From Desulfocapsa sulfexigens DSM 10523 (GTDB lineage: Bacteria > Desulfobacterota > Desulfobulbia > Desulfobulbales > Desulfocapsaceae): a stretch of 32,000 nucleotides of DNA. How positions within the stretch are numbered: the first letter of the stretch is position 1; every line of letters begins with the position of its first letter. The stretch is from contig NC_020304.1 of assembly GCF_000341395.1 (NCBI RefSeq), forward strand, positions 630,001-662,000. Reading direction: 5' to 3'. Positions 1-32,000 of the stretch are shown one piece after another. Both the position numbers and the translations under genes were made by a program. The notes beneath the pieces were generated by a model. The model saw only the letters and a list, made by a program, of their open reading frames with translations. It had not been told where the DNA came from and did no database searches.

Positions 1-587
1 TGCAGAGCAGACTGCTGCCAGCTTTTAATAAAATCGCATTCCAGCGTCACATACCCCTCGAGGGCATCTTCGGGGTTATTGGGATCCTTGCGACGATTAA
101 CAAAGCCCACCGGATTCCATGCATATCCCTTTCCCCATTTATAGGATTTTTTCCCAAGCGAGAATGTAGCGGAGGGAGTGGGTTGCAGAGACACATAGGC
201 GGCGTTCACAAGCGTAAGGTCACTCCAGCCAATGGTATCCTGTTGCGCGGCAGCCTTAAGCTGTACATTTAGACTGCTTATACCATATTCATAACTGCCA
301 TCAAGCTGTATACTGCCATAGAGCGAATCCATAGTGGATATATTGGGATCGGTAAGATTCAGGCGAGTAAAAACAGAGCCCTGGTTGATATCCGCATGCT
401 CCCCCCTCAGCTCAACATACCCCCCGAGCTGATAGGGCTTCTTCTCAATCTCTTCAAGGTCAAAGGAGAATTCGTCACTACCATTTACAGGAGCAGCAAC
501 TAACAGCAAACCAGACAGCAATAAAATCTTTGAAAAAAGAGATACAGTTATTCTACGATGAACTGTCCCTTTACTTTCGTAATTCAT
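1..587 (-). CDS. Secreted, probable outer-membrane protein. N-terminal part only, since the gene runs off the window edge. Last gene of the LolA-like/ABC operon.
   Basis: Absent from the ORF track because it is truncated. My reverse-strand translation from the ATG (forward 587..585) reads MNYESKGTVHRRITVSLFSKILLLSGLLLVAAPVNGSDEFSFDLEEIEKKPYQLGGYVELRGEHADINQGSVFTRLNLTDPN... and stays open to position 1. It has an N-terminal signal peptide and then Y/G/S/T-rich alternating segments. It overlaps the stop of the upstream LolA-like gene by 17 nt. Confidence 0.6.
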   Translation of the reverse strand, partial: MNYESKGTVHRRITVSLFSKILLLSGLLLVAAPVNGSDEFSFDLEEIEKKPYQLGGYVELRGEHADINQGSVFTRLNLTDPNISTMDSLYGSIQLDGSYEYGISSLNVQLKAAAQQDTIGWSDLTLVNAAYVSLQPTPSATFSLGKKSYKWGKGYAWNPVGFVNRRKDPNNPEDALEGYVTLECDFIKSWQQSAL

Positions 588-1317
588 TAATCCGAGACAT
601 ATAATTCAAGGTAAAGACTTCATCGGCAAATTCTTTTTTCTCTACCTTGGCAAAGAGCATCACCGACCGATAGCCCTTATGTAGAGGACTGTCTGTTTCA
701 AGGAGTGACGGCCGCACCATACCATCACCAAAATCCTGTATCTTTGAATAGTGCAGAGTTTTAATAAGCATTCCGCTCACCGCATAACACTCGATATCCA
801 AAGGCAGCAAAGACTCCTTATCAACCGTCATCTTTAAATGATCGTAGGCAACGGATGGTGATTTGGCCTTAAGATCCAGCTGATAGGTTTTTTCCTGTTC
901 ACTGATACCCGTTGCATCATACTCGACGCTGTAATCGAGGCGCAGAATGTCGGAGTTATTAAAAATGCCTCCGATAACCGACTGGAGACTGGTGATACGT
1001 AGAGGTTTTCCGACATTGGGAATATAGAGCCACATATTATCCCCAAGACGCAGAGTAGCCCTTCCCTCTTCGCTGGCGGGTGAGATAAAGAGAGCAACCA
1101 TTTTATCCTGTCCGGTTTTTACGGTATAGAGAACAAATTCCTTTTTTTTCCCATCGGGCTCGACGTTAATCAGTTTCCGATACATTTCGTAGGATTGAGG
1201 CTGCATGTTGGCATCGACCTGACGAAGAATCTCGTTTCCATCGAGGGCAAACGCTGTTCCTGTGTGAAGGAAGACAACAACAACTGAACATATTATTCTT
1301 TGTAATATTCTATGCAT
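571..1317 (-). CDS. Outer-membrane lipoprotein-sorting protein, LolA-like family
   Basis: 248 aa. The signal peptide is MHRILQRIICSVVVVFLHTGTAFA. Segments such as GDNMWLYIPNVGKPLRIT and SDILRLDYSVEYD match my memory of the LolA_like domain, which is usually encoded next to FtsX-type ABC exporters. A purine-rich RBS (AAGGAAAGGA) lies upstream of the start on the minus strand. Confidence 0.7.
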   Translation of the reverse strand: MHRILQRIICSVVVVFLHTGTAFALDGNEILRQVDANMQPQSYEMYRKLINVEPDGKKKEFVLYTVKTGQDKMVALFISPASEEGRATLRLGDNMWLYIPNVGKPLRITSLQSVIGGIFNNSDILRLDYSVEYDATGISEQEKTYQLDLKAKSPSVAYDHLKMTVDKESLLPLDIECYAVSGMLIKTLHYSKIQDFGDGMVRPSLLETDSPLHKGYRSVMLFAKVEKKEFADEVFTLNYMSRINELRK

Positions 1318-1343
1318 AACTTATTTATCCTTTCCTTCAGAAT

Positions 1344-2588
1344 TCAAACATGACGCAGAGCTGTTATCGGATCCATCTTCGCAGCTTTCCAGGCAGGCTG
1401 CAAGCTGGCAAGCACCGAGATAGCAACAACAATAACTGAAACTGTGATCACCTCTGAAGTCCCTATGGTAGGTGATAGAAGCAGACCTTTCTGTCGACCA
1501 AAGTCAAAACTGATCTGAAAGATATTCATGGCATAAATGGACCCCAGACTGATAACAACACCAACAAGCGTCCCGAGCAAGCCCAGCAGAAAACCTTCCA
1601 TGATAAACAGGGAAAGGATTTTATTGGGAGCAGTGCCAATGGCCGCAATGGTTCCGATTTCATTAATACGTTCATATACGGCCATTATCATCACATTCAT
1701 GATACTCACCAGAACAATGGCCACCAGCATTATCTTAATAAACAGTGTCATAAGATCAATCATACGGGCAATATTGAAAAAAGGTGAAAGCTTCTCCCAG
1801 GTATGAACATCAAACACAGGTTGATCCATTTTGTTTTTTATCGACCCGAGCGTATCGTTCAGGCTGGCAAAAACAGCTTCCAGAGACTGAATCGTTCTCA
1901 GGCGAATGGCAATTTCGCTGACCTCTTTATCCTCCATGCGCAGGAGACTTCTGGCATCCTCAATATGGATAACACCATCACGCCCACCTGGCCCGGAAAT
2001 CCCTTCCAGAATACCTCGAACCACAAAGGGCTGACCGTTCACCGATCCTTCCTTATTTGTGGCCACCAGCACAATTGAGTCACCCACCTGCACTTTCATT
2101 CCCTTGGCAATCAGTTCGGGAACCAGGATTTCACCCCTTTCTATGAGCCCATCCTTCTTCCCTTCGATGATCCGTTTCTCAAGCATGGGAACCGTTTTCA
2201 GCTCCTGCTTCGGGTTGACAGCGTTAAGGCGAATATTGGTGGTTTCGGTATAATTACTGAACATAGCCCCAAGCTTGAGCCGCATGGAGTACGCTTCGAC
2301 ATTACTATTCTGATCCAGGTTTTCTTTGACCTTGTTAATCTGTTTACCACTAAGGTTTTTGTCGAGCGGAAGGCTGTCGATGGATGCCATATATCCCTTC
2401 CGATGCACCTGCAGATGACCGAGCATGGAATCCGTGATCTGTCCTATCATCATACTTTTAAAAGAACCGGAGATAGCGACAAAGAGTAACACCGCCACTA
2501 CCCCCAGAGTGATAAGAGTAGAAGTAAGCATGGTTCGTCTCATATAGCGCCTGAGATTACGCAGGGCAAGTTTCAATACATTAAACAT
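1344..2588 (-). CDS. ABC transporter permease, FtsX/MacB/LolE-like
   Basis: I trimmed the track ORF 1344..2705 to the internal ATG (forward 2588..2586), which is preceded by GGAGGAG. The product starts MFNVLKLALRNLRRYMRRTMLTSTLITLGVVAVLLF. It has one N-terminal TM helix, a large periplasmic domain and a C-terminal FtsX signature (AVYERINEIGTIAAIGTAPNKILSLFIMEGFLLG). The start overlaps the ATPase stop by 8 nt. Confidence 0.85.
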   Translation of the reverse strand: MFNVLKLALRNLRRYMRRTMLTSTLITLGVVAVLLFVAISGSFKSMMIGQITDSMLGHLQVHRKGYMASIDSLPLDKNLSGKQINKVKENLDQNSNVEAYSMRLKLGAMFSNYTETTNIRLNAVNPKQELKTVPMLEKRIIEGKKDGLIERGEILVPELIAKGMKVQVGDSIVLVATNKEGSVNGQPFVVRGILEGISGPGGRDGVIHIEDARSLLRMEDKEVSEIAIRLRTIQSLEAVFASLNDTLGSIKNKMDQPVFDVHTWEKLSPFFNIARMIDLMTLFIKIMLVAIVLVSIMNVMIMAVYERINEIGTIAAIGTAPNKILSLFIMEGFLLGLLGTLVGVVISLGSIYAMNIFQISFDFGRQKGLLLSPTIGTSEVITVSVIVVAISVLASLQPAWKAAKMDPITALRHV

Positions 2589-3276
2589 GATCTCCTCCTT
2601 TGCCTTGCAGCAGCTTTCCATCTTCAAGGGTAAAGATCGTTTCTGCATTCCCCACAACCTTTGGATCATGAGTGGAAAAGACAAAACTCGTCCCAAATTC
2701 ATCACGCATTTTTTTCATGAGTTCAATCACATGATTTGCAGTGGTTCGATCAAGGTTGGCCGTTGGCTCATCGGCCAGCACAAGACTGGCGTTGGTCACA
2801 AGGGCCCTGGCAACAGCAACCCGCTGCTTTTGGCCTCCGGAAATCTGGCTTGGAAACTTATGCGCCTGCTCCTTCATACCAACAGCCTCAAGAAGCTCCA
2901 GCACGCGTTCCTTTCTTTTCTTCTTTGGCCAGTTCAAAACCATCAGTAGGGGATATTCAACATTTTCAAAGACGGTAAGTACCGGAATCAGGTTAAAATC
3001 CTGAAAGACGAACCCGATATGCTCTCCTCTAAACCGTGCCGCCTCCTGGCGATTGAAGCTGCTTATGTCTTTTCCAACCACGGACAGAGCACCCTTCGTT
3101 GGGGGATCTAGACACCCTATCATATTCAACAGGGTGGATTTACCACTACCCGAAGGCCCGACAAACGAGACAAAAGATGCCGGCTCGATAGTGAAAGTCA
3201 CCCCCTGGATTGCCTTCACAGGAATGTCTCCCGCCATATAGGTCTTTTCCAGCTGTTTTGCTACAACCACTGCCAT
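2581..3276 (-). CDS. ABC transporter ATP-binding protein, MacB/LolD-like
   Basis: 231 aa with Walker A GPSGSGKST, ABC signature ISGGQKQRVAVARAL, Walker B LVLADEPTANLD and an H-loop (STHD). A GGAGA RBS lies upstream. Confidence 0.95.
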   Translation of the reverse strand: MAVVVAKQLEKTYMAGDIPVKAIQGVTFTIEPASFVSFVGPSGSGKSTLLNMIGCLDPPTKGALSVVGKDISSFNRQEAARFRGEHIGFVFQDFNLIPVLTVFENVEYPLLMVLNWPKKKRKERVLELLEAVGMKEQAHKFPSQISGGQKQRVAVARALVTNASLVLADEPTANLDRTTANHVIELMKKMRDEFGTSFVFSTHDPKVVGNAETIFTLEDGKLLQGKGGDHV

Positions 3277-3857
3277 GGTGTCTCCTTTTTTTTACAATAT
3301 CTTATCAGTATTCTGCAACATCGCCTGTTCCCATACGCCGTCTGTCATCAAGCACATGGCATGCCATGTTGCGTGTTCGCATTTGTCTTACAACACAAGC
3401 TCTTAAAATAAAACAATTTAAAAATTTTCCGCACCTGCGCCCTGAAGAAGTGGGAGAATGGTGCTGTCTAATTCCTGTGCACTCTCATGGGGCCGCAAAG
3501 GGGAAGACTGTCCAGAAAATAGACAAAACGGAAGAACAAAAAAAGAAAAGAAATTTTAATCTTCACCTTTGCGTTCTCTAACGTTGAAGTATTATACTAC
3601 ATTTTAAAACCTGGTTACCACTAATTCTCAGCCTACCCGCATGAGGAGGAGTTGTTTCGTGTCGATCATACGGGCATCTGCGGCCAGGACGGCCGCAGCA
3701 GAGGCCCCAAAGATGGGGTTATGGCGTCCCATATAATCGATACGGAACAGCTCCGGGTTGCAAAGCTGAGTTTTGATGGTAATCAGGTTTTAAAATCATC
3801 GGAACAACTCTTGCGTACCGATACAGAAACAAAGCAACCAATAAAAAAGGAACTCCA

Positions 3858-4595
3858 ATGCTCTCTAAAAACGGCATTACATTTTTACTTCTGGCAGCAC
3901 TCCTTTTCTCTGTGATGGGATGCGGTACAACCAGTACAATAAAGAGGAGTATCATAACACGAGGTGAAGCATTTCCACAGATGTATGAGGAACAGCCCCG
4001 TTCCATTGCAATCCTCCCTCCATTAAACACAAGCACTCTCCCTGAAGCAGGGAATTACTACATGGCCACAATTACAACACCCCTCAACGCAGCCGGATAT
4101 CAGGTTACCCCCGAAGAAACGGTGAAGAATGTCATAGACCAGAACACCTTACATGACAATTCACTGTATTCGCTACCGCCACAAACCCTTGGGCAATATT
4201 TCGGTTCAGATGCAGCTCTTTTCGCCCGTATCAAGCAGTGGGACGTGGCCCATACGGCACTCCTCTCAAGACTCATCATTTCAATTGAGGCTGAACTTAT
4301 CTCCACAAAAACATCAAAGCAATTATGGCGTTACAACACCTCGATAAACATTGATCTCAACGCTGTCAAATCAACGGCGGGAGCGGGTTTATCACTGCTT
4401 GCAGGCATGAAAAAGGAAGATGTCGACAAAGCCACGGCAGATGCTCTCTCCCATGCCCTTCAATTGAACACAAAACTCATCAGAGATCTCCCATTCGGTC
4501 CGGGACATGAAGACTATTTGCAGGATCAGAAAATGGAGCTCATTGGCAGCATTCCCGGAAAAAGCATACTGAAACAGCCTCAAGACATAAAGTAA
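3858..4595 (+). CDS. Lipoprotein, DUF799-like (GNA1162-like) family
   Basis: 245 aa. The signal peptide ends in a lipobox-like VMGC. The core segment RSIAILPPLNTSTLPEAGNYYMATITTPLNAAGYQVTPEETV resembles the DUF799 pattern (ILVLPP.N.S...PL...GYYV.P) as I remember it. Confidence 0.6.
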   Translation: MLSKNGITFLLLAALLFSVMGCGTTSTIKRSIITRGEAFPQMYEEQPRSIAILPPLNTSTLPEAGNYYMATITTPLNAAGYQVTPEETVKNVIDQNTLHDNSLYSLPPQTLGQYFGSDAALFARIKQWDVAHTALLSRLIISIEAELISTKTSKQLWRYNTSINIDLNAVKSTAGAGLSLLAGMKKEDVDKATADALSHALQLNTKLIRDLPFGPGHEDYLQDQKMELIGSIPGKSILKQPQDIK

Positions 4596-4663
4596 CGCTT
4601 CATCGACACACCGGCCTTACATTTCGGGGGAGACATAAAAAACATTAAGACAGATCCTGAAAA

Positions 4664-5686
4664 ATGACTATCAAAAGGAGAGGAATACCAGTGAAAGCCA
4701 CAATAAGTGTCGCACTTGTACAATTGTTTTTTATTCTGCCAATAACTGCTGCATTGGGCCTTGCAGCCGACATTGAAGGCAGCAGAGATCATCCGCAGTT
4801 CAAACGGTATGAAGGTTCGGAAATCGTCAAATATGAACATAGGAAATATGACAGTCTTATCATTCCGCTCGGCAAAGCTACCAACTCACAAACGCTCAAA
4901 GATTCACGGGAGATTGAAGGTGCCATCACTCGCCTGACATACAAGATCCCCATGGGACGTTCTCCGCTGGAAGTCATTCGCAACTATGAAAAAGAATTGC
5001 AGGCAAATGGTTTCAAAGTGCTCTTTTCTGGCCAAAAAGATGCGTTGGGAAGCTATTTTGCAGAAGCAGCAGGATATAAAGAGATCAAATGGCCACCCAA
5101 TGTTCCTGGACTTACTCTGAACAGCGACAAACAGATATACATGGCCGCTGAGAAAACTGAACCGGGTGGTTCGGCCATGGTAACTTTGTACGGTGTTGAA
5201 AACCGCTTCTGGGCTGGTAATTTAAAAAACGTTGAGAAGGGTCAGACTCTTCTTCACGTGGATATAATTGAAAGCAAAATCATGGAAGAAAAAATGGTTA
5301 CAGTTGCTGCAGAAGAAATGGCAGAGCAGATCTCAGCTTCCGGCAGTATAGCACTTTATGGGATTTACTTTGATACGGACAAAAGCACTATCAAGCCTGA
5401 GTCAACAGACACACTTGAGCAGATAGCCAAGTTACTACAAGACAAAACAGACTTAAATCTTCTCGTGGTCGGGCACACAGACAACGTCGGATCATTCGGC
5501 TACAACCTAAAATTGGCCCAGGATCGTGCTGGTGCGGTAGTGAGAGAACTTGGTCAAAAGTACGGTGTTCAACCAGATCGACTCAAGCCTGTTGGCGTGT
5601 CGTATGCTTGTCCGGTTTCCTCGAACAGATCAGAAAACGGGAGGAGTAAAAATCGCAGGGTCGAGCTGGTAGAACATACTCCCTGA
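4664..5686 (+). CDS. OmpA-family peptidoglycan-binding protein with an N-terminal DUF4892-like domain
   Basis: 340 aa. The C-terminal OmpA_C motif reads YFDTDKSTIKPES...LLVVGHTDNVGSFGYNLKLAQDRAGAV...NRRVELV. The N-terminal GSRDHPQFKRYEGSEIVKYEHRKYDS pattern is typical of DUF4892. An in-frame GTG at 4691, preceded by AAGGAGAGG, is an alternative and perhaps better start. Confidence 0.85.
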   Translation: MTIKRRGIPVKATISVALVQLFFILPITAALGLAADIEGSRDHPQFKRYEGSEIVKYEHRKYDSLIIPLGKATNSQTLKDSREIEGAITRLTYKIPMGRSPLEVIRNYEKELQANGFKVLFSGQKDALGSYFAEAAGYKEIKWPPNVPGLTLNSDKQIYMAAEKTEPGGSAMVTLYGVENRFWAGNLKNVEKGQTLLHVDIIESKIMEEKMVTVAAEEMAEQISASGSIALYGIYFDTDKSTIKPESTDTLEQIAKLLQDKTDLNLLVVGHTDNVGSFGYNLKLAQDRAGAVVRELGQKYGVQPDRLKPVGVSYACPVSSNRSENGRSKNRRVELVEHTP

Positions 5687-5796
5687 TGGGAAGCGAAATA
5701 CTTCGTCCACGGCGTTTATTTCTTGTTCGTAAAACAAATTGCCCCCCTGCGACAACCGGGAAACCACACAAACTGTTACTAAAGAGGGAGGACCCA

Positions 5797-6300
5797 ATGA
5801 AACATTTCTTTTCTTTTACTTTTATTTTGTTTTTGAACCTTACCATAGGGTTATCAGCAGGGATCTGCTCTCAAAACAAAAACAATATCGATCCGTGCAG
5901 CCTGATAGCAACTGAAAAACTTTCTGCCATTTTTCCAACGTTACTGAAAGCAGAGAAACAGTCAGTTGGCCCGGAAACAGTCTGTAACTATCTTGACAAG
6001 ATGGACATTCCGGCACTAATCATCTCAGTGACCAGGGCAGGAACCAGCGTACATCGTTCTCTCTCAATGCTTGGTTCAGGATACGTGATTGAAGATATCA
6101 GCGGTCTAGGGGACGAGGCTGCTATTGCCATTCAGCAGGCAAATCCACGGTTTGGCTTAAAAGAGGGAATTGCGGCTATGCATATCAAAAAAGGAGATCG
6201 TTCCCTGACATTCTCCTTCTTTCGTATCAGCCTGATGCCAGATGAGCCTGCGTTTGATAAAATCAAGGCACTTGCAGCGGAAATGATCGGTAAGCTATAA
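5797..6300 (+). CDS. Hypothetical secreted protein or lipoprotein
   Basis: I trimmed the track ORF 5686..6300 to the ATG at 5797, which follows AGAGGGAGGA and immediately yields a signal peptide, MKHFFSFTFILFLNLTIGLSAGIC. I recognise no family. Confidence 0.55.
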   Translation: MKHFFSFTFILFLNLTIGLSAGICSQNKNNIDPCSLIATEKLSAIFPTLLKAEKQSVGPETVCNYLDKMDIPALIISVTRAGTSVHRSLSMLGSGYVIEDISGLGDEAAIAIQQANPRFGLKEGIAAMHIKKGDRSLTFSFFRISLMPDEPAFDKIKALAAEMIGKL

Positions 6301-6550
6301 GCCCAAAATATTCTTAAAACCTACAAGCACATCTATCGGACAAACACTTGTTATTTAACGGATATTTCAACAGGACAGTAGGCTTGCAATAGCTCATACC
6401 ATTCTGCTTTCACTTCGTTTGGAAAGAAAATTACCTTCTGAAAAATTTCTTTTGTCCTTTTTAATTCCTAAGTGATACAATTTTTTTTTATCCTTAGTAT
6501 TGCACTATCCGTGTCACATTTTTTATTATCCATTACCTTAGGAGGACAGT

Positions 6551-7546
6551 ATGAAAAGAGCATGTTTTAAGGGTTTTGAGAGAAAAGCAACACTTACAAC
6601 TGCTGCTGCGATTGCCCTGATGATAGGGGCTACTCAAGTAAATGCCGCCAAAGTCAGCACTCAGGAGTCCACTGAAATGACAACTGAACGCGCAGGTGTC
6701 AGCTTTTCCGCCCGTGCAGGTGTTGGTTATCTTACAGGACAGGCCCACGAGTATGTCTATTGGAAAGAGCTGGGTGGACACACTGCCAGCGAACTTGTTT
6801 GGGATATCGATTCCATGGTCATGTTAGGGATTGGAGGAACAGTCAAACCATTGGAATGGATGAGTATAAATGGTGACGTGTGGTTTAATATCGGTGATGG
6901 TGACGGGAATATGGTCGACTATGACTGGATGGTACCCGGGATGGACTGGACTGACAGATCCACTCACGACGATACCGATGTGAGTACCGGCTTCATGTTT
7001 GATATGAGCTTGGAACTAACTGCCTTTAAAACAAGCTCTGTCTCCTTTAACGGTATTCTTGGTTTCCGCCGCGATGTTTTCGAATGGAAAGCCATGGGCG
7101 GTTCCTATATATACTCTAGTAACGGCTTTCGTGATACCGTAGGAAATTTTCCTGATGGTGAGCTTGGTATTACCTACGAACAAACATTTGATGTACCCTA
7201 TTTTGGTGTAGGAATGGTGGGTGACTTTGACCAATTCCACTTCACAGCAAAATTCATTGCCAGCATGTTTGTCAGTGGTGAGGCTATAGATCATCATCAT
7301 ATGCGTGATCTTGTCACCACCGACGATTTCAGTGGTGAAAACATGTGGGCCATCGATATAGCAGCATCCTATGACATTACTCCATCCCTTGGAGTGGAAG
7401 CAGCCTATTTCTACGAAAGCTATGACACCATGACCGGAGACTCTACCTGGGATTTTGGCTCTGGTAACGTTTCTGTCCTCTCTGATGGGGCAGGAGCAGA
7501 TCTTGAGGTCTCCATGTTCTCTCTGAATCTAATATACACCTTCTAG
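6551..7546 (+). CDS. Omptin-family outer-membrane aspartyl protease (peptidase A26, OmpT/Pla/PgtE-like)
   Basis: 331 aa with a signal peptide ending VNA. It is collinear with E. coli OmpT as I remember that sequence: GNMVDYDWM vs GNMVDQDWM, WTDRSTHDDT vs WTDESRHPDT, GGSYIYSS..GFRD..GNFPDGE..I.Y.Q.F..PY.G, and the C-terminal YTF. The catalytic pairs are retained: D123/D125 (nt 6917-6925) and D247/H249 (nt 7289-7297). AGGAGGA lies upstream of the ATG. Confidence 0.9.
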   Translation: MKRACFKGFERKATLTTAAAIALMIGATQVNAAKVSTQESTEMTTERAGVSFSARAGVGYLTGQAHEYVYWKELGGHTASELVWDIDSMVMLGIGGTVKPLEWMSINGDVWFNIGDGDGNMVDYDWMVPGMDWTDRSTHDDTDVSTGFMFDMSLELTAFKTSSVSFNGILGFRRDVFEWKAMGGSYIYSSNGFRDTVGNFPDGELGITYEQTFDVPYFGVGMVGDFDQFHFTAKFIASMFVSGEAIDHHHMRDLVTTDDFSGENMWAIDIAASYDITPSLGVEAAYFYESYDTMTGDSTWDFGSGNVSVLSDGAGADLEVSMFSLNLIYTF

Positions 7547-7554
7547 TAAATATT

Positions 7555-7590
7555 CAGCCTGGTAAGCGGTGCTACTCGTTTACCAGGCTG
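7555..7590 (+). terminator. Stem-loop just after the omptin stop. Possibly a terminator or an mRNA-stabilising hairpin.
   Basis: An 11-bp perfect inverted repeat, CAGCCTGGTAA (7555-7565) and TTACCAGGCTG (7580-7590), flanks a 14-nt loop. It starts 9 nt after the TAG stop. No U-tract follows, so it is not a canonical intrinsic terminator. Confidence 0.35.
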
Positions 7591-7602
7591 AGATAGGGAA
7601 GT

Positions 7603-8361
7603 ATGCACCTTAACCGACTGTTACAGTTCATTGTTTTCTGTTTTTCTCTCTCTTGTTCCACAACCGCCATGACACAGGGAATTACCTGGACGACTCAACA
7701 GCAATCAGAAAGCAACTCCTGCAATAAAGGAAATGACTCTTCTGTTTCACGTATCTGGGTGAATGATCAACTGACATACATTGATGACGAAAACAAAATC
7801 ATATCTGTAGATTATTCTACCATGCGACTGTATCACTATGATAAGGTAAGCGGACAGTGCACCCAATACCGACTGGAGTCTCAAAAGAGTGCTTCAATAT
7901 CTGCAGAGTCGGACAGCAAGGTTGTCACAGCCAGTGACCTTTTACTCGCTGAAATTCAGGTTTCAGAAACCACAGAAATCAAGAAAATAAGCGGATATCA
8001 ATGTAAGAAAAAAACGGCTTTACTTGGTGCTGGTTTGTTTCGCTTTAAAAATTTTGGGCCGAAAGTGTTCAACCGCTTCGGTCAGACGCTCAGTGAAGGG
8101 ACAGGTAGCTACTGGGTATCAAAAGATCCGGCTATCTGGTCTCACCTGCAGACTGTAATTGAGCAACGGGTAAAATACTTTGCTGCAGTCCCGCTTCTCA
8201 ATCGCATTGACCCATTGGGACTTATGGGAAAACTCAAAGGTTTCCCCATGGAGAGCACCGAAAAGAATGCTTGTCAGACTGTTACTGTTACATTGCTTGA
8301 AGCGCCGGCTGGAAGTAATTTGAAACCGGAGTTACCACCTGCCTGCCAAAGCACCCACTAA
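7603..8361 (+). CDS. Hypothetical secreted protein
   Basis: 252 aa with the N-terminal signal-like segment MHLNRLLQFIVFCFSLSCSTTAMTQG. I recognise no family motif. The ORF is long and has no competing overlapping ORF. Confidence 0.55.
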   Translation: MHLNRLLQFIVFCFSLSCSTTAMTQGITWTTQQQSESNSCNKGNDSSVSRIWVNDQLTYIDDENKIISVDYSTMRLYHYDKVSGQCTQYRLESQKSASISAESDSKVVTASDLLLAEIQVSETTEIKKISGYQCKKKTALLGAGLFRFKNFGPKVFNRFGQTLSEGTGSYWVSKDPAIWSHLQTVIEQRVKYFAAVPLLNRIDPLGLMGKLKGFPMESTEKNACQTVTVTLLEAPAGSNLKPELPPACQSTH

Positions 8362-8697
8362 TCCAAACCGGGCTCGTTGCCGTTTCCAGACAACGCCATG
8401 ATTTATCTCTCCTGTTTTACTCATATCCTGCCATGGATTCTTTCCATGGTTCCTGGTAACATAGAGCATCAGCCAATCCTTTTCCACATCTCTTCAGTTG
8501 TGAAGAAGGGAGCAAAAATAGTTTGTGTGAAGCTGAGAAAATACAAAGACCTTCATGGAACGTTAACCGGCATTTTTTCCACGACAGTACGTACGACAAA
8601 GCACTCTTTGTTAAAAATCCTACAATATGGTATTGTTAACCAATAGTTTCCTAAAAGAATGTAACTTCAAAACCACTCCACACATGTTATCAAACAT

Positions 8698-10848
8698 ATG
8701 AAAAGGTATGACAAGAAAATCTACATCGTCTTGATCAGCGTTCATGGGTTGATTCGCGGCCATAACCTCGAACTTGGATGCGATGCCGACACCGGCGGTC
8801 AAACCAAATACGTGGTTGAACTGGCACGCGCTCTTGGCGAACACCCTGATGTGGAAAAGGTTGATCTCGTGACCCGTCGTATTGTTGATCCGTCAGTCAG
8901 TGATGACTACAGCCAACGCTTTGAAAAGCTGTCCAAAAATGCCCAAATAGTTCGGATTGATTGCGGGGAAGAAACATATATTCCAAAAGAACACCTCTGG
9001 GATTGCCTTGACAACTTTGCAGATTCCATCCTCGAATACATCAAACTGCAACCCGAAATACCGTCAATTATTCATAGTCATTACGCTGATGCTGGCTATG
9101 TTGGAACGCGCCTCTCACACCTTCTTGGTATTCCGCTTGTCCACACCGGCCACTCTCTCGGGCGCAGTAAGCGGCGTCAACTTCTTGCAGCCGGTTATAA
9201 AAGAGAAATTCTCGAAGCTCGCTACAACATTACCACTCGTATCGAGGCCGAAGAAACAACACTGGGTGTCGCAGAGTGTGTCATCACAAGTACCAGCCAG
9301 GAAGTTTTTGAGCAGTATGCTGCCTATGACCACTACCAGCCCGAACGTATGCGCGTCGTCCCCCCGGGAACTGATCTCCAGCAGTTTTTTGTTCCAGAAG
9401 GCAACGAAGGAAGCAGTAGCATTGCAACAGAAATCTACCGTTTTTTGAAGGACCCTGAAAAACCAATCATTCTCGCTCTTTCCCGTCCTGATCCGCGTAA
9501 GAATATTCTCCAACTTATTGCCGCATACGGTGAATCACCGGAACTCCAGCAACTCGCAAATCTTGTCATTATTTCTGGCAATCGTGGTGATATCAGTGAG
9601 ATGGATGATGAAACTCAGGAAGTTCTGCAGAATATCCTGTTGCACATTGACCAGTATGACTTATACGGCAAAGTCGCCTATCCCAAGCACCATGAGCAAT
9701 CCGAGGTGGCTGTTATCTACCGTCTTGCAGCCATGAGCAAGGGGGTCTTTATCAATCCTGCATTGACCGAGCCCTTTGGCCTGACTCTGATTGAAGCGGC
9801 AGCCAGTGGCTTGCCTGTTGTTGCAACCGAAGATGGTGGTCCCATTGATATTATAGGCAATTGTCAGAATGGCTACCTCATTGACCCGCTCGACCGTGAA
9901 GACATTAAGAGCAAACTTCTTGACATACTTTCCCATCAGCAGCAGTGGGAAGAATTTGCTCAAAACGGGATACTCGGTGTACGAAAACACTATTCCTGGC
10001 AAGCACATACGGAGAAATTCCTTAAGATATTGCATCCCCTGATTACCAGTACGGTCACTACCCCACCATTTCACGCCAAACGCCGTAAGCAATTGCACCA
10101 TGATCGTGCATTATTCACTGATCTTGATCAGAACCTGTTGGGTAATCCTCCTGCCCTCACTACCTTCATCGAAGCCCTGCAGGCGAACCGAAAATGCGTT
10201 CTCTTTGGCATTGCCACCGGTCGGAGGCTGGATTCGGCAATGCAGGCTCTGAAGAAGCATCGGATTCCCATGCCAAACGTGCTGATAACCGGTCTTGGCA
10301 CTGAAATTTATTACAACCCCAACCTGGTACCGGATGCTGCATGGGAATTACATATAGATTATCTCTGGAATCCACGGATCGTCCGCCGCGCTCTCCGGGA
10401 GTTACCGGGTCTGAAACTGCAACCGCGCCTGGAACAGGGCCGTTTCAAAGTCAGTTACTATATTGACCCACAGATTGCCCCTGATATTCAGCACATCAAC
10501 AAACTACTGAACCAGGAAGGACTGGCAGCCAATGTGGTCCTCTCTTTCGGACAATACCTTGATGTCATCCCCGTCCGTGCATCCAAGGGGCTTGCCCTGC
10601 GCTGGGTGGCCGAAAGATATGAAATTCCACTCGAAAGGATACTGGCTGCAGGTGGTTCCGGTGCTGATGAAGACATGATGCGTGGAAATATGCTTGCTGT
10701 CGTGGTTGCCAACCGCCACAACGAGGAACTTTCTGACCTGGCACATGTGGATGAGATTTTCTTTGCCTCACGACCGTTCGCGGAAGGCATTCTTGAAGCT
10801 ATCGAACTGTACAATTTTTTCGAGACCTGTGAAATACAGGAAACATAA
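8698..10848 (+). CDS. sps: Sucrose-phosphate synthase: a GT4 glycosyltransferase domain fused to a C-terminal SPP-like HAD domain
   Basis: 716 aa. The N-terminus YIVLISVHGLIRGHNLELGCDADTGGQTKYVVELARAL is the classic SPS signature, and the GT-B C-lobe has the EPFGLTLIEAAASGLPVVAT motif. The C-terminal about 250 aa are HAD-IIB/SPP-like, but motif I is DLDQN (10120-10134) and motif IV is GGSGADED (10651-10674). Confidence 0.9.
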   Translation: MKRYDKKIYIVLISVHGLIRGHNLELGCDADTGGQTKYVVELARALGEHPDVEKVDLVTRRIVDPSVSDDYSQRFEKLSKNAQIVRIDCGEETYIPKEHLWDCLDNFADSILEYIKLQPEIPSIIHSHYADAGYVGTRLSHLLGIPLVHTGHSLGRSKRRQLLAAGYKREILEARYNITTRIEAEETTLGVAECVITSTSQEVFEQYAAYDHYQPERMRVVPPGTDLQQFFVPEGNEGSSSIATEIYRFLKDPEKPIILALSRPDPRKNILQLIAAYGESPELQQLANLVIISGNRGDISEMDDETQEVLQNILLHIDQYDLYGKVAYPKHHEQSEVAVIYRLAAMSKGVFINPALTEPFGLTLIEAAASGLPVVATEDGGPIDIIGNCQNGYLIDPLDREDIKSKLLDILSHQQQWEEFAQNGILGVRKHYSWQAHTEKFLKILHPLITSTVTTPPFHAKRRKQLHHDRALFTDLDQNLLGNPPALTTFIEALQANRKCVLFGIATGRRLDSAMQALKKHRIPMPNVLITGLGTEIYYNPNLVPDAAWELHIDYLWNPRIVRRALRELPGLKLQPRLEQGRFKVSYYIDPQIAPDIQHINKLLNQEGLAANVVLSFGQYLDVIPVRASKGLALRWVAERYEIPLERILAAGGSGADEDMMRGNMLAVVVANRHNEELSDLAHVDEIFFASRPFAEGILEAIELYNFFETCEIQET

Positions 10849-10850
10849 AC

Positions 10851-11690
10851 ATGCGCCTTCTTGTTTGTACAGATCTTGACCGTACGTTACTTCCTAACGG
10901 CTTCGATCCAGAGTCACCCGATGCTCGCACATGGTTTCACAGACTTGCTGCACTGCCTGGAATAACCCTCGCTTACGTTACCGGGCGTGACCAGAAATTA
11001 GTACGGGAAGCTATCAATGAATACACCCTCCCTATGCCAGATTTCGTGCTCGGGGATGTGGGTTCTTCCATCTATGTGTGTAAACAACACGAATGGCATC
11101 CCATGTCAGACTGGCAGGCCCACATAGCACAGGACTGGGGCGGCTTTACCCATTCCGACATTGCAGCCTTCCTGAAGGGAAATCCAGAGATACAGTTGCA
11201 GGAAGAGAGCAAGCAGAACACATACAAGGTAAGTTACTACGCACCCATAGATACAAATCACAAAACACTTTTACCCAAACTGCAGAGTCAACTCCAGGAA
11301 CACCACATCGATGCCAGCCTCATCTGGAGCCTGGACGAACCTGCCGGCAAAGGTTTATTAGACATACTTCCAGCCCGTGCCACCAAACGTCATGCCATCG
11401 AGTTCCTCATGGAAAAACATGGATACGGATTTGACAATACTGTATTCTCCGGCGACAGCGGCAATGACCTCCCGGTTCTTATCAGTCCGATCCACTCTGT
11501 TCTCGTTCATAACGCCAGCACCGATGTTAAAAGGGAAGGACAACGCATGGCAAAAGCAGCTGGAACAGAGAAAGCCCTCTATCTCGCCCATGGTGGTTTC
11601 AAAGGAATGAACGGAAATTACGCAGCAGGAATACTGGAAGGTGTCGCTCACTATCACCCTGAAATCAAAACGTTGCTGGAGTCCGATTAA
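10851..11690 (+). CDS. spp: Sucrose-6-phosphate phosphatase (HAD-IIB, SPP family)
   Basis: 279 aa. HAD motif I (DLDRT, 10872-10886) is intact. It also has YVTGRD, GDVGSSIY, KVSYY, DILPARATK, GDSGND and a C-terminal AGILEGVAHY, which parallels cyanobacterial SPP as I remember it. The gene starts 2 nt after the sps stop. Confidence 0.8.
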   Translation: MRLLVCTDLDRTLLPNGFDPESPDARTWFHRLAALPGITLAYVTGRDQKLVREAINEYTLPMPDFVLGDVGSSIYVCKQHEWHPMSDWQAHIAQDWGGFTHSDIAAFLKGNPEIQLQEESKQNTYKVSYYAPIDTNHKTLLPKLQSQLQEHHIDASLIWSLDEPAGKGLLDILPARATKRHAIEFLMEKHGYGFDNTVFSGDSGNDLPVLISPIHSVLVHNASTDVKREGQRMAKAAGTEKALYLAHGGFKGMNGNYAAGILEGVAHYHPEIKTLLESD

Positions 11691-13646
11691 ATGTACGAAC
11701 AAGTATCACATTCCCTGTTAAACGAAATACTCACTGACTTAAAACCTGAAATACACAAAAAGGATTTACGTCACTTTTACACCCGCCTGGGAGCAAATTT
11801 CTACTCCATCCATTCCTTATTTGCTGTTCTCTATGGCAAGCGTGATGATTTCAAGGCGCAGATGCAAAAACTGGTGGAAACCATGGCTGGACAGTATATC
11901 CAGCGCCCTGCCCACCTCAAACAGAGTGACCTTGCACGCGAAAACGACCACAACTGGTTTCTCAGTCAGGAATGGGTCGGCATGGCACAGTATGCAGATG
12001 GATATGCTAAAAACTTGTCTGAATTACAGCAACGCGTCCACTATTTTCTGGAACTCGGAGTCAATATGATCCATCTCATGCCGATGATGGTCTGTCCGCA
12101 GGGTGCAAGTGACGGTGGCTATGCTGTGAGTGATTTTCGCCAGATAGACCAACGCTTCGGCAGTCTCGAAGATCTCCATAATCTTGCCGGGGAATTTCAA
12201 AAACATGGAATTCTCCTGACTCTTGATGTCGTGCTCAATCACACTTCCAATGAACATGAGTGGGCACAAAAAGCAAAGAATGGAGACCCGACCTACCAGG
12301 AGTATTACTATATTTTTGACAATCGAGAAGTCCCTGACATGTTTGAAGTTACCATGCCGGAGGTCTTTCCGGAAACCTCTTCAGGTAACTTCACCTGGGA
12401 CGAGGACATGGGCAAGTGGGTTATGACCGTTTTCAACGACTACCAGTGGGATCTGAACTATAGCAATCCTGCGGTATTCATTGAAATGGTCGATATCATT
12501 TTGTATTGGGCAAATCAGGGTGCTGATATTCTGCGCCTCGATGCAGTTGCCTTCCTGTGGAAAAAAATCGGCAGTATCTGTCAAAACGAACGTGAAGCAC
12601 ACCTTCTGCTGCAACTGATGAAAGACTGCTGTCAGGTTACAGCCCCCGGTGTATTGTTTATTGCTGAAGCCATAGTTGCCCCAGTCGAAATCACCAAGTA
12701 TTTCGGAGAGGATGCTATCAACGCCAAAGAATGTGAAATAGCCTATAACGCCAGTCTTATGGCATTGCTGTGGGATGCGGTTGCAACAAAGAATGCCAGG
12801 TTGCTGACGCAGGGCATAAAAAGTCTGCCAGACAAACTCGAACGTGCCACCTGGCTCAATTACGTACGCTGCCATGATGATATCGGTCTTGGCTATGATG
12901 ATAATGACATCCGGGCAGTGGATTACGAGCCGCATGCTCATCGTCAGTTTCTAATAGACTATTATACCGGAAAATATGGTGATTCCTCATCCCGGGGCCT
13001 TCCTTTTGGCCACAATGATAAGACCGGCGACACCCGTATTTCCGGATCACTTGCTTCACTGGTTGGATTGGAGGCGGCATTGGATTCCGGTGATCAAGCG
13101 GAAACTGAGGATGCCATTAAAACTATTTTATTATTGCACAGTCTGATCATGTCCTTTGGAGGGATTCCCCTGCTGTACTACGGGGATGAAATAGGCACAC
13201 TGAACGACAACAGCTATCTTGAAGATCCGGCCAAGGCCAACGACAGCCGCTGGGCCCATCGTCCCCATATCAACTGGGAGAAAGCTGAACTGCGGAACAC
13301 CCCAGGTACTGTGGAATACAAGCTCTTTTCCGCCTTGAAGAAAATGATAGCAGTACGCAAAGAGATATCAGCCTTTGCTGATTTTAACAACCGTGAACTA
13401 CTTGATGTCGAAAACCCACATCTCTTCGTTTTTGCACGATTTGAGTACATTCAGCCGACGAACAGAGTATTAGTAGTGGCGAATTTTGACAGTGTACCAC
13501 AACATCTGAATCTCGAAGATATTGGCCGCAAAGCATATTTTCGCAACGATACTATTCGCGACCTGTATTCAGGTGAAAAACCGGCAATGTTCAATACCGA
13601 CCTGGTCATTCCGCCATACCAGTTCTACTGGTTGACAGATCAGTAA
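11691..13646 (+). CDS. ams: Amylosucrase (GH13 sucrose-utilising transglucosidase)
   Basis: 651 aa, with long collinear matches to Neisseria polysaccharea amylosucrase as I remember it: LNHTSNEHEWAQKA, FNDYQWDLNYSNP, GADILRLDAVAFLWKK (nucleophile Asp), FIAEAIV (acid/base Glu), YVRCHDDIG, DSRWAHRP and MIAVRK. The start codon directly abuts the spp stop. Confidence 0.9.
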   Translation: MYEQVSHSLLNEILTDLKPEIHKKDLRHFYTRLGANFYSIHSLFAVLYGKRDDFKAQMQKLVETMAGQYIQRPAHLKQSDLARENDHNWFLSQEWVGMAQYADGYAKNLSELQQRVHYFLELGVNMIHLMPMMVCPQGASDGGYAVSDFRQIDQRFGSLEDLHNLAGEFQKHGILLTLDVVLNHTSNEHEWAQKAKNGDPTYQEYYYIFDNREVPDMFEVTMPEVFPETSSGNFTWDEDMGKWVMTVFNDYQWDLNYSNPAVFIEMVDIILYWANQGADILRLDAVAFLWKKIGSICQNEREAHLLLQLMKDCCQVTAPGVLFIAEAIVAPVEITKYFGEDAINAKECEIAYNASLMALLWDAVATKNARLLTQGIKSLPDKLERATWLNYVRCHDDIGLGYDDNDIRAVDYEPHAHRQFLIDYYTGKYGDSSSRGLPFGHNDKTGDTRISGSLASLVGLEAALDSGDQAETEDAIKTILLLHSLIMSFGGIPLLYYGDEIGTLNDNSYLEDPAKANDSRWAHRPHINWEKAELRNTPGTVEYKLFSALKKMIAVRKEISAFADFNNRELLDVENPHLFVFARFEYIQPTNRVLVVANFDSVPQHLNLEDIGRKAYFRNDTIRDLYSGEKPAMFNTDLVIPPYQFYWLTDQ

Positions 13647-13791
13647 CTCTTTTTGTCGGTAACGTGGATTTTACCACTATGTGTCGAATCGCCATTTTCA
13701 TTATTTCATCCAAGCCGCTCCAGTATTCACAACAGAGAATAGTCTCTTTCTACGCGACGAACTGTATGAATCTCAGTATACAATAAAAACC

Positions 13792-14697
13792 ATGAACAAA
13801 TTTATCATTGCAGGAATAGGTGAACTTCTTTGGGATGTTTTAGAGGAGTCCGAGGAACTGGGTGGCGCACCTGTCAATTTTTCTTATCATGCAAATAGCT
13901 TGGGTGCAAAGGGCTACGCCATCTCGACCGTGGGGGATGACAGGCGTGGAAAAGCAGCCTTGGCAGTACTGGAAAAACGAAAGATGTCGACAAGGTACAT
14001 TACCGTTCGTAAAGGAGCTGTTACCGGATATGTGCTTGCCAATGTGGATGACAAAGGTGTCGCATCGTATTCTTTTCCTGATGACGTGGCCTGGGATCAC
14101 CTAACGTTGGCTGAACCGACCCTGTCCCTGGCAAAAGAGGTGGATGCCATCTGTTTCGGCAGTCTTGGACAACGTTCCCCCAAGGCGCGCCTGGCAATTG
14201 TTTCATTTTTACAGGCTACCCGACCTGATACCCTTAGAATTTTTGACATCAATCTGAGACAGCATTTCTACACCACTGAAATAATACAGAATTCTCTAAA
14301 ACTAGCGAATGTTCTAAAATTAAACAACGAAGAACTCGAGGTGCTTGGAGTCATAAACGACATCAAAGGTGATGAACGTTCTCTCCTGAAAAAACTGGTA
14401 GAGAAATATAACCTGCAGTTAGCGGTCCTCACCCGCGGTGGGAAGGGGAGCCTTTTAGTATCCCCTGCTGAAATATCCAGTCATCCTGGGTGCCCCACCA
14501 ATATCGTGGACACCATAGGTGCCGGCGACTCCTTCACTGCTGCAACTGCTCTTGGCTTATTAAGAGGATACCCCCTGTCAACGATCAACGATCACGCAAA
14601 CAGAGTTGCAGCATTTGTCTGTTCCCAAAAAGGGGCTATGCCGTTGTTACCAGTGGACCTGCGGGAAAACATATCCAAGACTGTACAATTAAGTTGA
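13792..14697 (+). CDS. Fructokinase / PfkB-family sugar kinase
   Basis: I trimmed the track ORF (GTG at 13681) to the ATG at 13792, giving MNKFIIAGIGELLWDVL. The PfkB signatures GGAPVNF and TIGAGDSFTAA (catalytic Asp) are present. The position after sps-spp-ams fits a fructokinase role. Confidence 0.8.
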   Translation: MNKFIIAGIGELLWDVLEESEELGGAPVNFSYHANSLGAKGYAISTVGDDRRGKAALAVLEKRKMSTRYITVRKGAVTGYVLANVDDKGVASYSFPDDVAWDHLTLAEPTLSLAKEVDAICFGSLGQRSPKARLAIVSFLQATRPDTLRIFDINLRQHFYTTEIIQNSLKLANVLKLNNEELEVLGVINDIKGDERSLLKKLVEKYNLQLAVLTRGGKGSLLVSPAEISSHPGCPTNIVDTIGAGDSFTAATALGLLRGYPLSTINDHANRVAAFVCSQKGAMPLLPVDLRENISKTVQLS

Positions 14698-14740
14698 ACT
14701 GTTTCTCAATGAAAAACAGTTGCACAGACACGAGGCAAAA

Positions 14741-16105
14741 ATGAGCAATGAAAAAACTTCCTGGCAACAGGTCGCTGAACTGATCACCGCGAAAAACAGT
14801 GCAGCCCTGCTTGAATACATTGATACCCTGAGTCCATCCGAGACGGCAAGAACCATTTCACGGCTTCCGGAAGAGACACGACTCCAGCTCTTCACTCTTC
14901 TCAGTCCCGAAGATGCCGCCGATGTTATTGAAGATATCCCCGAAGCTCAGGCTGCAGATCTGGTGGAGGAAATGCCATCGAATCAGGCGGCTGCCATTAT
15001 GGAGGAGCTGGACAGCGATCACCTTGTCGATGTTCTCGGGGAGATGGATGAAGACACCAGTCGGGCAATCCTTGCAGAGATGGACCAGGAAGAGGCCAGA
15101 GAGGCCCGGATGCTCCTTGAGTACGATTCGGATTGTGCCGGTGGACTGATGATTTCTGAGTTTCTCTCCTACACGAGCGACAAAACTATCCAGGATGTAC
15201 TCGACGACATGCAGGCCAACCGTGAAGAGTATGGCGGATACCATGTCCAGTATTTTTATGTTGTTGATCGAAAAGGAAAACTGAGTGGAATCCTTCAGAT
15301 GCACGACCTCCTTTTTCCTTCGCGAAAAACACCTCTTTCTCAGATAATGATCAGCTCGCCCTTGAGCGTCTCAGACAAGGCATCGCTTGCCGAACTGGAA
15401 GATTTCTTTGAAGAACATCACTTTTTTGGCGTGCCTGTTGTCGACGAAGAAAAGCGGCTTGTGGGAGTGGTATTGCCTGGAGCCATTGAAGAGGCGGTCA
15501 ATAAGCGAAAGACAAAAAACTTCCTCAACCTGAGCGGCATTGTCGGCGGTGAAGAGTTTCGAACCATGCCTCTGCTCACCCGTTCCGGTCGCAGGCTCTC
15601 CTGGCTAAGTGTTAATATCGTTCTCAATATCATGGCCGCAAGTGTCATTGCCATGTACCAGGACACCCTGGCAGCAGTAATCACCCTGGCAGTTTTTCTG
15701 CCCATGGTCAGTGACATGAGTGGCTGTTCCGGCAACCAGGCCGTAGCTGTTTCAATGAGAGAACTTTCGCTGGGACTCGTCCGTCCAGGGGAGATTCTGT
15801 GGGTACTGGCCAAGGAGGCCAGAGTGGGTATAATTAATGGTGCTGTCCTGGGAGTACTTCTAGGCTCCATTGCCTATTTCTGGAAGGGCAATGCCTGGCT
15901 CGGCCTCGTAGTGGGTGGAGCCCTGGCTGCTAACACCCTGGTATCTGTCACTCTGGGTGGTATGTTGCCCCTGCTTCTCAAACGGTTAAAACTTGACCCT
16001 GCCCTGGTTTCCAGCCCCCTGCTGACAACAGTCACCGATATGTGCGGTTTCTTCTTTGTTTTAAGTTTTGCCGCTGCAGTACTGCCAAAACTTGGAGGCA
16101 TGTAA
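14741..16105 (+). CDS. mgtE: Magnesium transporter MgtE
   Basis: It has an acidic MgtE_N domain (EDAADVIEDIPEAQAADLVEEMP...AAIMEELDSD), a CBS pair, and a C-terminal five-TM MgtE domain with PLLTTVTDMCGFFFVL. I prefer the ATG at 14741 to the track's TTG at 14720. Confidence 0.9.
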   Translation: MSNEKTSWQQVAELITAKNSAALLEYIDTLSPSETARTISRLPEETRLQLFTLLSPEDAADVIEDIPEAQAADLVEEMPSNQAAAIMEELDSDHLVDVLGEMDEDTSRAILAEMDQEEAREARMLLEYDSDCAGGLMISEFLSYTSDKTIQDVLDDMQANREEYGGYHVQYFYVVDRKGKLSGILQMHDLLFPSRKTPLSQIMISSPLSVSDKASLAELEDFFEEHHFFGVPVVDEEKRLVGVVLPGAIEEAVNKRKTKNFLNLSGIVGGEEFRTMPLLTRSGRRLSWLSVNIVLNIMAASVIAMYQDTLAAVITLAVFLPMVSDMSGCSGNQAVAVSMRELSLGLVRPGEILWVLAKEARVGIINGAVLGVLLGSIAYFWKGNAWLGLVVGGALAANTLVSVTLGGMLPLLLKRLKLDPALVSSPLLTTVTDMCGFFFVLSFAAAVLPKLGGM

Positions 16106-16486
16106 CCGTTCTGTAAGACCAGAACACTCGCCGGAGAAGGAAATCCATATCATATGTCAAAAAATATTCTTTGAGTTCACTCTCCAATAAATGTAACATA
16201 TAAGTTAATGATTCTTTTTTTTAATATTACTTTCCGACCACGGAACTCAGTACGCTTTGTAATCCACTCATTTTACTAACTAAAAAATCAACAAACCGGC
16301 TCTTTCAGACATAAGGAGGATCTTATAAAATACTCTTTCGAAAGCATCAAGCCACTTAAAACTCTTACCACAGGCATCCAGAGGAGATTCAGAGAATGCA
16401 GGTGATTGTGCAGATAAACGAGCTTACGAAATTCGGTAAGGCCTTTCTTCCAATATTTCCATAACACCTTTCCATACAGTAGCCCT

Positions 16487-18481
16487 ATGCTCTCTCTTTT
16501 TAAATCTATTCGCGGTAACGTCTTTGCTTACCTGGTTCTCCTGGTCTCAATATATTCCTTTTCCAATTATTTCATTATCAACCTGATTGTTTCACCAAGT
16601 CATATAGCGGTGGAACGTCAATTGGCCCAAGAGGAGATGGAGCGTTTTACCGAAGCTCTACTGCGAGAAGGAGAAGCACTGGGAGTTCTCGCCCATGACT
16701 GGTCGGCATGGGATGACACCTACGAGTTTGTGCAAAGCAGATATCAGGAATATATCACCTCAAATCTTCCCAACACCACCTTCACAAATGGAGGGCTGAA
16801 TCTCCTCCATTTCTTTCGCCCCGATGGCTCTCTTGTGTGGAGCAAACTTCTCGACCTTGAAACTGAAGAAGAAATATCACTCACCGAATTCCCTTCAACC
16901 GGACTACCAGGCGATCATCCTTTATTGCACCATCCTCGCCCAGACAGTGCCATCAATGGATTCGTCAAAACAGAACTCGGCCCGATGCTTGTTTCCTCTC
17001 ACCCCATCATCACCAGCGAAAATACCGGGCCAATTGCAGGAACACTGATCTTTGGCCGCCTCCTCACGGAACGGCTGATGACAAAACTCAGGAAACAAAC
17101 CAAGGTTCGATGTCGCCTCATCAACCTCAGTGATCCCAATGAACTGGCAACTCTCCCTATTAATATCTCATCACTTGGGCCGGACACTCCTTATGGCTAT
17201 CATATCACCGCAAACAAAATAATTATTTTCAGTACATTTTCTGATTATCAGGGTACCCCAGAATGGCTCCTGGAAGTACACGCCGATCGTCTGATCACTT
17301 CGCAGACCAGTGAACTAATGCGCTTTGTCGTGTTTTCTAACATCGGTATCGGCCTTGTCATCATCATCCTGTTCCTTCTCCTCTACCGTTACCAGCAGAG
17401 GCTTGCAACTTCCACATTTCGAGATGTAATCAACCAGTTTTTCCAAGATAAAACTCAAGGGAGGCAAAAAAAACCGATCCTCGATACTTTTAGCACTGAC
17501 GAATTTTCCGAACTCGGACAGGACCTGCGTTTAATGATCGCCAGTTTTGAACAAACAGACAAAGACCAGAAAAACATCATCAACAGACATAGCATCTCGC
17601 TGCGACAACTGAATAACAAACTGGTTGACGAGATTAAGGAACGTCTGCAGATTGAAAAAGACCTCCATGCAATCCAAAAAAATCTTGAAAAACAGGTAAA
17701 ACAAAGAACCTTTGAACTCCTGGAAACAAATAGTGTCCTGCAGAGGGAGATTGAAAGAAGGAAGGGGAAAGAGAAGGAACTGATAAAACATCGAAAGCGC
17801 CTTCGTTCCCTTTCATCGGAACTCATGGAGATGGAAGACAGGGAGCGACGTCAACTCGCAACTGACCTTCATGACCAGATAGGCCAGTCCCTCTCTGCTG
17901 TCAAAATGTACGCGGATGCTCTTATTGCATCTGCATCGCATAAAAGCAGCAAAGAAAAACTTGAACTGATCGCAGATATTGTCGCTGAAACAATTCAGGA
18001 TGTCCGCACCCTCACCTTCGAATTAAGCCCACCCATTTTATATGAGATCGGTCTCCATGCTGCCCTTGACTGGCTTGCAGAAGAATTCCTCCAGAAATAT
18101 GGTCTTATAATCACCTCCACCTGCGATGAATGTCCGAAATGTACAACTCCTGCCTTTCTGGCCCTCATTTTTCGGACAATTCGGGAATTGCTGACAAATG
18201 TTGTCAGACACGCCAATGCAGAGAAAGCTGAGGTCGAAGTGCGATGTACAGGTAAGGGGGTACGGATTACCGTAAAGGATGATGGTTGCGGTATGGTAAA
18301 AGAACAGCTAAATAACGAAGACTCCCCGAACACTGGCTTTGGCCTTTTCAGTATCCGGGAAAGGATAAACAATATCGGCGGTACGGTGGAAATTAATTCC
18401 ACAAAAGATGTCGGAACAGAAATAATTCTCACAATTCCAATCAAAGAGGCCTGCGCTGAATCCGGCAGGACAGAGCAATGA
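16487..18481 (+). CDS. Sensor histidine kinase: periplasmic CHASE4-like domain, TM helix, coiled coil, HisKA_3 and HATPase_c
   Basis: 664 aa. The N-terminal TM is followed by LAHDWSAWDDTYEFV, which is CHASE4-like. A second TM (VVFSNIGIGLVIIILFLLLY) and a K/E-rich coiled coil follow. The H-box is DLHDQIGQSLSAVK (NarX/DegS-type HisKA_3), the N-box is ELLTNVVRHANA and the G-box is DDGCGM...GFGLFSIRER. Confidence 0.9.
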   Translation: MLSLFKSIRGNVFAYLVLLVSIYSFSNYFIINLIVSPSHIAVERQLAQEEMERFTEALLREGEALGVLAHDWSAWDDTYEFVQSRYQEYITSNLPNTTFTNGGLNLLHFFRPDGSLVWSKLLDLETEEEISLTEFPSTGLPGDHPLLHHPRPDSAINGFVKTELGPMLVSSHPIITSENTGPIAGTLIFGRLLTERLMTKLRKQTKVRCRLINLSDPNELATLPINISSLGPDTPYGYHITANKIIIFSTFSDYQGTPEWLLEVHADRLITSQTSELMRFVVFSNIGIGLVIIILFLLLYRYQQRLATSTFRDVINQFFQDKTQGRQKKPILDTFSTDEFSELGQDLRLMIASFEQTDKDQKNIINRHSISLRQLNNKLVDEIKERLQIEKDLHAIQKNLEKQVKQRTFELLETNSVLQREIERRKGKEKELIKHRKRLRSLSSELMEMEDRERRQLATDLHDQIGQSLSAVKMYADALIASASHKSSKEKLELIADIVAETIQDVRTLTFELSPPILYEIGLHAALDWLAEEFLQKYGLIITSTCDECPKCTTPAFLALIFRTIRELLTNVVRHANAEKAEVEVRCTGKGVRITVKDDGCGMVKEQLNNEDSPNTGFGLFSIRERINNIGGTVEINSTKDVGTEIILTIPIKEACAESGRTEQ

Positions 18482-19119
18482 CAATAAAAATCATTGTGGT
18501 CGACGACCACAAAATAGTCCGAGACGGACTCTGTTCACTTATTGAAGGACTTTCCGGATACACTATAGTAGGCAGAGCAGAAAATGGAAGACAGGCCATC
18601 GAGGTAGCACGCCGGGAAAAACCCGATATCGTCATTATGGATGTGAGCATGCCCGAGATGAACGGCATCGATGCAACAAGTTCTATCATGGAGGAAAGAC
18701 CTTCCTGTAAAATCATTGTCCTCTCCATGCACTCTGACAAACGCTTTATTACCGGTGCTCTCCAGGCCGGAGCTTCTGGATTTCTTCTTAAGGAATGTGC
18801 ATTCCAGGAACTCAACCAGGCACTGGATGCCGTCCGCAGCGGACAAACCTACCTTAGTCCTAAAATTGCTGGTACTGTTGTCCACGATTACCGAAGGCGA
18901 CTGCTCTCTGAAGATAAAGAGAAAGCCCTCACCACAAAAGAACGTGAAGTACTGCAGCTCATAGCTGAAGGACGATCAACCAAAGAAATAGCCGACCGTC
19001 TCTTTGTCAGTATCAAGGCTATTGAAGGAAGACGAAGACGGCTCATGGAAAAACTGCAGATCACGACAATGGCAGGTCTTGTCAAATATGCCATTCGTGA
19101 AGGGCTCACTGAACTCTAA
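18478..19119 (+). CDS. Response regulator, NarL/FixJ (LuxR-type HTH) family
   Basis: 213 aa. The REC domain has VVDDH and DIVIMDVSMPEMNG. The C-terminal LuxR HTH reads LTTKEREVLQLIAEGRSTKEIADRLFVSIKAIEGRRRRLMEKL. The start overlaps the kinase stop by 4 nt (ATGA). Confidence 0.95.
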   Translation: MTIKIIVVDDHKIVRDGLCSLIEGLSGYTIVGRAENGRQAIEVARREKPDIVIMDVSMPEMNGIDATSSIMEERPSCKIIVLSMHSDKRFITGALQAGASGFLLKECAFQELNQALDAVRSGQTYLSPKIAGTVVHDYRRRLLSEDKEKALTTKEREVLQLIAEGRSTKEIADRLFVSIKAIEGRRRRLMEKLQITTMAGLVKYAIREGLTEL

Positions 19120-19427
19120 TCCCAGGAATTTTTTTCACGGAGTTACAGAGCTAAAAGCCTTTATTTCCCATCTCTCTCACCACCGTCTCTATCAATCCCC
19201 TCCATTCTCCTCCTTTTGGCAAGGGCTCCCCTACCAGTTACTCTCCCCTTCCTGCATTATCTTTTTAACATTCCGCTTAAATGCACAATAAGGTTTTTCG
19301 AAGCCTCAATGTAGGGAAACCCCTCTTTCCAACCATCCTACAGAGTGATACCATCGGACAATTGTAATAAAACCGCTGTTTCATATCGTAACCCTCTAAT
19401 TAAAGAGAGAATCAGAGCTGAAGAGTA

Positions 19428-20348
19428 ATGCAGACAATATTTTTCATCCTCTTATTTTTCCTTACAGGGAACACAGCAGTGCTGGCAGAGTCTCTACAGC
19501 CAAAGGAACCTCTCTTTATAAATCCGAATGTGACGACTGAAACCAATATTCATTTCGATAGTAATTACTGTACCGAATGTCACCTGCAGAAACCATCCAA
19601 GGGGGACTCCGTACAGCTGAGATTCGACAACTATACCACGGCCTGCAGATGTCATGGGTACACTCCTGACACATACACCCATCCTGTGGACATAGTGCTT
19701 TCTGCAGAAAAAAAGGCCACTATTCCGGCAGAATTCCCTCTTACAAATGACAAAATCACCTGCGACACCTGCCATAACATGGCACTGCAATGTGAACCAA
19801 AGTACGAGTTGCGACTTCACAACAAGGCATTTTTACGAACAAACTCCTCCCTGGGCCGAACATTTCTCTGCTTTCAGTGCCATGAGGAAGAGCAATACAA
19901 AATGTTTGACCCCCACAAACAACTGGATGCGTCAGGGGCTATAAATGAAGAATCGTGCCTTTACTGTCATGCAAGCAAACCAGATGAACAGCAGGCAACT
20001 TTCAATTCACAGAACAACGGAGAAGACAGCATCCATCTTGTCGGCAACCTGGAGATACTTTGTCTGCGTTGCCACAACGACAAGGCCGGCAACCACCCCC
20101 TGAATAGAAATCATCTGGTCAAACCATCAGAAAAAATCATTTCACGAATGCACTGGTCGGAAAGAAATCTCTGGATCGTGCTGCCCCTGAACAACGAGGG
20201 AAAAATCACCTGTATCACCTGCCACAACCCACACGAACACGGAGTCATTCCCACAGACAAGGCAGCATCTGCCGGAGCAAGCGAAAAAGGCAGACTGAGA
20301 AAGGCATGGGGAGGAGGAAGTATTTGTGTGGTATGTCACAACATCTAA
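19428..20348 (+). CDS. Periplasmic multihaem c-type cytochrome with 7 CXXCH motifs and one degenerate ACRCH site
   Basis: 306 aa with a signal peptide ending AVLA-ES. The CXXCH motifs are CTECH, CDTCH, CFQCH, CLYCH, CLRCH, CITCH and CVVCH. ACRCH lies at nt 19641-19655. The HPVDI and NHPL distal-ligand-like motifs are shared with the 18-haem paralogue. Confidence 0.9.
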   Translation: MQTIFFILLFFLTGNTAVLAESLQPKEPLFINPNVTTETNIHFDSNYCTECHLQKPSKGDSVQLRFDNYTTACRCHGYTPDTYTHPVDIVLSAEKKATIPAEFPLTNDKITCDTCHNMALQCEPKYELRLHNKAFLRTNSSLGRTFLCFQCHEEEQYKMFDPHKQLDASGAINEESCLYCHASKPDEQQATFNSQNNGEDSIHLVGNLEILCLRCHNDKAGNHPLNRNHLVKPSEKIISRMHWSERNLWIVLPLNNEGKITCITCHNPHEHGVIPTDKAASAGASEKGRLRKAWGGGSICVVCHNI

Positions 20349-20361
20349 CAAAGGAGAGAAG

Positions 20362-21426
20362 ATGAGATTGAAGTCACGTTCCCGGCCACTTTGGCCCCTT
20401 AGTATCCTCACACTGCTTGTTATTTACTTCCTGCCCGCAGGCGCGCAGGGATCAGATGTCGGTAACTGCCTGCTCTGTCATAAATACCCGGGACTAAGCA
20501 GGGTTGATGAAAATGCAGAAATGCGGCTTCTCTATGTAAATGAAGAAATTTTCAACCAAAGTGTCCACGCAAAGGTAAAATGTGAGGGATGCCACACTGA
20601 TATCACCAAGATCCCCCATGAACCGGTCAAACCTGTGGACTGTCTGGTACTCTGTCATATCATTGAACCGGCAGAGGAGCAGAAGTTTTCTCACAAGAGT
20701 GTTGAAAAATTCCTGGCCGACAGTGTTCACGGCAAGATGGACGAACATGGCAAAGAAAAGCCTTTCAGTGAAGACATGCCGACCTGTAAGGACTGCCATG
20801 ATAATCCGATGTTCAGACCCCTTGCATTTGTCAAAAAGGTGAGACCCGGTATTGCTGAAGATGCCCTGGGACGCTGCCGAGTCTGTCACAAAAAAGAAGA
20901 ATTCATCTACAGATTTTACAATCACGTCACCACCAGGCTGCACAAGAGCAGAAGTCCGCTCAATATTGCAGAGTCCTGTGCCAGATGCCACGATGACCCG
21001 GAACTGGTGGCCCGACACAACCTCTCCACCATGGCCAGAGGTTCCTATGGGCAGACTTTTCACGGCAAGGCGGCCAACCTCCTGGACGAATCGGTTCCAG
21101 ACTGCCTGGACTGCCACGTACCCAAGGGACAATCCGTACACCAGATGCACGGCAATGATGACATTCGTGCCACCACCCATCCGGAGAACAGAGGACAAAT
21201 TTGTGGATCCGTGGACTGTCACCCAGGTGCCTCCCAACAGTTTGCAAATTATCAGGTCCATGCGGAATTTAACAAGGAACAGAGCCCGGTGATCTACTGG
21301 TTCACCACCTTCTTCATCATTCTCACCGGTGCTACCCTGCTTCCTTTGATGGGAATACTGTTTCTTGATCTGCTTCGCCGCCTGTTTCCCAATGCATCTT
21401 TTAGACGGAGGAAAGAGAAACCATGA
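20362..21426 (+). CDS. Membrane-anchored multihaem c-type cytochrome (6 CXXCH plus CX3CH and CX4CH, C-terminal TM helix). CbcA-like by architecture.
   Basis: I trimmed the track ORF to the ATG at 20362, which follows AAGGAGAG. The signal peptide is MRLKSRSRPLWPLSILTLLVIYFLPAGAQG. The motifs are CLLCH, CEGCH, CKDCH, CRVCH, CARCH and CLDCH, plus CLVLCH (20641-20658) and CGSVDCH (21202-21222). The C-terminal hydrophobic helix is VIYWFTTFFIILTGATLLPLMGILFLDLL, followed by RRLF...RRRKEK. Confidence 0.9.
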   Translation: MRLKSRSRPLWPLSILTLLVIYFLPAGAQGSDVGNCLLCHKYPGLSRVDENAEMRLLYVNEEIFNQSVHAKVKCEGCHTDITKIPHEPVKPVDCLVLCHIIEPAEEQKFSHKSVEKFLADSVHGKMDEHGKEKPFSEDMPTCKDCHDNPMFRPLAFVKKVRPGIAEDALGRCRVCHKKEEFIYRFYNHVTTRLHKSRSPLNIAESCARCHDDPELVARHNLSTMARGSYGQTFHGKAANLLDESVPDCLDCHVPKGQSVHQMHGNDDIRATTHPENRGQICGSVDCHPGASQQFANYQVHAEFNKEQSPVIYWFTTFFIILTGATLLPLMGILFLDLLRRLFPNASFRRRKEKP

Positions 21427-22325
21427 AAAAATATCCAGCAATAAAGTTCAAGGACGGAAAAAAATACTTTTTCCGATTTGATCTGGACACAAGAATCCAG
21501 CATATCATCCTGGCGGCAACAGTCATTATACTGGTTCTGACAGGGATGCCTCTCAAGTTCAGTGATAGTAGCTGGGCTCCTTATCTCTACTCTTTTTTCG
21601 GTGGAAGCAAGATGGCTCCGGTAATACACAAATGGACCGGTGCCATCATGCTTCTCCTCTTTGTTTACCATGTTGTGCGAGTAGTAGGCGGCATCATAAC
21701 GAATCATATCATGCCCCTTAAAAGAGAAGGGAAAATGAGTATAGGCAGGGTCACCATGGTACTGGTCAGACTCCCCATGATTCCAAACCTGAAAGATCTG
21801 AAAGATATCATAGGACTGATGAAATACCTGCTCTATTTCACCAATGAGCACCCGCATGGCGATGAATGGACCTGGAAGGAAAAGTTTGATTACTGGGCAC
21901 CATTCTGGGGTATGTTTGTCATCGGTATCACCGGCCTCATCATCTGGAACAAGGTACTGGCAACCCAGGTCATACCAGGTGAATTTATCAACCTCTGCCT
22001 GATAGCTCACAGTGACGAGGCATTACTGGCGGCACTCTTTCTCTTTATCTGGCACTGGTATAACGTCCATTTTTCCACTTCTGTCTTCCCGATGGGTACA
22101 GTCTTTCTCACCGGTTATCTTCCTGAAGAGCTGATGGTTGAAGAACACTACGAGCATTACGTAAGAGTGATGACCAGGGAAGGATTGGAATCTGAGATCA
22201 AACCGCCCCACGGTGGCGGCAATAATCCGACAATCTGCGGGGAACCACAGGATGTCACCTCGGATACTCCACCAACCACCGCACCAGCCAATGATCCCAT
22301 GCAGCAGGGAGGAGTCAACTCATGA
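21423..22325 (+). CDS. Integral-membrane b-type cytochrome (FdnI/HydC/PhsC-like cytochrome b561 fold). Candidate quinol-interacting subunit.
   Basis: 300 aa with at least four TM helices: IQHIILAATVIILVLTGMPL, HKWTGAIMLLLFVYHVV, YWAPFWGMFVIGITGLIIW and CLIAHSDEALLAALFLFIWHWYNVHF. Histidines sit in TM1, TM2 and TM4 (two in TM4), as expected for two b haems. There are ATGA overlaps with both neighbouring genes. Confidence 0.75.
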   Translation: MKKYPAIKFKDGKKYFFRFDLDTRIQHIILAATVIILVLTGMPLKFSDSSWAPYLYSFFGGSKMAPVIHKWTGAIMLLLFVYHVVRVVGGIITNHIMPLKREGKMSIGRVTMVLVRLPMIPNLKDLKDIIGLMKYLLYFTNEHPHGDEWTWKEKFDYWAPFWGMFVIGITGLIIWNKVLATQVIPGEFINLCLIAHSDEALLAALFLFIWHWYNVHFSTSVFPMGTVFLTGYLPEELMVEEHYEHYVRVMTREGLESEIKPPHGGGNNPTICGEPQDVTSDTPPTTAPANDPMQQGGVNS

Positions 22326-23242
22326 AATGCTTTTTTACCAAGCTCTATGTTCTTGCTTTTATGGGACTGGTCGCCTTTTTCGGTGTGCTCATCTGGAATT
22401 TGACATTTGCCCATCTTATCCATGAATACCATGCAAGACAAGGAGATGTAACAATTACTCCCAGCGGAGAGAATGACAAAAAAGATGTCGGGAATCAAAC
22501 ATTTGACAAGATGATTCTTGAAAGTGAGGATCGGGTCAAACACTATCTCGGCTACCGGGTACTGGAAGAGCAGAGAATAGAAGGACATTTTCACCATATC
22601 GGCTTCGATGTCGGACCCGACAACAGATCCTACTGCAGATCCTGCCATGGCGACATGCCTCACGACTCAGTCAAAGATATTCGGGCATTTTTGAATATGC
22701 ATGCCTTTTTTGTGGCCTGCCAGACCTGCCATGTCAAGCTGACTGATGATGAAAGAACAAACGTCTACAAATGGTATGACCGAAAAACCGGAGAAATTGT
22801 TGAAAGCCCGGTCAATGGAGCTCCACCGGGGACCTACAATGCAAAAATTGTCCCCTTCATTCGTGAAGACGGCAAACTTGTCCGCATCGACAGCGAGGAA
22901 AAAATCCAGTTCGCCACTGACTACAAGACAAATGAAAAGGCGTTGAGCGAAGGCCAGAAATCCAAGGCAAAGAAGATTATCCACCAGATTATCAGCAAGC
23001 TGCCTGTAAGCTGTGAAGAGTGCCACACCAAGAACAATCCTACTCTTCCCCTTGCCGATCTTGGCTACCCCAAGGCCCGGATCGATTCCATCACCAGTAC
23101 AGAGGTGGTGGGAATGATAAAGAACTATACGGAGTTCCATATGCCAAAGATGTTAAACCCAGGCGAAGTATCGCCTGCTGCGCCACAACAGACCGAACTG
23201 CAGCCGCAACAGATGGCGGAACCACAACCAACACAGCATTGA
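22322..23242 (+). CDS. N-terminally membrane-anchored trihaem c-type cytochrome
   Basis: 306 aa. The N-terminal TM is LYVLAFMGLVAFFGVLIWNLTF, with no obvious cleavage site. It has three CXXCH motifs (CRSCH, CQTCH, CEECH) and a Pro/Gln-rich C-terminal tail, PAAPQQTELQPQQMAEPQPTQH. Confidence 0.85.
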   Translation: MKCFFTKLYVLAFMGLVAFFGVLIWNLTFAHLIHEYHARQGDVTITPSGENDKKDVGNQTFDKMILESEDRVKHYLGYRVLEEQRIEGHFHHIGFDVGPDNRSYCRSCHGDMPHDSVKDIRAFLNMHAFFVACQTCHVKLTDDERTNVYKWYDRKTGEIVESPVNGAPPGTYNAKIVPFIREDGKLVRIDSEEKIQFATDYKTNEKALSEGQKSKAKKIIHQIISKLPVSCEECHTKNNPTLPLADLGYPKARIDSITSTEVVGMIKNYTEFHMPKMLNPGEVSPAAPQQTELQPQQMAEPQPTQH

Positions 23243-23254
23243 GAATGCGACCAA

Positions 23255-24217
23255 GTGAACAGATATACCTCACCTGAGTGGTATAAAAGAAGAAGGAGAA
23301 TAGTCACCATTTCTATTCTCCTTTTGCTTACGGCCTGGACATCCGCCGCCCATGCACTGGAGCTGACCATGGCAACACACCTCTTTGATATAGAGGAGGA
23401 ATTCAACCAGCCAAGTGATGTAGCCGTTGCCAGGAACGGTACCATCTATGTGGTTGATGGGGTGAATGGCAAAATCAAGGCATTTTCACCTTCCGGAAAA
23501 CCACTCTTCACTATCGGTCGACCAGGAACCGATCCCGGCGAATTTGCCTTTCCCCTTGGTATTGGACTGGACGAATCTGGCAGAGTCTATGTTGCCGACT
23601 CCAGAAATAGCCGGATCCAGATATTTTCTGCCACAGGCGATTTCATCTCTGAAATTCCGGTTCCAGCCCTGAACGGAGAAAAATCCGACCCAACCGATGT
23701 GGTCGCGGACAGTTCCGGAAAATGGTGTTTTGTGGCAGACAACAATAATCATCGGATTCTCCAATTCGATATTGCCACAAAAAAGCTCATCAACAGCTAT
23801 GGAAAACCCGGGGCTGAAAAATGGGAATTCCGCTATCCCTTTCTCATGCACCTCCATCGGGATAAAGACCTGTACATTGTTGATGTCATCAATACCAGAG
23901 TACAGGTTCTGAATACAGAGGGGAAGTTCGTCACCTTTGTCGGGGGCTGGGGTGTTGAAAAGGGCCATTTTTTCAGACCAAAAGGGATTACTGTGGATAA
24001 AAATGGACTCTCCTATGTCAGTGACAGCTATATGGGAGTAGTTCAACTCTTCAATATTACCGGCACCTTTCATTCAGTCCTTGGTGACCCGACAACGGGT
24101 AAGGTGAAGAAGTTCGTAACACCTGTTGGGCTCTTTATTGACGATGCCATGCACCTCTATGTTGTGGAGATGCTTCCAGGCCGGATCAGTGTTTTCAGCC
24201 TGGAAAATATGCCATGA
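23255..24217 (+). CDS. NHL-repeat beta-propeller protein, secreted/periplasmic (NHL-1)
   Basis: 320 aa from a GTG start with no clear RBS, so the start is uncertain. The signal-like N-terminus is KRRRRIVTISILLLLTAWTSAAHA. NHL blades recur: PSDVAVARNGTIYVVDGVNGKIKAF, PLGIGLDESGRVYVADSRNSRIQIF, PTDVVADSSGKWCFVADNNNHRILQF, LYIVDVINTRVQVL, PKGITVDKNGLSYVSDSYMGVVQLF and PVGLFIDDAMHLYVVEMLPGRISVF. Confidence 0.85.
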   Translation: MNRYTSPEWYKRRRRIVTISILLLLTAWTSAAHALELTMATHLFDIEEEFNQPSDVAVARNGTIYVVDGVNGKIKAFSPSGKPLFTIGRPGTDPGEFAFPLGIGLDESGRVYVADSRNSRIQIFSATGDFISEIPVPALNGEKSDPTDVVADSSGKWCFVADNNNHRILQFDIATKKLINSYGKPGAEKWEFRYPFLMHLHRDKDLYIVDVINTRVQVLNTEGKFVTFVGGWGVEKGHFFRPKGITVDKNGLSYVSDSYMGVVQLFNITGTFHSVLGDPTTGKVKKFVTPVGLFIDDAMHLYVVEMLPGRISVFSLENMP

Positions 24218-26436
24218 TCAGATCCCGTGCCTGCATCCTGATCCTGCTTTTCAGCAGCATGCTTTTTTACTCTCTCCCATGCCTTGCCAATCAGGCACCT
24301 CGCAACCCGAATTCGGCCAAGGAATGTGCGATCTGTCACTATCGATGGATAGATACTTTTTTTATTGATGGCAGGGGCACTGACCTTGTGCCCTATCAGG
24401 AGACTAAGGTGGTCGCAGAGCCCGAAATCTGTTTTTCCTGCCATGACGGCAGTGTGGCAGACTCAAGGGGAAAGGTGTACAACGACCATCGCCACCCCAT
24501 CAACAAACCACCACCACCAGGGATGGAAATCCCAGCCATCTTTCCCCTGGATGAGCATGGAAACATGCAGTGCTTTACCTGCCACACTGCCCATGGAGTG
24601 TCCAGTGAAATGGGGATTGAACGGGCAGTTTTTGTCCGCACATCCAACGATAATTCTTCCATGTGCATGATGTGTCACAAGGGCAAGGATGGTGGGCCTG
24701 CCATGGGCAACCATCCCATTGGCACAACAGAACGACCAATACCTGACAACCTTCTCAATCTCGGGAGTATCGAAGGGTCTGTCACGAATCAGATCATCTG
24801 CCAGACCTGCCACAATGTTCATGGCTCACCCTTTGACAATTTTCTCGTTGAAAACAACAGAGATTCAGGCCAGCTCTGTCTGGACTGCCACCAGGAAAAG
24901 GGCGGTCTGCTAAACAGCGGGCATGATTTACGGCGCACGGCAGCGGAGGCCAAGAACAGCAAGGGACAGCCCCCGGTACAGTCAGGGATATGCGGTGCCT
25001 GTCATCTGGTGCATGGAGCAGAAAAGACAGTACTCTGGGCCCGACCACTTCCTGCTAAGAGTAAAAACAGAACCCAGGATCTGTGCACTAGCTGTCACAG
25101 CAAAACAGGGCTGGCCTCTGAAAAACTCATCAAGGGATATTCTCATCCCGTTAACATTTCTCTTCGGGACAAGGGGATGCGACCTGACCTGCCTGCCTTT
25201 GATCTCACTGGCCGGCGCGTTCAGCAAGAGGCTAAGGACGCACTGCTCACCTGCCCCACCTGCCACGATCCACACCAGGCAGGAACTGCCAGGCAGGCCA
25301 CAATGACCCCGCCCCGTTCAAGTTTTCTTCGGGTAAAGGATGGAAAAGCTGAAAGCCTGTGTAAGCAGTGCCACAGCAAACAGGCATCTGTTGTGGGAAG
25401 CGATCATGACCTGCGAAAGACAGGTGCCACAACAAAAAATACTCAGGGGCAACTGCCTGGCGAGTCAGGACCATGCGGCGTCTGTCATCTTGTTCACGGA
25501 GCACAGACAAAAAACTTATGGGCTCGCAAGGTCTCGAGCAAAAGTGCCTATCCGGCACAGGATCTCTGTCTGACCTGTCACAACAGCAAGGGTGTCGCCA
25601 ATACAAAAGTCATCGCTGACCACTCCCATCCCGTTGACATCAATCCTGAAAAACGAAACATCAGTACTACTCTGCCGCTTTACGACAGTCATGGAGAAAG
25701 AAAATCCAATGGCGTTATAGCCTGTCTGACCTGCCATAATCCACACCAATGGCATCCTAGAAAGCCGACCTCCCACGGAAACAATCATGTTGAGGGAAAC
25801 GCAAAAAACAGCTTTCTCCGTCTTGCCGCCGCACCAGAACCTGCACTGTGCAGCAATTGTCACCCTGAAAAAGCGTATGTGGAAAAGAGTGACCACGACC
25901 TCAACATCACAGCACCCACTGCAACAAATACCATGGGGCAGATCCCGGAAGAATCCGGGGTCTGCGGTGTCTGTCACATCATCCATAATGGAAAAAACAC
26001 GGTACGACTCTGGGCTCGTAACTATGGAGCAGGTAAAGGCATTATGGATAGAATGTGCAACAGTTGTCATACAGATGGGGGATCCGGCAGTAACAAGGTA
26101 CCTGTGGTTTCCACCCATCCGGAAAAACAACTCATCGCTAATCCGGGAAGAAATATCAAAGGAAAGGCAAATTATTTTCCACTTTTTGACGACGAAACGG
26201 CATCACCTATTACCATCGGCGATATTTCCTGTGCCTCATGCCATGATGTGCACCAATGGGATCCCAAAAAGAAACAAAAGGGGAATGGGGAAAATCCTGA
26301 GGGGAAAGCTACCAATAGTTTTTTACGCATGCAGACCTACAACATGATCTGCAAAGACTGTCATGGACTTGATTCCCTGTACCGATTCAAATATTACCAT
26401 GACAGTAAGAAAAGAACACCCATTTCCACCCCATAA
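24214..26436 (+). CDS. Large periplasmic or extracellular multihaem c-type cytochrome with 18 CXXCH motifs
   Basis: 740 aa with the signal peptide MIRSRACILILLFSSMLFYSLPCLA. The 18 motifs start at residues 38, 73, 120, 151, 196, 222, 260, 291, 347, 383, 421, 452, 504, 546, 584, 615, 673 and 713. The start overlaps the NHL-1 stop (ATGA). Confidence 0.95.
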   Translation: MIRSRACILILLFSSMLFYSLPCLANQAPRNPNSAKECAICHYRWIDTFFIDGRGTDLVPYQETKVVAEPEICFSCHDGSVADSRGKVYNDHRHPINKPPPPGMEIPAIFPLDEHGNMQCFTCHTAHGVSSEMGIERAVFVRTSNDNSSMCMMCHKGKDGGPAMGNHPIGTTERPIPDNLLNLGSIEGSVTNQIICQTCHNVHGSPFDNFLVENNRDSGQLCLDCHQEKGGLLNSGHDLRRTAAEAKNSKGQPPVQSGICGACHLVHGAEKTVLWARPLPAKSKNRTQDLCTSCHSKTGLASEKLIKGYSHPVNISLRDKGMRPDLPAFDLTGRRVQQEAKDALLTCPTCHDPHQAGTARQATMTPPRSSFLRVKDGKAESLCKQCHSKQASVVGSDHDLRKTGATTKNTQGQLPGESGPCGVCHLVHGAQTKNLWARKVSSKSAYPAQDLCLTCHNSKGVANTKVIADHSHPVDINPEKRNISTTLPLYDSHGERKSNGVIACLTCHNPHQWHPRKPTSHGNNHVEGNAKNSFLRLAAAPEPALCSNCHPEKAYVEKSDHDLNITAPTATNTMGQIPEESGVCGVCHIIHNGKNTVRLWARNYGAGKGIMDRMCNSCHTDGGSGSNKVPVVSTHPEKQLIANPGRNIKGKANYFPLFDDETASPITIGDISCASCHDVHQWDPKKKQKGNGENPEGKATNSFLRMQTYNMICKDCHGLDSLYRFKYYHDSKKRTPISTP
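24877..26349 (+). repeat. Three tandem intragenic repeats, each about 160 aa and four haems, inside the 18-haem cytochrome
   Basis: The units are aa 222-382, 383-545 and 546-712 (nt 24877-25359, 25360-25848, 25849-26349). Each follows the pattern C..CH-(x)-S.HDL-(x)-G(Q)(x)P.(E)SG.CG.CH..H(x)...LWAR-(x)-C..CH-(x)-(S/T)HP-(x)-C..CH(D/N)(P/V)HQ-(x)-NSFLR (SSFLR in unit 1). The repeats are conserved at protein level and diverged at DNA level. Confidence 0.85.
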
Positions 26437-26600
26437 AAAAGATAGGAATTGTTCACAAATAAAATCTTACAAGCTGTAATCCATTGCCAAGAAAAGGAAT
26501 AATAAGTACCACACCAGCCCTAACCGACAAACACCGAAACCATCGCAATGTCAGGCAGGACGGGCAATCCAGTCAATTTAAAGAGGGATTTGGAACGTAA

Positions 26601-26626
26601 AAAAGAGGGGAACCCCTCTTTTTTCT
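26601..26626 (+). terminator. Rho-independent terminator ending the first cytochrome transcription unit
   Basis: The sequence AAAAGAGGGG-AA-CCCCTCTTTTTT has a GC-rich stem (GAGGGG/CCCCTC) followed by a T-run. It lies about 165 nt after the 18-haem stop codon. An A-tract upstream makes it look symmetric, so it may act in both directions. Confidence 0.8.
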
Positions 26627-26743
26627 CTCACAATCTAGAATATACTACAAAGTATGCACAGACCAATGGAAAGTATCGTTTTCCCAGGCTGCATAGACCT
26701 AAGGGGACAAAAGAAAAATGAATGATCAACGAGAGGATGAATA

Positions 26744-27376
26744 ATGAAAAGACTAGTAATTGGCGTTCTGGCTTTAATTGGCAGCACCGGGATATGCTCA
26801 ACAGCATTTGGAGTAATAACAGGATCGGATCATGACTTCAGTGGGTCAAACTGGAGTAGTGGACAAATTTGTCTGCCCTGTCACGCACCTCATAACGGAA
26901 CAGTTATCGCTGATGCTCCCCTATGGAATCATGATGTCTCAGAGGCCAGCTATACCCTGTACTCCAGTGCCACCCTCGATGCCGATGATCTTTCACAGCC
27001 CGCCGGCGTCTCAAAGCTCTGCCTTTCCTGCCATGACGGAACCGTTGCTATCGATGCCTTTACTGGCCATGACGGTACTATTTTTATAGGAACAATCGGA
27101 ACAGGCAGTGGAGATCTTGGCTCAGCCCTGAATAATGACCATCCCGTATCTTTCACTTATGACAGTGCCCTTGCTACCGCAGACGGTGGTCTTTGGGATC
27201 CAAGCTCAAAAAGTTCAGGAATAACAGAGGGTGGTACAATTGATAGCGACATGCTTTTTGCCGGACGGATGGAATGTGCATCCTGTCATGATGTTCATAA
27301 TAAATATGAGAACACGAGTCTTCTCTTAATAGATAACGATGGCTCTAACCTCTGCCTCACCTGCCACAACAAGTAA
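26744..27376 (+). CDS. Small secreted tetrahaem c-type cytochrome
   Basis: 210 aa with the signal peptide MKRLVIGVLALIGSTGICSTAFG. It has 4 CXXCH motifs (CLPCH, CLSCH, CASCH, CLTCH) and six further His residues (SDHDF, APHNG, LWNHD, TGHDG, NDHPV, DVHNK). The spacers are Gly/Ser/Thr/Asp-rich and look loop-like. GAGAGGA lies 6-7 nt upstream of the ATG. Confidence 0.9.
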   Translation: MKRLVIGVLALIGSTGICSTAFGVITGSDHDFSGSNWSSGQICLPCHAPHNGTVIADAPLWNHDVSEASYTLYSSATLDADDLSQPAGVSKLCLSCHDGTVAIDAFTGHDGTIFIGTIGTGSGDLGSALNNDHPVSFTYDSALATADGGLWDPSSKSSGITEGGTIDSDMLFAGRMECASCHDVHNKYENTSLLLIDNDGSNLCLTCHNK

Positions 27377-27468
27377 CAGGACAATCCGCCATAGGCTGTC
27401 TTCCGTCTGCCCATGCACGTCACGTGTGTGGGTGGACTTTGTTGTTTTCACGGTACCACTTAAAAACC

Positions 27469-28548
27469 ATGCAAAAACCATATCGTTTCTCAGACACACA
27501 GCTGTTATTTCCCCTCCTCTGTCTGCTACTCCTGAGCAGTTGTGCCAGGCCGGTAGAAGAAGCAGCACTCATTTTCTACCCACCACCACCAGAACGCCCG
27601 AGACTTCAGTTTCTCACAGCCATCTCCTCGGAAACAGACCTGGCAGTCAAAAGAGATGCCTTTGACAGCTTTCTCTTTGGTCCCGACCTGTCCTTTTCCT
27701 CCATCGGTCGCCCCTACGACATAGCCTCAGACAGGGGAAGCATCTACCTTATTGACCGTCAGTCCAACAAGATACTCACCATTGATCTGGTGAACAAGGA
27801 CTTCACCGAACTACGAGCCACCGGACGGGGGGCACTCCGTTCCCCGTCAGGTATCTGGGTCACCTCGGATGGCTTCAAGTACATTGCTGACATAAAACGC
27901 CAGCAGATTGTCACCTTCAACAGCAGTAATGAGTTCATCCGTGCCTACGGTAATAAAGAGCTGTTTAATAAACCGGTTGATGTTGCTGTTTATAACAACA
28001 ACATCTATGTCTGCGACATGGTCAAAAGTCAGATCATTGTCCTCGACAGAGATTCGGGAGAAGTCGTTATGACCGTTGGGGAGAGTGGATCCGAAGAGGG
28101 GCAGCTGCATAAGCCGACACATGTAACAGTGGACAAACATGGAAATGTTTTTGTCAATGACGCCTTTAATTTTAGAGTCCAGCAATTTGACAGTTCTGGA
28201 GTATTTGTGAAAACTTTTGGCTTCCACGGAGACCGCATGGGAGGAATGGCCAGAAGCAAAGGGCTGGATGTAGATCAGGAAGGAAATTTGTATGTGGCGG
28301 ATGCGGCCTTTGAATATGTACAGATTTTCAACAAAGACGGTCAACTGCTCCTTTTCTTCGGTGGCCCTGGAAATGCTCCTGGAAATATGTACCTTCCGGC
28401 CGGGGTCCATATTGATTATGAGAACATCCAATTCTTCAATACATTTGCAGACCCGAATTTCAAACTGAAATACCTCCTCTATGTGTGCAATATGAGTGGT
28501 TCAAATAAGGTCAATGTCTATGGATATGGAGACTGGAGCGGTGAATAA
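27469..28548 (+). CDS. NHL-repeat beta-propeller lipoprotein (NHL-2)
   Basis: I trimmed the track ORF (GTG at 27424) to the ATG at 27469, giving MQKPYRFSDTQLLFPLLCLLLLSSC with the lipobox LSSC. A PPPPERP linker follows. NHL blades include PYDIASDRGSIYLIDRQSNKILTI, PSGIWVTSDGFKYIADIKRQQIVTF, PVDVAVYNNNIYVCDMVKSQIIVL, PTHVTVDKHGNVFVNDAFNFRVQQF and GLDVDQEGNLYVADAAFEYVQIF. Confidence 0.85.
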   Translation: MQKPYRFSDTQLLFPLLCLLLLSSCARPVEEAALIFYPPPPERPRLQFLTAISSETDLAVKRDAFDSFLFGPDLSFSSIGRPYDIASDRGSIYLIDRQSNKILTIDLVNKDFTELRATGRGALRSPSGIWVTSDGFKYIADIKRQQIVTFNSSNEFIRAYGNKELFNKPVDVAVYNNNIYVCDMVKSQIIVLDRDSGEVVMTVGESGSEEGQLHKPTHVTVDKHGNVFVNDAFNFRVQQFDSSGVFVKTFGFHGDRMGGMARSKGLDVDQEGNLYVADAAFEYVQIFNKDGQLLLFFGGPGNAPGNMYLPAGVHIDYENIQFFNTFADPNFKLKYLLYVCNMSGSNKVNVYGYGDWSGE

Positions 28549-28598
28549 TAATTGCTAGCAGACTTGACAGAACCATCCCATATAAAGAAAAATAACTA

Positions 28599-29294
28599 AT
28601 GCACAAAATTTCCATCCACATAGTAATGATGTTTTTTCTAACAGCTTCCCTCAGCGGATGTGAAGCGAAAAAACAGCATGAAGTGCTTACCTTTTTCTTC
28701 ACCGGGGTTCCCCCCTTGGAGGAAACAGCTGCTGTAACAAGTGATCAGGAACTTCAGGATGTACGGGAGACAACGCCGGGGCCAAAAACTGTACAGGTTC
28801 AAACCCTCTATTCCCACCCGGTATGGGCCGCCGGCGTCTGCGACCCATGTCATGGAAGTACGGGAACATTCAGCACTCCCGGGGTCCAGAAACAACCTCA
28901 AACAGTCTTCAAAACAGGTGGCGGTATGCCTGGTGAACTCACCCTGCCGAAAACGAAACTCTGCATACAATGCCACAGAGACAAAACACCTTTACGGGCA
29001 CTTACAGAACGACTCTGGCTACATAACACAACGGCAAAAGGGGATTGCATGGCATGTCACGATCCCCATCAGAGCAAGAATAAAAACACCTTGCGAAAGC
29101 CACCGGTAAAAATCTGTCTTTCATGCCATGAAAATGGGACTTTTATGGCAACACCAGCCCACCAGACAGGAGAAGACTGCCTTTCCTGCCATACTCCACA
29201 CATGGGCCTCAATAAAAATTTACTCAAAAACGAATATCAGGAGCAGAAAACGCCAGCGCTCCAAATCCCAGAGACAATGGTACAGGGTCGGTAA
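28599..29294 (+). CDS. Pentahaem c-type cytochrome lipoprotein
   Basis: 231 aa with a canonical lipobox (LTASLSGC). It has 5 CXXCH motifs: CDPCH, CIQCH, CMACH, CLSCH and CLSCH. Confidence 0.9.
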   Translation: MHKISIHIVMMFFLTASLSGCEAKKQHEVLTFFFTGVPPLEETAAVTSDQELQDVRETTPGPKTVQVQTLYSHPVWAAGVCDPCHGSTGTFSTPGVQKQPQTVFKTGGGMPGELTLPKTKLCIQCHRDKTPLRALTERLWLHNTTAKGDCMACHDPHQSKNKNTLRKPPVKICLSCHENGTFMATPAHQTGEDCLSCHTPHMGLNKNLLKNEYQEQKTPALQIPETMVQGR

Positions 29295-29334
29295 CATCAT
29301 TTTACAAGAAAAAAAGAAATGATCTCAAAAAGAA

Positions 29335-31401
29335 ATGCACTCTTCCTATAACCTCTTCCCAGTGACCCTGTTTGTCCTGCTCCCGCTGTTTTTTCTTCTC
29401 ATGGGGCCAGTACAAATCCAGGCTGCTGAAGAAACGGAAACGGGTGAAGTTCAGGCTCCGACAACCCCTCCTGTCTCATCACCCATTCCCAGGCCACGAA
29501 TGACGGCAGTGCCCAATGGTCTTCTTGGACAGAACTATTTTATTAAACGGCCGGGTATGGGAGCAGGACTCACCTATGAATACAAAGATGAGTCGCGGAC
29601 AACCAGTGGAACCACTGTCAAAGACAGCTATCACAGATTTAAAGAACGGGTGAGACTGCAAACGGATGGATGGCTATATCATCCAGCGCTTATGCAATAT
29701 TCCCTGATGATTGAACCGGAGTGGATCCAGTCAAAAGAAGTTAACACTTCAGGAGAAACTGGCAGAGTCAACTCCTTTTCACCAGACTATGCAATGACCG
29801 CGACCTTCCTTCAGCAAAAGCCCTACACCTTTAACTTTTTTGCCAGCCGACGAGAATCTCCGGTGTGGGCAGCATTTGCCGGTGACACTGAAACTCTTGT
29901 CGACACATACGGCACAAATATACGACTCAAATATAAAATTTTACCAACCGTATTTGGGTACTCTCACGTCAAAACTGATCAGCAGGGTTACTATAGTTCA
30001 GAAAACATACGCGACAATTTCCATTTCACCTCGCGGCATCAAAATAACAGAAGCAGCACATCTTTCAGTTCCACCTACAGTGACGACAGGAGAAGCACCG
30101 AAGACAGTGATACTAAAATCACTACGTTCAACAACAGTCTCACGAACAACTATCAAATAACCAGTGACAATACAATCAAACTCAACTCATTCCTGACGTA
30201 CAGAACCCAGGATAGTGATGTGTTTGATACAGCGAACCTCCGACTGCGAGAACAGCTGAACTGGCGGCATCGTGCAAATCTGCGATCAAACTATTCATTT
30301 ACCCACACCCTGCAGGAAACCGACAACACACAGTCCGAAAGAACAGCACTCGATGCCCGCTTAACACATCTTTTATATGAAAACCTCACCACAAACGTCG
30401 GAAGCAAAGGCAGTCTCTATGATTACTCAGGGGGACGGGAGAATGCGTTCAATACTTTTCTTAATTTCACATACACCCGTCCCATCTCCTGGGGTACCCT
30501 GAATCTAAACAGCGGTTGGGACTACCTCTATACAGACCGCAGCGGATTCACCAGTTCAATTGCTCAGGTAACCAATGAACCACACACCCTGAGCCCTGCC
30601 ACCGAAACCTACCTGGCCAACTATGGCGTACGAACTGAGTCCATCGTTGTAACCAATACTCCCGGAACAATCATCTATATTGAAAACATAGACTACAGCG
30701 TCGACACCATCGGTGATTACACCAGAATAAATTTTCTCTCCTTTGGCTCCATAGCAGCCGGACAATCTGTCATGGTCAGCTACAGCTACACCCGAGATGC
30801 AGAGTATGATGACGGTATAGCCACCGAGAACTATGGTATGAACATACATTTGTTTAATAGCTTGGATTTTTCCTACAATTACCTGCACACCAAACAACAC
30901 ATTCTTTCTGGCCTGGAACCAAAGAACAAAATTGATGATACCATCCACAGATTCAAAATTCGTCATTACACAAACTGGGCTGATACCACCTTCCACTATG
31001 AAGACAACGACCGTGTTTCCAACCGTCCCTTTACCAGATGGGAACTCCAGGAGACATTAAGCTACAGGCCTGCATGGCAAGTACACTTTTCACTCAAGGG
31101 ATATTTTGGCCAAACCTCCTATACAGATGATAATGAAACAAAAGACTTTTATGGAGGAGTCACTACCTTTGACTGGCTCCTCAACCGCTGGTGCAGGTTT
31201 CGGTTGGAAGGGTATTATGACAATATCAATGGGGATGTGGAACAGACAGAAAATATCGGTGTCAAGGCAGGACTGGAATTCCGCTACCGTATCTGGACAG
31301 CACGACTAACCTATGAACTCACTGACCAGAACAATATAATAACGGATTATGAGCGAACGAAACAACTCCTTCGTTTTGAAATTATCCGCATCATGTGGTG
31401 A
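29335..31401 (+). CDS. Large outer-membrane beta-barrel protein. Candidate porin partner of the adjacent lipoprotein cytochrome.
   Basis: 688 aa. The signal peptide ends IQA-AEE and is followed by a Pro-rich linker (APTTPPVSSPIPRP). The rest is Y/T/N/S/R-rich with alternating hydrophobic and polar stretches throughout. There is only one Cys. The C-terminus, LLRFEIIRIMW, ends in an aromatic residue as in typical OMP C-terminal signatures. Confidence 0.75.
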   Translation: MHSSYNLFPVTLFVLLPLFFLLMGPVQIQAAEETETGEVQAPTTPPVSSPIPRPRMTAVPNGLLGQNYFIKRPGMGAGLTYEYKDESRTTSGTTVKDSYHRFKERVRLQTDGWLYHPALMQYSLMIEPEWIQSKEVNTSGETGRVNSFSPDYAMTATFLQQKPYTFNFFASRRESPVWAAFAGDTETLVDTYGTNIRLKYKILPTVFGYSHVKTDQQGYYSSENIRDNFHFTSRHQNNRSSTSFSSTYSDDRRSTEDSDTKITTFNNSLTNNYQITSDNTIKLNSFLTYRTQDSDVFDTANLRLREQLNWRHRANLRSNYSFTHTLQETDNTQSERTALDARLTHLLYENLTTNVGSKGSLYDYSGGRENAFNTFLNFTYTRPISWGTLNLNSGWDYLYTDRSGFTSSIAQVTNEPHTLSPATETYLANYGVRTESIVVTNTPGTIIYIENIDYSVDTIGDYTRINFLSFGSIAAGQSVMVSYSYTRDAEYDDGIATENYGMNIHLFNSLDFSYNYLHTKQHILSGLEPKNKIDDTIHRFKIRHYTNWADTTFHYEDNDRVSNRPFTRWELQETLSYRPAWQVHFSLKGYFGQTSYTDDNETKDFYGGVTTFDWLLNRWCRFRLEGYYDNINGDVEQTENIGVKAGLEFRYRIWTARLTYELTDQNNIITDYERTKQLLRFEIIRIMW

Positions 31402-31404
31402 ACC

Positions 31405-32000
31405 ATGTCTCTTCAACAAAGACAGAACATACATAAAATGATACAGAAAAAGTCCCACTTCAGCGGCATAGCCATTCTCCTGCTCCTCTTTTCCATTCTT
31501 TCTCTGCATGGCTGCACATCCAAACCCCTTGATCCACCTCCCCCACCTGTTGATCTGGTGTGGCCCGGAGGAGAAGAAATTTCACGGATCCGCTTTCTTG
31601 GCAGTATCTCAAAACCCGAAGATTTTCAGATAACAGAATCCTTCCTGGTCCGTTTTTGGGGCTATATCGTTGGTCACCAGGACAGGAGTCTGGTGGCCCC
31701 CTATGCAATAACCGGTGACAGGAAGGGCAGACTCTTTGTTGTTGACACCTTTTTACAAAAAGTTCAGTGCTTCGACGCTGCCGCCAAAAAATTCCACGCT
31801 TTCCCCGCTGAAGACAAACCCATGACATCTCCCATAGCCATCGCTGTAAACAACAGTACTAGCTTGATCTATGTTGCAGACTCCAAAGATGGCATAATCA
31901 AGGTTTTCAAGGGAGTAGATGATACCAATCCACAAAGCATTGGCAAAAATATCCTGCAACGTCCCACTGGCCTTGCTGTTCACCTGGAAAGGAACGAACT
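31405..32000 (+). CDS. NHL-repeat beta-propeller lipoprotein (NHL-3). Partial, continuing beyond the window.
   Basis: Absent from the ORF track because it is truncated. My translation reads MSLQQRQNIHKMIQKKSHFSGIAILLLLFSILSLHGCTSKPLDPPPPPVDLVWPGGEEISRIRFLGSISKPEDF...APYAITGDRKGRLFVVDTFLQKVQCF...PIAIAVNNSTSLIYVADSKDGIIKVF...PTGLAVHLERNE and stays open to the end of the window. The lipobox-like LHGC, the poly-Pro linker and the RxxFL motif parallel NHL-2. The ATG at 31438 is an alternative start. Confidence 0.75.
   Translation, partial: MSLQQRQNIHKMIQKKSHFSGIAILLLLFSILSLHGCTSKPLDPPPPPVDLVWPGGEEISRIRFLGSISKPEDFQITESFLVRFWGYIVGHQDRSLVAPYAITGDRKGRLFVVDTFLQKVQCFDAAAKKFHAFPAEDKPMTSPIAIAVNNSTSLIYVADSKDGIIKVFKGVDDTNPQSIGKNILQRPTGLAVHLERNE

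Follow-up and report, generated by a model that had tools for sequence, protein, structure and literature searches.

The window analysed here, a stretch of 32,000 nucleotides from Desulfocapsa sulfexigens DSM 10523, probably covers the first two-thirds of a 17-gene extracellular-electron-transfer locus that is composed of two independently conserved modules. The second of them, unit 2, corresponds to a gene cluster that was recently described for the OmcE 'cytochrome nanowire'. The original prediction of an extracellular-electron-transfer locus stood, but not that of an unknown conduit with a 'small tetrahaem' cytochrome, as this protein proved to be a full-length OmcE homologue. Judging from the sequences, the new features are an 11-haem cytochrome with an OmcE-like start and a constant trailing histidine, an 18-haem cytochrome of OmcE-like tandem units, free OmcE subunits that stop two residues past the fourth CXXCH, and a strong hairpin 3′ of the OmcE-like gene.

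Gene content of the locus

Positions 19428–32000 contained ten complete open reading frames and a truncated eleventh, all on the plus strand and at or near their predicted positions. The complete frames encode, in order, 7, 6 (plus one CX3CH and one CX4CH), 0, 3, 0, 18, 4, 0, 5 and 0 CXXCH motifs, giving 43 in addition to the two variants. This density is far above chance, since about 0.01 motif is expected by chance per 2,000 residues. The features are:

16487–18481 (+), CHASE4 sensor histidine kinase (Pfam CHASE4/HisKA_3/HATPase_c)
18478–19119 (+), NarL/LuxR-type response regulator (Pfam Response_reg/GerE)
19428–20348 (+), 7-haem periplasmic cytochrome c with a signal peptide (7 CXXCH; Cytochrome_C7, Paired_CXXCH)
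20362–21426 (+), cytochrome (6 CXXCH, CX3CH and CX4CH; signal peptide; C-terminal transmembrane helix)
21423–22325 (+), FdnI/HydC-type membrane cytochrome b with 4 TM helices (PF01292, E 8e-9)
22322–23242 (+), trihaem cytochrome (3 CXXCH) with an N-terminal hydrophobic segment as membrane anchor
23255–24217 (+), NHL-1, six-bladed beta-propeller (NHL, E 5e-22; signal peptide present, lipobox absent)
24214–26436 (+), 18-haem cytochrome (18 CXXCH): an N-terminal 6-haem part and three tandem tetrahaem units of ~162 aa
26599–26624 (+), intrinsic terminator at the unit 1/unit 2 boundary
26744–27376 (+), OmcE-like tetrahaem cytochrome (4 CXXCH; signal peptide; N-terminal DHDF His)
27405–27437 (+), stem-loop (15-bp stem, U-rich tail) closely following the OmcE-like gene (dG −23.9, z −5.8)
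27469–28548 (+), NHL-2, beta-propeller lipoprotein (NHL domain match; lipobox LSSC)
28599–29294 (+), MtrA-like pentahaem lipoprotein cytochrome (5 CXXCH; lipobox LSGC)
29335–31401 (+), outer-membrane beta-barrel UWK_00564, 688 aa, ending in a C-terminal Trp
31405–32000 (+), NHL-3, beta-propeller, probably a lipoprotein, incomplete in the window (364 aa at 12071–13165 of the Desulfocapsa contig, L001)

The eleven co-oriented genes, the 43 motifs, the two units and the terminator that had been predicted were all present, and the domain calls held for the PF01292 cytochrome b, the three NHL propellers and the beta-barrel, whose AF2 model was confident (pLDDT 86.9). Gaps of 14 nt or less, which had been claimed throughout, were found only in unit 1 (13, −4, −4, 12 and −4 nt) and between the barrel and NHL-3 genes (3 nt), the other gaps of unit 2 being 92, 50 and 40 nt. 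The 307-nt gap between the units contains the terminator, AAAAAGAGGGG-AACC-CCCTCTTTTT followed by T/C, which was read directly from the sequence and was absent from the output of the automatic terminator scan. Its hairpin (dG −13.6 kcal/mol, z −3.9) is followed by a T-run, and none of 200 shuffles was as stable.

The histidine kinase and response regulator genes (16487–19119) lie directly 5′ of unit 1; they encode possible regulators, whose membership in the system is uncertain. At the other end, the cluster continues past position 32000, as had been expected. On L001 it comprises 17 genes and 75 CXXCH motifs in ~19 kb, with the rest of NHL-3, cytochromes of 11(+1) and 13(+2) haems, a TPR protein, a Cys-less thioredoxin-fold/TPR protein and an 8-haem cytochrome beyond the window, and module B, as we call unit 2 with its continuation, reaches about 6.3 kb past the window end.

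The membrane b/c module

Unit 1 (module A) begins with the 7-haem cytochrome, which has orthologues at the equivalent position in loci L002, L046 and L047. The second cytochrome has a hydrophobic segment at residues 309–327 of 354, and its gene directly precedes that of the cytochrome b also in L045–L047 and L049. The cytochrome b scored 51 bits against TIGR01583 (below cutoff) and matched FdnI (1KQF_C) with an E-value of 1e-3; its homologues in Nitrospirota and Desulfobulbales are 60–68% identical. The candidate ligands of two b-haems are His27 (TM1), His69 (TM2) and His196/His211 (TM4), and the protein has a putative menaquinol site. The position of the trihaem gene 3′ of the cytochrome b gene is conserved. 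Neither the domain search nor the gene calls revealed an FeS or NrfD subunit among the window genes, in agreement with the original prediction, and the assignment of unit 1 as a Cbc-like b/c membrane module without such subunits is supported. Geobacter CbcBA and CbcL (bioRxiv 10.1101/2021.04.15.440034) have, by description, a similar dihaem b-type subunit beside a C-terminally anchored multihaem c cytochrome. Unlike them, the Desulfocapsa b subunit has all four candidate b-haem histidines in an FdnI-like pattern, and the module adds an N-anchored trihaem cytochrome, an NHL propeller and a giant cytochrome.

The repeats of this giant 18-haem cytochrome are 41–46% identical among themselves (z 40–53). 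A unit aligned over its full length with the OmcE-like profile (hhalign, 99.1%, E 9e-19), with a score of 121 that is only modestly higher than the background of 73–91 between multihaem profiles. Each unit has a His 11 aa past its fourth CXXCH, and a 'YHD' His lies 12 aa past the last CXXCH; the spacing is kept in 12 close homologues and 5 from Nitrospirota/Desulfolithobacter. By these patterns the protein resembles a single chain of concatenated OmcE-like tetrahaem units, and it is a candidate for a periplasm-spanning wire.

The OmcE-like cytochrome and its partners

The tetrahaem cytochrome matched the G. sulfurreducens OmcE filament (PDB 7TFS) over residues 6–210 with 38% identity (E 2.4e-24), as well as 9YUQ (E 3.5e-20), and all of the 8 Cys and 8 His ligand columns were invariant. 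It ends 2 aa past the fourth CXXCH, as do 29 of 30 orthologues. In published structures, the interfacial haem of OmcE takes a His ligand from the neighbouring subunit (PMC12954529). The absence of a cis ligand past the last CXXCH, which is present in fused relatives, is the signature expected for polymerisation in trans, and the tetrahaem protein is a putative nanowire subunit. The hairpin 3′ of its gene is stronger than the inter-unit terminator. Hairpins of −20 kcal/mol or below occurred at this place in 87% of 31 loci, and 3′ of most other cluster genes in 0–18% of loci. If it is an attenuating terminator, as we putatively assign it, the subunit transcript would exceed the machinery transcript, and the OmcE-like protein would be made in excess.

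The best solved relative of the pentahaem protein is 6R2Q chain A (E 2e-8), which we take to be MtrA of the Mtr complex, the match table labelling this entry 'Cystathionine beta-synthase'; the protein also scored 68.6 bits, below cutoff, against the DmsE family. Its lipobox was found in 29 of 37 orthologues, and its gene directly precedes that of the barrel in 36 of 43 loci. The pairing of a large barrel with a lipoprotein cytochrome, originally proposed for unit 2, was upheld. Local similarity to MtrA is shared by the pentahaem, 13-haem and 8-haem proteins. The barrel model has 30 long strands, joined by connectors of 2–7 residues except for one conserved 57-aa insert (420–476). A barrel too narrow or of an unrelated family had been named as a possible objection; the strands of the Desulfocapsa barrel outnumber the 26 of MtrB, and no Pfam or NCBIfam family matched even at E ≤ 10. 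Fold matches in the PDB were generic large barrels only (TM 0.3–0.38), MtrB (6R2Q_B) among them, and homologues formed 149 representative clusters at E ≤ 1e-30. The omcE-cluster barrel has been proposed as a filament secretion or anchor device, and not only as an MtrB-like sheath (bioRxiv 10.1101/2025.10.22.684050).

All three NHL genes sit immediately 5′ of a multihaem cytochrome gene. That of NHL-1 shares the 4 nt of an ATGA with the 18-haem gene, and none of 8 NHL-1 orthologues has a lipobox. NHL-2 matched TRIM71-type six-bladed propellers (E 7e-38); its gene position is conserved, and a crude test found the lipobox in 26 of 35 orthologues. NHL-3, with an atypical lipobox (LHGC), is encoded by a gene that overlaps the 11-haem gene by 4 nt and directly precedes it in 37 of 43 loci. 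In the 11-haem cytochrome, the first 211 aa aligned end to end with the OmcE-like HMM (i-E 4e-50) and matched 7TFS (E 7e-31), and a His at +10 from the fourth CXXCH was present in 36 of 36 members. The AF2 model of this protein failed (pLDDT 46), so its possible adaptor role is read from sequence patterns alone.

Conservation, related systems and electron flow

Co-conservation, proposed at the outset as a test, was found as synteny: the core order OmcE-like/NHL lipoprotein/MtrA-like pentahaem lipoprotein/barrel/NHL lipoprotein/11-haem recurred in about 40 loci of Desulfobulbales, Geobacter/Desulfuromonadaceae, Desulfobacteraceae, Nitrospirota, Nitrospinota and Beta/Gammaproteobacteria, even at a barrel identity of 24–27%. 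The module A order (anchored cytochrome, cytochrome b, anchored trihaem, NHL, giant cytochrome) is kept gene for gene in Nitrospirota and Desulfolithobacter. The two modules were adjacent in only about 9 of the 45 loci examined: L045–L047 have module A without a nearby omcE core, and within 10 kb of most omcE cores there is no module A. Where they are adjacent, the order is the same in five MAG loci of Desulfobulbales (Desulfocapsa, Desulfocapsaceae, Desulfobulbaceae), a variant occurs in Desulforhopalus/Desulfosediminicola, and the order is reversed in the distant genome L049, a recurrence that speaks for a functional link between the modules. The 13-haem and Trx-TPR accessory genes are often found at module A loci as well. 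The modules are thus independently conserved, and having 'every layer in one place', as originally pointed out for this locus, is limited to some lineages.

The omcE cluster of Geobacter sulfurreducens and Desulfuromonas soudanensis (PDB 7TFS, Wang et al. 2022; bioRxiv 10.1101/2025.10.22.684050, Petersen et al.) likewise combines a large beta-barrel with a tetrahaem protein that has these haem ligands, a pair of beta-propeller lipoproteins and two more multihaem cytochromes. The Desulfocapsa locus is its 'marine' form, without the glycosylation gene block. It differs in the low identity to Geobacter OmcE, in having a filament that is only predicted, in the preceding Cbc-like module with its OmcE-repeat cytochrome, in the 13- and 8-haem cytochromes, TPR and Cys-less thioredoxin proteins that follow, and in its host, a sulfur disproportionator. 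OmcE homologues have been shown to polymerise only in two Desulfuromonadia species (bioRxiv 10.1101/2025.10.22.684050).

The Uet (undecahaem electron transfer) cluster of 'Ca. Tenderia electrophaga' and some Gallionella (bioRxiv 10.1101/2022.05.06.490989; PMC10734462) is described as having a tetrahaem and an 11-haem cytochrome, a very large barrel (28 predicted strands versus 30), two NHL proteins and downstream TPR/cytochrome-maturation genes. It differs in gene order, lacks the pentahaem lipoprotein and has its own PPIase, cupredoxin protein and three trihaem c7 cytochromes. MtrCAB and MtoAB also place the gene of a periplasm-facing multihaem cytochrome beside that of a large barrel, but the Desulfocapsa barrel is outside the MtrB/PioB family, decahaem MtrA or MtrC is absent, and the extracellular partner is OmcE-like. 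In Desulfovibrio ferrophilus (DFE_0448-0451 and DFE_0461-0465), multihaem cytochrome genes are, by description, interleaved with those of NHL beta-propellers, which have been proposed to stabilise an outer-membrane cytochrome complex (PMC5815863, PMC9769857); no porin was reported there. NHL propellers, to which the original prediction saw no role assigned in any characterised conduit, are defining parts of the omcE cluster and occur also in the Uet and D. ferrophilus clusters, where their mechanism is putative. The osc (omcS-companion) operon of G. sulfurreducens (Shen et al. 2025, as summarised in PMC13194489) follows the same idea, in that the gene of a nanowire subunit is accompanied by factors dedicated to folding, secretion and morphology. 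Its subunit is the hexahaem OmcS, and no OmcS-like protein was found at the Desulfocapsa locus. OscD of this operon is propeller-like.

From gene content, homologies, synteny, hairpins and His patterns, all directly observed, we infer localisations, an order of electron flow, filament formation, a role for the 11-haem protein and a direction. The FdnI-type dihaem cytochrome b of module A would exchange electrons with menaquinol and pass them to the two membrane-anchored multihaem cytochromes, and from there to the 7-haem and the 18-haem cytochrome, the latter being long enough for a periplasmic wire. Module B, the omcE-type cytochrome-nanowire cluster, would supply the trans-outer-membrane part, made up of the loop-less barrel of 30 strands (its sidedness being assumed) and the MtrA-like pentahaem lipoprotein, and the OmcE-like tetrahaem as the filament subunit. 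The 11-haem protein, its fourth OmcE-type haem ligated in cis, may join the filament end to the membrane complex. The three NHL propellers could be assembly or docking partners of the cytochromes, and the downstream TPR and Cys-less thioredoxin-fold proteins may aid maturation.

The same apparatus might work mainly inward, with Fe(II)/FeS minerals, S0, cathodes or partner cells as the electron source, as has been proposed for the similarly composed Uet cluster of Tenderiales. Since multihaem chains are reversible, direction is not decidable from sequence, and we regard this reading as a tentative alternative. In its favour, clusters homologous to this one are found in Nitrospirota, Hydrogenophilales and Beta/Gammaproteobacteria MAGs, 'Candidatus Mariimomonas ferrooxydans' is the annotated source of 11-haem homologues, Uet is linked to cathode oxidation, and D. 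sulfexigens is an autotroph at FeS/S0 interfaces (PMC3739170); however, OmcE in Geobacter and Desulfuromonas is tied to the reduction of Fe(III) oxide and electrodes. Slightly less probable still, modules A and B could be functionally independent neighbours, A serving another periplasmic redox process such as sulfur-compound metabolism. The terminator in the wide gap and the separate occurrence of the modules are what this would predict, but not the recurrence of their adjacency in at least three arrangements, the OmcE-like units of the module A giant cytochrome, or the shared accessory genes.

A plain porin-cytochrome conduit with no filament, as in the original prediction, is unlikely. In it the barrel would sheathe the pentahaem and/or 11-haem protein in the way that MtrB encloses MtrA, and the tetrahaem would act as a monomeric relay, either soluble or at the surface. 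It would suit the pentahaem–barrel gene pair, the MtrB fold match and the narrow range of known OmcE polymerisation; against it, the tetrahaem retains every OmcE ligand, including the N-terminal His, with no cis ligand at its end, its gene is followed by a hairpin of the major-subunit-gene kind, and the cluster composition is that of the experimentally filament-forming species. That the barrel belongs to a polysaccharide/PEP-CTERM system and lies among cytochrome genes by chance, as the UniRef label 'TIGR03016 family PEP-CTERM system-associated outer membrane protein' and the N-terminal TPR repeats of some homologues (a feature also of PgaA/BcsC-type exporters) might suggest, is effectively refuted by synteny, its gene being flanked by those of the pentahaem and the NHL/11-haem proteins in about 40 loci from several phyla, and the PEP-CTERM OMP model was among those without a match.

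For the preferred reading, a quinol-coupled module feeding an OmcE-type filament, we counted as adverse the separation of A and B in most genomes and the terminator between them here, the disputed physiological importance of the OmcE filament even in Geobacter (PMC13194489), and the known use of Fe(III) by D. sulfexigens, a sulfur disproportionator, as a chemical sulfide scavenger and not for respiration (PMC3739170). Of the two directions, we consider outward flow, with Fe(III) or another solid as the acceptor, slightly more probable than electron uptake.

Extent and gene content of the cluster

Between position 19428 and the end of the window at 32000, we found ten complete co-oriented ORFs followed by a truncated one, as originally predicted. 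CXXCH motifs numbered 7, 6, 0, 3, 0, 18, 4, 0, 5 and 0 in the complete ORFs, giving the expected sum of 43, and the second protein of unit 1 has one CX3CH and one CX4CH motif besides its six CXXCH. Searches against Pfam and NCBIfam identified the multihaem cytochrome domains, the cytochrome b (PF01292, E 8e-9) and the NHL propellers. Neither these searches nor the gene calls revealed an FeS or NrfD-type subunit, in line with the earlier reading; the hallmark of Hmc/Tmc/Qrc complexes (FeS plus NrfD-type membrane subunits) is absent from the locus. The terminator proposed between the two units corresponds to a hairpin at 26599–26624 (−13.6 kcal/mol, z −3.9), which was seen by RNA folding and is absent from the output of the automatic terminator scan; in D. 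sulfexigens, each unit forms a transcription unit of its own. The tight gene spacing claimed for both units was true of unit 1 (13, −4, −4, 12 and −4 nt) but not of most of unit 2 (92, 50, 40 and then 3 nt).

The barrel protein matches UWK_00564 of Desulfocapsa sulfexigens DSM 10523 at 100% identity. By exact-sequence look-up, we retrieved a 33-kb contig overlapping the window (L001; window coordinate = L001 coordinate + 19334). It supplies the rest of NHL-3 and five further cluster genes, bearing out the expectation that the cluster continues past 32000. The whole cluster comprises 17 genes with 75 CXXCH and five variant motifs. HSP20 and glutathione synthetase genes come after the 8-haem gene on L001, and the latter is UWK_00572, in agreement with the genome paper.

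Genes of the cluster (co-oriented, forward strand; window coordinates unless stated)
19428–20348, 7-haem cytochrome (start of unit 1, also called module A)
C-terminally anchored 6(+2)-haem cytochrome
Membrane cytochrome b
22322–23242, N-terminally anchored trihaem cytochrome
23255–24217, NHL-1
ending at 26436, 18-haem cytochrome (end of unit 1)
26744–27376, OmcE-like tetrahaem cytochrome (start of unit 2)
27469–28548, NHL-2
28599–29294, pentahaem lipoprotein
29335–31401, beta-barrel
31405 onward, NHL-3 (364 aa when completed from L001)
L001, beyond the window, after NHL-3: 11-haem cytochrome (571 aa; 11 CXXCH and one CX3CH)
L001, beyond the window: 13(+2)-haem cytochrome (motif count)
L001, beyond the window: TPR protein (167 aa)
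L001 16842–17975 (about window 36176–37309): thioredoxin-fold/TPR protein
L001, beyond the window: 8-haem cytochrome (motif count)

A CHASE4 histidine kinase and a NarL/LuxR-type response regulator are encoded immediately 5′ of unit 1 (16487–19119) and may be regulators of the locus. At L049, a distant 2.5-Mb contig, a HAMP kinase and a sigma-54 regulator occupy the space between module A and the unit 2 genes, instead of the CHASE4/NarL pair. Sucrose, MgtE and omptin genes found further upstream in the window seem unrelated to the locus. The genes at 8698–14697, for a sucrose-phosphate synthase/phosphatase fusion, another sucrose-6-phosphate phosphatase, an enzyme of the alpha-amylase family and a PfkB kinase, resemble a compatible-solute locus for sucrose and are apparently unconnected with the electron-transfer genes. 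An omptin-family outer-membrane protease, a family better known from enterobacteria, is encoded at 6551–7546 (E 6e-55). The Rfam search of the window returned no RNA family, and its base composition gave no sign of a genomic island. A literature search on the UWK locus tags returned the genome announcement alone, in which the cluster is not treated.

Unit 2 as an omcE-type cluster

The 210-aa tetrahaem protein of unit 2 aligned over its full length (residues 6–210) with the Geobacter sulfurreducens OmcE filament subunit (PDB 7TFS; E 2.4e-24, 38% identity), and also with the 16-chain filament entry 9YUQ. It has four CXXCH motifs and four distal histidines, and the eight Cys and eight His haem-ligand columns are invariant among 30 orthologues. 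All 30 of these free OmcE-like proteins carry an N-terminal xHD(F/L) histidine, and 29 of them end two residues after the fourth CXXCH. The protein is a putative OmcE-type nanowire subunit, which would form extracellular filaments. A 15-bp stem-loop with a U-rich tail (27405–27437, −23.9 kcal/mol, z −5.8) lies 29 nt 3′ of its stop codon. Hairpins of −20 kcal/mol or stronger directly follow the OmcE-like gene in 87% of loci (n = 31), as compared with 0–18% for most other cluster genes, a pattern that would fit a major structural subunit produced in larger amounts than its machinery. Hairpins of this strength also occurred 3′ of the N-anchored trihaem gene in five of eight loci (62%), here from position 23242 onward.

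According to Petersen et al. (bioRxiv 10.1101/2025.10.22.684050), omcE clusters are present in five phyla and in their minimal form ‘always’ contain OmcE, a large beta-barrel and two each of multihaem cytochromes and beta-propeller lipoproteins; the barrel is proposed to be a secretion device or an anchor. The content of the segment from 26744 to L001 position 14877 is exactly equal to this minimal cluster. It encodes the full-length OmcE-like subunit with its haem-binding motifs and distal histidines, NHL-2 (lipobox LSSC) and NHL-3 (lipobox LHGC, atypical in D. sulfexigens), the pentahaem lipoprotein and the 11-haem cytochrome, and a large outer-membrane beta-barrel in the conserved position. 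Judged from its genes, unit 2 is an omcE-type nanowire gene cluster, of a kind already described.

Screening a single genome for each species with a profile of the barrel, we obtained 43 loci. The order OmcE-like / NHL-2 / pentahaem lipoprotein / barrel / NHL-3 / 11-haem cytochrome (hereafter referred to as the omcE core) is kept in about 40 of them, in Desulfocapsaceae, Desulfobulbaceae, Geobacter, Desulfuromonadaceae and Desulfobacteraceae, and further in Nitrospirota, Nitrospinota, Hydrogenophilales and Beta/Gammaproteobacteria. It is also kept in two loci whose barrels are only 24–27% identical. The extension with the 13-haem, TPR, thioredoxin-fold/TPR and 8-haem genes is common to Desulfobulbales and Geobacter/Desulfuromonadaceae. 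In 15 of 15 orthologues of the thioredoxin-fold/TPR protein, SxxS or GxxS replaces the CxxC active site; the protein is probably redox-inactive and may be a chaperone or binding protein. A distant omcE-core locus (L048, 1–6778) has divergent neighbours, namely two thioredoxin-fold/TPR proteins, a 13-haem-like cytochrome, an FeS flavoprotein and a Rieske/cytochrome b pair, which suggests a different inner-membrane partner for that core. Close to the core, L007 and L011 encode 240-aa, 5-haem OmcE-like paralogues, corresponding to the 5-haem OmcE-like family in which Petersen et al. (bioRxiv 10.1101/2025.10.22.684050) saw a potential new type of nanowire.

AlphaFold2, run with 88 homologues, modelled the 688-aa barrel with 30 long strands (pLDDT 86.9); MtrB and LptD have 26 strands each. 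The connectors have 2–7 residues on both faces, except for one conserved 57-residue insert (420–476). This insert, which sits between strands 18 and 19 and has several near-invariant residues, is a candidate docking or plug element. The most conserved connectors, 115–119 and 348–350, presumably lie on the periplasmic face, and the lumen of such a loop-less barrel should be ~4 nm wide, as estimated from strand number. The fold search against the PDB returned only generic large barrels (TonB receptors, LptD, FimD, MtrB and SlpA; TM 0.3–0.38), and no Pfam or NCBIfam family matched even at E≤10. An MtrB/PioB-family 26-strand porin was rejected on the absence of a Pfam match at E≤10, the 30 strands and a TM of 0.33 to 6R2Q_B; the UniRef label of TIGR03016 PEP-CTERM outer-membrane protein was rejected on the absence of a match at E≤10 for the barrel and four homologues. 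The barrel family comprises 149 representative clusters at E≤1e-30 among 1.84 billion representatives. Geobacter/Desulfuromonadaceae barrels (L012, L014, L015, L017 and L028) have 887–918 aa and are ~200 aa longer than that of D. sulfexigens; since other ~900-aa homologues have precomputed TPR domains, the additional residues probably form a TPR extension at the N-terminus, in place of which D. sulfexigens has the separate 167-aa TPR gene.

In 36 of the 43 loci, the barrel gene is directly preceded by the pentahaem lipoprotein gene, and the best solved relative of the pentahaem protein is 6R2Q chain A (E 2e-8), which we take to be MtrA. This adjacency and this relationship make the originally proposed porin-plus-lipoprotein-cytochrome pairing reasonable for these two proteins. 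The system differs from MtrCAB in that the scores against the decahaem models of the MtrA/DmsE and MtrC/OmcA families, 68.6 bits for TIGR03508 and 34.7 for TIGR03507, lie below the cutoffs (192.2 and 209.3, respectively), and in that only five haems are present. The tetrahaem, ~28-strand barrel, two NHL and undecahaem composition of the Uet cluster, as published, is present here, but the PPIase UetB, the cupredoxin UetF and the trihaem c7 cytochromes UetDEG have no counterpart domains among the 17 genes. As for the osc/OmcS nanowire system, which has a hexahaem subunit, no OmcS match in the PDB was obtained for the 6-haem or the other searched proteins, a set that left out the 7-haem and trihaem cytochromes of unit 1.

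The three NHL propellers are paralogues (30–35% identical), each forming its own orthologous group, and each is directly followed by a gene for a multihaem cytochrome; in two cases the genes overlap at ATGA. NHL proteins belong to the published omcE cluster (Petersen et al., bioRxiv 10.1101/2025.10.22.684050), and, by description, NHL genes are also found in the Uet cluster and in D. ferrophilus clusters. The view that they have no assigned role therefore needs softening: roles in complex stabilisation and assembly have been proposed.

Unit 1 as a separate membrane module

The cytochrome b of unit 1 has four transmembrane (TM) segments with His27 in TM1, His69 in TM2 and His196/His211, 15 residues apart, in TM4. 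This layout is FdnI-like (1KQF_C, E 1e-3). A membrane b cytochrome with candidate ligands for two haems beside membrane-anchored multihaem c cytochromes resembles the Cbc-type quinol:cytochrome c oxidoreductases of Geobacter in architecture. Homologues of this cytochrome b, 60–68% identical, occur in Nitrospirota and Desulfobulbales, and three such genomes repeat all six genes in order (multihaem, C-anchored cytochrome, cytochrome b, N-anchored trihaem, NHL and giant cytochrome), one of them twice. No omcE core was found within 10 kb of module A in these three genomes. Unit 1 is a module of its own. It adjoins the omcE core in the same order as here in five Desulfobulbales MAG loci (Desulfocapsa, Desulfocapsaceae and Desulfobulbaceae), in a variant form in three Desulforhopalus/Desulfosediminicola loci, and in reversed order in L049. 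This repeated adjacency in differing arrangements, while not universal, argues for functional coupling of the two modules.

The 18-haem cytochrome contains three tandem tetrahaem repeats of ~162 aa (41–46% identical). The repeat profile matched the OmcE-like profile over its full length in hhalign (99.1%, E 9e-19), the top score among the locus comparisons. Because unrelated multihaem cytochromes of the locus reach probabilities of 95–98%, this match is suggestive, and is backed mainly by its full-length colinearity and the histidine spacing. The (K/D)H(D/N)(L/M) histidine of the next repeat lies at +11 after the fourth CXXCH of each repeat, and a YHD histidine lies at +12 after the last CXXCH of the protein. 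This pattern is kept in Desulfobulbales and Nitrospirota proteins with 16–20 haems.

The trailing histidine and a possible electron route

An HMM built from the OmcE-like orthologues aligned from end to end with residues 1–211 of the 11-haem cytochrome (i-E 4e-50); in the other locus cytochromes it matched motif fragments only. PDB 7TFS matched the same region (E 7e-31, 43% identity). The 11-haem protein is very strongly conserved (55–60% identity across phyla), and 36 of 36 family members have a histidine exactly at +10 after the His of the fourth CXXCH. Its AlphaFold2 model (P0098 with 74 homologues) had a pLDDT of 46, too low for use. As the interfacial haem of OmcE takes its ligand His from the adjacent subunit in published structures (PMC12954529), the trailing His would be the distal ligand of haem 4, provided in trans within filaments and in cis within fused proteins. 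Petersen et al. (bioRxiv 10.1101/2025.10.22.684050) predicted a terminal ‘stopper’, OmcE-like with nine His for four haems, reported no candidate for it in omcE operons, and listed anchoring and termination as an open question. On sequence grounds, the 11-haem protein has a domain of this description at its N-terminus.

We tentatively propose, as a reading we hold to be possible though rather doubtful, that one building block, the OmcE tetrahaem unit, occurs in three states chosen by one trailing His. Free subunits, ending at +2 after the fourth CXXCH, would rely on the N-terminal His of the subunit that follows and hence polymerise. The universally co-conserved 11-haem protein, with its +10 His in cis, would be the missing terminal or base subunit, docking on the unsatisfied filament end and extending the haem chain into the 30-strand barrel. 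The 16–24-haem cytochromes of module A would be covalently ‘pre-polymerised’ closed chains serving as periplasmic wires. If true, this would explain the anchoring or termination of OmcE nanowires.

In the mechanism we propose for the locus, electrons would pass from menaquinol to the cytochrome b and its two anchored cytochromes, to the 7-haem and 18-haem periplasmic cytochromes, to the pentahaem lipoprotein in or at the barrel, and through the 11-haem adaptor and the OmcE-like filament to a solid acceptor; the chain would be reversible in principle. Of this picture, the homologies, synteny, hairpins and His patterns were observed, and the localisations, the sequence of carriers, polymerisation and the direction of flow are deduced. 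We are cautious about this mechanism because D. sulfexigens is not known as an Fe(III) respirer (PMC3739170), the physiological role of OmcE is debated even in Geobacter (PMC13194489), and units 1 and 2 are transcribed apart.

The kind of core is already known; what is new is its combination with module A, its host and the sequence rules. If the proposed route is true, a culturable marine sulfur disproportionator, belonging to the order that contains cable bacteria, would encode everything needed to carry electrons from the quinone pool to a cytochrome wire outside the cell, and its requirement for Fe(III) oxide during growth on S0 might reflect more than chemical scavenging of sulfide. It would also offer a second lineage, outside Desulfuromonadia, for studying OmcE-type nanowire assembly. 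Mutable targets bearing on how nanowires start, stop, are anchored and reach excess are the His that trails at +10 to +12, the 11-haem protein's OmcE-like domain and the hairpin 3′ of the subunit gene; they make stoichiometry experimentally addressable. As the omcE core and module A are each widely distributed among MAGs of Nitrospirota, Desulfobacterota and Proteobacteria, both are probably useful markers of extracellular electron exchange.

Follow-up and report, generated by a model that had tools for sequence, protein, structure and literature searches.

In the window, i.e. the 32,000 nucleotides of Desulfocapsa sulfexigens DSM 10523 DNA analysed here, three consecutive genes on the forward strand encode subunit A (20362-21426), a predicted eight-haem cytochrome c with six CXXCH motifs, one CX3CH and one CX4CH, subunit B (21423-22325), a putative dihaem cytochrome b of the FdnI/HydC type, and subunit C (22322-23242), a three-haem cytochrome c with three CXXCH motifs and an N-terminal anchor. 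The genes are chained by ATGA overlaps at both junctions, the stop codon of A overlapping the start codon of B at 21423. The coordinates, overlaps and motifs given in the original prediction were thus all reproduced. A and B are separate genes in all 54 of the closest loci, and in every one of them the two genes either overlap or lie no more than 6 nt apart. Of 53 loci, 33 show a 4-nt overlap at the B-C junction and another 7 an overlap of 1 nt. This spacing is kept across related loci, indicating that the overlaps are not due to chance.

The operon extends beyond positions 20362-23242 on both sides, and all neighbouring genes described here lie on the forward strand, too. The first gene of the tightly packed operon (19428-20348) encodes a seven-haem cytochrome c with a signal-like N-terminus (7 CXXCH; Pfam Cytochrome_C7 and Paired_CXXCH) and ends 14 nt before the start of A; a homologue (48-80% identity) is located directly upstream of A in Desulfobulbia-type loci. 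On the other side, 12 nt separate the end of C from a gene encoding an NHL-repeat six-bladed beta-propeller protein with a signal-like N-terminus (23255-24217, Pfam NHL E 4.9e-22), which overlaps by 4 nt the gene for a 740-aa cytochrome c with 18 haem motifs (24214-26436, 18 CXXCH; Pfam Paired_CXXCH and MtrC/MtrF domain II/IV). Upstream of the operon we detected a sensor histidine kinase (16487-18481; Pfam CHASE4, HisKA_3 and HATPase_c), which is likely the regulator of the cluster, and, overlapping its gene, a LuxR/GerE-type response regulator (18478-19119; Pfam Response_reg and GerE). In the related Desulfocapsaceae/Desulforhopalus loci L004-L011 homologues of the kinase (59-65% identity) are directly upstream as well, and the response regulator is 83-94% identical.

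Further downstream, a tetrahaem OmcE homologue of the cytochrome-nanowire subunit type is encoded at 26744-27376. In a phmmer search against the PDB it matched over its full length 7tfs_A, a 232-aa tetrahaem 'Cytochrome c' which we take to be OmcE of G. sulfurreducens (E 2.4e-24), and also 9yuq_N (E 3.5e-20). It is followed by genes for a beta-propeller lipoprotein (27424-28548), a five-haem cytochrome (28599-29294), a 688-aa protein that is possibly an outer-membrane barrel (29335-31401) and for which no family or PDB match was found, and a second propeller lipoprotein (starting at 31405). With the 688-aa protein as the putative barrel, this gene content matches the 'smallest OmcE cluster' of a recent preprint (10.1101/2025.10.22.684050), the compared cluster type comprising a tetrahaem OmcE homologue, two beta-propeller lipoproteins, two multihaem cytochromes and a large outer-membrane protein.

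Subunit B (300 aa) contains four hydrophobic helices and passes the cut-off of PF01292 (Ni_hydr_CYTB; 36.0 bits against 30.1, aa 18-212). Five histidines, His27, 69, 83, 196 and 211, are invariant in 14 homologues, and in a profile alignment H27, H69, H196 and H211, located in TM1, TM2 and, the last two, TM4, correspond to the haem ligands H18, H57, H155 and H169 of FdnI. The original prediction had described a cytochrome b with at least four TM helices and four intramembrane His and had proposed alignment of these His with FdnI as a check; all four ligands align with invariant His of B. FdnI (1kqf_C) was the sole match of the B profile in the PDB and, in a Foldseek search with a low-quality AlphaFold model of B (pLDDT 58), the top and sole significant hit (E 3.4e-4, TM 0.62 on target). 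B is accordingly predicted from its sequence as a four-helix cytochrome b of FdnI-like topology with both termini in the cytoplasm, which fits the positive-inside counts (7 K+R at the N-terminus and 10 in the TM2-3 loop, compared to 1 and 0 in the periplasmic loops) as well as the natural fusions described below. Compared to E. coli FdnI (1KQF chain C), whose four-helix bundle it is predicted to share and whose four haem-ligating His coincide in position with its own, B is only about 16% identical and exhibits a longer TM2-TM3 loop and a C-terminal extension of about 85 residues, made up of a conserved cytoplasmic domain (aa 215-264) and a variable tail. The Pro/Gln-rich tails of B and C had been suggested to act as flexible tethers, a reading that our data do not support. 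Both tails differ in sequence and length between orthologues, many of which lack them; the tail of B is predicted to be cytoplasmic, and its position is taken in natural B-C fusions by a short linker to the anchor helix of C.

Many homologues of B are named 'formate dehydrogenase subunit gamma' by JGI and NCBI, and TIGR01583 gives a match to B, so that B might be the gamma subunit of a formate dehydrogenase or hydrogenase with the cytochromes as mere neighbours. The TIGR01583 score of 51 is, however, far below the cut-off of 116, no formate dehydrogenase or hydrogenase catalytic genes were found in the 32,000 nt of the window, and neither the window nor the related loci inspected contain genes for molybdopterin, Fe-S or NiFe subunits. 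FdnI has an Fe-S protein and a molybdoenzyme as partners, whereas B always has the cytochromes c A and C on either side, and fusions of B with these occur in other organisms. We regard a gamma subunit as extremely improbable. The annotation of B under this name, and of C mostly as 'hypothetical protein', misleads genome-based metabolic reconstructions.

Subunit A (354 aa, ATG start, with AAAGGAGAGAAG just before the start) carries a signal-like hydrophobic segment at its N-terminus (aa 10-28). The CXXCH motifs start at aa 36, 74, 142, 172, 206 and 248, the CX3CH motif CLVLCH at aa 94 (nt 20641-20658) and the CX4CH motif CGSVDCH at aa 281 (nt 21202-21222). A hydrophobic helix spans aa 317-335, and the chain continues with RRLFPNASFRRRKEKP. 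A is thus predicted to be periplasmic, with a C-terminal membrane helix and the basic tail on the cytoplasmic side. In E. coli formate dehydrogenase-N (1KQF), FdnH, the partner for electron transfer on the periplasmic side, is likewise attached through just one C-terminal helix.

Conservation of the variant motifs in orthologues had been named beforehand as a point on which their significance depends. The pattern of 6+1+1 motifs is present in 52 of 55 A orthologues, and every motif Cys and His is invariant wherever the alignment column is occupied. In an alignment with fused relatives of the CbcL type, CX3CH corresponds to haem 3 and CX4CH to haem 9, both of which are ordinary CXXCH motifs there; a paralogous module contains CX3CH at both variant positions. 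By these alignments, the two motifs are genuine haem-site positions, and we infer that they are loaded with haem.

The relationship of A and B to these fused proteins is collinear. A matches residues 1-381 of a 667-aa fused protein of Thiocapsa marina (25% identity, E 7e-21) and B residues 396-630 of the same protein (39% identity, E 8e-52); 7 of the 8 motifs of A are aligned with it by BLAST and all 8 by MAFFT. The length and CXXCH positions of the T. marina ORF used are those given for ThimaDRAFT_0301/WP_007191179.1, which is listed in the table of the CbcL/MtoC/MtrH family (Zhong and Shi 2018). The link to Geobacter CbcL runs via this table and the published identity of about 35% between CbcL and MtoC/MtrH. 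Judged by homology, A and B together are a split homologue of the fused CbcL/MtoC/MtrH family, and the view that the architecture matches no named complex has to be given up. The members of this family, quinol oxidases or quinone reductases, link the quinone pool of the membrane with electron-transfer chains that lead out of the cell.

As in CbcL (G. sulfurreducens GSU0274), MtoC and MtrH, a homologous haem-c domain is followed in the same order by an FdnI/HydC-type b domain, the c domain and the b core are joined by a helix, all four His positions for the b haems and an extra conserved His in TM2 are present, and the genes adjoin those for other multihaem cytochromes and outer-membrane proteins. 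CbcL has been described as containing nine c haems and a six-helix HydC/FdnI-like domain. The helices of A, B and C also add up to six (1+4+1), the anchor of C corresponding to the sixth helix by position only. In contrast to the fused proteins, the c and b domains are located here on separate polypeptides, and there are eight haem sites instead of nine, haem 7 of the fused proteins having no counterpart; two of the eight are spaced CX3CH and CX4CH. Furthermore, the place of the sixth helix is taken by the anchor of a third protein, C, with a three-haem periplasmic domain of about 270 residues that is absent from the CbcL type. The linker helix of the fused relatives contains a conserved W-T/L/I-H, the His of which is described for CbcL, too, whereas the helix of A is devoid of His, as are those of the orthologues inspected, which were every third sequence in the alignment of 55. 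The chemistry of the membrane domain may therefore differ.

The trio had originally been called CbcBA-like, and the architecture bears this out: CbcBA of G. sulfurreducens (GSU0593-0594), a proposed menaquinol oxidase for extracellular respiration, shows the same two-gene layout, with a separate cytochrome c carrying a C-terminal helix just 5' of a four-helix dihaem cytochrome b. Nevertheless, we consider it very unlikely that the module is an orthologue of CbcBA with one extra subunit. CbcA contains seven haems and contributes a b-haem His from its C-terminal domain, whereas A has eight motifs and no helix His in the orthologues shown, and B supplies all four ligands itself. CbcBA is controlled by a sigma-54/BccR system, unlike the CHASE4 kinase and LuxR-type regulator encoded next to the genes described here, and lacks a third anchored cytochrome. 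Finally, the homology of B to the CbcL/MtoC/MtrH b domain is clear, yet according to the literature CbcB and CbcL are not homologous in sequence.

Among the best 150 cluster representatives we found 59 A-B, 8 B-C and 7 A-B-C fusions, the gene order always being kept, and two of the triple fusions were confirmed on their contigs as intact ORFs. The natural occurrence of B-C and A-B-C single chains indicates that A, B and C very probably form a single complex, and the products look like the module postulated originally, a b-type cytochrome flanked by two oppositely anchored multihaem cytochromes c. In A and in C alike, the membrane helix belongs to the best conserved regions of the protein. A-B-C is kept in 51 of 55 related loci, most of which carry the NHL protein and a cytochrome of about 18 haems as well; the NHL gene follows C in 28 of the 55 loci and is nearby in most others, and the pair of NHL protein and multihaem cytochrome is conserved across related loci. 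The trio is present in about 50 species-level genomes from several phyla. The single-chain forms are ready targets for structure prediction or cryo-EM, and such structures could show how electrons are handed over from the b haem to the c-haem wire and which role the extra three-haem domain plays.

Subunit C (306 aa) contains a hydrophobic helix (aa 10-28), CXXCH motifs at aa 105, 133 and 231, an invariant GHFHH (aa 88-92), the invariant H114, H127 and H221, and a variable C-terminal tail. No Pfam family matched C, which is annotated as hypothetical; most of its 466 homologues are unnamed or 'hypothetical', a few are named 'cytochrome c', and nearly all are without a Pfam family. C is a new part of the module, absent from all characterised Cbc-type enzymes. 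Aa 101-180 show weak similarity to octahaem tetrathionate reductase (1sp3, E 0.0014), and there are six invariant His beyond the three haem motifs, including those of GHFHH, when three would suffice as distal ligands. In addition, the closest relatives are found in Desulfocapsa-type MAGs, and Desulfocapsa is a sulfur-disproportionating group. C might on these grounds be a small reductase of a soluble periplasmic substrate, e.g. a sulfur or nitrogen oxyanion, making the module a quinol-dependent enzyme instead of a relay. Yet the similarity is marginal and spans an ordinary stretch with two haems, a low-quality AlphaFold model (pLDDT 56) gave no fold match, and the steady partners of the module are propellers, very large cytochromes and genes of the OmcE or porin type. 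A catalytic function of C is highly improbable in our opinion.

Taken together, A, B and C are likely to form one inner-membrane complex connecting the menaquinone pool with periplasmic multihaem cytochromes, i.e. a quinol:cytochrome c oxidoreductase of the CbcL/MtoC/MtrH type split into three polypeptides. The role as a menaquinol:cytochrome c oxidoreductase of the Geobacter Cbc kind, put forward in the original prediction, is the best functional reading of these sequence data. In such a complex B would provide an FdnI-like four-helix core with two b haems, one bound by His69/His196 near the periplasm and the other by His27/His211 near the cytoplasm, and, by analogy with FdnI, the quinone site. 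A would act as an eight-haem periplasmic wire fastened to B through the conserved helix at its C-terminus, and the last haem of A (CX4CH, about 30 residues before the helix) would be the likely contact with the outer b haem. C would be anchored by its conserved N-terminal helix at the place of the sixth helix of the fused proteins, and its three periplasmic haems may serve as a second branch or docking point. Along this conjectural haem-to-haem path, electrons could pass on to the co-encoded seven-haem cytochrome and to the NHL propeller and 18-haem cytochrome, and in D. sulfexigens finally to the putative outer-membrane OmcE-type nanowire system encoded directly downstream. [quoted passage not shown]

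To our knowledge, inner-membrane quinol oxidases for extracellular electron transfer are known through genetics from no more than a handful of model bacteria, mainly Geobacter and Shewanella (ImcH, CbcL, CbcBA, CymA). A-B-C is a candidate for this step in Desulfobulbia, Desulfobacterales, Thermodesulfovibrionia-type Nitrospirota and other mostly uncultured anaerobes, groups that matter for sulfur-iron cycling, corrosion and syntrophy. B could serve as a marker gene because it is unusually conserved (58-68% identity between phyla).

The direction of electron flow we prefer is outward, from menaquinol oxidation to an extracellular acceptor. The quinone site of FdnI is on the cytoplasmic side and conserves energy with electrons moving inward; with such a site in B, outward flow would oppose the membrane potential. 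The same complex might thus work in reverse, transferring electrons from an extracellular or periplasmic donor (mineral, cathode, partner cell or Fe(II)) to menaquinone; such a role has been proposed for MtoC of Fe(II) oxidisers. MtoC is regarded in the literature as a candidate quinone reductase, and no sequence feature separating the two directions was found there. Chromatiaceae, Thiobacillus, Ramlibacter lithotrophicus and Beggiatoa-like bacteria harbour the nearest fused relatives. We nevertheless consider reverse flow unlikely. Most carriers are anaerobic Desulfobulbia, Desulfobacterales and Thermodesulfovibrionia-type MAGs, and the adjacent OmcE-type cluster is tied to electron export (10.1101/2025.10.22.684050).

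Outward flow is also favoured by a probable counterpart induced with Fe(III) oxide as acceptor. In Desulfurivibrio alkaliphilus, DA_2140 is a 364-aa membrane cytochrome with 8 haems, 6 of them in CXXCH motifs, and DA_2141 is a 'CbcL-like' protein of 582 aa with 3 haems; both were induced about 8-fold during reduction of ferrihydrite compared to nitrate (Nature 2025, PMC12545173). Based on lengths, haem counts, adjacency and annotation, DA_2140 probably corresponds to A and DA_2141 to a B-C fusion. As in D. sulfexigens, the genes are adjacent and overlapping, multihaem cytochromes are encoded nearby, and the host belongs to the Desulfobulbales. B and C are apparently fused in D. alkaliphilus and split in D. 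sulfexigens, and the neighbours differ, too, being a porin-cytochrome set in the former and the NHL protein, the 18-haem cytochrome and the OmcE cluster in the latter.

The three genes of the cytochrome module lie on the + strand and encode subunits A (20362-21426, 354 aa), B (21423-22325, 300 aa) and C (22322-23242, 306 aa), with ATGA overlaps at both the A-B and the B-C junction. The A gene has an ATG start with a good ribosome-binding site upstream. Its product exhibits a signal-like N-terminus, six CXXCH motifs, the variant motifs CLVLCH (aa 94) and CGSVDCH (aa 281) and a basic tail after a hydrophobic helix (aa 317-335). B contains four hydrophobic helices and scores above the cut-off of Pfam PF01292 (36.0 bits vs. 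30.1), and C carries a single N-terminal helix and three CXXCH motifs. The ORFs, motifs, helices and overlaps of the original prediction were all reproduced exactly in the window sequence, and the packed unit exceeds the span first reported on both sides. A gene encoding a 7-haem cytochrome (19428-20348) ends 14 nt before the start of A, and an NHL propeller gene (23255-24217) begins 12 nt after the end of C and overlaps by 4 nt with the gene of an 18-haem cytochrome (24214-26436). Promoter and terminator scans yielded background values (21 vs. 16.3 expected and 13 vs. 13 expected, respectively) and did not define the operon ends. Genes for a CHASE4 histidine kinase and a LuxR-type response regulator (16487-19119) are located just upstream of the operon. 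This pair is found directly upstream in all close relatives (loci L004-L011), with 83-94% identity of the regulator, and its retention there suggests a dedicated, signal-dependent control of the cytochrome operon.

B is annotated publicly as formate dehydrogenase gamma subunit. This label is misleading, since no formate dehydrogenase or hydrogenase genes were detected around A-B-C; B furthermore reaches a score of only 51 against TIGR01583 (cut-off 116). A profile built from B and 13 homologues and searched against all PDB sequences matched a single one, FdnI (1KQF chain C). His27, His69, His196 and His211 of B align with His18, His57, His155 and His169 of FdnI, which are its haem ligands, and these four residues as well as His83 are invariant in B and the 13 homologues. 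The haem-b ligating histidines expected for a cytochrome b of this type are therefore all retained. FdnI was also the only significant fold match of an AlphaFold2 model of B, which is of low confidence (pLDDT 58, shallow alignment), and the charge counts of B agree with the FdnI topology, with both termini in the cytoplasm.

In the original prediction the architecture could not be matched to a named complex. We found that A and B match the CbcL/MtoC/MtrH family of fused multihaem-c and cytochrome-b proteins. A Thiocapsa marina ORF agrees in length and, with an offset of one residue, in its CXXCH positions with ThimaDRAFT_0301/WP_007191179.1, which Zhong and Shi (2018) placed in this family. 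A aligns to residues 1-381 of the T. marina protein (E 7e-21) and B to residues 396-630 (39% identity, E 8e-52). Because both are collinear with this family member, A and B are, judged from their sequences, a split protein of the CbcL/MtoC/MtrH type. The published description of CbcL (nine c haems, a six-helix HydC/FdnI-like domain, about 35% identity to MtoC/MtrH) fits this picture. The likeness to Geobacter CbcBA proposed there is one of architecture alone. CbcB is reported to be non-homologous to CbcL, and CbcA has seven haems and donates one b-haem histidine; the helix of A is free of histidine. Further candidates were rejected. Geobacter Cbc4 (CbcSTU) contains an Fe-S protein which is absent from this locus. 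NHL or propeller partners also occur in the PCC3, Uet and D. ferrophilus cytochrome islands, which, as described, lack such a b-c module.

The variant haem sites of A proved to be conserved. The set of six CXXCH motifs with a single CX3CH and a single CX4CH recurs unchanged in 52 of 55 A orthologues from related genomes; the other three exhibit fewer motifs and are probably incomplete ORFs. All motif cysteines and histidines are invariant among the 55 wherever the alignment column is occupied. By alignment, the CX3CH site corresponds to haem 3 and the CX4CH site to haem 9 of the fused proteins, where ordinary CXXCH motifs are found; nothing in A corresponds to haem 7 of these proteins. A Nitrospiraceae MAG (CP070632, locus L001, 519-13260) carries two complete tandem sets of A, B, C, NHL and 18-haem cytochrome genes sharing just 29-41% identity; in its second copy of A, both variant sites are CX3CH.

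In a scan of one genome per species, from which the best 80 loci were listed and the 55 closest analysed, a relative of B was detected in at least 530 genomes. The complete trio is present in 51 of the 55 closest loci, the others missing one gene, some of them at contig ends. These loci belong to Desulfocapsaceae, other Desulfobulbia, Desulfobacterales, Nitrospirota and Thermodesulfovibrionia, Verrucomicrobiota, Deferribacteres and Nitrospinaceae MAGs. In none of them does the A-B junction exceed 6 nt, and a 4-nt overlap joins B and C in 33 of 53 loci. More distant loci encode A and B as a single protein (about 660-720 aa, nine CXXCH motifs, six helices), e.g. in Thiocapsa marina, Lamprocystis, Ramlibacter lithotrophicus and Thiobacillus. 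A search with the Ramlibacter fused protein revealed a homologue with 67% identity in a Rhodoferax sp. MAG and, among its matches, none of the named reference strains. Downstream of the fused CbcL/MtrH-type gene of R. lithotrophicus (locus L078, 8666-18981) are two small cytochromes whose motif counts (3 CXXCH and 1 CX3CH) are NapC/NirT-like, and two ten-haem cytochromes, an arrangement resembling the published Rhodoferax mtrH-cymA-mtr cluster.

C is the portion of the module without a described counterpart. Its 466 detectable homologues are mostly unnamed or hypothetical, a few being annotated as 'cytochrome c', and hardly any of them belongs to a Pfam family. The N-terminal helix, a GHFHH motif, His114, His127 and His221 are invariant. 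The sole external similarity is weak (E 0.0014) and concerns a segment of octahaem tetrathionate reductase with two haems, and an AlphaFold2 model (pLDDT 56, shallow alignment) gave no meaningful fold match.

A b-domain profile search over 1.84 billion cluster representatives yielded 2361 clusters at E <= 0.001, the best 150 of which were classified with HMMs of A, B and C. B stood alone in 65 of these representatives and was fused to A in 59, to C in eight and to both in seven; in the remaining 11, B or A-B was joined to a different haem domain. In every fusion containing C the domain order equals the gene order. The triple fusions retain the six CXXCH, CX3CH and CX4CH motifs, followed by a helix, the b domain, a second helix and the C domain; for two of them an intact ORF is present on an assembled contig. 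These natural B-C and A-B-C fusions in gene order are a strong Rosetta-stone argument for the three proteins working as one complex. Their layout also fixes the predicted topology as periplasmic A, helix, four-helix B, helix and periplasmic C. By position only, this suggests that the sixth helix of CbcL-type proteins corresponds to the anchor of C. The Pro/Thr/Gln-rich tails of B and C, previously regarded as flexible tethers, vary in sequence and length and are missing from many orthologues; the tail of B is predicted to be cytoplasmic, and the same position is a short linker in B-C fusions. These features do not support the tether reading.

Further arrangements were observed. A B-C fusion from a Thermodesulfobacteriota MAG (P0375, MDY6862651.1) bears a C-terminal SUMF1/EgtB/PvdO (formylglycine-generating-enzyme-like) domain. 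Both contigs with triple fusions (a 1015-aa protein in L087, a 908-aa protein in L088) contain a second fused b-c gene, of 1049 aa in L087 (8001-19048) and of 621 aa in L088 (264-6648), the latter followed by a 273-aa C-like gene. L087 additionally encodes a protein of at least 831 aa combining multihaem motifs with NHL repeats.

The 18-haem cytochrome gene is followed by the gene of a tetrahaem cytochrome (26744-27376), a clear homologue of the nanowire subunit OmcE that matches over its full length PDB 7TFS (OmcE of G. sulfurreducens, E 2.4e-24) and also matches 9yuq (E 3.5e-20). Downstream are genes for a propeller lipoprotein, a five-haem cytochrome, a 688-aa protein of no known family (29335-31401), a second propeller lipoprotein and another large cytochrome. 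This set of genes resembles the minimal OmcE nanowire cluster of a 2025 preprint (10.1101/2025.10.22.684050). In at least a dozen other loci, too, this OmcE-like gene is found no more than 10 kb away from A-B-C. The 688-aa protein starts with a signal-like segment and matches no Pfam family or PDB sequence. Its gene is kept beside the OmcE-like and propeller genes in several loci, and the protein may be a large outer-membrane barrel. A strong hairpin on the + strand (27405-27437; 15 pairs, 8 G-C, then a T-rich run) sits between the OmcE-like gene and the next one (gene-caller start about 27469), possibly a terminator or attenuator behind a highly expressed subunit gene.

The best-supported function of the complex is that of a quinol:multihaem-cytochrome oxidoreductase with 2 b and 11 c haems. 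B would hold the membrane haems and, by analogy with FdnI, a quinone site. The last haem of A (CX4CH, about 30 residues ahead of the helix) would be the likely partner of the outer b haem, and C may form a second periplasmic branch or a docking site. In Desulfurivibrio alkaliphilus, DA_2140 (WP_013164302.1; 364 aa, membrane, 6 CXXCH, 8 haems in total) and DA_2141 (WP_013164303.1; 582 aa, 3 haems, annotated 'CbcL-like') show expression values of about 310-390 in ferrihydrite-reducing cells, compared with 110-125 in cells disproportionating sulfur and about 40 in those using nitrate (PMC12545173). From length, haem counts and annotation we infer that they correspond to A and a B-C fusion. As to the direction of electron flow, which the sequence itself does not fix, the expression in D. 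alkaliphilus and the OmcE neighbourhood favour the outward one, by which electrons would be passed to extracellular acceptors; an inward flow like that proposed for MtoC is less likely.

The family is known already, and published work has given a probable relative the label 'CbcL-like'. No description was found in the searched papers of the split into three polypeptides, of the conserved non-canonical haem sites, of the anchored three-haem subunit C with its fusion series or of the conserved association with the NHL propeller and 18-haem cytochrome. Likewise, no description of the module was found in the searched literature on Thermodesulfovibrionia, Seep-SRB1 or CbcL together with NHL.

Elsewhere in the window, a sucrose metabolism cluster (8698-14697) encodes a sucrose-phosphate synthase fused to a phosphatase domain, a separate sucrose-6-phosphate phosphatase, an alpha-amylase-family enzyme and a PfkB sugar kinase, and is followed by an MgtE gene (14720-16105). 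A group of envelope genes (571-7546) comprises a LolA-like protein, a MacB/FtsX-type ABC transporter pair, a GNA1162-like lipoprotein, an OmpA-family protein and, as the last gene, an omptin-family outer-membrane protease (6551-7546).

Follow-up and report, generated by a model that had tools for sequence, protein, structure and literature searches.

Small diffusing cytochromes carry electrons over the periplasm in Geobacter and Shewanella, and in Geobacter diffusing trihaem shuttles charge the nanowires. Outside these two genera, it is an open question how electrons cross a periplasm of roughly 20 nm and what charges extracellular cytochrome nanowires. A larger periplasmic cytochrome is HmcA of Desulfovibrio (PDB 2e84), which carries 16 haems in concatenated tetrahaem (c3-like) domains. 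Modular multihaem wires are already known: the GSU1996-type nanowire cytochromes of Geobacter are thought to have originated by module duplication (in part after PMC11492766), and the PCC3 cytochromes of Fe(II) oxidisers contain repeats, carry 21, 24 or 27 haems and may, according to an earlier proposal, reach across the periplasm (He et al. 2017, PMC5566968; Hoover et al. 2023, PMC10734462). CbcBA/CbcL of Geobacter, which combine a dihaem cytochrome b with a multihaem cytochrome c anchored by a C-terminal helix, were genetically shown to feed extracellular electron transfer (bioRxiv 10.1101/2021.04.15.440034). In Desulfovibrio ferrophilus IS5, two clusters induced by electron-donor starvation (DFE_448-451 and DFE_461-465) encode 12- and 14-haem cytochromes together with NHL propellers (PMC5815863), and the minimal omcE cluster comprises OmcE, two beta-propeller lipoproteins, two multihaem cytochromes and a large barrel (bioRxiv 10.1101/2025.10.22.684050). 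Here, we analysed a window of 32,000 nucleotides from Desulfocapsa sulfexigens DSM 10523 (NC_020304.1, positions 630,001 to 662,000), in which gene F encodes a haem-rich cytochrome whose four-haem unit and gene cassette appear to be undescribed. Gene F and its parts are as follows.

24214..26436, + strand: gene F, 18-haem c-type cytochrome of 740 aa (Pfam Paired_CXXCH_1, E 2e-39; Cytochrome_C7, 3e-27)
24289..24876, + strand: head, aa 26-221, five haems (CXXCH at residues 38, 73, 120, 151 and 196), by hhalign against the units
24877..25359, + strand: repeat unit 1, aa 222-382, four CXXCH and four conserved distal His (BLASTP, shuffles, hhalign)
25360..25848, + strand: repeat unit 2, aa 383-545, four CXXCH and four conserved distal His (same methods)
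25849..26349, + strand: repeat unit 3, aa 546-712, four CXXCH and four conserved distal His (same methods)
26350..26436, + strand: tail, closing CKDCH (aa 713) and conserved ...LYRFKYYH (His729), by family alignment

A sequence-only reading of the window had described an 18-haem cytochrome of three tandem four-haem units with one closing CKDCH, and this description held. Exactly 18 CXXCH motifs were found, those beyond the head lying at residues 222, 260, 291, 347, 383, 421, 452, 504, 546, 584, 615, 673 and 713, and the translated protein (740 aa) has no CXXCK and no CX3-4CH. The N-terminus is a Sec signal with Ala25 invariant among relatives, which have no Cys at this site, that is, no lipobox. 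F is best explained as a Sec-exported, soluble c-type cytochrome consisting of a five-haem head, three four-haem units and one closing haem. The comparison with doubled-CXXCH families that the same reading had called for placed F among them, the class being defined by at least one domain of ~41 aa with two close CXXCH above the curated cutoff: PF09699 scored 133 bits (cutoff 20.6) in four stretches, the best of which (aa 196-230) joins the last haem of one block to the first of the next, and TIGR01905 scored 94.8 bits (curated cutoff 25.2). A haem-free AF2 model of F reached a pLDDT of 71, with the head region below 50, and Foldseek returned no PDB match for it.

Residues 222-382, 383-545 and 546-712 are true homologous repeats. 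Every motif listed beforehand was found in all three and in the same order (S.HDL, SG.CG.CH..H, LWAR, (S/T)HP, C..CH(D/N)(P/V)HQ and (N/S)SFLR). BLASTP identities were 44% between units 1 and 2 (E 3e-42), 40% between units 2 and 3 (E 6e-36) and 37% between units 1 and 3 (E 4e-26), and hhalign with family profiles gave E values of 3e-72, 4e-56 and 9e-48. Furthermore, an HMM constructed from 388 units matched F three times at full length (i-E 4e-53 to 1e-61). Each unit spans 161-167 aa. At the DNA level, blastn patches of 28-87 nt at 66-82% are all that is left of the similarity, as expected from the earlier remark that the repeats had diverged. The duplication is also old, as had been supposed: unit 3 of F shares 54-59% with unit 3 or 4 of Nitrospirota and Desulfobacterales proteins, against 34-38% with units 1 and 2 of the same chain. 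The units are positionally orthologous across phyla, and later internal expansions are lineage-specific.

The F family was defined by a head (..SAKEC..CH..W.D..), n full matches to the unit HMM and a tail (C..CH...(F/Y)(R/K).(K/T)Y(F/Y)H); F of the window has this head, three full units and this tail. At 50% identity the family fell into 760 clusters, and 185,579 species genomes contained 326 matched stretches; hosts are found among reducers of sulfate and sulfur, Nitrospirota and Fe/S-oxidising Proteobacteria. Relatives with the common head and closing haem contained 2, 3, 4, 5, 6 or ~10 four-haem units, and proteins with the same head and tail had 14, 18, 20, 22, 24, 28, 31 or 48 CXXCH in total. 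The boundaries of the unit, from the opening CXXCH to the ...SFLR... linker, were constant, and the unit is a countable domain in hundreds of proteins. The tail was present in all members, the 48-haem one included, while the head of the 20-, 24-, 28- and 48-haem relatives carries an additional two-haem insert. Repeat statistics and this survey of relatives had been set as the two tests that could overturn the modular reading; the statistics strongly favour homology of the three units and copy number varies between fixed boundaries, so the modularity is real, and gain and loss of whole four-haem units best explains the family. The further proposal of a wire extendable by module duplication stands in part: haem numbers range from 14 to 48, but 18 or 20 haems were counted in 88 of the 97 copies that matched best in species-representative genomes, indicating that length is mostly held constant. 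This natural series of 14 to 48 haems with identical ends is of interest for the length dependence of conduction and redox behaviour and for protein engineering.

The genes preceding F and the hairpin following it are listed below.

16487..19119, + strand: CHASE4 histidine kinase and LuxR-type response regulator, upstream of the cluster (neighbourhood comparison)
19428..20348, + strand: gene A, secreted 7-haem cytochrome, first in the operon, with partial likeness to the unit (unit HMM)
20326..21426, + strand: gene B, multihaem cytochrome with six CXXCH, one CX3CH and one CX4CH and a C-terminal hydrophobic helix (sequence)
21423..22325, + strand: gene C, integral-membrane b-type cytochrome, Ni_hydr_CYTB/FdnI-like (PF01292; 1kqf_C)
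22322..23242, + strand: gene D, 3-haem cytochrome with N-terminal hydrophobic anchor, cassette member (sequence)
23255..24217, + strand: gene E, secreted NHL-repeat beta-propeller, not a lipoprotein (NHL, E 5e-22)
26599..26624, + strand: hairpin 3' of F, A-rich/GC/U-rich (-15.3 kcal/mol, z -2.1)

Gene C scored 36 bits with PF01292 (cutoff 30.1), matched FdnI (1kqf_C, E 1e-3) and is presumed to hold the quinone site. The stop of gene E overlaps the start of F, and an NHL gene was located directly upstream of F in 71 of 88 F genes, making it the most constant neighbour of the family. The cassette of an anchored haem c protein (B), an FdnI-like cytochrome b (C), an anchored 3-haem cytochrome (D), an NHL propeller (E) and, in last place, F is conserved in Desulfobulbales, Desulfobacterales, Nitrospirota, Gammaproteobacteria, Verrucomicrobiia and Gallionellaceae. 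Many of these cassettes are isolated, with no porin or outer-membrane partner nearby, which ties F to the inner-membrane module and not to the outer membrane. Individual members differ in their surroundings: the B-C-D-F cassette of the 24-haem Gallionellaceae member includes neither a porin nor an extracellular cytochrome, the 28-haem member P0078 adjoins pilin-like/GspH-like genes, and the 14-haem (two-unit) member forms a cytochrome-NHL-F cassette that has no cytochrome b, an arrangement that speaks against a bridge. In 13 Desulfocapsaceae/Desulforhopalus loci, the CHASE4 kinase and LuxR-type regulator immediately precede the cluster. The hairpin, which the consensus terminator scan did not list, is likely an intrinsic terminator separating the A-F operon from the OmcE-type nanowire cluster directly downstream.

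26744..27376, + strand: gene G, tetrahaem OmcE homologue of the nanowire subunit type (matches 7tfs and 9yuq)
27405-27437: terminator after G, 15-bp stem
27424-28548, + strand: gene H, NHL lipoprotein, LSSC lipobox (NHL Pfam match)
28599-29294, + strand: gene I, 5-haem lipoprotein, LSGC lipobox (sequence)
29335-31401, + strand: gene J, putative outer-membrane barrel of 688 aa (sequence character and C-terminal ...IIRIMW only)
31405 onward, + strand: gene K, second NHL-like lipoprotein, LHGC lipobox, 27% identical to H, cut by the window end at 32000

Gene G matched 7tfs_A over its full length (E 2.4e-24) and 9yuq_N, from the D. soudanensis bundle (E 3.5e-20). Genes G-K appear to parallel the published minimal omcE cluster, with J, which had no Pfam, NCBIfam or PDB match, as a putative barrel; unlike the window, OmcE clusters as published are not described with an upstream B-C-D-E-F cassette. 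F itself resembles OmcE at motif level only, in one paired-CXXCH stretch (E 2.8e-4 with the single sequence, 2e-7 with the profile). An OmcE-like gene occurred within 10 kb of 18 of 77 F genes and a J-type barrel near 12 of 77, so the outer-membrane link of F is lineage-specific.

Among the described systems, the GSU1996 type (GSU1996, GSU0592 and GSU2210) is similar to F in that one chain consists of tandem small multihaem modules, and a long periplasmic haem chain would be expected for both. However, the c7 unit binds three haems in about 75-80 aa, whereas the F unit, about 160 aa long, binds four and has four conserved distal His; the Cytochrome_C7 match is confined to part of the F unit (best stretch aa 217-296), and the gene partners are unlike the NHL propeller and B-C-D of F. 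No GSU1996 chain appeared among the PDB matches of F at E up to 0.01 (single sequence) or 1 (79-sequence profile), and together with the 161-167-aa units of four CXXCH this speaks against a c7 polymer of the GSU1996 type. An MtrA/DmsE decahaem was likewise rejected, as F scored 84.1 bits with TIGR03508 (cutoff 192.2) and has 18 haems, not 10. PCC3, compared by description, is also a very haem-rich repeat cytochrome and is encoded with a putative dihaem-b inner-membrane protein of roughly 300 aa, but its haem counts step by 3 (21/24/27) as against 14/18/20/24/28 in the F family. Its cluster is defined by a porin and a huge extracellular multihaem cytochrome, whereas most F loci, including Gallionellaceae, have neither beside F; by this cluster criterion F is not a PCC3 member, and the barrel of the window belongs to the OmcE-type module. 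Genes C and B have a layout like that of CbcBA, including the C-terminal hydrophobic helix of CbcA, which may be an analogy of architecture only; CbcBA lacks an attached 18-haem protein, NHL propeller and third anchored cytochrome. HmcA, like F, is large and encoded with a membrane redox complex (Hmc) that includes a b-type cytochrome, but it is compact, its haem number is fixed at 16 and an NHL partner is absent, whereas the F family is an open-ended repeat; neither PDB search (single sequence or profile) detected a relationship between the two sequences. The D. ferrophilus clusters, likened by description, pair a cytochrome with NHL proteins as the 14-haem F-family cassette does, with products in the outer-membrane fraction.

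We consider it somewhat probable, judging from gene content and motifs, that F is a periplasmic haem wire between an inner-membrane quinol oxidoreductase and outer-membrane or extracellular acceptors. The menaquinone pool would exchange electrons with the inner-membrane bc-type module B-C-D, and F, probably held by or docked via propeller E, would provide an unbroken chain of haems, roughly 18-23 nm long, along which electrons could cross most of the periplasm with no need of a diffusing shuttle. The chain length rests on a published ~1.0-1.3 nm per haem; MtrA measures about 100 A for 10 haems (PMC5566968), and a 27-haem wire was predicted at 350 A, the periplasm averaging 170 A (PMC11492766). 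Versions with 28 to 48 haems, if extended, would far exceed the periplasm, which does not sit well with a simple bridge. In the Desulfocapsaceae genome studied here, F would pass electrons to the adjacent outer-membrane module (I, barrel J and the NHL lipoproteins) and an OmcE-type filament. Electrons may flow in different directions in different hosts, given that reducers as well as Fe/S oxidisers have the family. A bolder version is conceivable but doubtful: the A-F operon and the OmcE module might together connect the menaquinone pool to the extracellular filament by fixed wiring throughout, with F as a rigid bridge that is docked to the propeller, spans the periplasm and is fitted to envelope geometry in length steps of four haems (about 4-5 nm), replacing Geobacter-type diffusing trihaem shuttles, and the same cassette might run in reverse in Fe/S oxidisers (Gallionellaceae, Thiobacillus). 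The locus brings together, within about 12 kb, a predicted quinol module of the inner membrane, a candidate single-chain wire whose length would be about right, an outer-membrane module and a filament subunit of the OmcE type, so that the choice between a fixed wire and a shuttle is directly testable.

Alternatively, F could be an extracellular or outer-surface haem wire, exported for example via barrel J or a type II system, and conduct electrons at the surface, or form the base of, or an adaptor for, the OmcE filament. Its position directly upstream of an OmcE-type module here and in the 18 of 77 relatives, the members exceeding the periplasm in length and the pilin-like/GspH-like neighbours of P0078 are consistent with this, as are the NHL-linked multihaem cytochromes recovered in D. 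ferrophilus outer-membrane fractions (PMC5815863; likened by description) and the predicted extracellular location of long single-chain multihaem cytochromes of Desulfuromonadia (PMC11492766). Nevertheless, we regard a surface location as unlikely, because F is constantly accompanied by a bc-type module of the inner membrane and an NHL protein that is not a lipoprotein, porins are missing near most cassettes, F has no lipobox and a likely terminator stands between F and the OmcE module. Less likely again is that F is mainly a periplasmic electron store, or capacitor, buffering the quinone pool under intermittent acceptors or donors. For very haem-rich cytochromes, storage is one of two functions suggested in the literature (PMC11492766, PMC10734462), and 18-48 low-spin-type haems per chain and the many genomes with the cassette and no outer-membrane partner agree with it; on the other hand, a modal 18-20 haems across phyla, with head and tail conserved, points to a chain that docks at two defined ends and not to bulk capacity, and storage and conduction are compatible with each other.

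The haem ligands bear on whether F might be a catalytic multihaem enzyme that reduces or oxidises a soluble sulfur, nitrogen or metal species at a single haem with an open site, fed by the others, which we consider highly improbable. Every unit has four CXXCH and the invariant H16, H46, H90 and H129, so that nearly every haem would be bis-His ligated, as expected for pure electron transfer. Whole-protein family alignments contained 34 invariant His plus H94 (at least 90%), corresponding to 18 proximal and 17 distal ligands. A conserved candidate distal His is thus present for 17 of 18 haems; the gap, which would suit an enzyme, is in the head. However, four head Met (M104, M118, M133 and M150) are conserved at 90% or more in the family and could supply a His/Met ligand instead of an open site. 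The profile search of the PDB gave weak motif-level matches to MccA and NrfA, but these (E 5e-4 or worse) cover short CXXCH-bearing stretches only, F has no CXXCK, CX15CH or known catalytic signature, and free gain and loss of units is unlike an enzyme core. Coincident CXXCH/His spacing in a haem-dense protein, with no true duplication, has virtually no standing: although haem richness inflates similarity scores, and half-units of F compared with one another and, in single-sequence tests, the head score no better than shuffles, full units share 37-44% identity over about 160 aa, their local alignment scores exceed those of 300 shuffles that leave every Cys and His where it is by 10-16 sd, profile hhalign gives E 9e-48 or better, and the unit recurs countably in the family.

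The same reading had seen a related partial unit in the N-terminal 221 aa. Single-sequence shuffles gave no signal between head and units (z 0.6-2.6), but at profile level aa 120-221 matched the units (hhalign probability 98.5%, E ~1e-15), whereas aa 27-119 matched weakly (83-87%). A degenerate partial unit at residues 120-221 is therefore supported by the profile comparison. The unit had also been said to recur in the 7-haem protein at 19428; the whole unit does not, but aa 170-278 of gene A match unit HMM positions 32-138, a three-haem sub-part (i-E 4e-7).

Gene F, which encodes an 18-haem cytochrome, is the longest ORF over positions 24214..26436 (+ strand). Its 740-aa translation has haem motifs of the CXXCH kind only, 18 in all, and 36 of its 38 Cys residues lie inside CXXCH, the remaining two being in the signal peptide. 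Given that haem-dense proteins inflate similarity, we applied three separate homology tests to the three tandem units (aa 222-382, 383-545 and 546-712) proposed by the sequence-only reading. The units aligned over their full length, with every motif listed in that reading in register, and shared 37-44% identity by BLASTP (E 4e-26 to 3e-42). Local alignments against 300 shuffles with Cys and His fixed gave z = 10.2-15.9, and the family profiles of the units matched each other in hhalign at E 9e-48 to 3e-72. Homology of the units, set beforehand as refutable, is thus backed by all three tests, and the repeats are real. The partial unit proposed for the N-terminus gained support only from the profile comparison (hhalign), in which residues 120-221 matched the units with 98.5% probability and residues 27-119 less clearly (83-87%). 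The idea that the 4-haem unit is itself an ancient doubling of a 2-haem half was not supported: z fell below 0 in each of the three units, and hhalign matches were weak except for U1a-U1b in unit 1.

Among 5.8 billion proteins searched with F, 1226 matched at E <=1e-10, their lengths grouping near 740, 830, 980 and 1170-1230 aa. Applying a unit HMM to the best 120 of these 1226 matches resolved the following classes.

Haem classes of the F family (unit HMM, best 120 of 1226 matches)
18 haems: 5-haem head, 3 units, 1 closing haem
20 haems: 7-haem head, 3 units, 1 closing haem
24 haems: 7-haem head, 4 units, 1 closing haem
28 haems: 7-haem head, 5 units, 1 closing haem

Without exception, unit matches ran from model position 1 to about 155-164. 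Among 1.84 billion cluster representatives, a profile of the three units of F recovered 760 clusters at E <=1e-3 (244 at <=1e-30), including a 1333-aa protein with 31 haems and a 2047-aa protein with 48 haems. The head (..NSAKECAICHYNW..) and tail (..NSFLR..C.DCH..LFRYKYFH) of the 48-haem protein P0121 (2047 aa, 48 CXXCH; L077/L078, hydrothermal-vent MAG GCA_011375175.1) match those of F. Its internal spacing is [51,25], followed by 38/30/55/42 blocks, and this pattern suggests that multi-unit blocks were duplicated within the protein; its upstream context is missing at a contig end. At the other extreme, a 14-haem member (615 aa) has two units, and a search seeded with it led to a large clade of about 1000-1060 aa with 24 haems and 4 units, hosted by Gallionellaceae, Sulfuricella, Thiobacillus and other Beta- and Gammaproteobacteria. 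No D. ferrophilus protein was among the matches listed from that search, and no link to the 14-haem outer-membrane cytochrome of that species was established. Copy-number variation with conserved boundaries, likewise set beforehand as refutable, was therefore found, with 2 to about 10 units per protein.

With the last unit of Desulfolithobacter, Nitrospirota and Desulfobacterales proteins, unit 3 of F shares 54-59% identity; with units 1 and 2 of F itself, the same unit-by-unit comparison gives only 34-38%. These identities show the units to behave as positional orthologues across phyla. Similarity among the repeats at the DNA level is left in short patches only, so the tandem duplication is not a recent one. 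Both observations agree with the old duplication that had been proposed, and the earlier interpretation is supported with respect to modularity and age. In the 24-haem class, the additional unit was copied from the middle one (about 52%). Units of 28-haem proteins are most like their own neighbours, which points to independent expansions. Among 97 copies of F at the 75 best-matching loci of species-representative genomes, 88 have 18 or 20 haems; the length of the family is thus variable in principle and mostly conserved.

Haem ligands were assessed with alignments of 16 and 79 family members and of 25 units. Four non-motif His are invariant per unit, and across the whole protein 34 invariant His, together with H94 at >=90%, make up 18 proximal ligands and 17 candidate distal ones. 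Judging from conservation, bis-His ligation is therefore plausible for each of the twelve unit haems and for five of the other six. Bis-His ligation is a signature of electron-transfer haems. In the head (24289-24876), one of five haems has no conserved distal His; Met104, 118, 133 and 150 are conserved there at >=90%, and one of them could give a His/Met ligand. Such a haem could be a higher-potential entry or exit haem. An AF2 model of F (79-sequence alignment) reached a pLDDT of 71 overall, with the units at 80-90 and head residues 20-142 mostly below 50; a single unit (25-sequence unit alignment) reached 54. The full model gave 0 Foldseek matches against the PDB, apo-models of multihaem proteins being a poor query. 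PDB sequence and profile searches gave motif-level matches only, to OmcE, MtrA, MccA and NrfA, and none of the three kinds of search found a solved structure of an F relative.

The closest genome loci to F belong to Desulfocapsa, Desulfocapsaceae, Desulfobulbaceae and Desulforhopalus MAGs (69-79% identity), which places the window in Desulfocapsaceae (Desulfobulbales). In the window, F is preceded by the following genes.

Genes upstream of and including F
HK: 16487 onward, +, CHASE4 histidine kinase
RR: 18478 onward, +, LuxR response regulator
A: 19428, +, 7 haems
B: 20326-21426, +, 6 CXXCH plus CX3CH and CX4CH, C-terminal hydrophobic helix
C: 21423, +, Ni_hydr_CYTB / FdnI-like cytochrome b
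D: 22322, +, N-terminal anchor, 3 haems
E: 23255, +, NHL propeller
F: 24214, +, 18 haems

Neighbouring reading frames share 4 nt at B/C, C/D and E/F, and there is an overlap between A and B too. A hairpin flanked by A and U runs, spotted by eye and then folded, lies 160 nt 3' of F, and a strong terminator with a 15-bp stem (27405-27437) lies 3' of the next gene, G. According to these features, A-F probably form one operon and G onward another; a consensus promoter/terminator scan of the window gave no excess over shuffles. The HK and RR pair (16487-19119, +) lies directly upstream of the cytochrome operon, keeps this position in 13 Desulfocapsaceae/Desulforhopalus loci, and is likely its dedicated regulator. 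The non-canonical motifs of B are CLVLCH (CX3CH, aa 106) and CGSVDCH (CX4CH, aa 293), and with them B may bind up to 8 haems.

The order B-C-D-E-F recurs across 75 loci, which span at least six phyla. An NHL gene is directly upstream of 71 of 88 F genes, and in at least 38 of 62 the genes B, C, D and E fall together within 4.8 kb on the same strand, a lower bound, with B-C-D divergent in some loci. Of 77 F genes, 18 are followed within 10 kb by an OmcE-like gene and 12 by a J-type barrel. The 28-haem P0078 has the same cassette context as F, the Gallionellaceae 24-haem P0286 (L082, MAG) has B-C-D-F with a divergent NHL gene and no porin, and the 14-haem protein has a Crp-cytochrome-NHL-F context without cytochrome b. 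A tandem pair of paralogous cassettes, one with 18 and the other with 20 haems, is usual in Nitrospirota, with unrelated genes after it. For example, L019-L034, L038, L050, L057 and L058 (Nitrospirota/Thermodesulfovibrionia) have two complete B-C-D-E-F cassettes, the 18-haem one first and the 20-haem one second; no outer-membrane module lies beside them, and the two wires are nearly equal in length. The NHL propeller is thus the constant partner of F, the inner-membrane bc-type module its usual partner, and the outer-membrane module an optional, lineage-specific neighbour.

Genes downstream of F
G: 26744-27376, +, 4 haems, 210 aa
H: 27424, +, NHL lipoprotein
I: 28599, +, 5-haem lipoprotein, best PDB match the MtrA chain of 6r2q
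J: 29335, +, 688 aa, no family match, putative outer-membrane barrel from sequence character, C-terminal ...IIRIMW
K: 31405 onward, cut by the window end, +, NHL-like lipoprotein

Over its full length, G is homologous to the OmcE nanowire subunit (7tfs, E 2.4e-24) and to the subunit of the OmcE bundle from Desulfuromonas soudanensis (9yuq, E 3.5e-20). The terminator after G is as expected for a highly expressed filament subunit, and G-K, with J as a putative barrel, fit the published minimal omcE cluster (bioRxiv 10.1101/2025.10.22.684050). An OmcE-type nanowire in Desulfocapsaceae would lie outside Desulfuromonadia, the source of the solved filaments. In relatives, a second OmcE-like gene and another cytochrome occur further downstream.

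B and C appear analogous in layout to CbcBA, a genetically validated Geobacter quinone oxidoreductase that combines a dihaem b with a multihaem c anchored at its C-terminus (bioRxiv 10.1101/2021.04.15.440034). The C-terminal helix of B resembles the CbcA anchor, the proposed donor of a b-haem ligand. Wire-like cytochromes extend about 1.0-1.3 nm per haem (PMC5566968, PMC11492766), and by these literature figures the 18-haem chain of F would reach an estimated 18-23 nm or so, close to or above the average periplasm of 17 nm (PMC11492766). Given this length, the CbcBA-like layout and the export of F by a Sec signal without a lipobox, we infer that menaquinone would exchange electrons with B-C-D and that F, in a docked state with E, would conduct them over the width of the periplasm; in D. 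sulfexigens, they would then pass to the I/J module and the OmcE filament. The presence of the family in Fe/S oxidisers and in sulfur/sulfate reducers suggests that the wire can run in either direction. Family members with 28 to 48 haems, however, would overshoot a periplasm. The rivals to a periplasmic wire are a surface wire, a capacitor and an enzyme; no catalytic signature is present in the sequence of F.

Haem-module wires are already known as a concept from GSU1996-type c7 polymers, PCC3, HmcA and the predicted long wires of Desulfuromonadia. HmcA is a 16-haem cytochrome with a membrane complex. PCC3 periplasmic cytochromes have 21/24/27 haems (PMC10734462), long wire cytochromes have been predicted in Desulfuromonadia (PMC11492766), and 'grafting and pruning' of haem modules has been described. 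F is not a member of the c7-polymer family; scores for the MtrA/DmsE and GSU2203 decahaem families fell under the cutoffs, and PCC3 membership was ruled out by the porin-less cassettes, which set F apart by context only. The porin-less B-C-D-F cassette of the 24-haem, 4-unit clade also differs from the PCC3 and Uet clusters described for Fe(II)-/S-oxidising hosts. Two large protein searches yielded no named, characterised homologue of F, the names being 'cytochrome c3 family protein', 'predicted CXXCH cytochrome' and 'hypothetical'. What looks new is the 4-haem unit of roughly 160 aa with a fixed head and tail, the range of 2 to about 10 copies in which it naturally occurs, and the conserved cassette, which combines it with an NHL propeller and a bc-type inner-membrane module and is joined here to an OmcE nanowire locus. 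In the literature covered, which is incomplete and leaves most subscription journals outside, neither the B-C-D-E-F cassette nor the unit or the copy series was found described.

Elsewhere in the window, a cluster for sucrose synthesis and turnover at 8698-14697 (+) comprises a sucrose-phosphate synthase/phosphatase fusion, a second SPP, an amylosucrase-like alpha-amylase and a PfkB sugar kinase. Such a cluster looks unusual in a Desulfobulbales genome and may serve in osmoprotection. An omptin-family outer-membrane protease (6551-7546, +; Pfam E 6e-55) has an envelope-related neighbourhood, with an OmpA-like gene at 4664, a GNA1162-like lipoprotein at 3858, and LolA-like and MacB/FtsX ABC genes on the minus strand (571-3276).

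Follow-up and report, generated by a model that had tools for sequence, protein, structure and literature searches.

The described systems closest to this locus are the OmcE cytochrome nanowires, of which two subunits have been solved, those of G. sulfurreducens (GSU0618; PDB 7TFS, entry identity from PMC12954529) and D. soudanensis (DSOUD_2954; the OmcE bundle 9YUQ, bioRxiv 10.1101/2025.10.22.684050). In Geobacter the genes are arranged in the order two multihaem genes, an NHL gene, omcE, a barrel gene and glycosyltransferase genes, and omcE of G. sulfurreducens stands isolated, with 577 nt of spacer on its upstream side that contain a sigma-54 promoter-like site, and with a perfect terminator following it. 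An insulated haem stack of this kind is described for OmcS, in which a haem is ligated by a His of the neighbouring subunit, and in the archaeal tetrahaem filaments PcECN (8E5F) and AvECN (8E5G). Petersen et al. (2025) recognise nanowire-type homologues by the genes in their neighbourhood, which encode a beta-propeller lipoprotein, a large barrel and two multihaem cytochromes. They also predicted the properties of an ideal filament 'stopper', with four haems, nine His residues and an OmcE-like structure, and found no initiator or anchor encoded in the omcE operons of Desulfuromonadia; recent literature names the priming or anchoring of cytochrome wires as an open question.

A second set of relevant genes is the undecahaem electron transfer (uet) cluster, described in 'Ca. 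Tenderia electrophaga' and in some Gallionella, which has been proposed to act in electron uptake. Its parts include the tetrahaem UetA (predicted to be extracellular), the barrel UetC, the NHL proteins UetH and UetI, the undecahaem UetJ and an NrfG-like TPR protein. For UetA and UetJ a short haem wire was proposed, and the authors raised the possibility of polymerisation. Below we compare these systems with a locus in a 32,000-nt window (the whole stretch of DNA that was analysed), in which all of the features described lie on the forward (+) strand.

The tetrahaem protein and its relation to OmcE

The gene of primary interest (26744–27376) encodes a 210-aa OmcE-like tetrahaem cytochrome, a candidate nanowire subunit of the 'S-type', or WNH, subfamily. 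Its CXXCH motifs are at residues 43, 93, 178 and 204, and six of its ten His residues (30, 47, 50, 63, 97, 109, 133, 182, 185 and 208) lie outside these motifs; counting residues thus reproduces the length, the four motifs and the six additional His reported in an earlier, sequence-only reading of this DNA. A Sec signal peptide spans residues 1–23, with predicted cleavage between AFG and VITGS, and the mature protein is 187 aa in length with a pI of 4.3. There is no canonical lipobox, in agreement with the same reading, and the loop sequence quoted there is present.

As matters stand, the protein is homologous to members of a known family, as routine searches reveal. A phmmer search of PDB sequences returns 7TFS_A (E 2.4e-24, with query residues 6–210 aligned to chain residues 16–232) and 9YUQ_N (E 3.5e-20, full length); it shares 35% identity with the first and 32% with the second, and these two are 39% identical to each other. 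The four CXXCH motifs and four distal His residues occupy the same alignment positions as in OmcE, an N-terminal HD(L/F)S arm is shared, and the proteins are of similar size and mostly coil in structure. An AlphaFold2 model built from a 117-sequence alignment (pLDDT 83.4, pTM 0.75) gives a single Foldseek match in the PDB, again 7TFS (probability 1.00, E 7.7e-8, TM 0.55/0.57, rmsd 5.7 Å), which covers all 202 modelled residues; the TM score is moderate because the model contains no haems. A shallow alignment of 62 sequences, none of them below 55% identity, gives a model with a pLDDT of 49.7 and no Foldseek match. Comparison of a model with filament cytochromes was the check put forward in the sequence-only reading, which had likened the protein to OmcE, OmcS and the archaeal filaments alike. 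The likeness to OmcE is borne out by both sequence and fold, whereas OmcS and the archaeal ECN filaments are matched neither by phmmer nor by Foldseek (E up to 10 in both) and do not belong to the protein family in question. Pfam and NCBIfam hold no OmcE-specific model and report only a generic paired-CXXCH motif for the protein.

The haem ligands are strictly conserved. Among 117 relatives, which span the window-type subfamily and the true OmcE clade, the invariant His residues are exactly H30, H47, H50, H97, H133, H182, H185 and H208, and eight Cys residues are invariant too. These eight His comprise the four of the CXXCH motifs and four distal ones, including that of the N-terminal 'HD' (H30), and the same eight are carried by OmcE of both G. 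sulfurreducens and D. soudanensis, the latter having exactly eight. Only two His residues, H63 and H109, are truly surplus. H109 is not conserved among the relatives. H63 does not vary among the 62 closest relatives, but some other members of the subfamily have Arg, Lys, Asn, Ser or Gly in its place, and both OmcE and the undecahaem domains described below have Arg or Lys. This pattern fits a polar or propionate-binding position rather than an obligatory iron ligand, and a role for H63 as a ninth iron ligand was rejected on the basis of these substitutions. The surplus His residues had been offered earlier as fitting either a shuttle or a filament subunit, an argument that does not hold, because OmcE-type inter-subunit ligation uses one of the normal eight His and the two extra ones are either an H/R/K position of the subfamily (H63) or not conserved (H109).

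H63 also bears on whether the protein could serve a filament made from another subunit as its cap, 'stopper' or primer, with H63 satisfying the interface haem in cis such that the protein adds to a filament end and blocks its extension. The subfamily does have nine strongly conserved His residues, the number predicted for an ideal stopper, and the invariance of H63 in the 62 closest relatives is in keeping with this, but its replacement elsewhere in the same subfamily is not. A cap should moreover be rare, yet this gene is laid out like one that is highly expressed, and neither the 32-kb window nor the 20.6 kb of the same contig that make up locus L081 (about 10 kb on each side of the gene) contains a second short OmcE-like gene, so that there is no source there of the bulk subunit that a cap would require. 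We consider a capping role very unlikely.

The sequence-only reading did not choose between a shuttle and a filament subunit. A diffusing, abundant periplasmic shuttle like cytochrome c3 or PpcA would carry electrons from the inner-membrane module to an outer-membrane complex, and the Sec signal peptide, the small size and lack of an anchor, the location of the gene between the inner-membrane cytochrome b module and the outer-membrane genes, and an expression design that suggests abundance are all compatible with this. However, there is no whole-protein match to c3, c7 or NrfB: residues 174–210 alone match generic haem-pair motifs, the C-terminal 35 residues being generic paired-CXXCH, the Cytochrome_C7 profile reaches 26.7 bits with no significant stretch, the c3 and NrfB profiles are below their cut-offs, and the protein is far below those of the NCBIfam NrfB/NrfH equivalog models. 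As a periplasmic porin-cytochrome component of the MtrA/DmsE/OmaB type it is likewise below the cut-offs, both for the decahaem DmsE/MtrA family (TIGR03508, 30 bits against 192) and for GSU2203 (29.5 bits against 325). Structures of the c3, c7 or NrfB type are absent from the Foldseek results, which contain the OmcE nanowire alone and no periplasmic cytochrome, and the nearest characterised homologues are extracellular polymers. Nor would a shuttle need a strict N-terminal His arm or tight linkage to barrel and propeller lipoprotein genes, and we regard this role as highly improbable. Because of the homology to OmcE, the sole fold match in the PDB, the retention of all eight His and the conserved accessory cluster, a filament is favoured over a shuttle, and the gene product is probably the major subunit of an 'insulated' cytochrome nanowire of the OmcE type.

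The relationship to proven OmcE is not that of an orthologue. In a neighbour-joining tree with short internal branches and no bootstrap, the G. sulfurreducens and D. soudanensis OmcE proteins fall with the N-terminal domains of the undecahaem proteins, and the window type is set apart in a clade of its own. HMM cross-scores make the window type and true OmcE the most distant pair of the three groups, and both approaches place proven OmcE slightly nearer to the undecahaem N-domain than to the short window-type protein. The signature following haem 1 is WNH in the window type and WNR in OmcE. These comparisons suggest that the tetrahaem protein belongs to a sister subfamily, rather than to the orthologue clade, of proven OmcE.

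The gene cluster and its relatives

Several accessory genes follow the tetrahaem gene. The first encodes an NHL-repeat beta-propeller lipoprotein (27469–28548, start taken from the L081 and L082 loci; lipobox LSSC; Pfam NHL, six-bladed propeller), and an NHL gene is located directly after the subunit gene in 56 of 68 loci. Next is a pentahaem lipoprotein (28599–29294; lipobox LSGC; five CXXCH motifs; Pfam Paired_CXXCH_1, NrfB-like), with a homologue between propeller and barrel in 31 of 41 loci, followed by a 688-aa putative outer-membrane beta-barrel protein (29335–31401), homologues of which are encoded downstream of the subunit in 32 of 41. A second NHL beta-propeller lipoprotein (31405–32000; lipobox LHGC; Pfam NHL) is cut by the window end; beyond the window on the same contig, as seen in the L081 and L082 gene tables, its gene overlaps by 4 nt that of a 571-aa undecahaem protein with eleven CXXCH motifs and an OmcE-like N-terminal domain, after which TPR (NrfG-like) biogenesis genes are found. 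An undecahaem partner is present in 26 of 27 loci, and the long partner has eleven CXXCH motifs in 44 of 47. With respect to the propeller and multihaem cytochromes that Petersen et al. ask for, the cluster thus encodes two NHL lipoproteins, a pentahaem lipoprotein and an undecahaem protein.

The order subunit, NHL, pentahaem, barrel, NHL, undecahaem recurs across many phyla, the carriers including Desulfobacterota, Bacteroidota, Ignavibacteriota, Calditrichota, Verrucomicrobiota, Planctomycetota, Gemmatimonadota, Nitrospirota, Acidobacteriota and both Beta- and Gammaproteobacteria; some loci have two or three subunit genes in tandem. The window shares with Geobacter an isolated subunit gene with a terminator, lying beside genes for NHL beta-propeller, multihaem and large (here putative) outer-membrane proteins, but the gene order differs from that given above, and the Geobacter NHL gene beside omcE finds its best match in the propeller paired with the undecahaem protein rather than in the propeller that follows the window gene. 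Glycosylation genes, which are part of the Geobacter arrangement, are absent from the 32-kb window and from 9.9 kb downstream of the gene on L081.

The 688-aa protein has a signal peptide, is rich in Thr, Ser, Asn and Tyr, a composition of the kind usual in outer-membrane proteins, contains one Cys and no hydrophobic run of more than six residues, and ends in FEIIRIMW, with a C-terminal Trp. It belongs to no Pfam or NCBIfam family, a profile search against PDB sequences gave nothing, and no homology to the 752-aa barrel of the Geobacter omcE cluster was detected (hhalign probability 0.5%). From its features we infer a beta-barrel fold, and propose that the protein acts as a secretion channel or anchor.

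To the left of the tetrahaem gene are a soluble NHL beta-propeller gene identified by Pfam (23255–24217) and the gene for a 740-aa cytochrome with 18 CXXCH motifs (24214–26436). This pair is upstream of the subunit gene in the related locus L001 only, and is located elsewhere in L042, L052 and L064; it is an add-on of some lineages only. Further left, Pfam matches and haem counts indicate a probable regulatory and inner-membrane feed module (16487–23242), comprising a CHASE4 histidine kinase, a LuxR-type response regulator, 7-haem and 6-haem cytochromes, a cytochrome b and a 3-haem cytochrome, in an order that is the same in L001.

If the tetrahaem protein is indeed a nanowire subunit, assembly may be envisaged as follows. 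The 210-aa precursor would be exported by Sec and four c-type haems attached in the periplasm, and the 187-aa holoprotein would then cross the outer membrane at the 688-aa barrel, aided by the beta-propeller lipoproteins. Head-to-tail polymerisation would proceed as in OmcE, with seven of the eight conserved His ligating haems of their own subunit and the eighth being donated to the unsatisfied interface haem of a neighbour; the donated residue is probably H30, within the conserved arm I-x-G-S-x-H-D-F-S just past the signal peptide, and the outcome would be one continuous bis-His haem chain. Electrons would leave the inner-membrane module of cytochrome b and multihaem proteins and reach the wire by way of periplasmic and lipoprotein cytochromes. 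A sulfur-cycling bacterium of the Desulfocapsaceae would then possess a nanowire of the OmcE type connected to an inner-membrane module of its own, and long-range extracellular electron transfer would be extended to this family and to the many other phyla with the same cluster.

A finite conduit is the other arrangement that these genes bring to mind. Finite porin-cytochrome conduits are likewise made from a soluble tetrahaem cytochrome, a barrel and a haem lipoprotein, and this counts against a wire. The tetrahaem protein would then be a non-polymerising part of an outer-membrane conduit, docking once through an OmcE-type interface in which H30 is donated to the haem of a partner, this partner being the undecahaem OmcE-like N-domain or else sitting inside the barrel, to give a short wire of 15–20 haems that spans the outer membrane or lies on it, of the kind proposed for UetA and UetJ. 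In its favour, an undecahaem protein with a complete OmcE-like domain accompanies the short protein in nearly every locus, the window subfamily is distinct from proven OmcE, and the cluster parts match those of the uet cluster (UetA, UetC, UetH, UetI, UetJ and TPR): in both, a tetrahaem protein with a signal peptide comes first, accompanied by a large barrel (here putative), two NHL proteins, an 11-haem protein of about 570 aa and TPR genes. The likeness is one of parts as described for uet, in which UetA is ALP54622.1; no named Tenderia protein is among the best 120 matches in a search seeded with a gammaproteobacterial homologue. The window cluster differs from uet in having no triheme c7 (UetDEG), cupredoxin (UetF) or PPIase (UetB) among its genes, and in having the pentahaem lipoprotein and the extra 18-haem and cytochrome b module. 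Against a finite conduit, the terminator that follows the gene in about half of the loci implies an excess over the supposed 1:1 partners, several loci have tandem subunit copies, and in size, number of haems and set of ligands the protein matches a polymerising subunit. The undecahaem gene is, in addition, translationally coupled to its own NHL partner and not to the tetrahaem gene. We therefore think a finite conduit rather doubtful, and continue to favour a polymerising subunit.

A broader proposal, which we make tentatively as a possibility short of an even chance, is that the window type represents a second OmcE-related nanowire system, much more widely distributed than OmcE itself and built from a tetrahaem polymer and an undecahaem base or adaptor. 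The OmcE-like N-domain of the undecahaem protein would join the filament through the same His–haem interface, and the C-terminal part, with seven haems, would connect the wire to the conduit of barrel and lipoproteins. By virtue of its OmcE-like domain the undecahaem protein is a concrete candidate for priming or anchoring cytochrome wires; were this two-part arrangement correct, it would be the missing 'initiator or anchor' of Petersen et al., and the uet electron-uptake clusters would be unified with the OmcE nanowires.

Spacers and terminators flanking the subunit gene

The tetrahaem gene is preceded by a 307-nt non-coding spacer (26437–26743; GC 39.7%, compared to 46.8% for the whole window) that follows the 18-haem gene, as the sequence-only reading described. 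The ribosome binding site read from the sequence, GAGAGGA (26731–26737), is 6 nt 5′ of the ATG at 26744, also as described, and its AGAGGA is kept in L001, whose tetrahaem protein is 75% identical. A hairpin with a T-tract, AAAAAAGAGGGGAACCCCUCUUUUUU, lies at about 26599–26624, 165 nt past the stop of the 18-haem gene. The terminator claimed here is real as a hairpin (−15.3 kcal/mol, z = −2.8) and stands out alone, since the structure of the spacer as a whole is not unusual (z = −0.03); a rule-based terminator scan places it at 26602–26621, and another scan missed it. It is likely to be an intrinsic terminator of the upstream unit and is retained, together with its T-run, in L001 and L082, but terminators upstream of the subunit gene occur in just 8 of 92 loci and are not typical of the family as a whole. 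The hairpin and the ribosome binding site are 104 nt apart (GC 38.5%), somewhat less than the 115 nt or so given previously.

The spacer contains no sigma-70 site with at least 9 of 12 matches and no sigma-54 consensus, so that the promoter of its own with which the gene had been credited was deduced rather than observed. In this respect it differs from Geobacter omcE and its sigma-54 promoter-like site. Sigma-54 sites are found upstream of the homologues in 13 of 92 other loci, and NtrC-type activators are encoded directly upstream in the three loci checked (Bacteroidales, Calditrichota and Nitrospirae MAGs). Rfam searches of the whole window at gathering thresholds and of 26380–27520 at permissive E-values place neither a riboswitch nor any other known RNA in the spacers.

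The subunit gene is separated from the accessory genes by a strong intrinsic terminator or attenuator (27405–27448), with a 15-bp stem at 27405–27437, a 3-nt loop and a U-rich tail, UUUGUUGUUUU. It folds at −23.9 kcal/mol (z = −4.5), and the stem lies 5′ of the true start of the next gene, the ATG at 27469. This terminator, directly after the gene and stronger than that in the upstream spacer, had been overlooked in the sequence-only reading. A terminator-like site is present 3′ of the subunit gene in 45 of 94 loci (48%), compared to 4.4% of random windows and 4–6% after other genes of the cluster, and Geobacter omcE likewise has one. We consider this a stronger expression-related signal than the presumed promoter, and a conserved terminator 3′ of the subunit gene offers a simple and testable rule for separating major subunits from accessory cytochromes.

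Genes for pilin and fimbrial major subunits have an attenuating terminator after the gene, and tandem copies are frequent in pilin loci. The window type is similar in that the subunit gene is first, a strong hairpin and T-tract precede the assembly genes, and tandem paralogues occur in some loci; the likeness is one of expression logic only, with no sequence or structural relation. We propose that the subunit gene is a stand-alone expression unit whose terminator would pass only a fraction of transcripts to the accessory genes, and that the subunit would therefore be produced in far greater amounts than the parts for assembly and anchoring, much as pilins are. Both hairpins, upstream and downstream of the subunit gene, are kept in L001, where the downstream one folds at −24.6 kcal/mol (z = −6.4); its stem carries two substitutions, both of which convert a G-U pair to A-U, and the pairing is thus maintained.

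Flanking signals of the tetrahaem cytochrome gene

The tetrahaem cytochrome gene occupies positions 26744–27376 of the forward strand, and its 210-residue translation product contains CXXCH motifs at residues 43, 93, 178 and 204 and ten histidines (30, 47, 50, 63, 97, 109, 133, 182, 185 and 208). The protein begins with a Sec signal peptide (MKR and then a hydrophobic stretch, with AFG followed by V at the predicted cleavage site) and has no canonical lipobox; the sequence-only reading was accurate on the lipobox and in its description of the four CXXCH motifs, six additional histidines, 18-haem neighbour, spacer and ribosome binding site. The ORF upstream encodes a 740-residue protein with 18 CXXCH motifs, and the 307-nt spacer between the two has a GC content of 39.7%, compared to 46.8% for the whole window; the ribosome binding site (GAGAGGA) lies 6 nt 5′ of the ATG. 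The hairpin noted in the spacer is real (AAAAAAGAGGGGAACCCCUCUUUUUU, at about 26599–26624; folding energy −15.3 kcal/mol, z = −2.8), although it is 104 nt from the ribosome binding site and not about 115 nt. A consensus scan of the spacer found neither a sigma-70 nor a sigma-54 site, so that we infer an independent promoter rather than see one.

A stronger hairpin was overlooked in that reading and lies directly 3′ of the gene at 27405–27437, a terminator with a 15-bp stem and a U-rich tail (−23.9 kcal/mol, z = −4.5). It sits 5′ of the real start of the next gene, which encodes an NHL lipoprotein; the mechanical ORF start (GTG 27424) overlaps the hairpin, and the start at ATG 27469 is that of the gene called on L081 and L082 (MQKPYRF...LLSSC, with a lipobox), two other contigs encoding an identical tetrahaem protein. 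Both hairpins are kept in L001, an uncultured Desulfocapsa MAG that was the closest genome found (75% protein identity); there, two substitutions in the downstream stem convert G-U to A-U pairs and thus preserve pairing. Also kept in L001, the remainder of the spacer having diverged, are some 60 nt immediately 5′ of the spacer hairpin (26545–26600; AATGTCAGGCA...GGGATTTGGAAC). This segment matches nothing in Rfam, does not fold significantly, and could be a 3′-UTR element or a regulatory site.

Relationship to OmcE and the haem ligands

A phmmer search of PDB sequences gave two full-length matches and no other of note: 7TFS_A (E 2.4e-24, 35% identity), the Geobacter sulfurreducens OmcE nanowire (PMC12954529), and 9YUQ_N (E 3.5e-20, 32% identity), the D. 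soudanensis WTL OmcE bundle (bioRxiv 10.1101/2025.10.22.684050); these two solved proteins are 39% identical to each other. AlphaFold run on a shallow alignment gave a low-confidence model (pLDDT 49.7) without a structure match, and a second model, from a 117-sequence alignment covering close relatives and the true OmcE clade, reached pLDDT 83.4. Foldseek against the PDB then returned a single match, 7TFS, over all 202 modelled residues (E 7.7e-8, probability 1.00, TM 0.55/0.57). The structural similarity proposed earlier was borne out for OmcE but not for OmcS or the archaeal filaments, and profiles, phmmer and Foldseek yielded no whole-protein match to c3, c7, NrfB, MtrA, OmcS or an archaeal filament. 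That this exported protein is a free periplasmic shuttle appears highly improbable.

Invariant among the 117 sequences are the eight haem cysteines, W61, Y73, P134, L194, and exactly eight histidines (H30, 47, 50, 97, 133, 182, 185 and 208), which are also the only histidines of D. soudanensis OmcE. OmcE haems are coordinated by the four CXXCH motifs and four further histidines, with one haem at the subunit interface requiring a histidine of the neighbour (bioRxiv 10.1101/2025.10.22.684050). Only H63 and H109 are in excess of these eight. H109 is not conserved; H63 is invariant in the 62 closest relatives, and its position is occupied by Arg in both solved OmcE proteins, by Arg or Lys, rarely Glu or Gln, in the OmcE-like domains of undecahaem proteins, and by R, K, N, S or G in a minority of the window-type subfamily. 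H63 was considered as an iron ligand and rejected, as this pattern better fits a polar or propionate-contacting position. The earlier argument from surplus histidines is thus not valid, and the filament subunit that it was used to propose is supported on other grounds. A fifth CXXCH is present in the variable loops of 16 of 99 short homologues (window positions ~147–150 or ~190), and these look similar to the OmcE-like proteins with five haems noted by Petersen et al. (bioRxiv 10.1101/2025.10.22.684050).

The gene cluster and its relatives

To the right of the tetrahaem gene are genes for an NHL beta-propeller lipoprotein (27469–28548), a pentahaem lipoprotein (28599–29294), and a 688-residue putative barrel (29335–31401) with a signal peptide, outer-membrane-type composition and a C-terminal ...IRIMW; a second NHL beta-propeller lipoprotein gene follows immediately, from 31405 off the window end. 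On L081 and L082 this second NHL gene overlaps by 4 nt a gene for a 571-residue protein with 11 CXXCH motifs (the pair spans 14662–17468 on L081), in which the first ~211 residues make up an entire OmcE-like domain that has all eight histidines and a WNR signature after haem 1. The undecahaem gene is translationally coupled to its propeller gene, suggesting a 1:1 stoichiometry; it is followed by a 13-haem protein gene (434 residues on L081, 460 on L082) and by TPR and thioredoxin-type biogenesis genes. Upstream in the window are a soluble NHL protein and the 18-haem protein, and at 16487–23242 genes for 7-haem, 6-haem, cytochrome b (Ni_hydr_CYTB) and 3-haem proteins follow a CHASE4 histidine kinase and a LuxR-type response regulator; the order is the same in L001, and these genes probably encode a feed module of the inner membrane that oxidises quinol, together with its regulator. 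Further left (8698–14697 and 6551–7546) are a sucrose, perhaps compatible-solute, cluster encoding a sucrose-phosphate synthase/phosphatase fusion, a second sucrose-phosphate phosphatase, an amylosucrase-like alpha-amylase and a PfkB kinase, and, upstream of it, an omptin-family outer-membrane protease gene.

Petersen et al. reserve the term 'nanowire-type' for OmcE homologues encoded near a large barrel and a beta-propeller lipoprotein, report that homologues flanked by porin and propeller genes occur in several phyla, and give a minimal cluster of two multihaem cytochromes, two propeller lipoproteins, OmcE and a barrel (bioRxiv 10.1101/2025.10.22.684050). Every part is found at this locus, with the 688-residue protein as the putative barrel. 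No base or adaptor candidate was apparent in the Desulfuromonadia operons (bioRxiv 10.1101/2025.10.22.684050), and the co-encoded undecahaem protein, a candidate for either by virtue of its complete OmcE-like domain, may be a new observation. The same domain could make the tetrahaem protein part of a finite conduit, docking once onto it or in the barrel, which we regard as possible but unlikely. As a list of described parts, the cluster also equals the undecahaem electron transfer (uet) cluster known from 'Ca. Tenderia electrophaga' and some Gallionella (tetrahaem UetA, barrel UetC, NHL proteins UetH and UetI, undecahaem UetJ, then NrfG-like TPR genes); the uet cluster differs in having c7, cupredoxin and PPIase genes.

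Among GTDB species representatives, a scan identified 80 loci, belonging to Desulfobacterota, Bacteroidota, Ignavibacteriota, Calditrichota, Verrucomicrobiota, Planctomycetota, Gemmatimonadota, Nitrospirota, Acidobacteriota, Beta- and Gammaproteobacteria, and others. An NHL gene directly follows the short gene in 56 of 68 loci, a barrel homologue lies within 4.5 kb in 32 of 41, and a pentahaem-like lipoprotein gene separates the short and NHL genes from the barrel in 31 of 41. A long OmcE-domain protein (11 CXXCH in 44 of 47, median length 570 residues) shares the locus with the short gene in 26 of 27 cases and is directly preceded by an NHL gene in 39 of 40. Some loci, including L011, L020, L029, L034, L043 and L055, have two or three tandem short genes.

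In a neighbour-joining tree (short internal branches, no bootstrap) the true OmcE clade groups with the undecahaem N-terminal domains and the short window-type proteins make up a second clade; in HMM cross-scores the undecahaem domain is intermediate, and the largest distance separates the window type from true OmcE. Of the Geobacter neighbours of omcE, the NHL gene has its best match in the propeller that accompanies the undecahaem protein, and the 9-haem gene in the 13-haem protein encoded after it. By these sequence comparisons the window protein falls within the OmcE family without being orthologous to the proven nanowire subunits, and belongs to a subfamily of its own without a characterised member. 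This distinct and very widespread subfamily, with WNH in place of WNR, may be newly recognised here. The 688-residue barrel family has no detectable homology to the 752-residue barrel of the Geobacter omcE locus. Judged by its size, its haems and their ligands, and its expression design, the window protein is more OmcE-like than the undecahaem protein.

Terminators and proposed assembly

Terminator-like sites (a stem of at least 6 bp with at least 3 G-C pairs and a T-rich tail, within 150 nt 3′ of the gene) follow the short gene in 45 of 94 cases, against 4.4% of random windows in the same loci and 4–6% for NHL, pentahaem, barrel or undecahaem genes; 5′ of the short gene there is no enrichment (8 of 92). 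At the G. sulfurreducens omcE locus (L083 9424–10862) the gene is likewise isolated, with a sigma-54-like site TGGCGTGCTGGTTGCA in a 577-nt upstream spacer and a perfect intrinsic terminator AAAAAGGGTGGACTCCGGTCCACCCTTTTTTT between it and the 752-residue barrel gene, and NtrC-type sigma-54 activators are encoded directly upstream of the short gene in three loci checked (Bacteroidales, Calditrichota and Nitrospirae MAGs). This architecture is what one would expect for a main structural subunit produced in larger amounts than the machinery that assembles it, with attenuation predicted, and the family-wide terminator may be a further new observation. A cap or primer is very unlikely.

We consider it rather probable that the window protein is a Sec-exported, barrel-secreted, polymerising subunit whose excess is set by the terminator. 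Following export by Sec, it would be secreted at the barrel with the assistance of the propeller lipoproteins, and polymerisation would proceed by each subunit giving one conserved histidine, probably H30 of the N-terminal arm, to the interface haem of its neighbour; the terminator after the gene would determine the excess over the machinery. A possible experimental system is the cultured isolate Desulfosediminicola flagellatus (L085, CP050698.1, 787818–808441), whose short subunit is 60% identical and whose cluster is rearranged, in the order 675-residue protein without a Pfam match, multihaem proteins, subunit, overlapping NHL gene, multihaem protein, cytochrome b, NHL gene and 899-residue multihaem protein.

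Follow-up and report, generated by a model that had tools for sequence, protein, structure and literature searches.

The pentahaem lipoprotein and the large beta-barrel encoded next to each other near the 3' end of the window, the 32,000-nucleotide stretch of the Desulfocapsa sulfexigens DSM 10523 genome that was analysed, are on balance likely to be the central pair of an omcE-type nanowire module, in which the barrel would serve as anchor, exit port and insulation of the electrical feed-through. An earlier note on this DNA had read the two genes as a porin-cytochrome conduit of an uncharacterised type. The pair is real and its cytochrome is MtrA-like, but the OmcE homology of the tetrahaem cytochrome encoded two genes upstream had been overlooked, and with it a port or base of a nanowire becomes a likelier function than a plain conduit. 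The gene set is not of an unrecognised type either, as it matches the omcE nanowire cluster of bioRxiv 10.1101/2025.10.22.684050, a kind that is known though uncharacterised by experiment. Because the module encodes an OmcE-type subunit, the most likely role of the barrel is that of the nanowire's socket in the outer membrane, and not that of a wholly new stand-alone conduit. The features of the window are listed in Table 1; no publications were found on the locus tags UWK_00560-00566.

Table 1. Features of the window, with positions counted from its first nucleotide
Feature	Position	Strand	Basis or remark
Cbc-like inner-membrane/periplasmic cassette	19428..23242	+	four genes
7-haem cytochrome c of the Cbc-like cassette	19428-20348	+	
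6-8-haem cytochrome c of the Cbc-like cassette	20326-21426	+	
Cytochrome b of the Cbc-like cassette	21423-22325	+	
3-haem cytochrome c of the Cbc-like cassette	22322-23242	+	
Third NHL beta-propeller protein	23255..24217	+	Sec signal, no lipobox
18-haem c-type cytochrome, 740 aa	24214..26436	+	lineage-specific upstream extension of the cluster
OmcE-type tetrahaem cytochrome, candidate nanowire subunit	26744..27376	+	PDB matches, ligand conservation
Terminator-like hairpin, 15-bp stem and T-run	27405..27437	+	directly 3' of the OmcE-like gene; consensus scan only
Upstream NHL six-bladed beta-propeller lipoprotein	27424..28548	+	NHL repeats, lipobox LLSSC
Pentahaem c-type cytochrome lipoprotein	28599..29294	+	ORF, motifs, 231 aa
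Outer-membrane beta-barrel, ~30 strands, UWK_00564	29335..31401	+	688 aa, AF2 model
Second NHL beta-propeller lipoprotein, 5' part	31405..32000	+	lipobox SLHGC; window end cuts gene

Composition and conservation of the module

The module is widespread and consists of six genes, which encode, in this order, the OmcE-like tetrahaem cytochrome, an NHL lipoprotein, the pentahaem lipoprotein, the barrel, another NHL lipoprotein and a 12-haem cytochrome. The tetrahaem protein is an OmcE homologue. It aligns over its full length with two OmcE filament subunits of solved structure, 7TFS_A (2.4e-24) and 9YUQ_N (3.5e-20), the latter being the OmcE of D. soudanensis (bioRxiv 10.1101/2025.10.22.684050). 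Besides a Sec signal, the sequence contains four CXXCH motifs and, as conserved distal residues, four histidines; the chain ends two residues past the last haem motif. All four CXXCH motifs, as well as H30, H50, H133 and H185, are invariant in 43 relatives. The protein is thus a candidate filament subunit.

Synteny was examined in 54 non-redundant loci of about seven phyla, which come from the Desulfobulbales, Desulfuromonadales, Desulfobacterales, Nitrospirota and Nitrospinota and from Alpha-, Beta- and Gammaproteobacteria and Verrucomicrobiota. A cytochrome gene is found directly 5' of the barrel gene in 47 of 49 loci, at a median distance of 24 nt, and encodes a pentahaem protein in 44 of these 47, as expected if the two genes form a pair. 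The upstream NHL gene is present in 41 of 44 loci, the downstream one in 49 of 53, and a free OmcE-like gene in 34 of the 36 loci with enough flank. The downstream NHL gene is followed by a 12-haem cytochrome in 43 of 44 related loci, including the closest ones (L005-L008), and a cytochrome of more than 450 aa with an OmcE head is encoded downstream in 41 of 44. Locus L009 retains the pentahaem, barrel, NHL and 12-haem fusion genes with no free OmcE within its 8-kb flanks, which suggests that these four genes are the core of the module. In two other loci, L023 and L025, both the downstream NHL gene and the OmcE-headed cytochrome are missing, and a different 12-haem protein of 405 aa is encoded instead.

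The earlier note had placed the pair between NHL lipoproteins and had found no periplasmic multihaem partner beside it. Both lipoproteins are there, each with its lipobox, but the partner is missing within the window only. As a property of the locus its absence is an artefact of the window edge, given the position of the 12-haem gene in the relatives. By comparison with the related loci, the D. sulfexigens 12-haem gene is expected just past the 3' end of the window.

The upstream NHL protein contains a conserved FYPPPPExPRLQFLT motif, and the true start of its gene is likely the ATG at about 27469 (MQKPYRF...). The downstream NHL gene begins 3 nt past the barrel stop codon, encodes a DLVWPGGEExxRIRF motif and has an orthologue in L005. 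The Cbc-like cassette is linked to the module also in L004-L008 and L011; electrons probably enter the pathway through it on the quinol side, and it would feed the barrel complex from the quinol pool. Models of anti-phage defence systems gave no match.

The pentahaem lipoprotein and the barrel

Both open reading frames are on the forward strand where they had been placed, and the distance of 40 nt between them is reproduced. The pentahaem protein carries the LSGC lipobox, whose Cys21 is invariant in 62 homologues; the lipobox is present in 47 of 51 orthologues. The five CXXCH motifs are at residues 81, 122, 150, 173 and 194, whereas shuffling this protein 100,000 times never yielded a sequence with more than two such motifs. 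The lipid-bearing cysteine is followed by a conserved helix (RHxxLTFFFTGVPP), a disordered linker and the 5-haem domain. The protein matches Paired_CXXCH_1 (4e-21) and an NrfB-like family in Pfam, the DmsE/MtrA family of NCBIfam at 5.5e-19, which is under the cut-off, and 6R2Q_A (MtrA) among PDB sequences (2.2e-8). When its AF2 model (pLDDT 77.8) is compared with the folds of the PDB, 6R2Q_A is the sole match (prob 1.00). MtrA is the cytochrome that is threaded through MtrB. As modelled, the pentahaem protein looks like one half of MtrA, and this likeness makes a role in moving electrons across the outer membrane plausible.

The barrel has the signal peptide, the Pro-rich stretch and the C-terminal aromatic residue that had been described (QAPTTPPVSSPIPRPRM; C-terminus ...FEIIRIMW). 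It is free of CXXC, as the earlier note had it, and there is a single cysteine in the whole protein. Its AlphaFold2 model, computed from a 57-sequence alignment (mean pLDDT 85.6, pTM 0.72), contains 30 long beta-strands between residues 74 and 685. The Pro-rich linker (residues 22-53) is disordered. A YFxIxRP motif is conserved near the N-terminus, and an H-L-L-Y-E-N-L turn (residues 345-351) is invariant. In the model, a beta-rich insert of 57 residues (420-476) sits in a periplasmic turn, all other loops and turns are at most 7 residues long, and no plug domain is predicted. The periplasmic side is the better conserved one, both in the turns (0.62 against 0.42 on the extracellular side) and at the strand ends (0.57 against 0.45). 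The formula for an ideal circular barrel, which is not a measurement, gives a Calpha diameter of ~53-55 A. From the model we infer a tall, wide sleeve that could not stay empty. The family comprises 2,974 clusters at 50% identity, and about one third of the homologues have a periplasmic TPR domain fused to the N-terminus.

The barrel has no match at E<=10 in the copies of Pfam and NCBIfam that were searched, and its family profile has none at this threshold among all PDB sequences. The large family it belongs to thus appears separate, as had been surmised, in these databases. Membership of MtrB/PioB was rejected, as Pfam MtrB_PioB, TIGR03509 and the MtrB sequence gave no match at E<=10; by sequence (Pfam, NCBIfam, PDB) the earlier statement that the barrel does not resemble MtrB or OmbB is correct with respect to MtrB/PioB. 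The MtrB architecture does not apply either: there are 30 strands and not 26, CXXC is missing, and the neighbour is a 5-haem lipoprotein. Foldseek returned generic large barrels alone (TM 0.26-0.39), namely TonB receptors, MtrB, LptD, FimD and SlpA, with no specific structural family among them. Identity with an usher of the chaperone-usher type, which combines a 24-strand barrel and a plug domain in a periplasmic turn with periplasmic domains at both termini and a cognate Ig-like chaperone, was also rejected: the present barrel has 30 strands, the insert has only 57 aa, and the TM-scores to FimD are 0.27-0.29. No usher or chaperone domains of Pfam were found in the window or in the barrel searches. 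When the alignment was widened, the profile search stayed within the barrel family apart from weak matches of the insert domain to proteins of ~1100 aa, one of them with PF04865.

The name of the barrel in UniRef, 'TIGR03016 family PEP...', would make it an outer-membrane protein associated with PEP-CTERM or exopolysaccharide systems and unrelated to redox chemistry. The TPR part of one homologue is weakly similar to PrsT (6e-6, far under the cut-off), in line with that name. The label itself was rejected, as the protein and seven of its homologues fail to match TIGR03016 even at E<=10. There are no exosortase or PEP-CTERM genes within the window, and the cytochrome gene context is invariant across phyla. 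Such an identity is very improbable. The earlier note had named assignment to a non-redox family, an occluded lumen and lack of synteny as outcomes that would count against its reading; the searches gave no match to the PEP-CTERM family TIGR03016, no plug is predicted, and the synteny is very strong.

The MtrA-like cytochrome also fits a stand-alone porin-cytochrome conduit, in which the barrel would sheathe the pentahaem and/or 12-haem protein purely for electron transfer, as in MtrCAB or Pcc/Ext, and OmcE would be one extracellular acceptor, exported otherwise (T2SS, pili). The combination of pentahaem lipoprotein, barrel and 12-haem cytochrome resembles that of the Ext clusters, L009 has the core without a free OmcE nearby, and MtrB ranks third among the fold matches of the barrel. 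The recurrence of the free OmcE-like gene and the OmcE head on the 12-haem partner, however, indicate that the link to a filament subunit is structural and not incidental. In addition, a loop-less barrel of 30 strands exceeds the width needed for one haem chain, Mtr and Pcc conduits are not known to have TPR fusions or a dedicated pair of propeller lipoproteins, and the barrel has no sequence relation to MtrB. We therefore regard a pure conduit as unlikely, though deserving of some weight.

The 12-haem partner and a possible base of the filament

In the relatives, the 12-haem protein contains a complete OmcE domain at residues 9-210 (7TFS_A 7e-29), and the OmcE HMM aligns with it over positions 11-216 of 216 (1e-46 to 1e-53). 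The free OmcE-like subunits end two residues past the fourth CXXCH in 43 of 44 cases, whereas the fusion continues past its OmcE head with a conserved GWxxSSH segment, which supplies an extra histidine, and then with eight haems. The interpretation of the 12-haem protein as three tandem OmcE units (12 = 3 x 4) was rejected, as the likeness to OmcE is confined to the ~210 residues at the N-terminus. The terminal subunit of a filament needs one extra histidine for the interface haem (bioRxiv 10.1101/2025.10.22.684050), and the histidine of GWxxSSH agrees with this reasoning.

If the barrel is the socket of the nanowire, it would be the sheath of a haem wire, to which the MtrA-like pentahaem protein, the C-terminal octahaem part of the 12-haem protein or both would contribute. 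The 12-haem protein would provide, with its OmcE-like head, the basal, filament-terminal subunit. Free OmcE would be folded with its haem in the periplasm, exported through or beside the barrel, and would polymerise on the 12-haem head. The conserved mouth on the periplasmic side would be the docking site of the two NHL propeller lipoproteins, which would serve there as scaffolds or chaperones.

The same barrel could act in secretion and assembly only, as a pore through which folded holo-OmcE leaves either passively or with the aid of chaperones. The NHL propellers would then be periplasmic chaperones, and the multihaem cytochromes would be outside the pore and charge the filament only indirectly. 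TPR-barrel fusions, which occur among the homologues, are typical of export porins. Usher plugs sit in a periplasmic turn, as the beta-rich insert does, FimD is among the top fold matches, and the modelled lumen would in principle be wide enough for a folded haem protein of ~20 kDa. A secretion or anchor role and an analogy with ushers are suggested in bioRxiv 10.1101/2025.10.22.684050, and OscE/F/G have been proposed as secretion factors of OmcS. An export-only pore is nevertheless hard to reconcile with the MtrA-like cytochrome adjacent to the barrel and with the OmcE-headed 12-haem cytochrome that follows. Moreover, the size of the insert, 57 aa, falls far short of what the gating of a pore of ~50 A would take, and a pore of 30 strands that stood open between export events would kill the cell unless it were permanently occupied. 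An export function alone is improbable.

A more specific form of the socket reading is proposed tentatively, as a possibility that we hold less likely than not to be correct in full. The barrel would form, with the MtrA-like pentahaem lipoprotein and the 12-haem protein that bears the OmcE head, the long-sought basal body of a cytochrome nanowire that is insulated. As a dedicated terminal subunit of the filament, the 12-haem protein would seed and anchor the polymer with its OmcE fold and cap the interface haem with the GWxxSSH histidine, and its octahaem tail would run through the barrel to the periplasm. Such a basal body would be ancient and shared across at least 7 phyla, with variations such as Uet-like trihaem forms and TPR fusions, and secretion, anchoring and charging would be solved by one machine. 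The authors of bioRxiv 10.1101/2025.10.22.684050 saw no tip-like candidate in omcE operons, which counts against a basal subunit. The idea cannot be universal in any case, because L023 and L025 carry no OmcE-headed cytochrome.

Related clusters and significance

The omcE cluster has already been defined, and secretion or anchoring has been suggested as the role of its barrel (bioRxiv 10.1101/2025.10.22.684050, Petersen et al. 2025). The examples described there are the GSU0618 region of G. sulfurreducens and the DSOUD_2954 region of D. soudanensis. The cluster shares with the module the OmcE subunit, two beta-propeller lipoproteins and the large beta-barrel; the published set also has two multihaem cytochromes. 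In the window, a full-length OmcE homologue with the hallmarks of OmcE (about 200-230 aa, Sec signal, four CXXCH and four further histidines), a large barrel and two NHL lipoproteins are found; besides OmcE, the multihaem cytochromes are the pentahaem protein in the window and the 12-haem protein as counted in the relatives. The same barrel family is encoded beside OmcE-like genes in a Geobacter MAG, in Desulfuromonadaceae MAGs and in Pelovirga. The D. sulfexigens cluster differs from the omcE clusters in that its barrel is without the TPR domain that the Desulfuromonadales forms carry at the N-terminus, the window shows no glycosylation island, and the cluster is joined upstream to the 18-haem cytochrome, the third NHL protein and the Cbc-like cassette. 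The host, a sulfur disproportionator of the Desulfocapsaceae, is not mentioned in bioRxiv 10.1101/2025.10.22.684050.

Other clusters share parts of the module. The osc (omcS-companion) cluster (Shen et al. 2025, Cell Chem Biol), as described in papers that cite it, is likewise a dedicated companion of a filament-forming cytochrome, and large barrels occur in OmcS regions, but the filament subunit is the hexahaem OmcS. The Uet cluster of Ca. Tenderia electrophaga and Gallionella, for which electron uptake has been proposed, has by its published composition a similar cast: a tetrahaem protein (UetA), a very large barrel (UetC, 28 strands), two NHL propellers (UetH/I) and an 11-12-haem cytochrome (the undecahaem UetJ). 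Instead of the pentahaem lipoprotein, the Uet cluster encodes trihaem proteins of the c7 type, a PPIase and a cupredoxin. A Burkholderiales locus (L056) encodes a remote barrel homologue (24% identity) that keeps the HxLYENLTT motif, together with an OmcE-like tetrahaem protein (7TFS 1.4e-12) and c7-type trihaem proteins as in Uet. OetABI (Murali 2023) is described without NHL proteins.

In MtrCAB of Shewanella (PDB 6R2Q) an outer-membrane barrel is similarly paired with an MtrA-type haem wire, but that wire is a soluble decahaem protein and not a 5-haem lipoprotein; the module has no MtrC-type surface decahaem cytochrome and adds the NHL propellers and the OmcE subunit. The Geobacter Pcc/Ext clusters (OmaB-OmbB-OmcB, ExtABCD, ExtEFG, ExtHIJKL) have a barrel, a lipoprotein cytochrome and more multihaem cytochromes, with no NHL propellers or OmcE subunit described. 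The analogy with Ext drawn earlier holds for the composition only: ExtI, a phosphate-porin-like protein of 45 kDa, has a separate D. sulfexigens homologue encoded elsewhere, and the barrel is therefore unlikely to be ExtI. In Desulfovibrio ferrophilus (DFE_0448-0451 and DFE_0461-0465, FeGenie markers), multihaem cytochromes share clusters with NHL beta-propeller proteins and are expressed together with them. The propellers have been proposed to lend stability to a cytochrome complex of the outer membrane; these clusters contain no apparent barrel gene.

It is openly acknowledged that the export of cytochrome nanowires, their attachment to the cell and their supply with electrons are poorly understood. 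The OmcE-linked barrels form a very large, phylum-spanning family with fixed neighbours and no solved relative. Testable roles are offered by the MtrA-like pentahaem protein, by the OmcE head and extra histidine of the 12-haem protein and by the conservation of the barrel at its periplasmic mouth. If the basal body exists, it would extend to organisms not regarded as electroactive, such as Desulfocapsa. The full set of genes from quinol to nanowire can be assigned to D. sulfexigens, its 12-haem member by extrapolation from relatives. This organism is known for disproportionating sulfur in the presence of Fe(III) scavengers, and this metabolism together with the nanowire gene set suggests that D. 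sulfexigens may be capable of direct electron exchange with minerals or partners.

Parts of the pair and identity of the barrel

The pair of genes consists of a pentahaem lipoprotein and a large outer-membrane barrel, both found as the earlier note had read them from the sequence. The CXXCH motifs of the lipoprotein lie at residues 81, 122, 150, 173 and 194; when the residues of the protein were shuffled 100,000 times, no shuffle contained more than two such motifs. The lipid cysteine, all five motifs and four more histidines are invariant across 62 homologues. C-terminal of the lipid cysteine is an invariant RHxxLTFFFTGVPP segment, predicted to be a helix, followed by a disordered linker. In Pfam and NCBIfam the protein matches the DmsE/MtrA family at 5.5e-19, which is below the cut-off, as well as NrfB-like models. 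Its AlphaFold model has a pLDDT of 77.8 overall and above 90 in the haem domain. The single fold match across the whole PDB is chain A of 6R2Q, the Mtr complex (prob 1.00, 162 columns, 23% identity). The same chain, MtrA, the wire threaded through MtrB, is also the top PDB sequence match (2.2e-8). The closest database homologues are only 222 aa long, so translation may in truth begin at Met10 (MMFFLTASLSGC), at 28626 instead of 28599.

Features of the window (positions on the forward strand)
Feature	Position	Strand	Remarks
Omptin-family outer-membrane protease	6551-7546	+	Pfam 6e-55
Sucrose-related genes	8698-14697	+
CHASE4-domain histidine kinase and LuxR-type response regulator	16487-19119	+	directly 5' of cytochrome cluster
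Cbc-like cassette	19428-23242		cytochrome b and three multihaem cytochromes
Intergenic gap, 300 nt	26437-26743		5' of OmcE-like gene
OmcE-like tetrahaem cytochrome	26744-27376
Terminator-like hairpin, strong	27405-27437	+	15-bp stem and T-run; directly 3' of OmcE-like gene
Upstream NHL beta-propeller lipoprotein	27424-28548	+	flanks pair
Pentahaem lipoprotein, 231 aa	28599-29294	+	lipobox LSGC, five CXXCH
Outer-membrane barrel, 688 aa	29335-31401	+	begins 40 nt 3' of pentahaem gene
Downstream NHL beta-propeller lipoprotein	31405 to past window end	+	3 nt after barrel stop

The barrel is 100% identical to UWK_00564 of D. sulfexigens DSM 10523. It has a single cysteine, and the signal peptide, the Pro-rich linker, the aromatic C-terminus (...IIRIMW) and the lack of a CXXC, all previously remarked upon, were seen when its own sequence was scanned. 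The barrel and seven homologues gave no Pfam or NCBIfam match even at E<=10, and the profile of the family found nothing at E<=10 among all PDB sequences. The UniRef name 'TIGR03016 family PEP-CTERM...' was therefore not reproduced and was rejected. The reading as a PEP-CTERM/EPS-associated outer-membrane protein, which that name favours and which the earlier note had set up as the counter-case, is refuted: there is no TIGR03016 match at E<=10, and it fails the context tests as well as the HMM tests. MtrB/PioB identity was also rejected, in line with the first reading, since the barrel and the seven homologues carry no signal of that family at E<=10 and the barrel fell outside MtrB in every membership test applied.

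The copy of Pfam that was searched did not include PF27730.1, which stands in the precomputed annotation of five homologues (P0022, P0023, P0046, P0065 and P0084) and may be a recent model covering part of the family. Homologues repeatedly match NCBIfam NF052337, 'phage tail tube protein', at sub-threshold values of 1.8e-7 to 2.3e-5. The family profile weakly matches three proteins of ~1100 aa, one of them with PF04865.

The AlphaFold2 model of the barrel, built on a 57-sequence alignment, is confident (pLDDT 85.6, pTM 0.72) and has 30 strands with a mean length of 15 residues within residues 74-685. All connections are of 7 residues or fewer apart from one beta-rich insert of 57 residues at 420-476. 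By strand counts backward from the C-terminus of the model, both this insert and the H345-L-L-Y-E-N-L351 turn, which is invariant, would face the periplasm. H116 and H312 are further conserved histidines of the barrel. Conservation is 0.62 for periplasmic against 0.42 for extracellular turns, and 0.57 against 0.45 for the strand ends. The insert with its flanks (residues ~405-490, window ~30547-30804) is among the best-conserved parts of the protein, and the weak matches to the ~1100-aa proteins fall in the insert domain. By the standard barrel-geometry formula, rather than by measurement, 30 strands correspond to a Calpha diameter of ~53-55 A, and the 26 strands found in MtrB or LptD to ~47 A. 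Foldseek returned generic large barrels only (TonB receptors, MtrB at rank 3, FimD, LptD and the 30-strand SlpA) with TM scores of 0.26-0.39.

An exhaustive HMM search placed 2,974 clusters at 50% identity in the family at E<=1e-3 and 1,315 at E<=1e-30. Among the first 97 homologues, about one third have a TPR domain fused to the N-terminus and so reach 840-927 aa. This domain, of ~200-250 aa, is present in homologues P0039-P0076 and at loci L001, L015, L017, L018, L020 and L030, mostly of Desulfuromonadales/Geobacter type.

Gene order around the barrel

Synteny was examined in contigs with distant barrel homologues (27-38% identity) and in 52 genome loci. The loci came from Desulfobulbales, Desulfuromonadales (including a Geobacter MAG and Pelovirga), Desulfobacterales, Nitrospirota, Nitrospinota, Alpha-, Beta- and Gammaproteobacteria and Verrucomicrobiota. 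The common order is a tetrahaem cytochrome (~210 aa), an optional 7-17-haem protein, an NHL protein (~365 aa), the pentahaem protein (~230 aa), the barrel, a second NHL protein (~350 aa) and a 12-haem cytochrome (~570 aa). Counted over loci with enough flank, a cytochrome lies directly upstream of the barrel in 47/49 (pentahaem in 44; median gap 24 nt), an NHL gene upstream in 41/44 and downstream in 49/53, a free tetrahaem gene nearby in 34/36 and a 12-haem gene nearby in 43/44. The NHL lipoproteins reported to bracket the pair are present in the window. The periplasmic multihaem partner reported as lacking is probably missing through a window-edge effect, because the shared gene order of related loci includes the 12-haem gene.

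The 12-haem gene is often followed by genes for 15-haem, CcmH-like TPR, thioredoxin-like and 8-haem proteins. At L005:12945-16940 and L001:9413-13405 these are a 15-haem protein with a lipobox-like LDAC, a CcmH/CycH-like TPR protein, a thioredoxin/AhpC-TPR protein and an 8-haem cytochrome, a set that points to helpers dedicated to haem attachment or thiol redox chemistry. Not all loci follow the scheme. Desulfosediminicola flagellatus (L009) keeps the pentahaem protein, barrel, NHL protein and 12-haem fusion, with no free OmcE or upstream NHL gene nearby. Neither the downstream NHL gene nor the OmcE-headed protein is present in Desulfopila sp. (L023) and L025, where a different 12-haem protein of 405 aa comes directly after the barrel. 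In a Burkholderiales MAG (L056:4342-11149), an NHL lipoprotein and an OmcE-like tetrahaem protein accompany a remote barrel homologue (765 aa) and an NHL protein, and two c7-type trihaem cytochromes take the place of the pentahaem protein.

The kinase and the LuxR-type regulator of the window are candidate regulators of the cytochrome cluster; sigma-54-type two-component genes adjoin the module at L001 and L004. Farther upstream are the omptin-family protease, unusual outside Enterobacteria, and genes for a sucrose-phosphate synthase/phosphatase fusion, a second sucrose-6-phosphate phosphatase, an amylosucrase-like alpha-amylase and a PfkB kinase, which look like a compatible-solute (sucrose) cluster.

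OmcE-like subunit and 12-haem fusion

The tetrahaem protein aligns over its full length with 7TFS_A (2.4e-24), from the G. sulfurreducens OmcE filament. It also aligns over its full length with 9YUQ_N (3.5e-20), from the OmcE filament of Desulfuromonas soudanensis (bioRxiv 10.1101/2025.10.22.684050). All four CXXCH motifs and H30, H50, H133 and H185 are invariant among 43 relatives, and 43/44 free subunits stop exactly 2 residues past the fourth motif. Among the free OmcE-like proteins of the loci, 93% conserve H63 (LWNH motif; window ~26930-26932). Both solved OmcE structures have Arg at this position, and the 12-haem fusions never have His there; H63 could mark a lineage or serve as an alternative ligand. 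A gap before the gene and a hairpin after it are what one would expect if it encodes a major subunit made in large amounts, with some transcripts reading through into the assembly genes. Since the hairpin lies across the GTG at which the upstream NHL frame was mechanically called to start, that frame probably begins at the ATG at ~27469.

The 12-haem proteins of the relatives have a Sec signal, with a lipobox in 3/47. Over the first ~210 residues they form a full OmcE domain (HMM 11-216 of 216, 1e-46 to 1e-53; 7e-29 for the L005 protein against 7TFS_A) that retains the haem and histidine set of the free subunits. Past the fourth CXXCH the chain continues with GWxxSSH, a conserved segment, and with eight further haems, an extension giving MtrC-domain-like and NrfB-like signals. 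The preprint argues that one haem at the OmcE interface depends on a histidine from the neighbouring subunit, and that the protein ending the filament should therefore be OmcE-like with one extra histidine; no such candidate in the operon was reported by the authors (bioRxiv 10.1101/2025.10.22.684050). From its sequence, the 12-haem fusion would fit this description.

Relation to known clusters and proposed arrangement

By its gene content the module appears to fit the omcE nanowire cluster as defined in the preprint, with the second cytochrome predicted to lie beyond the window end. Because of this fit, the D. sulfexigens locus is an added case of a recognised, experimentally uncharacterised cluster type; the reading as a porin-cytochrome pair first proposed is partly supported, but the type is not an unrecognised one. 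Such clusters are reported in five phyla, and Desulfocapsa is not mentioned (bioRxiv 10.1101/2025.10.22.684050). No paper citing locus tags UWK_00560-00566 was found. Published work disagrees on how much OmcE filaments matter physiologically.

The pair would work like porin-cytochrome conduits, although its barrel is not of the MtrB family; that the barrel is part of a stand-alone conduit is argued against by the near-obligate link to OmcE. The resemblance of the Ext clusters to the module is one of composition, and ExtI is a 45-kDa phosphate-porin-like protein whose D. sulfexigens homologue is a different protein. The DFE clusters of D. ferrophilus share the NHL-cytochrome association but have no barrel. 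The osc cluster for OmcS is a conceptual parallel. The L056 variant resembles by composition the Uet cluster published for Ca. Tenderia, which suggests that the Uet and omcE clusters form one superfamily.

The cluster barrel has been described as 'putatively functioning as a secretion or anchor' (bioRxiv 10.1101/2025.10.22.684050). A secretion-only usher is argued against by its neighbours, which are MtrA-like and OmcE-headed. The arrangement proposed here builds on the observed set of parts and how well it is conserved, on homology to OmcE and MtrA and on the OmcE head of the 12-haem protein, together with the size, near loop-less build and conserved periplasmic mouth of the barrel. Having neither loops nor plug, the 30-strand barrel would be permanently occupied, with the neighbouring haem wires as the best candidate occupants. 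On the outside, the OmcE-like head of the 12-haem protein would start the filament and hold it in place; the conserved periplasmic rim would be the docking site of the NHL lipoproteins. The Cbc-like cassette and the upstream 18-haem protein would provide the link to the quinol pool. The locus gives concrete, testable role assignments for the anchoring and wiring of a cytochrome nanowire.
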